Of a DNA stretch of 64,000 bases, positions 1 to 64,000 are shown piece by piece. The position numbers and the translations under genes were made by a program. The DNA is from Pseudomonadota bacterium. Lineage in GTDB: Bacteria > Pseudomonadota > Alphaproteobacteria > Micavibrionales > CSBR16-224. Location of the stretch: assembly GCA_013285465.1 (NCBI GenBank), contig CP053449.1:741540-805539 (forward strand), written 5' to 3'. Below the pieces are notes generated by a model that worked only from the letters and a program-made list of their open reading frames with translations, ran no database searches and was not told where the DNA came from. How positions within the stretch are numbered: the first letter of the stretch is position 1; each line of letters begins with the position of its first letter.

Positions 1-438
1 TTTTACAGCGGTAACAAGAGTCTTGGAGTCCAGATAGGCATACAACGAAAGGTTTTCTGTAATTGCTGTAGTATCATAATGCACTTCCAAGAATTGATTA
101 AATATCTTTTGAATGAGAGAGCTATATTGTTGGTTGCTGTCAATTGCGTCCATTATTGATGAAAGCTCTTGGTAAGCAGGTAGGGCATAGTTTTTTTTGA
201 CATTTAAAAGAGCGTTTAAGTTAGCAATGAGCATTGCTAGTACTTGATTAATTTGTGATAAAGATTTTTCGCGTTCTTTACTCTTGTTAAGAAACCATAC
301 GCAATATGCACCACCAAAGGCACCAAAAGCTGAGCCTATAGCCGCCGTCATAAAATCGGGAGAAAGAAAGCCTACTGCCCACTCCCAAAATGTGAGTAAG
401 AAATTCGTGATTGTGACACCGACATCCTTATAGGCCAT
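1..438 (-). CDS. hypothetical membrane protein, 3' end cut by window edge
   Basis: Absent from the ORF track because it is open at the edge. The minus strand from ATG (complement of 436-438) reads MAYKDVGVTITNFLLTFWEWAVGFLSPDFMTAAIGSAFGAFGGAYCVWFLNKSKEREK... for 146 codons with no stop. Hydrophobic N-terminus followed by a polar helical region. Visibly AT-rich. Confidence 0.4.
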   Translation of the reverse strand, partial: MAYKDVGVTITNFLLTFWEWAVGFLSPDFMTAAIGSAFGAFGGAYCVWFLNKSKEREKSLSQINQVLAMLIANLNALLNVKKNYALPAYQELSSIMDAIDSNQQYSSLIQKIFNQFLEVHYDTTAITENLSLYAYLDSKTLVTAVK

Positions 439-444
439 CGCGTG

Positions 445-1719
445 TTATGCCGTCTTCTTATTCGCAGGATTACGCGGGTCTTCCAGCCAGGTCATATAGG
501 GCTTGTCGTGCTGGACTTCCTCCATCGTGATGCAATCATCCACAGGGCAGACATGCATGCACAGGTTACAGCCGACGCATTCCGCATCAATCACCGTATA
601 TTTGCGGTCACCATCGACGCGCTCCGCGGTAATCGCCTGATGCGAGGTATCCTCGCAGGCAATGTGGCACAGCCCGCATTTGATGCACAAATCCTGATTG
701 ATCAGCGCTTTGATATCGTAATTCATATCCAGCTGACCCCAATTGACGAAGTTTTTCGAGGCTTGGCCGCGGAAATCCTCGATGGTGTCATAACCTTTTT
801 CATCCATCCAGTTATTCAACCCGTCAACCATATCTTCAACGATTTTAAAGCCGTAATGCATGGCCGCCGTGCAAACCTGTACCGTGCCTGCACCCAGCGC
901 AATAAATTCCGCCGCATCGCGCCATGTTTCCACGCCGCCGATGCCGGAGATCGGAATGTTTTTGCAATCAGGGTCGCGGGCAATCTCGCCGACCATATTC
1001 AGCGCAATCGGCTTCACAGCCGGGCCGCAATAACCGCCATGCGCGCCTTTGCCGTTCACGACAGGCTCGGGTGCCATCACATCAAGATTGACCGAGGTGA
1101 TGGAATTGATGGTGTTGATCAGGGAGACACCATCCGCACCGCCATTCACTGCCGCACGGGCGGGCAGGAGGATATTGGTGATATTCGGCGTCAGCTTGAC
1201 CAGTGTCGGAATTTTGGTGTGTTTCTTGCACCATTCCGTGACCATCTGGATATATTCGGGAACCTGACCAACGGCGGAGCCCATACCGCGTTCGGACATG
1301 CCATGCGGGCAGCCGAAATTCAGCTCGATGCCGTCACAACCCGTCGTTTCAACGCGGCGCAGTATTTTTTCCCAGCTTTCTTCTTCACAAGGCACCATCA
1401 GCGACACAATCATGGCGCGGTCGGGCCAGTTCTTTTTCACGCGGGAAATTTCCGTCAGATTCACGTCCAGCGGACGGTCGGTAATCAGCTCGATATTATT
1501 AAAACCGGCAATTTTCGAGCCGTTATAATGCATCGCGCCATAGCGGGAGGAGACATTTACAACCGGCGGATCTTCGCCCAGCGTTTTCCAGACAACGCCG
1601 CCCCATCCGGCTTCAAAAGCGCGCACGACGTTATATTCCTTATCCGTCGGCGGTGCCGAGGCCAGCCAGAACGGGTTGGGGGATTTAATACCGACAAAAT
1701 TTGAACTAAGGTCTGCCAT
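445..1719 (-). CDS. preA: NAD-dependent dihydropyrimidine dehydrogenase subunit PreA (DHOD-like TIM barrel plus 2x[4Fe-4S] ferredoxin tail)
   Basis: MADLSSNFVGIKSPNPFWLASAPP..., GCPHGM, and C-terminal CIKCGLCHIACED and CVGCNLCMHVCPV cluster motifs. Start moved to the ATG at 1719 (MADLS); the track ORF runs on upstream into preT. Confidence 0.9.
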   Translation of the reverse strand: MADLSSNFVGIKSPNPFWLASAPPTDKEYNVVRAFEAGWGGVVWKTLGEDPPVVNVSSRYGAMHYNGSKIAGFNNIELITDRPLDVNLTEISRVKKNWPDRAMIVSLMVPCEEESWEKILRRVETTGCDGIELNFGCPHGMSERGMGSAVGQVPEYIQMVTEWCKKHTKIPTLVKLTPNITNILLPARAAVNGGADGVSLINTINSITSVNLDVMAPEPVVNGKGAHGGYCGPAVKPIALNMVGEIARDPDCKNIPISGIGGVETWRDAAEFIALGAGTVQVCTAAMHYGFKIVEDMVDGLNNWMDEKGYDTIEDFRGQASKNFVNWGQLDMNYDIKALINQDLCIKCGLCHIACEDTSHQAITAERVDGDRKYTVIDAECVGCNLCMHVCPVDDCITMEEVQHDKPYMTWLEDPRNPANKKTA

Positions 1720-1747
1720 AATGAAATGTCCTTTTTCTTGAAATATT

Positions 1748-3148
1748 TTAAGCCGAAAGCGCGCGGTCAATAGCGATGGCGGCGCGTTTGCCGTCCTCGA
1801 CCGCCGCAACGGTTAAATCCTGCCCTTCGGTGCAATCACCGCCCGCCCAGACATTGTCCAGCGAGGTCTGACAATCTTCATTCACCGCAATCTTGCCCTT
1901 CGGCGTGATGGTCAGCAAATCGCGCCCGCCGTCCTGCAAGGGGGAGGGAACAAAATACTGCCCGATGGCCTTATAGACCGTATCGACCAGCAGGGTAAAA
2001 CTATCGCCCGTGCCCATCAGCTTGCCGTTTCCATCCAGCTGCGTGTATTCAAATTCAATCTGGCGGACATGACCGTTCCAGCCGATCAAGCGTTTCGGCT
2101 GTGCCCAATGTTTGATCAAGACACCGTTTTCCTGTGCAAGGTCTTGCTCGTGCCAGGTCGCACTCATTTCATCCGGTCCGCGGCGGTAAACCAGCGTTAC
2201 ATCTTCCGCACCCAGACGTTTGGTCTGGATGGCGATATCAATGGCGGTGTTGCCGCCGCCGATCACGACGATCTTGCGCCCGACGGGCAGATCGGCAAAA
2301 TCTTTGGCCTGACGTAGCGCGGCAATATAATCAACGGCGTTTTCCACGCCCTCTAAATCCTCACCATCCAGCCCCAGCTTATTGACACCGGCAAGACCCA
2401 TGCCGAGGAAGACCGCATCATAATCGCGGCGCAAATCTTCCAGCTTGATATTGTCGCCCAATCTCTGACCGTTACGGATTTCAATGCCGCCGATGGAGAG
2501 AATATAGTCCAGCTCCTGCTGTGCGAAATCATCGGGCAGCTTATAGGCGGCGATACCGTATTCATTCAGGCCGCCGGCTTTTTCATGGGCTTCAAAGACA
2601 ACGACATCATGCCCCAGTGTCGCCAGACGATGCGTGCAAGACATACCGGCAGGACCGCCGCCGACCACGGCGACTTTTTTGCCCGTCGCGGCTTTACGCG
2701 TAAAGATTTGTTTGTCATCACGCGCCATCAAACCGTCAACGGCATAGCGCTGCAGGCGGCCGATTTTGACAGGCTGGCTGTTTTGCGTATTGCGTACGCA
2801 GGCATCTTCGCACAGTTCTTCCACAGGGCAGACACGCGCACAGGCACCGCCCATAATATTGGCACTCAGAATATCCGTGGCAGCGCCTTTGACATTATTT
2901 GTCGAGATTTTGTGGATAAAGCTCGGAATATCGATCCCCGTCGGGCAAGCCTCAACGCAAGGCGCGTCATAGCAGAAATAGCAACGGTCAGCCTCGATCA
3001 CCGCACGGCGGCGGTCAAGCGCGGGCAGCAAATCGCTGAAATTCTCGTTATAGGCTTCCGCATTCAGCCGTCCGGCTTTAATATCCGGCGTTTCCGGTAC
3101 GGGCGGCATTTCGATCGGCGTTTTCGCCGCTTGGGAACTATCAGTCAT
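1748..3148 (-). CDS. preT: dihydropyrimidine dehydrogenase subunit PreT (glutamate synthase small-chain-like FAD/NAD oxidoreductase)
   Basis: Fe-S Cys motifs CYFCYDAPCVEACP and CARVCPVEELCEDAC. Dinucleotide folds VAVVGGGPAGMSC and IVVIGGGNTAID. Lies immediately upstream of preA on the same strand. Start chosen at MTDSSQ. Confidence 0.85.
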   Translation of the reverse strand: MTDSSQAAKTPIEMPPVPETPDIKAGRLNAEAYNENFSDLLPALDRRRAVIEADRCYFCYDAPCVEACPTGIDIPSFIHKISTNNVKGAATDILSANIMGGACARVCPVEELCEDACVRNTQNSQPVKIGRLQRYAVDGLMARDDKQIFTRKAATGKKVAVVGGGPAGMSCTHRLATLGHDVVVFEAHEKAGGLNEYGIAAYKLPDDFAQQELDYILSIGGIEIRNGQRLGDNIKLEDLRRDYDAVFLGMGLAGVNKLGLDGEDLEGVENAVDYIAALRQAKDFADLPVGRKIVVIGGGNTAIDIAIQTKRLGAEDVTLVYRRGPDEMSATWHEQDLAQENGVLIKHWAQPKRLIGWNGHVRQIEFEYTQLDGNGKLMGTGDSFTLLVDTVYKAIGQYFVPSPLQDGGRDLLTITPKGKIAVNEDCQTSLDNVWAGGDCTEGQDLTVAAVEDGKRAAIAIDRALSA

Positions 3149-3405
3149 TCTGGTCCTCAAAATCTGGTCAGTGTTGTCTTGCTTACACACACGCTTTATA
3201 ACCACGCCAGCAGTCAGAGGAATTTTTTTATTGCAGAAAAGGTAGTCGAAGCCATCCCTCCCGTCAAGCCTTCCAACAGCTTAGGGCCGTTTCGGAAGAA
3301 TGTTTCAAGATTCCGAAAAATATTTAATTTTTGACATCACGGCAGGCTTTTCCTACACTTTCAAACACAGCATATATCGAAGAAAAAAATCATTGGGAGA
3401 ATCGA

Positions 3406-4056
3406 ATGAACAAGTCCTTGCGTCTTGCCATTGAGGGTAATATTGGTGTCGGAAAGTCAACTTTGCTTAACACTCTGCCCGCACAGCTCGGCGATAACTG
3501 GTTCCCGCTTCCCGAACGCGCTGACGAAGACCCCGAATTCCGCCGCCTTTTGAACGAGTTTTACGCCGATCCGAATAAACGCGTCAATCTGCAGGCATGG
3601 ATCACCAATAGCCGCATTGAAGAATGCAAAACCCTGCGCGCAGACAGCAACTATATTTTCGAACGCTCCTTCATCGGCGATATGATCTTCTGCCACGCCA
3701 ATTTCATGCGCCATGAACGCCCCTCGGGCGAATTGCTTGGCTTTTACTACGATATTATGAAGGCGGCAAAGGATCATCCGCTTGATGCGCTGATCTATCT
3801 GAAAGCCTCGCCGGAAACCTGCCACAGCCGCATTCTTGACCGCAGCCGCGCCGCTGAAGACGGCATCCCGATGAGCTATATCCGCTATCTGCACGGCTGC
3901 TATGAAACCCATCTGCCGGAAATTGCCCGCACGCTGAATATTCCGGTGATCGAAATCGATTGGGAAAGCTTCCAAAAAACCGAATATGTTGCGGAAAAGC
4001 TTGAAAATTTCATACAAAATGGTATATATGGCACGACAATAAGGAAAATCGCCTAA
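3406..4056 (+). CDS. deoxynucleoside kinase family protein
   Basis: P-loop IEGNIGVGKSTLL, ERS motif (IFERSFIGD) and LID-like RILDRSRAAEDGI. GGGAGA Shine-Dalgarno 6 nt upstream of the ATG at 3406. Confidence 0.8.
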   Translation: MNKSLRLAIEGNIGVGKSTLLNTLPAQLGDNWFPLPERADEDPEFRRLLNEFYADPNKRVNLQAWITNSRIEECKTLRADSNYIFERSFIGDMIFCHANFMRHERPSGELLGFYYDIMKAAKDHPLDALIYLKASPETCHSRILDRSRAAEDGIPMSYIRYLHGCYETHLPEIARTLNIPVIEIDWESFQKTEYVAEKLENFIQNGIYGTTIRKIA

Positions 4057-4083
4057 AGCTTTTATAGCTGAACGGAGTGCCAA

Positions 4084-5064
4084 ATGCAGAAAATTTCCGC
4101 CGTCATTTTCGACGTCGATAACACGCTTTATGATTTCACCGCCTTCTATCGCCCGGCTTTCGAGGCGATGCTCGATAAAATCTCTGAAAAAAGCGGCATT
4201 GATCAGGAACAGCTGAAAAAAGAATTCCGCGCCATCCATCAGCGCGAAGGCACCTCCGAATTCGTTTTCGCCGTACAGGAGCTCCCATCTTTAAAGAAAT
4301 TGCATCCCGGCGAAGACCTTACCGAAACCTATGCCGATGCCATCCATGCCTTCCGCAAGGCACGTAAACAGAATTTGAAGCTCTATGACGGCGTGAAAGA
4401 AACGCTGGAAAAGCTGAAAGAGTCAGGCACGCGCATCATTGCCTATACGGAATCCCCCGGCTATCACGCCATGTCACGCTTGAAACAACTGGGGCTGGAC
4501 GGTCTTATTGACTGCGTTTATTCAATGCCCGACCATGACATGCCCGGCCAAGTCAAACGCGAAGATGTGCGCCTTTACGATAAAAGCAATTACGCCTTCG
4601 CAAAAACCGAAATGCGCCACACCACGCCGGGGGTTTTAAAACCGAACCCGGAAACACTGGAGGGCATTGTCGAAGAACTCAATATCGATGCGGATGAAGT
4701 CCTCTATGTCGGCGATCACTTAATGAAGGATGTCAGCATGGCAAAGGCGATGGGGCTGCACGCCGCCCATGCCGCCTATGGCTCCTATATGGGCGACAAT
4801 AATTACGAATTGCTCAAACAGCTGACCTTCTGGACCGATGAGATGATCGAAAAGGAAAAACAATATCACGACCAACCCCAAATCGCGCCCGATACCACGC
4901 TGTCCAAAAACATCAATGAACTGTTCCGGCATTTCACCTTTACTGCCTATCAGGGAACCCCGAAAGACAGCGCCAAATTCGCCGCCAGCCCGTTCTGCAA
5001 AACCACGCAGGATGCGGAAAAACCATCCGCCAAACAACAATCCCCGAAAACACCGAAACGCTAA
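4084..5064 (+). CDS. HAD-superfamily hydrolase with basic C-terminal tail
   Basis: HAD motif I VIFDVDNTLYDF, motif III-like K(PNP) and motif IV VGDHLMKDV. About 90 aa of extra C-terminal low-complexity sequence. Confidence 0.75.
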   Translation: MQKISAVIFDVDNTLYDFTAFYRPAFEAMLDKISEKSGIDQEQLKKEFRAIHQREGTSEFVFAVQELPSLKKLHPGEDLTETYADAIHAFRKARKQNLKLYDGVKETLEKLKESGTRIIAYTESPGYHAMSRLKQLGLDGLIDCVYSMPDHDMPGQVKREDVRLYDKSNYAFAKTEMRHTTPGVLKPNPETLEGIVEELNIDADEVLYVGDHLMKDVSMAKAMGLHAAHAAYGSYMGDNNYELLKQLTFWTDEMIEKEKQYHDQPQIAPDTTLSKNINELFRHFTFTAYQGTPKDSAKFAASPFCKTTQDAEKPSAKQQSPKTPKR

Positions 5065-5151
5065 AAACGGGCTTTTCAGCTTGCATGAATACGAAAAATA
5101 GCGTATTCAAAGGGCCTGAAAAACTTTGCTTTTACGGCGTAATGAACAGTC

Positions 5152-6459
5152 ATGGATAATGTGAACACGGAAACAGTCGCGGAAAATGAAACCACCGCTC
5201 CGCAAGATATTGATATCGTCACCTTCGGCTGTCGATTGAATATCCATGAATCCGAAGTCATGCGCGACCATGCCAAATCAGCCGGATTGAAAGACACCGT
5301 CATCATCAATACCTGCGCCGTGACGAAAGAGGCGGAGCGCAGTGCGCGTCAAGCCATCCGCCGTTTGCGCCGCGAACGTCCCTCGGCAAATATCGTCGTC
5401 ACAGGCTGTTCGGCGCAGATTGATCCCGCAAGCTATGCCAAAATGCCCGAGGTTAATCATGTCATCGGCAATGATTTGAAATTGAAGGCCGAAACATGGC
5501 AGAGCGCACAACATCCGCCCGCAAAAGTACTCGTCAATGACATCATGTCGGTGAAAGAAACCGCAGGCCATCTGATCAGCGGCTTTGAAACCCATGCCCG
5601 CGCTTTCGTCCAAGTGCAAAACGGCTGTGACCACCGCTGCACTTTCTGCATCATTCCCTTCGGGCGCGGCAATTCGCGCTCCGTCCCGATTGGCGAGATT
5701 GTCGATCAGGTGCGCAAACTCGTCGCCGCAGGCTATGCCGAGGTTGTGCTGACAGGCGTTGACGTCACCTCCTACGGGCCTGATCTGCCGGGCAATCCGA
5801 CGCTGGGGCAGATGATCCGCCGCTTGCTGGCACTCGTCCCTGAACTGACGCGGTTGCGCCTGTCCTCGCTTGATCCTGTCGAAATTGATGATGATCTCTG
5901 GCATCTGATCGAACATGAGCCGCGCTTGATGCCGCATCTGCATCTTTCCGTTCAGGCAGGGGATGATATGATTTTAAAACGGATGAAGCGCCGCCATCTA
6001 CGCAAAGATATTCTCGATGTTTGTGAAAAGGCGCGCCGTCTGCGCCCTGATATTGTCTTCGGCGCGGATATCATCGCAGGCTTTCCGACCGAAACCGACG
6101 AGATGTTTGAAAATACCCGCAAGCTGGTGGCGGAGGCGGGGCTGGCCTATCTGCATGTCTTCCCTTATTCGCCGCGCCCCGGAACGCCTGCGGCACGGAT
6201 GCCGCAAGTGGCGGGCAATATCCGCAAATCCCGCGCCGCCATTCTGCGTGCGGAAGGCGCAACGCAGTTACAGGCATTGCTGGCAAAACATGACGGCAGC
6301 CTGTGCAATGTGCTGGTGGAAAAAAACAATGCGGGGCATAGTGAACATTTCCTGCCTGTTGTGCTACAAGAAGAAAATGATGACGTTCCGCACGGAACAC
6401 TTCTGCCGGTGCGCATTACCGGCATCACGGAAGACAAAGCATTGGGAGTGCGCGCATGA
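5152..6459 (+). CDS. mtaB: radical-SAM methylthiotransferase, MtaB-like (tRNA t6A37 methylthiolation)
   Basis: UPF0004 N-domain ([12 protein letters not shown]...INTCAVT...VTGC), radical [14 protein letters not shown] and a TRAM-like C-terminus. ATGA overlap with ftsY; I recall the mtaB-ftsY order as common in alphaproteobacteria (from memory, not checked here). Confidence 0.85.
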
Positions 6460-7802
6460 TCTGGTTTTTTCGCAAGAAAAAAAAGGATAAACCGAAAGAG
6501 GAAGAGCTTCCCGTAGAAGAAGCGGCGGAAGAAGTTGTCGCAGAACCCGCGCCCGAACCGGAACCCGAACCCGAACCCGAACCCGCGCCCGAACCTGTCG
6601 CTGAAATTGTCGAAGAGATAGAAGAAACAGTGCTGGAAGTTGCGGAGGTCATCGCACCGCCGCCGATTGAAACGGCAGCCGCTGTCGCCCCCGCACCGGA
6701 ACCTGCACCAGAGCCAGAGCCTGAGCCTGAGCCTGAGCCTGAGCCGGAACCCGAACCCGAACCCGAACCCGAACCCGAACCCGAACCTGAACCCGAGCCC
6801 GAGCCCGAGCCCGAACCCGTTGCTATTGCGGAAGAGGTAGCCGAAGAGCTGCCGGAAGAAAAACCGGAAGAGAAAAAAGGCTGGTTCTCTCGCCTGACGC
6901 AGGGTCTCAGCAAAACCTCCTCGCAATTAACGGAAAATATTACTGCCGTTTTCACCAAGAAAAAGCTCGATGCGCAAATGCTGGAGGAGCTGGAAGAGGC
7001 GTTGATTATCGCCGATATCGGCCCCGAAACCGCTGTGGCTTTAACGGAAGCGCTGTCAAAAGAACGCTTCGGCAAGGAAATCAGCTCCGAGGAAGTCCGC
7101 GAGTTTCTGGCGGAAAAAATTGCGGATATTCTGGAACCCGTCATGCAGCCGCTGGTGCTGGAAACGCCGGAAAGCGGCGGGCCTTGCGTGGTGCTGGTCG
7201 CGGGCGTGAACGGTGCGGGGAAAACCACGACCATCGGCAAAATGGCGCATCATTACCGCGCACAGGGCAAAAAGGTCATGATGGCCGCGGGTGATACGTT
7301 CCGCGCTGCCGCTGTGGAACAATTGAAAGTCTGGGGCGAGCGCACGGGCGCACCGGTGATTGCCAAGGATACGGGCGCAGATGCGGGCGCACTGGCCTAT
7401 GAAGCCTATGAAGCCGCGAAAAAACAGGGCATGGATATTCTGCTGGTTGATACGGCGGGGCGCTTGCAAAACAAAACCGATCTGATGGCGGAGCTGGAAA
7501 AAGTCGTGCGCGTCTTGAAAAAACATGATGAAAGCGCGCCGCATACCACGCTGCTGGTGCTGGATGCCACGGTCGGGCAGAATGCCCATAGTCAGGTTGA
7601 TATTTTCGGCAAAACCGTTGATGTGACAGGGCTGATCATGACCAAACTCGACGGTTCCGCAAAGGGCGGGGTGGTGGTGTCACTGGCACAGAAATTCGGC
7701 CTGCCGATTCATGCCATCGGTATCGGCGAGGGGGTGGATGATCTGCGTCCCTTTGATGCCGTGTCCTTCGCGCGTTCATTGATGGGGCTTGACCGGTCTT
7801 AA
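6456..7802 (+). CDS. ftsY: signal recognition particle receptor FtsY with an acidic (EP)n-rich A domain
   Basis: NG domain motifs [18 protein letters not shown] and [10 protein letters not shown]. The N-terminal 150 aa are acidic with Glu-Pro repeats. Confidence 0.95.
6543..6590 (+). repeat. in-frame GAACCN hexanucleotide repeat block 1 ([18 protein letters not shown])
   Basis: Direct reading of 6543-6590. In frame with ftsY. Confidence 0.9.
6687..6818 (+). repeat. in-frame hexanucleotide tandem repeat block 2, 18 consecutive Glu-Pro units (6711-6818) after APAPEPAP
   Basis: Runs of GAGCC(A/T), then GAACCC, then GAGCCC units read directly. In frame with ftsY. Confidence 0.9.
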
Positions 7803-7908
7803 CAACACACCCGTAAATTCTGTTACAAAAACTTAACATTTATGTGATACTGTCTGATAATGCTTTGCTTTTCTGCGGGGCGTATTTTTCGAATATTTCA
7901 AGGTTTCT

Positions 7909-9465
7909 TTGACAATGCCCACACGTTACCCTTCACCGATCAAACCCGGACGCAGCACGAAAGTGTTCCGCAGCCCTGAAAAGGCGTTGCAGCATATCAA
8001 AGAAATCTATGACAGGAATGTCACCTATTTGCGCCGCCGTTTCGAGGATTTCTGTAACAAGGAAGGCTTGCCGACGGAACGCTCCACGGCGCATTACCCC
8101 TATATCCTGTTTAAAACCAAAACCTATCCTTCGGTTGACCGCCGCTTGTCTTACGGTTTTGTCACCCAGCCGGGCATGTATTCCACAACCGTCACGCGGC
8201 CTGATATTTTTGACCATTATTTCAAGGAACAATTGACCCTGCTGTGCGAAAACCACAGCGATGCGAAACTTGAAATCGGTGTGAGCGATGTGCCGATCCC
8301 GCTGCATTTCGCACTGGGGGAGGATTTTTATCTGGAAGGTGAGCTTTCCTCGACAAAGCTGGATGCCTTGCCGCTGCTGTTTGATCTGCCTGATCTCAGT
8401 ATGATGGATGATAAAATCGCCAACGGTATTTATCTGCTGGATGAAGATACGGAGGCGAATGTGCAGCCGCTGTCCCTGTTTACTGCGCCGCGCGTTGATG
8501 TCAGCCTGCAGCGGTTGAAACATTATACGGGCACATCTTCCGAGCATTTCCAGAATTTCGTCATTTACACGAACTATCAGTTCTATATTGATGAATTTAT
8601 CCGTAACGGCATGCGTCTGATGTCTTATACGGAGGAAAAGGAACTGGCGAAAGAGCGGTCGGAATATGTCTCCTTTGTCGAGCCGGGCAATAAAATCACC
8701 CATAACGCCAATCTTCCCGGCGGGATGAGCAAAGACGGCTTTCCCCGCATCGAAGGCGGCAGTATGAGCCGTATCCCGCAAATGCCTGCCTATCACTTGA
8801 AACGGGCAAACGGGTCGGGCATTACCATGATCAATATCGGTGTCGGTCCCTCCAATGCCAAAAACATCACCGACCATGTCGCCGTGCTGCGTCCGCATGC
8901 ATGGCTGATGCTGGGTCACTGCGCGGGCCTCCGGAATTCGCAGCGTCTGGGTGATTATGTGCTGGCACATGCCTATATCCGTGAAGATGCCATTTTGGAT
9001 GATGATTTGCCGCTGCATGTGCCACTTCCGGCCTTGTCGGAAATTCAGCTGGCGCTGGCCTCGGCAATGAGCGAGGTCACAGGGCTGGATGATTACGAAT
9101 TCAAACGGATTATGCGCACGGGAACGGTTGCCAGCATTAATGACCGTAACTGGGAGCTGCGCGACCAGAAGGAGCTGATGTGGCATTTCAGCCAAAGCCG
9201 TGCGATTGCGCTGGATATGGAATCCGCGACCATTGCCGCAAACGGTTTCCGTTTCCGCGTTCCTTACGGTACGCTGCTCTGCGTGTCTGATAAGCCGCTG
9301 CACGGGCAATTGAAACTGCCGGGTATGGCGGATGAGTTCTACCGCGAACGTGTTGACCAGCACTTGAAAATCGGTCTTCTGGCAATGGAAAAACTGCGCG
9401 CCATGGGCAAGGAAAGATTGCACAGCCGCAAGTTGCGCAGCTTTACCGAAGTTGCATTTCAGTAA
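7909..9465 (+). CDS. amn: AMP nucleosidase
   Basis: Collinear with my recollection of E. coli Amn: FTAPRVDVSLQRLKHYTGT, INIGVGPSNAKNITDHVAVLRP, MESATIAANGFRFRVPYGTLLCVSDKPLHG and LHSRKLRSF. The start could be TTG 7909 or ATG 7915. Confidence 0.9.
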   Translation: MTMPTRYPSPIKPGRSTKVFRSPEKALQHIKEIYDRNVTYLRRRFEDFCNKEGLPTERSTAHYPYILFKTKTYPSVDRRLSYGFVTQPGMYSTTVTRPDIFDHYFKEQLTLLCENHSDAKLEIGVSDVPIPLHFALGEDFYLEGELSSTKLDALPLLFDLPDLSMMDDKIANGIYLLDEDTEANVQPLSLFTAPRVDVSLQRLKHYTGTSSEHFQNFVIYTNYQFYIDEFIRNGMRLMSYTEEKELAKERSEYVSFVEPGNKITHNANLPGGMSKDGFPRIEGGSMSRIPQMPAYHLKRANGSGITMINIGVGPSNAKNITDHVAVLRPHAWLMLGHCAGLRNSQRLGDYVLAHAYIREDAILDDDLPLHVPLPALSEIQLALASAMSEVTGLDDYEFKRIMRTGTVASINDRNWELRDQKELMWHFSQSRAIALDMESATIAANGFRFRVPYGTLLCVSDKPLHGQLKLPGMADEFYRERVDQHLKIGLLAMEKLRAMGKERLHSRKLRSFTEVAFQ

Positions 9466-9558
9466 AAACTTCCCGATAATAATAAACAGATATACGGATT
9501 TTCCCTTGATGGCAGGGGATGACCGCTTGGACGCAAACCGAAAGACGCGGGCAGCAGC

Positions 9559-10290
9559 GTGGATCTGATAGAATTTATCGAGAAAACCAGCAAAGCCGAC
9601 ACAGTCGAGCAGCTTTTCGCCCTGCTTGAAAATGTCATGTCCAATTACGGTTTTGACCGTGTGCTGTTCAGCCTGATGACGGATCATCCTTCGATCGGAA
9701 AATCTGCCGGCCACGGCATTATGCGGAATTATCCCGGCGAATGGATGGCCTATTACGCCGATAAGAAATATGAGGATGTCGACCCTGTCCGCCAATATGT
9801 CGTGCAGGCTCCGGCACCTTTTACATGGTCGTTTCTGGAAGACAAGCTGCAATTGATGCCGGACCAGCAAAAAGTGATGGATGAAGCGCGTGAAGCGGGT
9901 CTGTATCACGGTATTGCCATTCCGATGCGCGGGCCGATGGGGGCGATTGCGGGGATAGGTGCGGCCGGCAGCGGGGCGGATGGCAGTGATATTTCCCGTG
10001 ATACGCTGGCGCTGGTCAATGCCGCCTGTCAGCAGTTTTACGCGTCTTTCATCGGGTTGGAGCAGCAAGCCGTCCCGCCGGAGCAGGAAGGTGTTAGCCT
10101 GACAGAGCGGGAAAAAGAAGTGCTGAAATGGTGCGCCCAGGGCAAGACCACATGGGAAATCGGTGTCATTCTTGGCCTGTCCGAGGCGGGCGTGTTGTTT
10201 CATCTGCGCAATGTGATGAAAAAATTCAATACTTCCTCACGCGTTTATGCGGTGATGCAGGCGGTACGTTTTGGATTAATACAGCTGTAA
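9559..10290 (+). CDS. LuxR-family transcriptional regulator (autoinducer-binding domain plus HTH), orphan/solo
   Basis: N-terminal ligand-domain residues in the expected order (W..Y..DP...W, G). C-terminal LTEREKEVLKWCAQGKTTWEIGVILGLSEAGVLFHLRNVMKKF. GTG start. No luxI-like gene in the window. Confidence 0.85.
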   Translation: MDLIEFIEKTSKADTVEQLFALLENVMSNYGFDRVLFSLMTDHPSIGKSAGHGIMRNYPGEWMAYYADKKYEDVDPVRQYVVQAPAPFTWSFLEDKLQLMPDQQKVMDEAREAGLYHGIAIPMRGPMGAIAGIGAAGSGADGSDISRDTLALVNAACQQFYASFIGLEQQAVPPEQEGVSLTEREKEVLKWCAQGKTTWEIGVILGLSEAGVLFHLRNVMKKFNTSSRVYAVMQAVRFGLIQL

Positions 10291-10371
10291 AAGTTTTTGA
10301 CGCAAAACGAAAATAGGCTATAGTGGGAAGATACGGGATTAACATTTTTAAACTAAAGTGCACTAAAAATC

Positions 10372-10980
10372 ATGGCAGATAAAAAAGCGGAACAGGCCAC
10401 GGCGGAGGAGCCTTCGATCGAGGAAATCCTCGAATCCATTCGTCAGATCATATCTGACGATGATGAAGATGGCGATGATGCCGGCGATGTTATCATGGAT
10501 GTCGAAGCGGATAAGGATAAAGCCGGCGATGTCGATCTGCCGAAAAAGGACGATGATGACAAGCCCGCCGATATCGAAGGCGATGTGACGGAACAGGCTG
10601 TTGATGACGGCGATGTACTAGAGTTGCGTGATGTCGTTGAAGAAGGCGGCGCTGCGGATATTTCGATGGATGCTGCGGAAGATGATTATGAGCCCGCCGA
10701 TATCGAAGGTGATATGACGGATGCGGATGACAGCCGTTTGATCTCGGAAGATACGGAAGAGGCCGCCGTCGGCGCGATGGCGAAACTGGCGGAAAATATG
10801 TTTGTCGAAGAACACACCGCGGCAGGCATCGCCCCGGCCGGACGCGTGACGCTGGAACATATCACGCGGGAACTGTTACGTCCGATGCTGAAGGAATGGC
10901 TTGACCGCCGCCTTCCCGGATTGGTGGAGGAGCTGGTCGAGCGTGAAATTAAGAAAATCTCCGACCGTTCCAAGAAATAA
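10372..10980 (+). CDS. PopZ-like pole-organizing protein (DUF2497 family)
   Basis: N-terminal EPSIEEILESIRQIISDDD and C-terminal TLEHITRELLRPMLKEWLDRRLPGLVEELVEREIKKIS match the two conserved ends of Caulobacter PopZ as I recall it. The middle is a long acidic linker. Confidence 0.75.
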   Translation: MADKKAEQATAEEPSIEEILESIRQIISDDDEDGDDAGDVIMDVEADKDKAGDVDLPKKDDDDKPADIEGDVTEQAVDDGDVLELRDVVEEGGAADISMDAAEDDYEPADIEGDMTDADDSRLISEDTEEAAVGAMAKLAENMFVEEHTAAGIAPAGRVTLEHITRELLRPMLKEWLDRRLPGLVEELVEREIKKISDRSKK

Positions 10981-11002
10981 CCCTGCTTTTTAGTCTGATC
11001 CC

Positions 11003-11776
11003 ATGACGCAGCGCTGGAAAATAACCGTGGAATATGACGGTTCCCTCTATGCGGGCTGGCAACTTCAGCAACATGACATGACTGTGCAACAGGCTCTGGA
11101 AGAGGCGATTTTGGCCTTCTCCGGAGAAGAAACACGCCTGCATGTTGCCGGGCGCACGGATGCCGGAGTGCATGCGCTGGGGCAGGTCGCACATTTCGAT
11201 CTGGAGCGGGAGGTCACGGAAAAAACCGTGCGCGATGCCATCAATGCCAAATTACGGGAAAAGAAATATTCCGGCGTGTCGGTGGTGATGGCGGAGCCCG
11301 TAGAAGATGATTTTCACGCCCGTTTCGGTGCGCAGAACCGGGTGTATCTCTACCGTATCCTTGCTGACCGCGCCGCACCGCCTGCATTGCTGGGCAAACG
11401 TGTCTGGCATATGCGTGACAGGCTGGATGTCGCTGCGATGAATGCCGGTGCGCAATATCTTTTGGGGCATCATGATTTTTCCTCTTTCCGTGCGGCGGGC
11501 TGTCAGGCGAATTCACCGCTGCGTACGGTGCGTCTTGTCGCGGTGACGGAGGATCGCGAAGAGGCTTACGGGGCAGGGCAGGCGGTGACCGTGAAAGTTG
11601 AGGCCAAATCCTTCCTTTATCATCAGGTGCGCAATATCGTCGGGTCACTCGTGCCGGTCGGGACGGGAAAATGGCAGCCGGAAAAAATCGGTGAAATCCT
11701 TGCCGCCTGTGACCGGACAAAAGCGGCGGAAACCGCGCCCGCGCACGGGCTGTATTTCGCGCGCGTCGATTATTAG
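11003..11776 (+). CDS. truA: tRNA pseudouridine(38-40) synthase
   Basis: WKITVEYDGSLYAGWQLQ..., catalytic motif VAGRTDAGVHALGQVAHF, and FLYHQVRNIVG. Confidence 0.9.
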   Translation: MTQRWKITVEYDGSLYAGWQLQQHDMTVQQALEEAILAFSGEETRLHVAGRTDAGVHALGQVAHFDLEREVTEKTVRDAINAKLREKKYSGVSVVMAEPVEDDFHARFGAQNRVYLYRILADRAAPPALLGKRVWHMRDRLDVAAMNAGAQYLLGHHDFSSFRAAGCQANSPLRTVRLVAVTEDREEAYGAGQAVTVKVEAKSFLYHQVRNIVGSLVPVGTGKWQPEKIGEILAACDRTKAAETAPAHGLYFARVDY

Positions 11777-11796
11777 ACCGGTCAGGCTAAAAGGAA

Positions 11797-12675
11797 TTAG
11801 CGGTTAAAGCCCTGTTTTTTGCGGTTTTGTGCGCCGCCGTCAATATGATCGGCAATGCTTTTCAACTCGCTGACAACGGTTCGCAGGGACATGCTGCTGA
11901 GTTTGCCGTCTGTTTCGACAAGCTCGTTGATGACATCGCGCAGGCGTCCTGACAATTCGGAATTTCCTGTTGTTGCCGGAGCATCATCATCACCGTGGGT
12001 CAGATCATCGACCGTTTCCATGGCTTTATCTTTTGCACGGCTGAAAACACCGCTGGCTTTGCCGGCGAGATCGCCCAGCAGACTTGATCCGCTGCCTTTG
12101 GAAGCGGCGGGTTTATCCTCTTTTTTCGGAGGAGATTTCTTCGGTTTTTTGCCGCGGACTTCGTCCAGCAGATCGTCAAGGCTGGTATCATTGCCTTTGA
12201 ACGGGTTTGTGCCGGTATGGCGGGCGTTTTTCAGGACATCTCTCACATCACGGCGCGTCGATTTCTGGTCAAGATCATCACCGAACAGTTCGTCATCGCT
12301 CATTTCCACGGTTTCCGTACCGAATTCGGCGCTGGCTTTCCCGAAATCCCAGAAAGCATCGCTGCCGCCTGAGCTGGAGGGATCATCGCCATTGGCTTGA
12401 CGCGCAAGCCCTTCATAACCGTATTCATCAAAAGTCTGGCGTTTTTCGGGATCTTTCAGAATTTCATAGGCACCGTTTACAAGAGAAGCCTGCTGGCGCG
12501 CTTCTGTCAGAAGTTTTACGGCTTCCGGCGTGCCTTCCAGCCCGTCGCGTTTGATCCGCGCATTGACGCGGTCTTCATGGTGCCGCATCAGCGCCTTGTT
12601 TTTGGCTTTTTTGATCTCGTCATCAGTGGCATTCTTTGCAACACCGAGAATTTCATATGGAGATGGTTGTGACAT
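11797..12675 (-). CDS. J-domain-like protein with degenerate HPD motif (HED) and a disordered charged tail
   Basis: SPYEILGVAKNATDDEIKKAKNKALMRHHEDRV ... NGAYEILKDPEKRQTFDEYGYEG follows the J-domain helix II/III pattern. The codons at 12571-12579 read H-E-D instead of H-P-D. Confidence 0.7.
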   Translation of the reverse strand: MSQPSPYEILGVAKNATDDEIKKAKNKALMRHHEDRVNARIKRDGLEGTPEAVKLLTEARQQASLVNGAYEILKDPEKRQTFDEYGYEGLARQANGDDPSSSGGSDAFWDFGKASAEFGTETVEMSDDELFGDDLDQKSTRRDVRDVLKNARHTGTNPFKGNDTSLDDLLDEVRGKKPKKSPPKKEDKPAASKGSGSSLLGDLAGKASGVFSRAKDKAMETVDDLTHGDDDAPATTGNSELSGRLRDVINELVETDGKLSSMSLRTVVSELKSIADHIDGGAQNRKKQGFNR

Positions 12676-12868
12676 TATTTTAAGTCCCTCTTCCTCTTAT
12701 TCGTACCAGCCGTTTTGCTCTGCAGGGCTTTATTATTGCCATTTGCCCGTTGCATTTCAAGTATTCAAACACATACCCGCGCATAGGTTGCGCATGGTTG
12801 TTAACCTTGTATTAATATTTCTACATGATTCTGAGCATTATGTCAAGTAAATCAAGTGATGATATTCT

Positions 12869-12897
12869 TTGAAAAAGTTTTTTTTTGTGTGTAGACT
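12869..12897 (+). promoter_or_regulatory. candidate sigma70-like promoter (TTGAAA-N17-TAGACT) upstream of the small lipoprotein gene
   Basis: Read directly: TTGAAA at 12869-12874, a 17 nt T-rich spacer, then TAGACT at 12892-12897. Pattern match only. Confidence 0.3.
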
Positions 12898-12996
12898 AGT
12901 TATGTGTTCTGTAGTAGTTCTTAAAACACTACGGGATTTTCAATCCGGTTTCGATTTTTTTTTTGCAAAAAACAAATCACGAAAGGAAGTACTATA

Positions 12997-13191
12997 ATGA
13001 AGAAGTTTTTGACAGTAATGTGCATGGTTTCTGCCCTGTCCGTTGCAGGTTGCTCGCAATCCGCAACGACAAATGACAAAAGCTGGGATCCGATCTCAAG
13101 CGGTCGTACAGCTGGCAGCGTCGGTGTTGAAGCCGTAAAAACCAAGCCGATGAAAGCCGAAAAATCTTTCGACAACTCGCTGCGTAAATAA
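12997..13191 (+). CDS. small lipoprotein (64 aa)
   Basis: Signal peptide plus lipobox MKKFLTVMCMVSALSVAG-C. GGAAG Shine-Dalgarno upstream. Followed by a terminator-like hairpin. Confidence 0.55.
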   Translation: MKKFLTVMCMVSALSVAGCSQSATTNDKSWDPISSGRTAGSVGVEAVKTKPMKAEKSFDNSLRK

Positions 13192-13240
13192 GCCTGTTGT
13201 GCTTGTAAAGATTTGTCCGGTACGGATAAATGGTTGAAAA

Positions 13241-13284
13241 AACCCTGCCTGCGTGATGAACCGGGCGGGGTTTTTCTTTATTTT
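13241..13284 (+). terminator. rho-independent terminator candidate
   Basis: AACCCTGCC ... GGCGGGGTT stem (one G-U pair) followed by TTTTCTTTATTTT. Confidence 0.5.
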
Positions 13285-13371
13285 GCGGATATTTTCTTTG
13301 ACTTACAGGCCTTTTTTGACGCATCATAAGAAGAGAAGGGTTCCCTTCGTTCTTACAGGAGAAGAATTACC

Positions 13372-13989
13372 ATGAAGCGTTCAGCGAATCACAGTCTGCC
13401 TAGCAGCCTCGTTATTTTCGCGTTGGTTTTCAGCATGTTGCTGGCCGGCACCGCTTTCGTGCGCACGGCAATGGCACAAAATGCCGCGCCACCGCCTGCT
13501 GCGGCGTATCAGGGCGTCCCGCAGGGCTATAACTATGCCAATAACAAGATTATCCGCCTGACCCCGAATGAATCCCATATTCTGCACCTGAACCGTAATG
13601 CCGCCAGCGTGATTGTGGCCAATCCCGTTCATGCGGGTGTGTTTCTGGATACACCGCGCGTGTTGGTGATTGTTCCGGGTACGCCGGGCGCAACCTCTTT
13701 TACGGTTCTGGATGTGGAAGGTAATGAAATCATGCGCCGCGATGTGATTATCTCGGAACGTCAGAACAAATATGTCCGTATTCAGCGTATTTGCACGGGC
13801 GGCGGCAATTGTGTTCCCAGTTCGGTCTATTTCTGTCCGGACGGATGTCATCAGGTTTCCACGACATCGCGCGACAGCGGTTCCGTTAATGTCAGCGCCC
13901 GCCCGGCTCCGGCACCTGCCGGCGGTATGGATGGCGGCGGCGGAGACATGGAAGAACCCGCGGATGTGAATGAGGGGGACGGATACTGA
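13372..13989 (+). CDS. secreted protein with a pilus-assembly N-terminal (CpaC/secretin N-domain-like) region and Cys-rich tail
   Basis: Signal peptide ...AGTAFVRTAMA-QN. The segment IIRLTPNESHILHLNRNAASVIVANPVHAGVFLDTPRVLVIVPGTPGATSFTVLDVEGNEI resembles the short beta-domain at the N-terminus of Flp/Tad secretins. There is no secretin domain. Confidence 0.55.
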   Translation: MKRSANHSLPSSLVIFALVFSMLLAGTAFVRTAMAQNAAPPPAAAYQGVPQGYNYANNKIIRLTPNESHILHLNRNAASVIVANPVHAGVFLDTPRVLVIVPGTPGATSFTVLDVEGNEIMRRDVIISERQNKYVRIQRICTGGGNCVPSSVYFCPDGCHQVSTTSRDSGSVNVSARPAPAPAGGMDGGGGDMEEPADVNEGDGY

Positions 13990-14699
13990 TGACAGAGCAA
14001 TCCTCAAACCGTATAAAAATTCTGCTCTCGACGGCTTTTTGCGGCTTGATGCTGTTCGGCTGTCAGAACAGCAGTTCACAAACGGGCATGTATCAGCAGG
14101 CACTGGAATCGCGCCAGCAGATTACACATTCCAATGCCGGTGAAGCCGTTCAACTTTATGAAAGGCTTTACGCCCGCAACAGCGGTGATATCGGCATTAC
14201 CGTGAAATATGCAGAAGCTTTGCGCAAGGCGGGTATGCCGCAACAGGCGCTGACTGTTTTGTCACCGCTGGCGGAATCGCAAATGAAGGCAAAACCTGCG
14301 GTTCTGGTTGAATATGCGGCGTCTAATATTGCCGTCGGGCGCTTTATGCATGCACAGCATGCGCTGGATAAATTCTATGGGCTGGATAAGAAAAACGCCG
14401 CGGATAAAGATGATTTGCAGCCGCAGGCGCTGAACCTGAACGGCTTGGTCTTGTCGGCCTCGGGCCATCACGCAGAAGCGGAAGAGAAATACCGCGAGGC
14501 ACTGGCCTCATGGCTGGGCAATCCGTCGGTTGTGATGAATAATCTGGCCTTATCGCTGGCACAGCAGGGCAAATTTGACGAAGCGCTTGATTTTCTGGAA
14601 CAGGCACAACGTCAGAGTACGCCGGAACAGCAAGGCATGCATGACCAAAACCTTGCGCTGGTCGAAAAACTGCAGAAAAAATCCGCGAAAAAGAAATAA
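13989..14699 (+). CDS. TPR-repeat lipoprotein, TadD-like
   Basis: Lipobox LMLFG-C. TPR-like helical repeats throughout. The start overlaps the upstream stop (TGATG at 13987-13991), suggesting translational coupling. Confidence 0.6.
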   Translation: MTEQSSNRIKILLSTAFCGLMLFGCQNSSSQTGMYQQALESRQQITHSNAGEAVQLYERLYARNSGDIGITVKYAEALRKAGMPQQALTVLSPLAESQMKAKPAVLVEYAASNIAVGRFMHAQHALDKFYGLDKKNAADKDDLQPQALNLNGLVLSASGHHAEAEEKYREALASWLGNPSVVMNNLALSLAQQGKFDEALDFLEQAQRQSTPEQQGMHDQNLALVEKLQKKSAKKK

Positions 14700-14729
14700 T
14701 CGCGGCTTTCCGGCGGCTCCTCAAAATCT

Positions 14730-15101
14730 TTAAGACGGATCTTCGCGCTTGCCCATGCGTTTCATGCGTTCACCCAGTTGATTTGCCATGTCGTTTAGAC
14801 AATCTGCGGCATTGGGTGTCAGGCCGAAATCGATTTCCAGCTGTCTTTGAATATGCGCAGGGGCTTCTTCGCCGGGGCCCCATTCGATAATTTCGCCATA
14901 ATCCTTGATATTGCAGAATGCGTCATTCTGCGCGGCGACAAAGGCATCGTATTTTTCCATCGGCACCATCAGATAAGCCCAGTAATCCTCGTCGTCGATG
15001 GTGACACTCACATGCATGATAAAACCGGCATGGTCATCATCAGCGGCGATATGCCGCATCAGATCCTGTGGCGCATCGCCGGTATCGTGGTCATCATCCA
15101 T
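14730..15101 (-). CDS. small acidic hypothetical protein (123 aa)
   Basis: ORF 21 nt downstream of the BTLCP gene on the same strand. No signal peptide and no family recognised. Confidence 0.5.
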   Translation of the reverse strand: MDDDHDTGDAPQDLMRHIAADDDHAGFIMHVSVTIDDEDYWAYLMVPMEKYDAFVAAQNDAFCNIKDYGEIIEWGPGEEAPAHIQRQLEIDFGLTPNAADCLNDMANQLGERMKRMGKREDPS

Positions 15102-15122
15102 GAGGGCTTCTTTCTAAATGAT

Positions 15123-16091
15123 TTAAGAATTCTGGACGCGGTGCATCCACCAGCTGCCCTGATTGATCGAGAAAATCGGTTTATAGCGCGTGACGTTGTT
15201 GATATTGCGCATGGCCTTATCCTGATTGTCCAGAACATAGCTTTGGCCGTTTTCCGCATAAACGATCAGAACCGCATGCGGAATGTTTTTGATCTTGTCA
15301 TGCACAATGGCAATACGCAACCGCTCCGCCGGTACGCCGAGGGCGCGCAGGGAGGCATATTTGGCAATTGCGAAGTCTTCACAATCGCCGCCGCGGCTGA
15401 AAAACTCGACGGGGGTGGCCCAATGGTCGGTCTGTCCCCAGTTTTTGGCATCGGTGATATATTGCACCTTATTGATATAGTTGTTCACGGCGGCAATTTT
15501 GTCTGCCGTGCTCAGATGACGGATGCGTGACAGCTCGGCCTTCCATAATTGCAGGCGCGGTGCGGTTGCGCCGGAATGTGCGGTGAGCTGTTTTTCAAAA
15601 CGGTCCAGCATTTTCGTCCATTTTGTAAAAGCGGCCGTGTTGTCGGAACGGATTTCCGTTGTGCCGAACAGGGACGGATACTGTAAAGCTGCGGCTTTAT
15701 TAAAGGGCGTGGCCGTGGTGGCAGAGGCCAGAACAATCTGTCCGCTTTGTGCCTGACCCGATCCGGCACGCGCTGCGCTGGGTACAGCCGTTGCGCCCAT
15801 CATAAATGTCAAACCATAGGCGCTGACGCGCACACACCACTGTTCCGCCAGTTTACGGTACAGCATGGCGGCGGTAATGGCGCCGCTTTTGATCAAGACT
15901 TTACCCAAAGGCTCACGGGTACGCGCCTGCATTGCCAGTGCGCTTTCCAATTGCTCTGTCGTAATCATACCGGAGGAGACCAGAAGATCACCCAGACGAT
16001 TCTTTTTCAGGTGCAGGGCAACGGTGTGAAAAAATCCGGTTCTTGCACGCTTCTCTTCCGTCATTGTGATATTTTGATATGTGTCGCTCAT
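15123..16091 (-). CDS. MshEN (c-di-GMP-binding T2SSE_N-like) domain / single TM / BTLCP transglutaminase-like cysteine protease fusion
   Basis: Residues 32-55 RLGDLLVSSGMITTEQLESALAMQ and 61-84 PLGKVLIKSGAITAAMLYRKLAEQ each fit RLGxx(LVI)(LVI)xxG(LVIF)(LVI)xxxxLxxxLxxQ and are separated by 5 residues. Hydrophobic segment at about 86-108. BTLCP core GGDCEDFAIAKY (C237), IPHAVLIVY (H272) and YVLDNQ (D288). Confidence 0.8.
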   Translation of the reverse strand: MSDTYQNITMTEEKRARTGFFHTVALHLKKNRLGDLLVSSGMITTEQLESALAMQARTREPLGKVLIKSGAITAAMLYRKLAEQWCVRVSAYGLTFMMGATAVPSAARAGSGQAQSGQIVLASATTATPFNKAAALQYPSLFGTTEIRSDNTAAFTKWTKMLDRFEKQLTAHSGATAPRLQLWKAELSRIRHLSTADKIAAVNNYINKVQYITDAKNWGQTDHWATPVEFFSRGGDCEDFAIAKYASLRALGVPAERLRIAIVHDKIKNIPHAVLIVYAENGQSYVLDNQDKAMRNINNVTRYKPIFSINQGSWWMHRVQNS

Positions 16092-16286
16092 ATTTCCCCC
16101 ACCGAAAGCCCCGTCTTCTGCCTTTTCTGCGGAACTTCGGAACGCTCTTAGGTCTGTGTTCTTACAGCTCTATTAGACCACAAAAGATTTAACAAAATAT
16201 GAAAACTAACAAAGGCTTGAGATTGCGGCAAAAATCTGCTATGAAAAATACTAATCCCGTGTGATAACGATAAAAAGGCGGACGAC

Positions 16287-36794: not shown

Positions 36795-37226
36795 ATGAGC
36801 TGTAGGATGGACAATATAGAGCGTTTGGATGATTGTAAAAAACGCTCTTTGTGGCGTGATTTACCTCATATTATTATCAGCATGTCCGTGGTGCTGGCAT
36901 TATTTTTTGCTCTTTATGCGCCTTCCGCACATACCATTCCCCGGATCGAATCCATATCGATTACGGCACCTGTACCGCTGAAGCCCCCCGCGATTGAAGC
37001 GGGAGACGTTGTGAAACTGGTCACGCGGGTACAAGGCGTACTGCAAATTCCAAGGCCGGGGGGCGACTCTCCTCATAAAAAATCACCTGCTCTTCTCCCC
37101 GATAAAGAGAAAATCGCTGCTTATTCCCGCTCTCAAAGCGCACATATTATTGAGAATTCGGGATATATCGCCTGTTGCCTGGCACATCATATATACCCGC
37201 GTGCGCCACCTGTTTTCCTTATATAA
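36795..37226 (+). CDS. hypothetical membrane protein (weak call)
   Basis: ORF only. One hydrophobic segment, IIISMSVVLALFFALYA. No Shine-Dalgarno or family recognised. Confidence 0.25.
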   Translation: MSCRMDNIERLDDCKKRSLWRDLPHIIISMSVVLALFFALYAPSAHTIPRIESISITAPVPLKPPAIEAGDVVKLVTRVQGVLQIPRPGGDSPHKKSPALLPDKEKIAAYSRSQSAHIIENSGYIACCLAHHIYPRAPPVFLI

Positions 37227-37318
37227 AAAATAATTGAACGTATATGCAACCAACTGTTTTGTTTAGATAAATAACAAAACAGCTGTTGCATGACATGCAT
37301 TTATATAAGGAAAGAAAA

Positions 37319-38164
37319 ATGGATAATATACTTATAGCCACGGATTTATCACCCGATAATGAGAATGTATTATGCAGGGCCATACAGCTTGCGCAGGCTT
37401 CAAAGGCAAAGCTGCATATTCTACATGTGTTTTACGCGTTGCGTATTCCGACCGTTAATCCACGGGAAATGACGGCAGAGCTTAATCGTCGTAAAGCATA
37501 TTTATATGAACTGATCGAAAAATATGAACGCAAAGCGCCGCTTTCATTCGCCTTCCATGTTGTAGATGAAGGCCGCGTCTATGACAGGATTGGTGAATAT
37601 ACTCTGGATATGGGCGCGGATTTAGTCATCATCGGAAAATCAGATAATGGTAAAGAAACCTCTTTTGCTGTTTCGACGACGACGGAACGTATCTGCGCCG
37701 AGAGCCGTGTGCCGGTTCTTGTCGTCTCCTCCGACCGGGACAGGCCGTATCACCGCATTCTTATTTGTGCGGATCGGCCGGATATACAAAAAACAGGGCT
37801 TGGTCTCGTTCTGCGCTTTGCGTCTGATGCACAAATCACACTCTTGCATATGGAGAAAATGGCGAGCGGTATATTGGCGCGGTTAAAAAGTGCATACCGT
37901 GAATGGCAATATAACCGTATTTTCGAGACGATGAACGCAATCATCGCGAGCAAAAAATCTGCGAAAGGCAGAATAATCCGTAAAGATGTTGCTGATATGA
38001 CACCGGAAATGCTGGCGCAGGAAAGTCGGGATAGTTACGCAGATTTGCTGGTGTTTAAGAAACGTCCGTCACAAACGCTGGCACATAAACCGGATAGTCT
38101 GACACGCATGTTGCTTAGAAATACATCGGCAGATTTGCTGATGGTCGGAAGGAGAAAGAAATGA
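37319..38164 (+). CDS. tandem universal stress protein (UspA) family protein
   Basis: MDNILIATDLSPDNENVL...KLHILHV and ADLVIIGK...PVLVV. The second half repeats the pattern (ILICADRP...ITLLHM...ADLLMVG). AAGGAAAG Shine-Dalgarno before the ATG at 37319. Confidence 0.65.
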   Translation: MDNILIATDLSPDNENVLCRAIQLAQASKAKLHILHVFYALRIPTVNPREMTAELNRRKAYLYELIEKYERKAPLSFAFHVVDEGRVYDRIGEYTLDMGADLVIIGKSDNGKETSFAVSTTTERICAESRVPVLVVSSDRDRPYHRILICADRPDIQKTGLGLVLRFASDAQITLLHMEKMASGILARLKSAYREWQYNRIFETMNAIIASKKSAKGRIIRKDVADMTPEMLAQESRDSYADLLVFKKRPSQTLAHKPDSLTRMLLRNTSADLLMVGRRKK

Positions 38165-38415
38165 TGTCTACACATGAAAATAAGAAAATACTAATCGACG
38201 CTGTGATGGGGGCGCTTATTGTCTCCAGTTTTATAACGATCGAAAGCGATGCTTTTCTGTTTGCGATCACCTATGTTCTTTTTGAGGGCTTTGTCAGGAA
38301 TATTGCATTTATTCTACTTGGCTTGGTGAGTGTCGCTTTTTTTCTGTGGTTTGCACATCACGCTTATTGGGTGCAACAGGAACAGCAATATTATGATGAT
38401 AATACATTAGCCTGA
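38161..38415 (+). CDS. small membrane protein (84 aa)
   Basis: ATGA overlap with the usp-like gene. Two hydrophobic segments. Confidence 0.35.
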   Translation: MMSTHENKKILIDAVMGALIVSSFITIESDAFLFAITYVLFEGFVRNIAFILLGLVSVAFFLWFAHHAYWVQQEQQYYDDNTLA

Positions 38416-39384
38416 TGGCGACATTTTCACACCGATGGCAACCCGCTCGCTCAAAATTTCCTTGCGGAACTGGAACAGCGCGGCGGGACGGCCGCCGGTT
38501 TTTTTCGACATTTCGCCGGTTTCTTCGACCAGGCGGTTGTTTTCCAACAGGCGGCGGAAATTCTGTTTGTGCAGTTGATAGCCGCCAATGGCTTCCATGG
38601 TTTTTTGCAATTGCAGCAGTGTAAAGCTTTCCGGCATCAATTCAAAAATGACGGGGCGGTATTTGATTTTGCCGCGCAAACGTCCGATGGCGGTCGCCAG
38701 AATGCGGCGGTGATCGTAACGCATGCTACGCCCCGGCACCAGCTCGTGTTCTTCCACAGCGGGGAGTTTTTCGCCTTTGTCGCGGAACACTTCCGGCAAA
38801 AGCCGTGCGGAATAGAGCAGCTCGTAACGCTCCAGCACCGGCTCGTAATCCCAGCCGCCGCCGTCATCGCGCATGGCAAAACAGGCGGCACAGCGGCGCT
38901 TGCGGTCGGTGCGTTCCGTTTGCGTTTCGGCGGTCTCGATCCAGCGTTTCAAGGACGGCAGGATATGCTGATCGATCATTTCGGGGCGTCCTTGCCGCCA
39001 GTCTTCCCAGGGCAGGAATTCATACCAGCTTTGCCACGGCACCAGTCGTTCCGCCTGGTCTTCTTCGCACCATGTCAGCGCCAGATAACCGACGGAGACA
39101 ACACGCTTGGCCTCTTTTCCCTTCATTGCAACACGTCCGCGGTTGCCGAAAGTATATAATTGTTCGACATAGCCGGGGGTAAAGGGTGTTTGCTCCATAA
39201 TCCATGCACGCAAACCCAGCTCCAGCGTTGTATGATTAACGGGGTCAAACGGCCCCGCCGGCAGCTGCGCAACGCCTTTTTCATCTTTGATAACAAGAAC
39301 TTCCGGCGTGTCAAATCCGTTGACGGAAACGATGACCGCGCTCAGTTCCAGTTCAATATTTTCTGTTTGGATATTCGTCGCCAT
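38407..39384 (-). CDS. Nudix-like / winged-helix transcriptional regulator of the NadQ-NrtR type
   Basis: N-terminal LSAVIVSV...LPAGPF...GLRAWI..QT...GYVEQLYTFGNRGR...SVGYLAL. C-terminal FTLLQLQKTMEAIGG..LHKQNFRRLL...GGRPAALFQF. Pattern recognition only. Confidence 0.55.
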   Translation of the reverse strand: MATNIQTENIELELSAVIVSVNGFDTPEVLVIKDEKGVAQLPAGPFDPVNHTTLELGLRAWIMEQTPFTPGYVEQLYTFGNRGRVAMKGKEAKRVVSVGYLALTWCEEDQAERLVPWQSWYEFLPWEDWRQGRPEMIDQHILPSLKRWIETAETQTERTDRKRRCAACFAMRDDGGGWDYEPVLERYELLYSARLLPEVFRDKGEKLPAVEEHELVPGRSMRYDHRRILATAIGRLRGKIKYRPVIFELMPESFTLLQLQKTMEAIGGYQLHKQNFRRLLENNRLVEETGEMSKKTGGRPAALFQFRKEILSERVAIGVKMSPSG

Positions 39385-39438
39385 GCTTATTTATATCGTA
39401 ATTTCTGCTGTTTTTCTTTAGTTATTTGTTCATTTTTC

Positions 39439-39546
39439 TTAATTTTTTCCTGTTTTCAAAAAAAACATTAACCTTTCTTAAAGAATTTCTTAATATATTG
39501 TTAGGGAGGGTTAAATTTACGCTAAAAGCCCTAAAGATTAAGAATC
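39439..39546 (+). promoter_or_regulatory. AT-rich ctrA upstream region with clustered TTAA half-sites and one GANTC site
   Basis: TTAA at 39439, 39468, 39478, 39490, 39511 and 39538. Near-matches to TTAA-N7-TTAA: TTAA-N7-TTAG (39490-39504) and TTAA-N7-CTAA (39511-39525). GAATC at 39542-39546. Confidence 0.3.
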
Positions 39547-39592
39547 ATAAAAAGAAACGCAGTTTAAAACTGTTAGAGTGAAGGAGATAATA

Positions 39593-40294
39593 ATGCGCGT
39601 TTTGTTGGTAGAAGATGATCCGTCCGTTGCGAAAAGCATCGAGCTGATGCTCAAATCCGACGGTTACACGGTCGATACGACGGATCTCGGGGAAGACGGC
39701 CTCGAAATCGGTAAACTCTATGATTACGATATCATTATTCTTGACCTGATGCTGCCGGATATGGACGGTTACGAGGTTCTGAAGCGTTTGCGTGCCGCCA
39801 AGGTCGAAACGCCGATTCTGATTCTCTCCGGCCTGTCGGAACTTGACAGCAAAATCAAGGGCTTGGGTTACGGTGCTGATGATTACCTGACCAAACCTTT
39901 TGACAAGCGTGAGCTGTTGGCGCGGATTCAAGCCATCGTCCGCCGCAGCAAAGGCCATGCACAGAATATCATTCAGACAGGCGATCTGGCGGTCAATCTT
40001 GACAGCCGCACGGTCGAAGTCGGCGGGAAATCGGTACATCTGACCAGTAAAGAATATTCCATTCTGGAACTGCTGTCGCTGCGTAAAGGCGCGACACTGA
40101 CCAAGGAAATGTTCTTAAACCACCTTTATGGCGGTATGGATGAGCCGGAACTGAAAATTATCGATGTTTTTGTCTGCAAACTGCGCCGTAAAATCGCAGA
40201 GGTTGCCGAAGGTAAAAACTACATCGAAACCGTCTGGGGACGCGGCTATGTGTTGCGTGATCCGGATCAGGAAGGCGCAACTGCCGCCGGTTAA
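39593..40294 (+). CDS. ctrA: cell-cycle response regulator CtrA
   Basis: MRVLLVEDD...[17 protein letters not shown]...ILILSG...[10 protein letters not shown] and the OmpR-type C-terminus ...[13 protein letters not shown]...[20 protein letters not shown] Shine-Dalgarno before the ATG at 39593. Confidence 0.95.
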
Positions 40295-40297
40295 ATA

Positions 40298-41080
40298 TTA
40301 AGGTTTCAAATTTTGAATCTCGGAAAGGCGGCGAACGGCATGTTCGTCGCCTTTTTTCGCGGCTTTCTCATACCAGAATTTTGCCAGCGCGGGATTGGCA
40401 GCCAAATTGCCTTCACCGGAAAAATAGGCATCGCCGATCCGCCGGAACCAGAGGCGGGATTTTGTTTTCTCCGCCGCTTTCACAGCCCATTGCACGGATT
40501 TCCGCGCATCTTTTTCCAGCCCGTTCAAACCGTGCTGATAGGCACGGCTTAGCGCAATCGCGGCATGAAGATTATCATGCATGGCGGCTTTTTCCATCCA
40601 GTTATGCCATTGCGCCTCGTCGCGGGATTGGCCATTGCCGCTTTCCAGACACATCATCGCCAGATCATATTGCGCGGCGCTGTGTCCGGCCTCTGCCGCA
40701 AGGCGCAGCCAGTGCCGTGCTTTCTCCGGTTCCGGCGGGGTTTTGGTCAAACGGTAAAACACACCCAGACGGAAACGCGCATCGCCCGCATCCTGCTCCG
40801 CGGCTTTTAAAAACCAGTATTCGGCACGGCTCAGATCGGTCGCAACGCCGGTAAAATGGTCTTCGGCATACATAAAGCCCAACCGCAGCTGCGCCATACC
40901 GTGCCCGGCCTCGGCCGCTTCAAGATAGAATTTTTCCGCCGCAGGATAATCGGGCGGCTGCGCGGTAAAAAACTTCTCGCCGTCTTGAAACAGTGTTTCC
41001 GGGTCAAAGATAATCCGTGCCTCGGCACGGAAGGACAGAATCAGAATGAACAGGACGGGCAGGACATAGAGTTTTTTCAT
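40298..41080 (-). CDS. secreted Sel1-repeat (TPR-like) protein
   Basis: Signal peptide MKKLYVLPVLFILILSFRAEA. Repeated A..W..KAAE.G...AQ..LG..Y units. Confidence 0.8.
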   Translation of the reverse strand: MKKLYVLPVLFILILSFRAEARIIFDPETLFQDGEKFFTAQPPDYPAAEKFYLEAAEAGHGMAQLRLGFMYAEDHFTGVATDLSRAEYWFLKAAEQDAGDARFRLGVFYRLTKTPPEPEKARHWLRLAAEAGHSAAQYDLAMMCLESGNGQSRDEAQWHNWMEKAAMHDNLHAAIALSRAYQHGLNGLEKDARKSVQWAVKAAEKTKSRLWFRRIGDAYFSGEGNLAANPALAKFWYEKAAKKGDEHAVRRLSEIQNLKP

Positions 41081-41847
41081 GAGGGCATTTTCCGTTTCTT
41101 ATGCGCCATTTTTGTAATCAGCGGATCGGTCAGCCAGACGGGCAGACAGGCCAGCAGCCATGCGGAAATGGCCATCGGCAGAGGAAATAGCAGCCGTTTT
41201 TTGTTTTTTGCGATTCCGTCTGCAATAATTTTTGCGGCTTTTTCCGCGCTCATCAAAAACGGCATCGGAAAGGGGTTCACATCGGTCAGCGGCGTTTTGA
41301 TAAAGCCGGGGCAGATAACATTGACGCCGATGCCATAGGTTTTCAATGTCGGACGCAGCGCATCCCCCAATGCCCGTACGGCATTTTTCGCGGCGCTATA
41401 GGAAACGGCGGTCGGCATTCCCCGAAATCCGGCAAGCGAACTGATAACGGCAATCTGCCCGCGCCCGCGTTTTTTCATTGCCGGAATAAGCGGGTAGATG
41501 GTGTTGATGACGCCGCCAAGATTGACGGCGATGATTTTTTCGACGCTTTCGCGGCTTTCCTCGCCTTTTTGGCTTAATCCGGCATTGGCAATGACCAGTT
41601 CAATCGGAATGCCTGCATCCCACGCGCTGATCAGCCTGTCCATCGCGTCTTTATCGGTAATGTCGGCTGTGGCGGCAAAGACGGCGGCACCTTTCTCCTC
41701 GCAGGCGGCTTTGACGGCATCAAGGCGGGGCTGGTCCCGACCGGTCAGAAACAGCGTCACGTCTTTTTCCGCATAATGCCGCGCCAGCGCCGCACCGATG
41801 CCGCTGGATGCGCCCGTAATCAGAATGGAATGGAATTTTGTTGCCAT
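41077..41847 (-). CDS. short-chain dehydrogenase/reductase
   Basis: ILITGASSGIGAALA, NAG and YSAAKNAV. ATGA overlap with the Sel1 gene. Confidence 0.85.
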   Translation of the reverse strand: MATKFHSILITGASSGIGAALARHYAEKDVTLFLTGRDQPRLDAVKAACEEKGAAVFAATADITDKDAMDRLISAWDAGIPIELVIANAGLSQKGEESRESVEKIIAVNLGGVINTIYPLIPAMKKRGRGQIAVISSLAGFRGMPTAVSYSAAKNAVRALGDALRPTLKTYGIGVNVICPGFIKTPLTDVNPFPMPFLMSAEKAAKIIADGIAKNKKRLLFPLPMAISAWLLACLPVWLTDPLITKMAHKKRKMPS

Positions 41848-41934
41848 GAAGCCCTTGCCCTTATCCTGCTCAGATTGTATAAAAAACAATCACCTGTCTC
41901 GTCAATATAAGAGCAAGAAAGTATCTGGGCAAGA

Positions 41935-42600
41935 ATGTTACCGCAAAATATAAACCGTCGCGGCGTAATGCTGGTTCTCTCATCCCCCTCCGGTGCCGGA
42001 AAAACAACGATTTCGCGCCGCCTGATGGAGGAAGACAGCGGAATCAGCGTCTCCATTTCCGCCACAACCCGTCCCAAGCGGGAAGGCGAGATTGACGGTG
42101 TCCATTATCACTTTGTCAGCCGTGAAAAATTTGAAGAGATGATCAAAAACGAGGAGTTCCTCGAACATGCGACGGTTTTCGGCAATCTGTACGGCACGCC
42201 GCGCAAACCGGTGGAAGAGGCACTGGATCGCGGTCAGGATATTCTGTTTGATATTGACTGGCAGGGCACACAGCAATTAAAGGCTGTGGTACAAGGCGAA
42301 CTGGTTTCCATTTTCATCCTGCCGCCCTCGCTTGAAGAGCTGAAAGAGCGTTTGGAGGTGCGCGGGCAGGACAGTGATGAGGAAATTGCCTTCCGCATGA
42401 GCCGCGCCATGGACGAAATATCCCATTACGGTGAATATCATTACGCGCTGATCAATTACGATATTGATGACAGCCTGCACCGTGTACAAAGCATTCTGGA
42501 AGCAGAGCGCATGAAACGCCGCCGCCTGTTGGGGCTGTCGGATTTTGTGCGCAAATTCACTGAAATACCTGCACAGGCGGAGCGCCATGTCGGCGATTGA
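41935..42600 (+). CDS. gmk: guanylate kinase
   Basis: LVLSSPSGAGKTT, TTRPKREGEIDGVHYHFV and DIDWQG. Confidence 0.9.
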   Translation: MLPQNINRRGVMLVLSSPSGAGKTTISRRLMEEDSGISVSISATTRPKREGEIDGVHYHFVSREKFEEMIKNEEFLEHATVFGNLYGTPRKPVEEALDRGQDILFDIDWQGTQQLKAVVQGELVSIFILPPSLEELKERLEVRGQDSDEEIAFRMSRAMDEISHYGEYHYALINYDIDDSLHRVQSILEAERMKRRRLLGLSDFVRKFTEIPAQAERHVGD

Positions 42601-43426
42601 TAGGCTGCCGCCGCTGCGTACGGTGATTGCATCGCACGGACTCAGGGCAAAGAAATCTCTGGGACAAAACTTCCTTCTTGATCTGAATTTGACGGGTAAA
42701 ATCGCGGCATCGGCCGGTGATTTGACAGAACTCAATGTCATCGAAATCGGTCCCGGCCCCGGCGGATTAACACGTGCGCTGCTTTCGGCAGGGGCGCGGC
42801 ATGTTTATGCTTTTGAAAAAGACGTGCATTGCATCGGTGCCTTATCCAGTCTGATTGCGGCCTCCGATGGCGGGCTCAGCGTTGTCGAGGCCGATGCACT
42901 GGCCATCAATGTCGCGCTGGCGGTTCCCGCGCCGCGCGCGATTGTCGCCAATCTGCCTTATAATATCGCGACACCGCTGCTGCTGTCATGGCTGCGGCAG
43001 GTCACGGCCTTTCGCCATATGACGCTGATGTTCCAGAAGGAAGTCGCCGAACGGATCGTGGCGGTGCCCAATACCAAAGCCTATGGACGGCTGTCGGTGA
43101 TGGCGCAATGGCTGTGTCAGGTTAAAATCAATTTCCATCTGCCGCCGCAGGCTTTCACGCCGCCGCCAAAAGTGCAGTCCAGCGTTGTGCATTTCACCCC
43201 GAAAGGGATCGAGGAAAATGCGCCGTCTTTCGATGTGATGGAACAGCTGGTCGCCGCCGCCTTCGGACAACGCCGCAAAATGCTGCGCCAAAGCCTGAAA
43301 ACCGCACTCGGCGGCAAAACGGAATCACTGCTGGAAACGGCCGGAATTAAACCGACCCTGCGCGCCGAAGATCTGACCGTCGCAGACTATGTCCGCCTCG
43401 CGCAGATGATGTCATCGGAAATTTAA
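42587..43426 (+). CDS. rsmA: 16S rRNA (adenine1518/1519-N6)-dimethyltransferase
   Basis: KKSLGQNFLLD, VIEIGPGPGGLT, NLPYNI and FGQRRK. Start at the ATG at 42587. Confidence 0.9.
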   Translation: MSAIDRLPPLRTVIASHGLRAKKSLGQNFLLDLNLTGKIAASAGDLTELNVIEIGPGPGGLTRALLSAGARHVYAFEKDVHCIGALSSLIAASDGGLSVVEADALAINVALAVPAPRAIVANLPYNIATPLLLSWLRQVTAFRHMTLMFQKEVAERIVAVPNTKAYGRLSVMAQWLCQVKINFHLPPQAFTPPPKVQSSVVHFTPKGIEENAPSFDVMEQLVAAAFGQRRKMLRQSLKTALGGKTESLLETAGIKPTLRAEDLTVADYVRLAQMMSSEI

Positions 43427-43439
43427 AAACGAAAAATCT

Positions 43440-43673
43440 TTAGTGAACCGTCACAACATGCAACGCTGATTCATCAACGAAGTCTTCGATGATGATGCGG
43501 CTTTCATCTTCCAGCAGCACTTCGCCATTGGCGGCGGTCAGCTGATAGATGAAGTTGTTTTTCTGGAACACTTTGCGCAAGTAAGCAACATCGCCGAGGC
43601 CGATATTCTCAAAGCCGGGATGTGCCAGGCTGGGGCGGCTGAAATCTTCGTGCCAGATGCTTTTATCCATCAT
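43440..43673 (-). CDS. DUF1150-like small protein downstream of hsp20
   Basis: 77 aa. Overlaps the hsp20 stop. I recall the hsp20-DUF1150 pairing as common in alphaproteobacteria (recollection, not searched). Confidence 0.6.
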   Translation of the reverse strand: MMDKSIWHEDFSRPSLAHPGFENIGLGDVAYLRKVFQKNNFIYQLTAANGEVLLEDESRIIIEDFVDESALHVVTVH

Positions 43674-44154
43674 TTTTTTCTACACTCTCTACATCTATGG
43701 TGTTGTCGGCTTTTTTGCTCTTTTTATCTTTTTTGCTTTTGTCTTCAATTTCAATCATGCGCACGGCGGTTTCGGTGATAATGCGCTCCAGATCAATATG
43801 CAGCAAACCGTTATCCAGATGCGCGCCTTTGACTTCGATATCATCCGACAGCATGAAGGCCCGCTGAAACTGGCGCGTTGCAATGCCGCGATGCAGATAA
43901 ACGCGCTGCTCTTCTTCCTCCGGTTTGCGCTTTCCGCGGATCACCAGCTGGTTCTGTTCCATCTGCACGGTCAGATCATCCATCGTAAAACCCGCCACGG
44001 CAATCGAGATGCGCAAGCGGTTATCGCCGACCTGCTCGATATTATACGGGGGGTAACTGTCGGACGCATTACGGGCAACGCGGTCGACCATCCGTTCAAA
44101 ATCGTCGAATCCCAGCAGAAACGGGCTGTCAAAAATGGAAACACGGCGTGTCAT
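43663..44154 (-). CDS. small heat-shock protein (Hsp20/alpha-crystallin, IbpA-like)
   Basis: YPPYNIEQVGDNRLRISIAVAGFTMDDLTVQMEQNQLVIRGKR... and AHLDNGLLHIDLER. Confidence 0.9.
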   Translation of the reverse strand: MTRRVSIFDSPFLLGFDDFERMVDRVARNASDSYPPYNIEQVGDNRLRISIAVAGFTMDDLTVQMEQNQLVIRGKRKPEEEEQRVYLHRGIATRQFQRAFMLSDDIEVKGAHLDNGLLHIDLERIITETAVRMIEIEDKSKKDKKSKKADNTIDVESVEKNDG

Positions 44155-44352
44155 GGTCTTATCAACATCTCCCTCATACCTTAAGCGGAAACGATAACAA
44201 ACGCCCTCTGCCCAAAGGGGCCATCAGGCGACTCGCAAAATTACTTATATCTGTCATCGTAGCGCGTCTAGGTTAACCAAAAGTAAGCGGATTGCAAATA
44301 ATTTTTCCTTGACCATTTCCATGGAAGCGGCTAGTTTTTATGGCAACTTTAA

Positions 44353-44742
44353 ATGACAAGGTTTTTTATTGTGACGGCAAAGAAATATCATATCGCTGAC
44401 ATTCTCGGTGTAACGACAGGTGTTTTCCTTCACGAGGGACATTTCAGTGTGTTGCGCGATCTGGATGAGGATGTTGGGAAGGCTGAGCTGTACCGCCAGA
44501 TGCCGTGGCTGAAAAATATTCATTTTCCCAGTGATGCATTGCAGGATAAATCGCGTGAAGAAAAACGCGCCTCTATCGATAGCTGGCTTCAGGCCGTCAT
44601 CGACAAATACGGCGAAACCCATATGGTGTATCCGCGCGGTCAGGCACCGGCACAGCCGACCATGCCCAACCCGAGCAAGGCGACCGCGAATCCGCAAAAA
44701 ACGCTACGCGACTTTGTCCGCCGCCGGAAGAATTCGCCTTAG
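44353..44742 (+). CDS. hypothetical protein
   Basis: ORF only. No signal peptide and no confident family. Confidence 0.4.
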   Translation: MTRFFIVTAKKYHIADILGVTTGVFLHEGHFSVLRDLDEDVGKAELYRQMPWLKNIHFPSDALQDKSREEKRASIDSWLQAVIDKYGETHMVYPRGQAPAQPTMPNPSKATANPQKTLRDFVRRRKNSP

Positions 44743-45777
44743 GCTTTATAGACCTTTTTCTTGTCAATGATATGCACGTAATCCGGTGCCTGATAATCAG
44801 GCCCGCTGCGGCGCATCAGAATATCGCCGCGCTCCGCATACATATCCAGCGAGCTGTGGATGTTGACGCGGACAACTTTGTCCTTGCCCAGCAGATCGCC
44901 GAGCCCCTGTACGCGGTCGCCGTGACCGGCACCGAACAGAATCGCGGATTTCTCGCCATTTGCCATTTTCGTGATGGTTTTTGACAGTTTTTTGTCATCC
45001 GCCATACGTTTTGCCATTACGGCTTGGGAATCACTGCTTTGCAGTTTCTTCAATTCCGCAACGGAAATCGCGTTTTTCGGCTTTTTGCCTGAACCGTCTT
45101 TGCGTGCGGTGGAATTAAAGATATAGGAGGTCATCAGACGCTGGGTCACAACAGGCTTATCCGTGCCGCAATCCTTGGCATAGCGCAGAGCCTTATACAT
45201 CAGCGTATAGGAGGAACGCAGCGCCTCCAGATCCTTCTCCGTAAAGCCGGAACGGTCATCAGGGCAATGGGTTTTGACACCGTTATCCGCCCAGTAACGG
45301 ATGGCCTTTGCCATCATTTTCTGCGATTTCAGCATATCGGCGGCAATCGGATTATCGATTTTCGGCGCGTTCTCATCAATTTTGTAGATTTCCTTGGAAC
45401 GCTGCTGCATCTTTTTGACGAATTCCTCGTCATCAATCGTGCCGGCGGCGCATTCATCGAAAAATATCCTGATATTCCGGCTGATATTCGACAAAAACAT
45501 GTTTTACGCCGGCCTTGACCAGACGTTCGGCATTCTCTTCACTGAAAAAGAAATGATGAATGGCGGTATCGGTATGGTTGGTATCGCCGAAAAACAGATA
45601 TTGCTTGTCATCTGCCAGCGCAGTTTTGTAGAAATCCGCGGCATCGGCCTGCGGCTGCGCCTTCAGGCGGAAAATTTCCGACAGCGAGGCATCAATCTTA
45701 CCCGGATCATCCGTGGCGGCGGCTTTGCTCAGGTAAGAAACTTTCTCCATATGAGCTTTCAGCTTTTCCAAATCCAT
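44739..45777 (-). pseudogene. ChaN/TraB/Tiki-superfamily-like protein split by a 1-nt frameshift in an A5/T5 tract (45460-45464)
   Basis: Track ORFs 45454-45777 and 44739-45500 overlap. Removing one base of the homopolymer gives a continuous ...VKHVFVEYQPEYQDIFDECAAGTIDDEEF.... Motifs YLFFGDTNHTDTAIHH, VFVEY and AILFGAGHG resemble the GxxH / E / GxGH pattern of that superfamily. Confidence 0.5.
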
Positions 45778-46050
45778 CTTTTTCTCTCCTTTTTTGAAAC
45801 TTTCCCATAGTCTATTGTCAGGGATAAAGAGTCAAGCATAATCGGCATCATCACTCTTGCGCGGATTTCATACATTTCTATGCAAGCGATGCATAAAATA
45901 TGTTAGAATAGAAATATGGGTGAAAAACAAGCATATGACAGATAAGAGGCTGTTATTTCTTTCAAAAGTAAAATATTTCGTCTTCCTCTGACGCTTGCGG
46001 CTTTTGCGCTGTTTTTCCTGATCGGCGGAACGCCTGCTTTCGCACAATCT

Positions 46051-47037
46051 GTGACCGTTCTCAGCGACATGGATATGGGAAGCGTTGACAAGAGTGCGGG
46101 AGCCATCGGGAACCTGACGCTCAGCACGACCGGCAGCATTACCTGTGCCGCGGGTTTTGTTTGTCCGGTGACGGGCACAATGGGGCGTTTGCAGGTGACG
46201 GGGGCAACGGGCGACCGCCTGCGCATCCGCTGTGAAAGAGACAAAATTCTGCGCAATAATACGGGGTCGGACGGATCACAGGATCAGGATGCGGATGAAA
46301 TCTATATCCGTCTTGGCTCGGGCACGGAGCAGACTTGCGGCGGCGGCTTTACGATTGATGATAATGTTTCCGCAAATCCGGCCAATAACGTGATTTATGT
46401 CGGGATGCGTTTTGTTGCGGATGATGCCATGCTGAACGGTCAATATTCCATGGGGGCGCATCCAAACGGGGAATTGTCGCTGGATATACGCATCGGTAAC
46501 GGCGGCAGTACCTTTAACGCCACACGAACCATAGATGGCCTGATCGGTTTTGAAGGCATTATCGGCATTACGGCCAGCACGAATATGGATTACGGCGAAA
46601 TCAGTCTGGGCGCAACACCCGTTGCGGGCGACCGCGCCGAACTGGGGACGGATGGCAGCATCAATTACGCCGGTAATTTTTCAGGCCCTGTGACGGGAAC
46701 ATCGGGAAGTGCCACCATCAGCGGGATTGCCTCCGGCGATATTGTCGAGGTCTATTGCAGTTCCTCCGCAACATTGGCAGGACCGGCAGGCAGCACGATT
46801 GATATGACAGGAATTGAAATGGCGGTATTGGCCAATCAGGGCGGTTACGGCAGCGGTTGGAGCTGTAACGGTGCCGGAACACCGGCGGTCGTCGGCGCAT
46901 ATGTGCCGACAACGCAGGATACGATTTTCCTGGGCGGCGTTCTGGACGGTGGCACGGCCTCCGGCACGATCAGCGGCGACTACAGCACCGGCAATCCCGG
47001 CGGCAGCTTTGTCGATGTGACTTTTGTAAAGCAGTAA
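46051..47037 (+). CDS. secreted beta-rich protein (DUF4402/fimbrial-like guess); 5' end unresolved
   Basis: Track ORF starts at GTG 46051, but the same frame is open from 45946 and encodes a signal-peptide-like ...LTLAAFALFFLIGGTPAFA-QS. The only nearby ATG (45935) is in another frame. Confidence 0.5.
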   Translation: MTVLSDMDMGSVDKSAGAIGNLTLSTTGSITCAAGFVCPVTGTMGRLQVTGATGDRLRIRCERDKILRNNTGSDGSQDQDADEIYIRLGSGTEQTCGGGFTIDDNVSANPANNVIYVGMRFVADDAMLNGQYSMGAHPNGELSLDIRIGNGGSTFNATRTIDGLIGFEGIIGITASTNMDYGEISLGATPVAGDRAELGTDGSINYAGNFSGPVTGTSGSATISGIASGDIVEVYCSSSATLAGPAGSTIDMTGIEMAVLANQGGYGSGWSCNGAGTPAVVGAYVPTTQDTIFLGGVLDGGTASGTISGDYSTGNPGGSFVDVTFVKQ

Positions 47038-47047
47038 GCCGCAGCCT

Positions 47048-48964
47048 TTACGCTTTCAGCAGCATGCCTTGTTCCATCAGACGCGACATACGGCGGGCGA
47101 ATTCCGCAGGATTCGGCAGCGGATCGCCTTCGATAATGCGCGCCTGATCCAACAGCAGCCACGCGGTATCGCTTAGAATATCATTGGCCTTATCATTGGC
47201 GACCAGCTTTTTCAGCTCTTTAATCACCGGATGGCCGGGATTGATTTCAAGAACGCGTTTGGCCAGCTCTTCATAGCCCTGATTTTTCTTCAGCATCCGC
47301 TCCATATGCATATCGACATCGCTGTCCTGTGCAACAAGGCAGACAGGGCTTTCCGTCAAGCGGTCCGACAGGCGGACATCTTTGACATCGCCGTCCAGAA
47401 TTTCTTTCAGCTTGGCAATGACAGGTTCCATCTCGGTTTTCAGCTTTTCTTTATCAGCCGCGGCGGATTTCTTTTTGCCCTTCTTGCCTTTTTCGGCGGG
47501 GGTTTCGATTTCGGCCAGTTCATCGGCGCTGCCGCGCGTGATGGATTTAAAGGTTTTTTGCTCGTAATCATAGGCAACGGGCAACCAGAATTCATCAATC
47601 GTGTCTGCCATGAACAGCACTTCGATGCCTTTGGCGTTATAACCTTCCAGCTGCGGAGAGTTGCGCAGCGTTTCCACATCCGGGCCGGAGATGTAGTAAA
47701 TATGTTTCTGGCCTTCCGGCATGCGGGAGATATAATCGTCCAAACTGGTCAACCCGTCCGCTTTACTGGAATAAAAGCGGACAACCTTGTTCAGATCAGC
47801 GCGGTATTGATGCGCATCATACAGGCCTTCCTTGATCACGGGGCCGAACATCGCCCAGAAATCTTCAAAACCTTTCGGATCATCCTCGGCTTTTTTGCGC
47901 AGCTCGTCCAAGACGCGGCGGGTCAGCCCGCTGCTGATCTTGGCGACAACCGGATTGTTTTGCAGCATTTCACGGCTGATATTCAGCGGCAGATCTTCAC
48001 TGTCGACAACGCCGCGCAGGAAACGCAGGAAGGGCGGAACCAGCCCTTCGATGCTGTCGGTAATATAAACCCGTTTCACGTAAAGGCGCACACTGTGCTG
48101 TCTTTTCGGGTCATATAAATCAAACGGCTTCATGTCGGGAATGTATAACAGGCAGGTATATTCCAACGCGCCTTCCGCACGCCAATGCATGGTGCTCCAC
48201 GGTTTGTCAAAACCGCCCGCACCGCTGACGCCGCGGTAGAACTCCGCATATTGTTCTTCGGTAATGTCGTTTTTCGGACGTATCCAAAGGGCGGAGGCGG
48301 TGTTGATCGGTTCCGCATCATCTTCCTCGCCGAAATAGATCGGGAAATCGATATGGTCGGAATATTTTTTGACGATCTGGCGCAGACGTTCTTCCAGCAG
48401 ATAGAAACCTTCATCTTCTTTCAGATGCAGGGTAATCTCCGTACCGGCATTGTCTTTCAGCGTTTCGTCAATCGTATAGGCGCCGCGCCCGTCCGAGACC
48501 CACAGCCAGGCTTTGTCATCACCTGCTTTGCGGCTGGACACTTCGACCTTGTCGGCAACCATAAAGGCGGAATAAAAACCGACGCCGAATTTACCGATCA
48601 GGTTCAGCGCATCTTCCTTTTTGTCTTTTTTTGCTTTGCCGATTTCTTCAACCAGTTTGGCGGTGCCGGAATGGGCGATGGTGCCGAGATTGTCAATCAT
48701 CTCTTCCTTGTTCATGCCGATACCGTTATCAATCAGCTTTAATGTCCGTGCATCACTGTCGCTGATAAGGCGCAGCTCAAATTTCTCGGGGACGTCCTTG
48801 GCGATTTTTTTATCCGTCAATGCGGCATAGCGCAGACGGTCGCAGGCATCCGATGCGTTGGAGATAAGCTCGCGCAGAAAAATATCCTTGTCGCTGTAAA
48901 GCGCATTGGCGACAATATCCAAAAGACGGCTGACTTCTGCCTGAAACTGGTGCTGTTCTGCCAT
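47048..48964 (-). CDS. htpG: molecular chaperone HtpG (Hsp90)
   Basis: FQAEVSRLLDIVANALYSDKDIFLRELISNASDACDRLRY and GQFGVGFYSAF-like KFGVGFYSAF. Confidence 0.95.
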   Translation of the reverse strand: MAEQHQFQAEVSRLLDIVANALYSDKDIFLRELISNASDACDRLRYAALTDKKIAKDVPEKFELRLISDSDARTLKLIDNGIGMNKEEMIDNLGTIAHSGTAKLVEEIGKAKKDKKEDALNLIGKFGVGFYSAFMVADKVEVSSRKAGDDKAWLWVSDGRGAYTIDETLKDNAGTEITLHLKEDEGFYLLEERLRQIVKKYSDHIDFPIYFGEEDDAEPINTASALWIRPKNDITEEQYAEFYRGVSGAGGFDKPWSTMHWRAEGALEYTCLLYIPDMKPFDLYDPKRQHSVRLYVKRVYITDSIEGLVPPFLRFLRGVVDSEDLPLNISREMLQNNPVVAKISSGLTRRVLDELRKKAEDDPKGFEDFWAMFGPVIKEGLYDAHQYRADLNKVVRFYSSKADGLTSLDDYISRMPEGQKHIYYISGPDVETLRNSPQLEGYNAKGIEVLFMADTIDEFWLPVAYDYEQKTFKSITRGSADELAEIETPAEKGKKGKKKSAAADKEKLKTEMEPVIAKLKEILDGDVKDVRLSDRLTESPVCLVAQDSDVDMHMERMLKKNQGYEELAKRVLEINPGHPVIKELKKLVANDKANDILSDTAWLLLDQARIIEGDPLPNPAEFARRMSRLMEQGMLLKA

Positions 48965-49057
48965 AATTTTTATCCTTCTTCGCTATTTTGTCAGTTTGAA
49001 CATGTGATTCCGCACAGAATATAGCACAAACACGTCAGAAATCCAGAGTTTCGGCGC

Positions 49058-49534
49058 TTATTCTTCGGTTTTTGCGGAAGGGTGCAGGGCTTTGTCGATA
49101 TATGCGGCACGTGTCAGCCCTGTGCCGTCGGATTTCCGCAGCAGCTCTTCAGGCGGCAGATAAATGACGGAGGGCACGCATTTCTTCCATGTGATATCCG
49201 TCATCACATATTGATCGCCGTCTTTTTTCAGCAACAGCAAGACCTCCATGCCTTTCTCGTAATTATAAAGCGGCATCTCGTAACTGGCCCAGCCATGGAT
49301 GCGCAGCTTTTCAGGAGCATCGCCCTTATAGCTTTTCACAACCGTAATATCCGTCCAGCCGCCGGGAATATCATCCGTGCTGTAATCTGTGATGATGCCG
49401 TGGACAATCAGATCCGATGCGGCTTTGGTTTCCGCGAATTGTTCCGGCGTTTGCGACATGCAGGCAGGGGTCGCCCGTGCGGCGGTGGGGAGTAATAAAA
49501 ATAAGGCAATAAGCAGTCCGGCGATCATGTTCAT
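49058..49534 (-). CDS. secreted hypothetical protein (TIMP/netrin-like N-terminal pattern)
   Basis: Signal peptide ...LLLPTAARA. The mature protein starts TPACMSQTPEQFAETKAASDLIVHGIITD...ITVVKSYKGD. Confidence 0.5.
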   Translation of the reverse strand: MNMIAGLLIALFLLLPTAARATPACMSQTPEQFAETKAASDLIVHGIITDYSTDDIPGGWTDITVVKSYKGDAPEKLRIHGWASYEMPLYNYEKGMEVLLLLKKDGDQYVMTDITWKKCVPSVIYLPPEELLRKSDGTGLTRAAYIDKALHPSAKTEE

Positions 49535-50373
49535 TCGCCTGCCTCTAATGCAGGGAAATAGGGTAGTAGCCCTTTCAGCAAATTTTGCAAACGCTGTTTC
49601 TCTGTATCGGACAGCGCGGGCCGGCTCCAGAATCCGGTCACGGATTGCAGCTCGGCAAGCGTGATATCGCCGGAGCCGTCTGCATCAAACAGCTGCATCA
49701 GACCCGCCGTGATGGTGTCGATATCTCTGCGGGAAGTGTTATGTGCACCGTTTAAACTGCCGAATACTGCGGTATCCTGTAATATTTTGCGTATCTCTGC
49801 CTCCCGCAGGCTGGTGCTGTTGCCGGGCATATATAATGTGAACAGCTTTTCACTGCAGACATCATCAATATTGTTGCGGCACAAAGGATAAACACTATCC
49901 AGCTTGGCCGACAGCTCCATCAAATCCGCCAGACCGACAGGAAGGGCGGTATCAAAGCAATGCATATATTCCTGATAGGCGGCGGCATCAAGCTCGTCCC
50001 AGTTGGCGGCAAGCCGTGCGCCTTTTTCCAGCTGCACCATTTGCAGCACGCCGTCTTCCAGCACGCGGGCGGGCATGTAACTGCCGCGCGGGCTGTTAAA
50101 ACCGATCACATCATAGCCGTCTTTGTTTTGCAGCGTTGCGGCGGATGACATGGTAATCACGCCGTCACTGCCGGTATCAAAACGGAAATATTCGGAATAA
50201 AAATGCCATTCTTCGGGCGCAAAACAGTCAGGCGCGGCCCAGACGCCGCGCATCATTTCCGGCACGGGTTTCAGCGCCACAGGGTCACGCGTGGCAAAGG
50301 CGGGCAGGGCGGCAAGGCAAGAAATCAGTGTGCCAAGCACGAAAACCCAAAAATTCAATTGTATCTTGCGCAT
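49531..50373 (-). CDS. secreted protein with a canonical EF-hand loop
   Basis: Signal peptide ...[22 protein letters not shown] fits the 12-residue EF-hand loop. ATGA overlap with the downstream gene. Confidence 0.55.
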
Positions 50374-50437
50374 AATTTCACTATCTTCCAGTAGAATTCT
50401 AAATAGTGTAAACCGTTATAAGAATAATGAAAAGACC

Positions 50438-52243
50438 ATGACAACGGACCAGTCACATATTCGCAATTTTGCGATTATCGCGCATATCGATCACGGCAAA
50501 TCCACACTTGCCGACCGCCTGATTCAAACCTGCGGCGGGCTGACCGACCGCGAAATGAAAGAGCAGGTGCTGGATTCGATGGATCTTGAGCGCGAACGCG
50601 GTATCACCATCAAGGCGCAAACCGTGCGCCTGACGCATACAGCCGCAGACGGTCAGGAATATCAGTTAAATCTGATGGACACGCCCGGCCATGTCGATTT
50701 TGCCTATGAGGTCAGCCGTTCGCTTGCCGCCTGTGAAGGTTCGCTGCTGATTGTCGATGCCACGCAGGGGGTTGAGGCGCAGACGCTGGCAAATGTCTAT
50801 CAGGCCATCGACAATAACCATGAGATTATTCCGGTCATTAACAAGATTGATCTGCCCGCCTCGGATGTCGAGCGCGTCAAACGCCAGATCGAAGATGTGA
50901 TCGGCATTGATGCCTCCGATGCGATTGAAGTCTCGGCCAAAACAGGTGTCGGCGTTCCCGAACTTTTGGATGCCATTGTTACCCGTCTGCCTGCGCCGCA
51001 AGGCAACCGCGAGGAAAAACTGCAAGCGCTGCTGGTTGACAGCTGGTATGACCCTTATCTCGGCGTGGTCATCCTTGTCCGTATTATGGAGGGGATCATG
51101 CGGGAGAAAGAAAAACTCTATTTCATGAACACCCGCGCGGTTTATGATGCGGAAAATGTCGGTATCTTTACCCCCAAACATGTCAAAACAGGCGTACTCG
51201 CGGCAGGGGAAATGGGCTATCTGACCTGCGGCATCAAGGATATTTCCGAAACCAGCATCGGTGACACGATCACCCATGAAAAGAAACGCTGTGCGACCAA
51301 GCTTGCGGGTTTCAAACCTTCCGTGCCGATGGTCTTCTGCAGCCTGTTCCCGTCCGATAGCGGCGAATATGATAAGCTGCGCGACAGTCTCGGCAAACTG
51401 GCCTTAAATGATTCCAGCCTGCATTTCGAACCGGAAAATTCCACCGCGCTCGGCCTCGGCTTCCGCTGCGGTTTTCTCGGACTTTTGCATATGGAGATTA
51501 TTCAGGAGCGGCTCGACCGCGAATTTGATCTTGATCTGATCCCGACCGCCCCCTCGGTGGTCTATCACATCTATACCAATAAGGGCGAAAAGATCGAACT
51601 GTATAACCCCGCCGATATGCCCGATCTGGTCTATGTCGAACATATCGAGGAACCGTGGATCAAGGCGACGATCTTCGTGCCCGATGAATATCTCGGCGGT
51701 ATTCTGGCGCTGTGTCAGGAACGGCGCGGCGAACAGGTGGAGCTGACCTATGTCGGCGGCCGCGCGATGGTGATCTATCTGCTGCCGCTGAATGAAGTGG
51801 TGTTTGATTTCTATGACCGCCTGAAATCCGTCAGCCGCGGCTATGCCAGCTTTGATTACGAAATCGACAGCTACCGCGAAGGCGATCTGGTAAAGATGAG
51901 CATCCTCGTCAATGCCGAACCCGTTGATGCGCTGGCAATGATCGTCCACCGCTCTCAGGCCGAACGGCGCGGACGCCAGCTTTGCGAAAGACTGAAAGAC
52001 CTGATCCCGCGCCAGATGTTCAAAATCGCCATTCAGGCCGCCATCGGCGGCAAGATCATCGCCCGCGAGACCCTGTCCGCCATGCGTAAGGATGTGACGG
52101 CAAAATGTTACGGCGGCGATATCAGCCGTAAACGCAAATTGCTGGACAAGCAGAAAAAGGGTAAGAAAAAGATGCGCCAATACGGCAATGTCGAAATCCC
52201 CCAAAGCGCCTTCATCGCCGCCCTCAAAATGGGCGATGAATAA
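50438..52243 (+). CDS. lepA: translation elongation factor 4
   Basis: [29 protein letters not shown] and NKIDLP, plus the LepA C-terminal region. Start trimmed to the ATG at 50438. Confidence 0.95.
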
Positions 52244-52267
52244 TTATTCATTGAATATCTGTTATTA

Positions 52268-53098
52268 TTAAGGCTTCCGCCGATTGACATTGCGGCGGTA
52301 GCGCGGCACATGGGAGAAGGGTGTGACGGTATGAAGGGAGCGGCTGAACAGCGCCTCGTTCAATTTTCCGCCGTGCTCTTTGAATTTCTTGGCGGCGGTG
52401 ACAATGACGTCTTTTTCGGCGGCGGGGTCTGAAAAGGCCATATCGGTCGTTGTCAGTTTGCCGCTTTCGAAATCCTTGGTCAGTTTGCTCAGCGTCATCG
52501 CGCTGAAATTGAAAATATAGGTCACGCCCGTATCGGCTGCGGGCAGGGTACGGTGGACGATACTGTTCTTATTGCCGGGGGCGGGGTGCCAGCTATTCGC
52601 GGCATGATCCAGATAATTGGCCAGCGCCTTATGCCCGTCTTTTTCCGCCCAGCCGCCGGCTGTCTGGTTTTTGTCATTTTTGATGGAAGCATCCGCCCCG
52701 AAGCGCAGCAGCAATTTGCAAAGATTCGTCTCGCCGTGCCGCGCCGCCCAGTGCAGTGCCGTACCGCCCCAGTTTTTTGTCAAATTCGGGTCGGCACCTT
52801 TTGCCAGCAAGGCTTCGGCGGCATTGGCTTTCTTGCCTTCGGCGGCGTAAATCAGTGCCGTGGCTCCGTAACGGTTCATCCAGTCAACATCTGCCCCGCC
52901 CTGAATCAGCAGCTCAATCATCATGGTGTTGTTTTTGATCGCGGCAATCATCAGCGGCGAACATTGTTGGAATTCACCATCCGTCGTATTCAGAAAAACA
53001 TCGGGTGATGCGCCTGCACGCAGACAATCACGCGCGGCCTCGACGTCATTTTTTATGACGGCATCGACAAGTCTTCCTGATGCTTCCTGAACGGACAT
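52268..53098 (-). CDS. ankyrin-repeat protein with a non-ANK C-terminal domain
   Basis: ANK units: SPLMIAAIKNNTMMIELLIQGGADVD, GATALIYAAEGKKANAAEALLAKGADPN and GGTALHWAARHGETNLCKLLLRFGADAS. Confidence 0.8.
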   Translation of the reverse strand: MSVQEASGRLVDAVIKNDVEAARDCLRAGASPDVFLNTTDGEFQQCSPLMIAAIKNNTMMIELLIQGGADVDWMNRYGATALIYAAEGKKANAAEALLAKGADPNLTKNWGGTALHWAARHGETNLCKLLLRFGADASIKNDKNQTAGGWAEKDGHKALANYLDHAANSWHPAPGNKNSIVHRTLPAADTGVTYIFNFSAMTLSKLTKDFESGKLTTTDMAFSDPAAEKDVIVTAAKKFKEHGGKLNEALFSRSLHTVTPFSHVPRYRRNVNRRKP

Positions 53099-53122
53099 GG
53101 TTCCGTACTTCCTTTGTTCGTA

Positions 53123-53875
53123 TCAGCGTGAAAAACGCTGTTTTGAAGCTTTTGACGGTGCTGATTTCCGTTGATCCGCCACTTCCTTGCAGAACGGATC
53201 AAGATGCGGGGCGGGCGGGGTAATGTTGACCCCGAACGCCGCCAGATCCTGCGCATTGTCTACCGGAATATAGGCCAGAAATTCATCGCCGTATTGCGGC
53301 GCTTCGTCATGTTTGGGACCGCCGTAACCATAGGGCAGGGCAAGGTCTTTACCATCCGCGGTTTTGTAGTAAAAGCTGTTGCCGCCCTGAACGCCGCTTC
53401 CCAGCCCGATCTGTTCGTAATTGCCGGGCGTACCGATCAACAGCGTGTGGCGTTCCTTTTTGTCCAGCCCGTCAATCAGCAGCAGCAGACGACCGTCGCC
53501 GAATTTGGCGGCGCGGGTGATATGCGGCGGGTTGGCGCGTCCTTGCAGTTCCAGACGCCCGTTTTCAAGATCGTCATTCAGCTTGGCGACCGTGGCCGCA
53601 TCCGCCAGTTTTCCGGCGCTGCGGTTGAAGGGGGTGATCAGCCGTGCCGCGATCAGTTCGCCGTCCTCGACTTCATAAGTCAGATCATATTTCTTGAAGT
53701 CCTCGGCGCGCGTTTCGATTTTGTGATGGAATTTTCCCAGCAGTTCCTTTTTCTCGCCCCAGCCCAGATAGGCCTTGTCGCTGCCTTCCGGCATGAAATA
53801 GGGCGCACCGCCGGCAATCAGAAAATCGCCCTCTGGAAATTTTAACACATAATCTATAACCTTGTTTGTAGGCAT
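53123..53875 (-). CDS. hypothetical protein
   Basis: ORF immediately upstream of the ankyrin gene on the same strand (24-nt gap). Start chosen at MPTNKV. No family recognised. Confidence 0.5.
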   Translation of the reverse strand: MPTNKVIDYVLKFPEGDFLIAGGAPYFMPEGSDKAYLGWGEKKELLGKFHHKIETRAEDFKKYDLTYEVEDGELIAARLITPFNRSAGKLADAATVAKLNDDLENGRLELQGRANPPHITRAAKFGDGRLLLLIDGLDKKERHTLLIGTPGNYEQIGLGSGVQGGNSFYYKTADGKDLALPYGYGGPKHDEAPQYGDEFLAYIPVDNAQDLAAFGVNITPPAPHLDPFCKEVADQRKSAPSKASKQRFSR

Positions 53876-53987
53876 TCGATGTCTCCGCTGGTTTAAAGAA
53901 TGGATATGTATAACATATTGGAAAAACATAATGCAAGATAATATCTCGGGTCATGGTCGCGTAACGGAAGGAAAATGGTGTAAAAAT

Positions 53988-54431
53988 ATGTCTCAGTCAA
54001 AAATTTACTTTCTTCTGCCGGGGGCTGTGGTTTTCAGCCTTTGTCTTATGGTCGCGCTGCCGCGTGCCCATGCGCAAAAACAGGCATTGTCAAAAAGCCT
54101 GATTGAATGTTCCATCGTTTTTGAACTGAACCGGATGATGGCGATACAGAAAAGACGCCCCGCCGATGATCTGGAAAAATATGATGCCGCGATTGACGGT
54201 TTTAAAAACGCCGCCCGCGACTATGCCGAAAAAGAAAAGCAGCCGCAGGGTGTGGATAATTATATCAATGATACCTATGCGTCAATGATGCCGAAATGGC
54301 AGAGCAAATTTAACGCCATCACCAACCCGAAATCCGTGCCGGATGTCGTTGCGGAAACAAAGGATTTGATGGACTGGATTTCCTATTGCGCCGCCTTCGG
54401 CAAAAAACTCGGCATCCTGCCTGTGAAATAA
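53988..54431 (+). CDS. secreted helical hypothetical protein
   Basis: Signal peptide MSQSKIYFLLPGAVVFSLCLMVALPRAHA. Start trimmed from the track ORF. Confidence 0.45.
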   Translation: MSQSKIYFLLPGAVVFSLCLMVALPRAHAQKQALSKSLIECSIVFELNRMMAIQKRRPADDLEKYDAAIDGFKNAARDYAEKEKQPQGVDNYINDTYASMMPKWQSKFNAITNPKSVPDVVAETKDLMDWISYCAAFGKKLGILPVK

Positions 54432-54439
54432 CCGGCTTT

Positions 54440-55234
54440 TTACGAGGCCTGCTTGCGCCAAGACGGCTCGCCCTTATTCAGGAAGGCAGAAAGCCCTTCT
54501 TTGCCGTCATCTGAGGCACGGGCTTCGGCGATTTTTTGCGCCGTATGGCTGATAACCTCGTCATCAATTGGGCGTTTGGCAATATCGCGGATCAGCTCTT
54601 TGCCCATGCGTTGCGCGCCGGGGGCGCCATCCATCAATGAAGACAGGATACCGCTTAAGACTTCCTCCAGCTCTTCCGCTTCGGGGGATTCATGGACAAG
54701 ACCGATTTTTCTGGCCTGTTTGCCGGAAAAACGCTCCGCCGTCATGAAAAAGCGCCGCGCCTGCCGCTCGCCGATGGCGGCAATCACATAAGGGGCGATA
54801 ATGCTGGGGATCAAGCCGATGCGGACTTCTGACAGGCAGAAAGTGGTGTTTTTCTCGGCAATGGCGATATCGCAACAAGCCGTCAGTCCCACGCCGCCGC
54901 CAAAGGCGTTGCCATGCACAACGGCGATGGTCGGTTTGGGAAGCGTGTTGATGGTTTTCAAGAGTTTGCCCAGCGTCATCGCATCGGCGACATTTTCATC
55001 AAAACCGTATTCGGCGGTTTTGCGCATCCAGTTCAAATCACCGCCTGCGGAAAAGCTTTTACCGTTGCCGCGCAGCACAACGGCACGGATGGCATCATTC
55101 TTGCCCATCTCTTCAAAAGCCGCGGTCAGCGCCGCGATCATTTCCTCGTTAAAGGCATTGTGCAGGTCGGGGCGGTTCATGGTGATGGTGCCGACGGCAC
55201 CGTCGATGTCGGTCAGAACAATCTTTTCGCTCAT
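54440..55234 (-). CDS. enoyl-CoA hydratase/isomerase family protein
   Basis: ITMNRPDLHNAF, VVLRGNGKSFSAGGDL and VHGNAFGGGVGL. Confidence 0.85.
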   Translation of the reverse strand: MSEKIVLTDIDGAVGTITMNRPDLHNAFNEEMIAALTAAFEEMGKNDAIRAVVLRGNGKSFSAGGDLNWMRKTAEYGFDENVADAMTLGKLLKTINTLPKPTIAVVHGNAFGGGVGLTACCDIAIAEKNTTFCLSEVRIGLIPSIIAPYVIAAIGERQARRFFMTAERFSGKQARKIGLVHESPEAEELEEVLSGILSSLMDGAPGAQRMGKELIRDIAKRPIDDEVISHTAQKIAEARASDDGKEGLSAFLNKGEPSWRKQAS

Positions 55235-56010
55235 GCGGCAATCTCCAGAATAATGGGGGTGTGGTCCGAGGCTTTTTCCTTGCCGCGCGGGTCTGAATCA
55301 ATGCGGCAATGTTTCATTTTATCGGCGGTCTGCGGCGATAGCAGGAAATGGTCAATGCGGATGCCGTGGTTTTTCTGCCAGGCACCGCCTTTGTAATCCC
55401 AGAAGGTGTAAGCGCCGGGCGTGTCTCTGTGTTCGGCGCGGAAAGCATCGGTCAGCCCCAGATGGACAAGGGCGCGGAATTTCTTGCGGCTGTCCAGACG
55501 GAACAGCGCATCATCCTGCCATGCGGTGGGGTCGTAACAATCTTCATTGGCGGGGATGATGTTGAAATCACCGCCGAGGATAAAGGGCGTTTCCGCATCC
55601 AGCATTGCTTTGGCACGTTTGCGCAGGCGATCCATCCATTTCAGTTTATACGGATATTTCTCGCTGTCGACGGGGTTGCCGTTCGGCAGATACAGGCAGC
55701 AATAACGGATGCCGTCGATTTCCACCTCAAGATAACGTGATTGCGCGTCGCTTTTGTCGCCGGGCAGCCCCTTCAGCACATCCGTCGGTTCTTTTTTGGA
55801 AAGAATGGCGACACCGTTCCAGCTTTTCTGACCGTGGACGGTACAATGATAGCCGCGTTTTTCAAATTCCTCCGCAGGGAATTGGTCGTCTTCGGCTTTT
55901 AATTCCTGCATCATCAGAATGTCGGGCTTGGCATGATCCAGCCATTCCAGCACATTCGGCAGTCTTGCACGGATCGAATTGACGTTCCAACTGGCGATTT
56001 TTTTTGTCAT
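55231..56010 (-). CDS. xthA: exodeoxyribonuclease III
   Basis: IASWNVNSIRARL, ILMMQELK, GGDFNI and SDHTPI. Start at MTKKIASW. Confidence 0.9.
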   Translation of the reverse strand: MTKKIASWNVNSIRARLPNVLEWLDHAKPDILMMQELKAEDDQFPAEEFEKRGYHCTVHGQKSWNGVAILSKKEPTDVLKGLPGDKSDAQSRYLEVEIDGIRYCCLYLPNGNPVDSEKYPYKLKWMDRLRKRAKAMLDAETPFILGGDFNIIPANEDCYDPTAWQDDALFRLDSRKKFRALVHLGLTDAFRAEHRDTPGAYTFWDYKGGAWQKNHGIRIDHFLLSPQTADKMKHCRIDSDPRGKEKASDHTPIILEIAA

Positions 56011-56079
56011 CTGTTTTTCCCGCATGTTCAAATTCATGTTACAATAGCAACGCTGCATTAAAAATCAAGGAGAGAGAGT

Positions 56080-56961
56080 GTGAAGCTTTTGCTGACAGGC
56101 GGTTCAGGTGATCTGGGCGTATTGCTGACACGGCAGCTGACGCAGCAGGGCGACGACGTCATCAATCTGGATGTCGCGCCGCCGCATGAGGCGGTACGCG
56201 GCGAGGCAACGCATATCGCCGCCTCCATCCTTGACCGTGACGCTTTGAAAGCGGCCATGAAAGATGTGGATTGCGTTGTGCATATCGCGGCATGGCACGG
56301 CATCCATGAAAATCAGGGCGTAAAAAACGCTTATGATTTTCATGATCTGAATGTTACCGGTACTTTCAATGTCTTTGAAGCCGCCGCCGCAGCCGGGGTA
56401 AAAAAAGCCGTGCTGATCTCCAGTACCAGCACCGATGACCGCTATGGGTTATACGGTCATACCAAAGTTCTGAACGAGGAAATGGCGCGCGCTTATGCGC
56501 ACCGCCATGACATGGATATCCTGACGCTGCGCCCGCGTGCCTTTATCCCGCCGTGGAACCGCGCGGTCTATCAGGATTTCACCGAATGGGCGAACTGGTT
56601 CTGGAAGGGCGCGGTACATGCCGCAGATGTCTGTCAGGCAACGCTGAAAGCCGTCAATTTCCTGAAAGCGGGTCAAAAACCGGCAGAGCCCGCGCAGATT
56701 TTGACCATCGACGGCGCGTATGATTACACGGCGGACGAGCTGCAAAACTGGACGGAAAACAGCTTTGCCAAGCGTTACGGCGCAGAGGCGGAAAAACTGG
56801 CGCAAAGCTTTGGCCTTGATACGGCGCGGAAACCGAAAATTCTCGGCAGTGCGGATGCGGAAAAGCTGATCGGCTACCGCCCCGCCTATAGTCTGAAAAA
56901 TCTTCTGGAAGAACTGGAAAAATACGGCAGAAAAGGCCCGCAATTTCCGTTGGCGGCATAA
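56080..56961 (+). CDS. NAD-dependent epimerase/dehydratase family protein
   Basis: LLLTGGSGDLG Rossmann motif and YGHTK (YxxxK). GTG start. Confidence 0.8.
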   Translation: MKLLLTGGSGDLGVLLTRQLTQQGDDVINLDVAPPHEAVRGEATHIAASILDRDALKAAMKDVDCVVHIAAWHGIHENQGVKNAYDFHDLNVTGTFNVFEAAAAAGVKKAVLISSTSTDDRYGLYGHTKVLNEEMARAYAHRHDMDILTLRPRAFIPPWNRAVYQDFTEWANWFWKGAVHAADVCQATLKAVNFLKAGQKPAEPAQILTIDGAYDYTADELQNWTENSFAKRYGAEAEKLAQSFGLDTARKPKILGSADAEKLIGYRPAYSLKNLLEELEKYGRKGPQFPLAA

Positions 56962-57006
56962 CAAGCCGCGTTCACAGACGATAGGCGGGCAAGAATCTCC
57001 GCCACA

Positions 57007-57369
57007 TTATCCCATATCAACGGAAAAGGAATTGCCGCAGCCGCATGAGGCGACGGCATTGGGATTGCTGATTTTAAATCCTGCGGCACCAAGGTCGGAG
57101 ACGTAATCCACGGCCGACTGGTCCAGAAAATTCAAAGACAATGTGTCGGTGACGATTTTTGCACCGTTTTTTTCAAAAACAACATCATCGGCGGCGCTGG
57201 TTTTTGTATCAAAATCAAACTCATACTGGAAACCTGAGCAGCCGCCGCCTGTGACGGTGACGCGCAGCATGGCGCCGGTGGGCTGTCCGGTTTTTTTAAT
57301 CAGATGCGCGATTTGCTTCGCTGCGCTGTCGGTAATGAAAATTTCCTGTTTTTGTGTTTCTGCGTCCAT
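57007..57369 (-). CDS. erpA: iron-sulfur cluster insertion protein (ErpA/IscA family)
   Basis: LRVTVTGGGCSGFQYEF and C-terminal SCGCGNSF. Confidence 0.85.
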   Translation of the reverse strand: MDAETQKQEIFITDSAAKQIAHLIKKTGQPTGAMLRVTVTGGGCSGFQYEFDFDTKTSAADDVVFEKNGAKIVTDTLSLNFLDQSAVDYVSDLGAAGFKISNPNAVASCGCGNSFSVDMG

Positions 57370-57494
57370 TGTTTAACCCTTCATCTTATCCTCTTCAAAA
57401 ACGAGCATTAACCTTGCATTTCATGCGGTTTTTGCTCATTATAGGCCGTGTCATTATCATTATTTATTATAGCACGGAAGAAAAGAGACAGTCT

Positions 57495-58748
57495 ATGGCC
57501 ATAACAGTCAAACAGATGATGGATGCGGAAGAAGACGGGCTTAAGAAATTTTTGCTGGAAGACGGACGCGCCTCCTATGCCAGCCGCCCGTCGCAAAGCC
57601 GTGGACGCATTTTCAAAGAAGATCCCAGTAAAACCCGCACGGATTTCCAGCGTGACCGTGACCGCGTGATCCACTCCCGCGCGTTCCGCCGCCTGAAACA
57701 CAAAACGCAGGTTTTCGTCTATCACGAGGGCGATCATTTCCGCACACGCCTGTCGCACAGTATTGAGGTTGCACAGGTGGCGAGGTCATTGGCGCGTATT
57801 CTTTATGCGGATGAAGATTTGGCGGAAGTCTGTGCATTGGCGCATGATCTCGGCCATACGCCTTTCGCCCATGTCGGTGAAGATGCGCTGAAGGAATGCA
57901 TGATCCCCTATGGCGGTTTTGACCATAATGATCAGACTTTGCGCGTTGTGACCTATCTGGAACAGCGCTATCCGCTGTTCGACGGTTTGAATCTGACATG
58001 GGAAAGCCTTGAAGGGCTGGTCAAGCATAACGGCCCCGTGATTAAAAAAGACGGCAAACAGAAAGAGCTGCAATTCACACTGAACCGTCTGAAGGATGAG
58101 GCCGATCTTATGCTGGATACTTACGCCTCGCTTGAGGCGCAGATTGCCGGAATTTCAGATGATGTCGCCTATAACAGCCATGATATTGATGACGGTCTGG
58201 CGGCAGGTTTCTTTACGCTGGATGATTTGAAAGATGTCCCGTTCTTGTACGAGATTGTCGAAAAAACCCGTGCCCAGTTCCCCGATGCGGAGGAAAGCCG
58301 TTTGCGCGGGCAGGTCGTCCGTGAATTGATGGGCTATATGATTGCCGATGTCCGCGCCGAAACGGTGCGCCGTTTGCTGGAGCTTAATCCGCAAAACCCG
58401 GATGATATTCGCCATGCCGATCGGCAGATGGTCGCTTTCTCCGCAGAAATGGAAGAAAATGACCAGATGCTGCGGCGCTTCCTGTGGGACCGTTTCTATC
58501 TGCACAAACATGTCGCCCGTATCCGCTTTAAGGTTTACAAGGTGGTGCAGGGGCTGTTCGCGGCCTTTATGGAGTTTGACCGTGCTTTGCCGCGGGATTG
58601 GCGTCAAAGCATCGAGAATGTTCCCAAAGGCATGACGCCGGATAACTGGCGCGCACGGGTTGTGGCGGATTATATCGCCAATATGACCGACCGCTATGCC
58701 ATCAAAACGCATCGGGAGCTTTTTGACCCTTATGCCGATATCGGTTAA
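57495..58748 (+). CDS. dGTPase-like HD-domain triphosphohydrolase
   Basis: FQRDRDRVIHSRAFRRLKHKTQVF, RLSHSIEVAQV and AHDLGHTPFAH. Start trimmed to the ATG at 57495. Confidence 0.85.
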   Translation: MAITVKQMMDAEEDGLKKFLLEDGRASYASRPSQSRGRIFKEDPSKTRTDFQRDRDRVIHSRAFRRLKHKTQVFVYHEGDHFRTRLSHSIEVAQVARSLARILYADEDLAEVCALAHDLGHTPFAHVGEDALKECMIPYGGFDHNDQTLRVVTYLEQRYPLFDGLNLTWESLEGLVKHNGPVIKKDGKQKELQFTLNRLKDEADLMLDTYASLEAQIAGISDDVAYNSHDIDDGLAAGFFTLDDLKDVPFLYEIVEKTRAQFPDAEESRLRGQVVRELMGYMIADVRAETVRRLLELNPQNPDDIRHADRQMVAFSAEMEENDQMLRRFLWDRFYLHKHVARIRFKVYKVVQGLFAAFMEFDRALPRDWRQSIENVPKGMTPDNWRARVVADYIANMTDRYAIKTHRELFDPYADIG

Positions 58749-58790
58749 GACGGCACAAATGATAACTTCAAGGAAGCAGCAGGCAAGAAC

Positions 58791-60605
58791 ATGACGACAT
58801 CCGAAACGGCGGTGCAAATGGCAACGGAACATACAGACGGCACGGCGCAGCGCGATCTTTTTCTCGATTTTCAGAATTATCTGAAGGCGGAACTTGCAAA
58901 GCTGGAGCGTCCTGCAGATAAGGATGATCCGGATTTCTCCCGCGTGATTGTCGAACCGCCGCGCGATGCCGCGCATGGGGAAATGGCGAGTAATGCCGCG
59001 ATGGTACTGTCAAAATCATTCGGCGAAAATCCGCGTGCGCTGGCGGAAAAAGTGACGGCTATTCTGGAGGCGCATCCCGATGTGGCTGAAACAAGCATTG
59101 CCGGACCGGGTTTTGTCAATTTCCGTCTGCATCCGCAGATGTGGCATAACTGCCTGAAAGCCATTCTGCATGACGGCACCGCTTATGGCGACAGTGATAT
59201 GGGGCGCGGACAGCGCATTAATGTCGAATATGTCTCCGCCAATCCGACCGGTCCGCTGACGGCAGGCCATGCGCGCGGCGCGGTGGTTGGTGACGCACTG
59301 GCGGCGCTGCTGGAAAAAGCAGGCTATGACGTTACCCGCGAATATTACATCAATGATGCCGGTGCACAGGTTGAAAAACTGGCGCGCTCGGTTTACCTGC
59401 GTTACCGCGAGGCGCTGGGCGAAGATATCGGCGACATTCCCGAGGGGCATTACCCCGGCGAGTATCTGAAAGATGTCGGCGCGGCATTGAAAAACCGCGA
59501 CGGCACCAAGTGGATGGAGGCGGAAGAAAAAGGCTGGCTGCCCGTCTGTAAAGAGATGGCGCTGGAAATGATGATGGCGGAAATCCGCCATGATTTAAAC
59601 GACATCAATATCAAACATGATGTCTTTACCTCTGAACAGGAGGTCATTGACCGCGGCGCGGTGGATGAGGCTTTCGGTATTTTGCAGGAACGCGGATTGA
59701 TTTACACAGGCGTATTGGATCCGCCGAAAGGCCAGATGCCCGATGATTGGGAAGAACGCCCGCAAACGCTGTTCCGTGCGACGGATTTCGGTGATGATGT
59801 TGACCGCGCTTTGAAAAAATCCGATGGCAGCTGGACTTATTTCGCCAATGATATTGCCTATCACTGGGATAAATATAAACGCACACAGGGCGAGCTGATT
59901 AATATTTTCGGTGCCGATCACGGCGGCTACGTCAAACGTCTGGGCGCGGCGGTGACGGCACTGACCGACGGTAAGGCAAAAGTTGAGTGCAAGCTGTGCC
60001 AGATGGTGCATATGTATGATAACGGCGAGCCTGTGCGGATGTCCAAACGCGCCGGAACATTTGTCACACTGCGCGATATTATCGACAAGGTCGGCGGTGA
60101 TGTGCTGCGCTTTATCATGCTGACGCGTAAAAACGACCAGACACTGGAATTCGATTTCGCCAAAGTCGTGGAACAGTCAAAAGAAAATCCGGTTTTTTAT
60201 GTGCAATATGCGCATGCGCGTTGCTGCTCGGTACTGCGCAACGCGGCGGAGATGTTTCCTGATGCCGATCTGTCGGATGAGGCGCTGTCAGAGGCGGATT
60301 TATCTCTGCTGAATACGGAAGAGGATTTGGCGTTGATCCGCGTATTGGCGGGCTGGCCGCGCTTTATACGTTCGGCGGCGGAGGCGGCGGAGCCGCACCG
60401 TATCGCCTTTTATTTACAGGAACTGGCCGCAGCCTATCATGCCTTTTGGACAAAAGGCAGGGGCGATGCGTCCTTACGCTTTTTGATCGAGGATGAGCTG
60501 GAACTGAGCCTTGCGCGTCTGGCGCTGGTACGCGCCGTTGCGCTGGTCACGGCGTCGGGCTTGCAGGTCATGGGCGTCAAACCGGTAGAGGAGATGCACG
60601 GATGA
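58791..60605 (+). CDS. argS: arginine--tRNA ligase
   Basis: [16 protein letters not shown] (HIGH-like), RMSKRAG (KMSK-like) and an anticodon-binding C-terminus. Confidence 0.95.
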
Positions 60606-61666
60606 CACAGAATGACGGACAAAACACGCATGGGATTTTTCAGGCAACGCCGAAACCTTTGCATCAGAAACACGGCATCAGCTCTTATATTTTCGGCGGA
60701 AACGGCTTGCCCGGCTTTGTCGTACCGTTGTTGCTGCTGGTCGTATTGGGCGGTGTCGTCTGGTACGCCTATCCGAAAACGGCGGAAGACGGCATCGTGC
60801 CTGTTATTCAGGCTGACCCGTCCGCTTACAAGGTGAAGCCGGAGAACCCGGGCGGTATGAATGTGCCGCATCAGGACAGCACGGTTTATGAACCTTTTGA
60901 AAACACACCGGCGGGGCGTGCCGAACGTCTGGTCGGCAGCGGTGAAAATCCCGCCATACCGTCGCGCAAACCGAATTTCGAACCGATGCTGAATCTGGAT
61001 TGGGAATCCGGTGAAACCGGGCAGCAGGTTGAAACGCTGATTGCGCGCGAGGAAACCGTGCCGCTGTCACAATTGAAACACAAATTGCAAAATCCCGACC
61101 GCCTGCAGGATATGTCCGGCAAGACAACCGCAGTGGAAACGCCTGCCGCACAGCAGAGTGACGTCGCGGATGAAGAAAAAATGTCGGCCTTGGTCGAAAG
61201 GCTGACGGCCGCCCCCGTCGAGGATGTGGAAGAAGTGACATCCGCGCCGGTTAAACCGCCGGCACCGCCCGCCGAAGTCGTACAGCTGGAGGATGTGCCC
61301 GCTGTTGTACCGACGCGCGGAACGGAGATTGAAATCGAAACCCTGAAAAAAGATCTGGAACCTGTCAAACAGGCACTGGAGGCTGCGGCCAAAAAAGAGG
61401 TAAAAACAGCCCCTGTGGCAACGGGCGCATGGATGCTGCAACTCGGGGCGTTCAGTACCGGCAGCTCTGCTGAAAAAGCATGGGACAGTTTCGGTAAAAA
61501 ATACGGCAGTGTTCTGGACGGGCTTTCCCCCGATTATCAGCAGGCCGAGGTGAAGGGTAAGACACTCTACCGGTTGCGGGCGGGCGGCTTTGAAAGCCGC
61601 GCCGATGCGCTGGCACGCTGTGAGGATTTGAAAAAACAGGGAGGCAGCTGCCTTGTCGTTAAGTAA
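60602..61666 (+). CDS. SPOR-domain protein (septal peptidoglycan binding)
   Basis: N-terminal TM segment, a Pro/Glu-rich linker, and the C-terminal [18 protein letters not shown]...[22 protein letters not shown]. Confidence 0.8.
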
Positions 61667-62699
61667 AGAAGACGCAAATTTGAAAGCGCTGGCACCGATT
61701 GTCATCGGCTGTGCGGACACGGCGCTGACAGCGGATGAAAAATCCCTGTTTGCCGACCGGCCGCCGGCAGGGCTGATTTTGTTCCGCCGCAACTGCGTCA
61801 GTAAAAATCAGGTTTCTGATCTTGTCGCGTCTTTCCGTGAATTGGTCAAATGGGCGGATGCGCCTGTGCTGATTGATCAGGAAGGCGGCAGTGTTGCCAG
61901 ATTAAAAGCGCCGGAATGGACGGAATTCCCACCTGCCGGCGATTTTGCCGCACAGGCGGAGGACGATCTGGAACAGGCCTGTGACGCGGTGTATCAGAAT
62001 GCCTTTGCAATGGCGCGGGAACTGGCAGAGATCGGTGTCACCGTCAATTGCGCACCGGTGATGGATGTACCGTCGCCGGAATGCCATGACTTTCTGTCAG
62101 GCAGCCGCACCTATGGTACGGATGCGCATCAGGTGACCGAACTGGCGGAACATGTCTGCCGCGGATTGCTGGCAGCAGGCGTGACCCCTGTGATGAAACA
62201 TATTCCCGGACACGGGCGCGGCACGTCGGACAGCCATAAGGAATTGCCGAAAGTCACAGCAGAACTGGCCGCCCTGAAAGAAATTGATTTCGCCCCTTTC
62301 CGTACCTTGTCAAAATCCGATCTGGGCAATGCCGTTTGGGCGATGGGGGCGCATATTGTTTACACCGCGCTGGATGCTGATCATGCCGCAACAATTTCCG
62401 GAAAAGTGATGCGTGAGGCTGTTCGCGGCTCAATCGGTTTTACCGGTGTGGTCATTGCCGATGATATCGGCATGGAGGCACTGTCGGGAACGCTGGCCGA
62501 ACGCGCCGTACAAACACTGCAAGCCGGATGCGATTTGACGCTGCATTGCAGCGGCGATTTTGATGAAATGCGCGGGATTTTTGCGGCACTGCCGGAAATT
62601 TCCTCCCTGTCGCTGGAACGCATGTTACGCGCGGAAGAATTGCGCCATGAATTTATGGCGGATGCGGGAACGCAAACGGAACGCGGAATGGTTGGTTGA
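61653..62699 (+). CDS. nagZ: beta-N-acetylhexosaminidase
   Basis: LIDQEGGSVARL, KHIPGHGRG and ADDIGM. Confidence 0.85.
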   Translation: MSLSKEDANLKALAPIVIGCADTALTADEKSLFADRPPAGLILFRRNCVSKNQVSDLVASFRELVKWADAPVLIDQEGGSVARLKAPEWTEFPPAGDFAAQAEDDLEQACDAVYQNAFAMARELAEIGVTVNCAPVMDVPSPECHDFLSGSRTYGTDAHQVTELAEHVCRGLLAAGVTPVMKHIPGHGRGTSDSHKELPKVTAELAALKEIDFAPFRTLSKSDLGNAVWAMGAHIVYTALDADHAATISGKVMREAVRGSIGFTGVVIADDIGMEALSGTLAERAVQTLQAGCDLTLHCSGDFDEMRGIFAALPEISSLSLERMLRAEELRHEFMADAGTQTERGMVG

Positions 62700-63529
62700 T
62701 GACGGATCAGGATAAACATCAGCCCCCCGAAGACGCTGTGCCGGATTTTGAAGAAGATCCGGAGCGCACGCCGCCCGCAGAGGAAGGCGAACAGCTATTG
62801 CTGCAGCTGGACGGTTTTGACGGGCCGATTGATATGCTGCTTAGCATGGCGCAGGATCAAAAACTTGATCTGACGCAAATCTCCATCCTTGAACTGGCCA
62901 ATCAATATCTGGATTTTATCGACAATGCGCGCAATCTGCGTCTCGAACTGGCGGCCGATTATCTGGTGATGGCGGCATGGCTGGCCTATCTGAAATCGCG
63001 GCTGCTGATCCCGGAAGAAGACACGACGGAGGAGCCGAGCGGTGAACAAATGGCCGAGGCGCTGGCCTTTCAGCTACGCCGTTTAGAGGCCATGCGTAAC
63101 GCCTCGGAAAAACTGATGGCGCGTCCGCAGCTTGGCTATGATTTTTTCCCCCGCGGTCATGCCGACGGGGTCGAAATCATCACCAAACATATCTGGGATG
63201 CGGGGTTTTATGATCTGCTCTCGGCCTATGCCGATATTCGCCAGCGTTCGGATAGCAGCATCTATGAAATCCGCGCCTTTAAGCTTTTGTCGATTGATGA
63301 TGCACTGGCACGCATGACGAAAATGCTGGGCAGTATTCCCGAGGAATGGCTCAGCCTGCGTGCGCTGCTGCCTGCCGGATTGCGGGAGGAAGATGCGCTT
63401 GTCAAACGCTCCGCCGTGGCATCGACTTTTGGCGCATCGCTGGAAATGGCAAAACGCGGCATGATCGAAATTCGGCAGGAAGAAACCTATGCGCCGATTT
63501 ATCTTAGAAGAAAGGTGACGGAAGAATGA
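62696..63529 (+). CDS. scpA: segregation and condensation protein A
   Basis: FDGPIDMLLSMAQDQKLDLTQISILELANQYL. Overlaps both nagZ and scpB. Confidence 0.85.
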   Translation: MMTDQDKHQPPEDAVPDFEEDPERTPPAEEGEQLLLQLDGFDGPIDMLLSMAQDQKLDLTQISILELANQYLDFIDNARNLRLELAADYLVMAAWLAYLKSRLLIPEEDTTEEPSGEQMAEALAFQLRRLEAMRNASEKLMARPQLGYDFFPRGHADGVEIITKHIWDAGFYDLLSAYADIRQRSDSSIYEIRAFKLLSIDDALARMTKMLGSIPEEWLSLRALLPAGLREEDALVKRSAVASTFGASLEMAKRGMIEIRQEETYAPIYLRRKVTEE

Positions 63530-64000
63530 CCGGACAGGAAAACCAGAAAACACCGGACAGCAATACGGACGGCTATGCGGAGGAGCTGCGGATTTTGGAA
63601 GCCGTGCTGTTTGCCGCGAAAGAACCCGTGCCGCTGAAAGAACTGGCCGAACATTTGCCGGAAGAACGCCGCGAGGATACGGATGATATCGTCAAGATGC
63701 TGCAATTCCGTTATGAGGGCCGCGGCGTCGGGCTGGTGTACCGCGATGGTGCATGGGCGTTCCGCACGGCTCCCGATCTTGCGGGCAAGCTGCGTATTGA
63801 GCGCGAAGTGCCGAAAAAACTCTCCCGCGCAGCAATGGAAACATTGTCGATTATCGCCTATCACCAGCCGGTGACACGGGCGGAAATTGAAAATATCCGC
63901 GGCGTGTCCACAGGCAAAGGCACGCTGGATATTCTGATGGAAATCGGCTGGATCAAACCGGGCCGCCGCCGCCAGATTCCGGGGCGACCGCTGACATGGA
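63526..64000 (+). CDS. scpB: segregation and condensation protein B, 3' end cut by window edge
   Basis: Absent from the track (open-ended). ATG at 63526 (ATGA overlap with scpA). Reads ...LRILEAVLFAAKEPVPLKELA...LSRAAMETLSIIAYHQPVTRAEIENIRGV.... Confidence 0.8.
   Translation, partial: MTGQENQKTPDSNTDGYAEELRILEAVLFAAKEPVPLKELAEHLPEERREDTDDIVKMLQFRYEGRGVGLVYRDGAWAFRTAPDLAGKLRIEREVPKKLSRAAMETLSIIAYHQPVTRAEIENIRGVSTGKGTLDILMEIGWIKPGRRRQIPGRPLTW

Follow-up and report, generated by a model that had tools for sequence, protein, structure and literature searches.

LapG, a BTLCP protease, lacks a sensor of its own and is sequestered by a separate GGDEF-EAL receptor, LapD. In Desulfovibrio vulgaris, the DvhG/DvhD system (PMC13090378, 2026) is also regulated by c-di-GMP but operates without a GGDEF-EAL receptor. 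DvhG is a BTLCP with a nonstandard N terminus, in which a real TM-helix anchor is followed by a disordered linker of ~180 residues; it carries no cytoplasmic sensor domain, and sensing is performed by the separate DvhD, a type for which c-di-GMP binding has been shown (PMC13090378). In the alphaproteobacterium Caulobacter crescentus, the BTLCP HvyA blocks capsulation (PMC4241560). HvyA is a periplasmic protein with a Sec signal and a triad needed for function, its gene belongs to a capsule locus, and its abundance is set by cell-cycle transcription and proteolysis. MshEN modules, such as those of VcMshE (5HTL), PilF (GSPII-B), and NfrB (PMC5013675), are four-helix bundles built from two 24-residue motifs in tandem, 5 residues apart, and their known partner domains are cytoplasmic ATPases, glycosyltransferases, REC, CheA, and similar domains.

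The window, which is the whole 64-kb stretch of DNA that was analyzed, holds an ORF in which an MshEN module of the MshEN_N type and a LapG-like BTLCP domain flank a hydrophobic segment within a single polypeptide (Table 1). This arrangement had been claimed in a first-pass annotation. The ORF has the stated position and strand and a length of 322 aa, and its translation reproduced the placement of the two motifs, C237, H272, and D288. The sequence GGTGGGGG lies 5 nt 5′ of the ATG. The fusion is a genuine and conserved architecture: both modules, as defined by the NCBIfam model NF053729 and a LapG model, are present in all 88 homologues scanned, and 116 of the best 120 homologues are full length (290–360 aa). 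An identical protein is encoded on 8 public contigs. A gene-fusion or frameshift artefact is ruled out by the occurrence of the same architecture in more than 100 homologues. At 50% identity, ~20 clusters are fused, and nearly all of them derive from Micavibrio-like genomes.

We found no description of the fusion in the searched literature on MshEN, BTLCP, LapG, PF06035, or COG3672. Likewise, Peptidase_C93 is absent from the available part of Supplementary Table 4 of PMC5013675, and the terms C93, BTLCP, LapG, and transglutaminase returned nothing from that supplement as a whole. The earlier remark that no characterized example was known therefore holds for the fusion itself, but partial precedents are available. 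These are DvhG and, as the nearest analogue of the fusion in the accessible portion of the table, an uncharacterized MshEN_N-Peptidase_M23 protein (Acaryochloris NlpD).

Table 1. Features of the fusion gene and its surroundings, in window coordinates.
Feature	Position	Strand	Basis or remark
Whole ORF, precursor of the MshEN_N / signal peptide / BTLCP protein, 322 aa + stop	15123..16091	(-)	As stated earlier
MshEN_N motif 1, residues 32-55 (RLGDLLVSSGMITTEQLESALAMQ)	15927..15998	(-)	Profile match, translation
Spacer, 5 residues, 56-60 (ARTRE)	15912..15926	(-)	Translation
MshEN_N motif 2, residues 61-84 (PLGKVLIKSGAITAAMLYRKLAEQ)	15840..15911	(-)	Profile match, translation
Signal-peptide-like segment, residues 85-109 (WCVR VSAYGLTFMMGATAV PSAARA)	15765..15839	(-)	n-region R88, 15-residue h-region, c-region A107-x-A109
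Linker, variable length, poorly conserved, residues 110-139	15675..15764	(-)	Low column conservation, frequent gaps
BTLCP (Peptidase_C93) catalytic domain, residues 140-322	15126..15674	(-)	Pfam, LapG structures, AF2
C237	15381-15383	(-)	Catalytic Cys
H272	15276-15278	(-)	Catalytic His
D288	15228-15230	(-)	Catalytic Asp
Calcium motif D236-C-E-D239	15375-15386	(-)	Invariant, n = 88
Divergent spacer shared with hldE, 195 bp	16092..16286	(.)	91-450 bp in 37 genomes
hldE (PfkB kinase + cytidylyltransferase; ADP-heptose synthesis)	16287..17726	(+)	Divergent; Pfam assignment
Acidic 123-aa ORF, 22 nt 3′ of the fusion-gene stop	14730..15101	(-)	No Pfam match

The protease half was matched by Peptidase_C93 (PF06035) over residues 195 to 304 at 4e-21 (75.9 bits, against a gathering score of 27 bits) and by the LapG structures 4U65 and 4FGO at 1e-22. 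The C237-H272-D288 triad aligns with the catalytic motifs of LapG and, together with DCED, is invariant among 88 sequences, which bears out the BTLCP core and triad read earlier from the sequence and the PF06035 check proposed for it. Residues D236-C-E238-D239 align with the GDCEDY/F motif of LapG, and the equivalent calcium-motif D/E residues of DvhG are essential (PMC13090378). With the LapG/LapD systems of Pseudomonas fluorescens and Legionella (4FGO, 4U65) the window protein shares the BTLCP fold, the triad, the DCED calcium motif, ~30 to 35% identity over the catalytic domain, an N-terminal-type export signal, and an expected control by c-di-GMP. However, its score against the LapG equivalog model of NCBIfam (NF045674) was 112.5 bits, short of the cut-off of 320, no LapD gene lies nearby, and its putative sensor is of the MshEN_N type and lies in cis, on the cytoplasmic flank of the signal peptide. 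We class the protein as a BTLCP relative and not as a LapG orthologue. It resembles HvyA as an alphaproteobacterial, periplasmic BTLCP with a Sec signal but differs in its c-di-GMP module, which HvyA lacks.

At the N terminus, NF053729, a model of the MshE-related c-di-GMP motif, matched residues 32 to 84 over all of its 53 positions (1–53) with 64.7 bits (E = 4.8e-18; cut-off 38 bits), so that the tandem motif proposed earlier, with its 5-residue gap, was recovered by a curated profile. Pfam T2SSE_N (PF05157), the check that the first-pass annotation had named, gave no match to the protein. This miss does not refute the assignment, because the PF05157 model, according to the supplement of PMC5013675, spans the MshEN_C/N1 part rather than the c-di-GMP site, and that part is absent from the window protein. 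In motif 1, the counterparts of VcMshE R9, L10, G11, D12, L25, L29, and Q32 are all kept, and G34, L48, A51, and L52 are invariant across the family; conservation in motif 2 covers L62, G63, L77, L81, and Q84. No guanine-stacking Leu, Gly, or Gln position has been lost. The deviations from the 24-residue motif RLGxx(L/V/I)(L/V/I)xxG(L/V/I/F)(L/V/I)xxxxLxxxLxxQ are M42, A71, and P61, and the spacer measures exactly 5 residues in all 68 sequences in which the motif expression caught both copies.

Structural comparisons agree with this assignment. A phmmer search of the PDB matched the c-di-GMP-binding PilF GSPII domain and MshE 5HTL at 6e-12 to 7e-6. The AF2 model, in which residues 31 to 80 have pLDDT values of 86 to 97, was superposed by Foldseek on c-di-GMP-bound 5HTL with an rmsd of 1.1 Å over 57 residues and on c-di-GMP-bound 8PFA with 1.0 Å over 55 residues, at 42 to 45% identity to these ligand-bound domains. 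VcMshEN_N alone (residues 1–62) binds c-di-GMP with a KD of 0.35 μM (PMC5013675), and the annotation of Micavibrio aeruginosavorus ARL-13 includes diguanylate cyclase, EAL, and PilZ genes. From these data we infer that the N-terminal module binds cytoplasmic c-di-GMP.

Residues 85 to 109, which directly follow motif 2, had been described as a hydrophobic stretch forming one TM helix that tethers the protein to the membrane. Such a stretch is present. It is, however, short, only weakly hydrophobic, and succeeded by a conserved AxA site, features that fit a signal peptide better than a tether. Among 100 parsed sequences, the h-region measures 14 residues in 81 and AxA is found in 96. In the family alignment of 116 sequences, P104 is present in 107, A107 in 113, and A109 in 114; a basic residue (K/R88) marks the n-region of every member, and the +1 residue is D/E in 84, with Pro outside the six commonest residues at that position. 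A basic n-region, an h-region of roughly 7 to 15 residues, small c-region residues at -3 and -1, and a +1 residue other than Pro are the features of a cleavable Sec (SPase I) signal. Inspection of 18 divergent fused representatives showed the same n/h/c layout, in most cases with a small-x-small site after the core, and non-fused relatives carry ordinary N-terminal signal peptides at the equivalent position. For the best 19-mer, the predicted insertion energy was +5.1 kcal/mol in the window protein, +8.0 as the fused-family median, and +2.4 in the signal peptides of non-fused relatives, against -2.4 to -5.7 kcal/mol for control TM helices of DvhD-like proteins (one helix +1.1), a comparison among related sequences, so that its p-values overstate independence.

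Residues 85 to 109 are therefore probably a cleavable Sec signal peptide with a predicted cut after A109, as judged from sequence, and the MshEN_N and protease halves probably separate after export. How efficiently such a weak h-region would support export is uncertain. A Tat signal, suggested by the weak h-region and a basic c-region residue, was not adopted because no twin arginine stands beside the h-region, and a LapG-type di-alanine self-cleavage site in PSAARA is ruled out since position 106 may hold P, A, S, V, or T. Export of the relatives, together with positive charges placed N-terminally of the segment, leaves N-in/C-out as the only sensible topology, and the placement of the sensor in the cytoplasm and the protease in the periplasm stands as first proposed.

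That the sensor abuts what is probably a cleavable signal peptide, and not a true anchor, points to regulation at export or release. Our best explanation is consequently an MshEN_N-signal peptide-BTLCP precursor whose export or release, rather than stable-tether signaling, would be controlled by c-di-GMP; we advance it tentatively, with somewhat less than even confidence. The reading put forward by the first-pass annotation, an uncleaved signal anchor in an intact bitopic inner-membrane protein, would have c-di-GMP signal to a tethered protease, either across the membrane or through altered clustering or localization. The AF2 model is compatible with this, as it draws a single helix (residues 74–101) continuous with the last MshEN helix, and DvhG is a working BTLCP on an N-terminal TM anchor with a disordered linker (PMC13090378). 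Furthermore, Q84 and K/R88 occur in 116 of 116 sequences, so that the Q-x3-K/R spacing is fixed (it is also kept in the 17 divergent fused representatives with a readable motif-2 Gln), and this register also fits a piston or rotation signal. However, for the core of 14 to 15 residues the predicted insertion energy is positive, and most members carry a polar Gln (position 99, 85 of 116); for a TM helix of the kind found in DvhG, the segment lacks both length and hydrophobicity. The near-invariant A107 and A109 and the acidic residues would also be needless in a permanent anchor, and MshEN_N is a single-chain ligand binder and so offers no obvious dimer switch. Direct coupling as originally envisaged, with the protease domain under allosteric control from across the membrane, is unlikely because the linker, which has ~30 residues, is poorly conserved and disordered in the AF2 model (pLDDT < 50 for residues 102–131) and thus unfit to relay a conformational signal. 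Overall, we regard an uncleaved anchor, including either signal route, as unlikely.

An arrangement in cis also accords with the gene neighborhoods. As had been claimed earlier, no LapD-like partner is encoded in the window: neither a LapD-like nor a DvhD-like gene was found among its scanned ORFs, and none was found within 10 kb in 37 related loci. Among the nearest non-fused relatives, in contrast, 21 of 43 have a DvhD-like PAS/HD-GYP membrane protein encoded next to them, whereas such a neighbor occurs within 10 kb in 0 of the 37 fused loci. One of three scanned PAS/HD-GYP neighbors gave a weak dCache match, below the cut-off. The sole conserved neighbor of the fused gene is hldE, which in 36 of the 37 fused-family loci adjoins it and is transcribed divergently. 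Cotranscription of the downstream 123-aa ORF with the fusion gene is probable; as a conserved partner this ORF is ruled out by its presence in only 1 of 37 related loci. A promoter and terminator scan of 14600 to 16400 returned nothing above chance, and a c-di-GMP riboswitch upstream of the fusion gene is excluded because an Rfam scan of the 64-kb window matched no family.

These neighborhoods bear on the question of what the protease cuts. If the export or release model holds, the likeliest substrate would be a type-1-secreted RTX adhesin with which the cell attaches to prey or surfaces. Two loci combine a large RTX protein with a BTLCP: in L045 a giant RTX protein stands beside a BTLCP/DvhD-type pair and ends 83 bp from the DvhD-like gene, and in L059 the RTX protein lies ~6 kb from the BTLCP. 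In ARL-13, a 2892-aa RTX/vWA protein that adjoins TolC/HlyB/HlyD is induced in the attachment phase (PMC3189940). The window itself has no T1SS or RTX gene among its scanned ORFs, and an operon with an adhesin, T1SS, or LapD is ruled out there for the same reason. At a further locus (L019), ten neighboring ORFs were scanned and yielded no LapD, adhesin, or T1SS, and all annotated ones are housekeeping genes.

The same architecture might instead act on envelope or polysaccharide machinery in the manner of HvyA, whose target is not an adhesin (PMC4241560). This alternative draws on the absence of adhesin and T1SS genes from the scanned ORFs near the fused gene, and on the identity of hldE as an LPS-core sugar-nucleotide gene. 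Against it, the closest relatives without the fusion resemble DvhG and pair with DvhD-type receptors, two of the loci contain the RTX proteins described above, genes for Lap-type adhesins often lie elsewhere in the genome (PMC13090378), and the link to hldE may be plain synteny. We consider a target other than a LapA-like adhesin to be about as improbable as the uncleaved anchor.

Extended signal peptide regions of autotransporters serve roles such as targeting, chaperoning, or slowing export. A loss of c-di-GMP binding that leaves the module as a structural N-terminal extension of this kind is quite improbable: the opening Arg of motif 2 has given way to Pro, Gln, or other residues, motif 2 is looser in more distant fused members, and changes of key residues abolished binding in MshEN-like domains such as XpsE (Wang et al., PMC5013675), but the residues missing from XpsE (equivalents of G11, L29, G40, L54, L58, and Q61) are all present and show little or no variation across the family, the curated c-di-GMP motif model is matched by 88 of 88 members at E ≤ 0.001, the relaxed motif [RKPN]hG... 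admits P61 (Wang et al., PMC5013675), and the PilF stretch best aligned with residues 30 to 86 likewise lacks that Arg and has Leu in its place.

Under the preferred explanation, the ORF would encode the precursor of a periplasmic, calcium-dependent cysteine protease of the LapG/DvhG type, in which a 53-residue MshEN_N domain directly precedes a Sec signal peptide in fixed helical register. Occupancy by c-di-GMP would alter the fate of the adjoining, unusually weak signal peptide, deciding either whether the precursor engages the Sec machinery or whether signal peptidase cuts after A109 and frees the protease from the inner membrane. In both cases c-di-GMP, acting in cis, would determine how much free protease the periplasm receives and thereby do the job of LapD or DvhD, and by analogy with the Lap and Dvh logic, high c-di-GMP would keep the protease off its substrate. 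An 84-residue folded domain ahead of a bacterial signal peptide is unusual. To our knowledge, there is no proven case of ligand-gated Sec export, and we know of no bacterial ligand-binding domain shown to regulate export or release through an adjoining signal peptide. The full proposal, a ligand-dependent signal peptide through which c-di-GMP gates Sec translocation or signal-peptidase release and so switches adhesin-mediated prey attachment in Micavibrio-like predators, is rather doubtful, and we offer it as a possibility.

The known c-di-GMP control of periplasmic BTLCPs relies only on separate transmembrane receptors, namely LapD (GGDEF-EAL) and, since 2026, DvhD (degenerate HD-GYP). If the export or release model is true, the family described here would be a third solution, in which the receptor is fused in cis to the protease precursor and the n-region of a signal peptide carries second-messenger control of protein export. 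Almost all members of the family come from Micavibrio-like epibiotic predators, whose life cycle centers on attachment to prey and release from it, steps that are poorly understood. The fusion thus suggests that these predators may control a surface-protein-cutting enzyme in an undescribed way, without a separate receptor.

Profile searches confirmed that a c-di-GMP-binding motif and a BTLCP domain are carried by one ORF, which is preceded at 5 nt by a ribosome-binding site (GGTGGGGG) and has a G+C content of 53.1%, compared with 52.4% for the window. With Pfam, the Peptidase_C93/BTLCP match anticipated by the first-pass annotation was obtained at residues 195–304 (4e-21), and the C-terminal half matches LapG among PDB sequences (4U65_E, 2e-22; 4FGO, 1e-21). 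The NCBIfam model NF053729 for the MshE-related c-di-GMP-binding motif matches residues 32–84 (E = 4.8e-18; 64.7 bits, cut-off 38) over profile positions 1–53 of 53. These residues also match the MshEN region of NfrB, a c-di-GMP-activated glycosyltransferase (NCBIfam), and the N-terminal part matches PDB sequences of PilF c-di-GMP-binding GSPII domains (6e-12 to 6e-6) and of MshE (5HTL, 7e-6). The coordinates originally assigned to the MshEN motif, and the positions of C237, H272, and D288, were exact. The Pfam T2SSE_N match that the same annotation had suggested looking for is absent from the protein. The supplement to Wang et al. (2016; PMC5013675) describes the T2SSE_N model as omitting both the c-di-GMP site and the first three helices and as spanning the MshEN_C part, which the window protein does not have. 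By every testable measure of sequence and fold, the N-terminal module belongs to MshEN_N.

An AF2 model of the protein, built from an 88-sequence alignment (mean pLDDT 82), contains helices at residues 20–29, 33–39, 45–58, and 62–69 plus one long helix at 74–101, a disordered stretch at 102–131, and a confident BTLCP domain at roughly 140–320 that Foldseek places on LapG (E = 1e-11). The N-terminal bundle superimposes on c-di-GMP-bound MshE with an rmsd of 1.1 Å over 57 residues (42% identity) and on PilF GSPII-B with 1.0 Å over 55 residues (45% identity). Its guanine-stacking and hydrogen-bonding positions are L33, G34, D35, L48, L52, Q55, L62, G63, K64, L77, L81, and Q84, whose counterparts in VcMshE are, in order, L10, G11, D12, L25, L29, Q32, L39, G40, D41, L54, L58, and Q61 (Wang et al., PMC5013675). 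The sole differences at the site are P61 for Arg38 and K64 for Asp41. Because the remaining positions are kept, the PilF stretch aligning best with residues 30–86 has Leu at the Arg38-equivalent position, and isolated VcMshEN_N (residues 1–62) binds c-di-GMP with a KD of 0.35 μM (PMC5013675), the modeled N-terminal module is likely to bind c-di-GMP.

The fusion holds well beyond the window, since all 88 aligned homologues match both NF053729 and the LapG model. A length of 290–360 aa marks 116 of the 120 top database relatives as full length, and the two motif copies are separated by 5 residues wherever the motif regular expression found both. Of the 150 best-matching representatives in a 50%-identity clustered library, about 20 carry the fusion, and the remainder are ordinary BTLCPs of 190–260 aa. 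Full-length matches occur at 37 loci of species-representative genomes, most of them named Micavibrio, Pseudobdellovibrionaceae (NCBI's placement of Micavibrio), or uncultured Alphaproteobacteria/Rhodospirillales, and including the cultured M. aeruginosavorus HCB189. The window protein is identical to one on a 2.67-Mb MAG contig labeled Pseudomonadota bacterium. Separately, three exported database proteins of 417–453 aa (P0178, P0198, and P0216) carry two tandem BTLCP-like domains, the first without the catalytic Cys.

The hydrophobic segment had been read as one TM helix tethering the protease to the membrane, but it looks like a cleavable Sec signal peptide (predicted residues 85–109). Its position is that of the ordinary N-terminal signal peptides of the non-fused relatives; the AxA that closes these peptides lies a few residues ahead of a conserved LFG motif. 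Across 116 fused members, K/R88 is present in all, Gln at position 99 in 85, P104 in 107, A107 in 113, A109 in 114, and D/E at +1 in 84; the hydrophobic core is 14 residues long in 81 of 100 parsed sequences (consensus ASAAGLTLMMQTMT). Insertion was scored with a position-independent biological hydrophobicity scale summed over the best 19-mer. The window protein gave +5.1 kcal/mol and the fused family a median of +8.0, compared with a median of +2.4 for the signal peptides of 40 non-fused relatives, and five of six control TM helices from DvhD-like proteins gave −2.4 to −5.7 (the sixth, +1.1). The n-, h-, and c-region layout is kept in 18 divergent fused representatives, whose cores are somewhat more hydrophobic and mostly followed by a small-x-small site. 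Neither the 14-residue core nor the invariant AxA with acidic residues behind it is required of a permanent anchor, which argues for the signal-peptide reading. The mature protease would then be residues 110–322, with a predicted size of about 23 kDa, similar to the non-fused BTLCPs of the same search (190–260 aa including signal peptides).

A stable tether with direct transmembrane coupling, as first proposed, is made doubtful by the AxA site after a short core. A variable linker, predicted to be disordered, follows the cleavage site, which also makes it look unlikely that the folded protease is controlled allosterically across the membrane. On the simplest reading, the ligand, once bound, would act on the signal peptide itself. 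Q84, the last c-di-GMP-contacting residue, and K/R88, the n-region charge, are both invariant, so that all 116 sequences share one Q-x3-K/R spacing; it also recurs in 17 distant fused representatives with a readable motif-2 Gln. In the AF2 model, the last helix of the sensor and the h-region form a single helix. The step affected might be Sec engagement or signal peptidase access to A107-x-A109, and the unusually weak h-region would make export or release easy to tip. By Lap/Dvh logic, high c-di-GMP would keep the protease from its substrate. We offer such ligand-gated export or release only tentatively. At the junction, W85 (116/116) and C86 (110/116) are near-invariant and lie outside the published c-di-GMP motif.

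Coordinates of features in the window and at related loci
Feature	Coordinates	Strand	Remark
LuxR-type regulator, autoinducer-binding and GerE domains	9559–10290	+	side observation
Secretin-N-like protein (T2SS-T3SS_pil_N)	13372–13989	+	stop overlaps TPR gene start
TPR protein	13989–14699	+	start overlaps stop of secretin-N-like gene
Fused BTLCP ORF	15123–16091	-	intact, 322 codons
W85 and C86	15834–15839	-	sensor/signal-peptide junction
hldE–BTLCP spacer	16092–16286	.	intergenic
hldE	16287–17726	+	divergent from fused BTLCP gene
Ankyrin-repeat protein	22864–23568	+	
Pentapeptide-repeat protein	33270–34562	-	430 aa
Sel1-repeat protein	40298–41080	-	
Ankyrin-repeat protein	52268–53098	-	
L045 RTX protein	1–7575	+	>2525 aa, 13 GGxGxD repeats
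L045 DvhD-like gene	7658–9997	-	RTX gene ends 83 bp away
L045 BTLCP	10001–10858	+	
Non-fused loci with DvhD-like neighbor			L038, L040, L042, L045, L047, L050, L054–L056, L058, L060–L063, L070–L074, L079, L080

The only conserved neighbor is hldE, divergently transcribed in 36 of the 37 fused loci (L001–L037), with spacers of 91–450 bp; other neighbors differ, and conservation does not extend to the 123-aa ORF downstream. TTGACGAA, part of AAAGATTGACGAAT, occurs in 18 of the 37 spacers, and a full CtrA-type box (TTAA-N7-TTAA) in 7, against a rough expectation of <1. The window's spacer gave no CtrA-type match in the scan, and no TTGACGAA was seen in it by eye. The secretin-N-like/TPR pair adjoining the BTLCP gene is shared with one related locus only (L001), and no other pilus genes were found among the window ORFs scanned. 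The LuxR-type regulator belongs to a genome with obligate predators among its relatives; quorum sensing is among the keywords of the M. aeruginosavorus ARL-13 paper (PMC3189940). The density of eukaryote-like repeat proteins is unusual for 64 kb. Rfam yielded no family above the gathering score over positions 1–64,000, and hence no Rfam-recognized tRNA, rRNA, or riboswitch.

The scanned ORFs of the window, like ten from M. aeruginosavorus HCB189, are mostly housekeeping or lack a Pfam match, and neither set contains GGDEF, EAL, HD-GYP receptor, T1SS, or RTX domains. Consistent with the earlier claim that a LapD-like partner is missing, none was found among the scanned window ORFs, and no DvhD-like gene lies within 10 kb of the fused gene at any of the 37 loci. 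Among non-fused relatives, 21 of 43 BTLCPs, from Rhodospirillales and other Proteobacteria, adjoin a PAS/HD-GYP membrane protein of about 700 aa; a weak, below-cut-off dCache match is present in one of three scanned. These neighbors are of the DvhD type. DvhD, whose HD-GYP domain is degenerate, was shown in 2026 to bind c-di-GMP and to regulate the BTLCP DvhG (PMC13090378), and such pairs seem common outside sulfate reducers.

As in LapG- and DvhG-type systems, c-di-GMP would govern a periplasmic BTLCP. The window protein scores 112.5 bits with the LapG model, far under the equivalog cut-off of 320, and has no LapD partner among the ORFs scanned, so it is no LapG orthologue; lacking a true TM helix and DvhD, it is not of the DvhG type either. 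Within the part of Supplementary Table 4 of Wang et al. (PMC5013675) covered here, the architecture that comes closest is the uncharacterized MshEN_N-Peptidase_M23; Peptidase_C93 is absent from that part, and the whole supplement has no term match for BTLCP, transglutaminase, C93, or LapG. The first-pass annotation knew of no characterized example, and full-text literature outside most subscription journals yielded no mention of an MshEN_N-BTLCP fusion.

Large RTX proteins occur at two non-fused loci, L045 and L059, and in L045, from an alphaproteobacterial (Rhodospirillales) MAG, the RTX, DvhD-like, and BTLCP genes seem to form a complete adhesin locus of the Dvh kind. M. aeruginosavorus ARL-13 has several annotated diguanylate cyclase, EAL, and PilZ genes and an attachment-induced 2892-aa RTX/vWA protein beside TolC/HlyB/HlyD (PMC3189940). 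An adhesin is therefore a plausible candidate substrate. Alternatively, the fused protease may act on an envelope target, for which the hldE linkage leaves room; HvyA, an alphaproteobacterial BTLCP, acts on capsulation, not an adhesin (PMC4241560). Taken together, the neighborhood, RTX, and clade c-di-GMP gene evidence suggests an origin of the fused family from DvhG-like proteases controlled by c-di-GMP; the separate receptor appears to have been replaced by a cis sensor in these small predator genomes.
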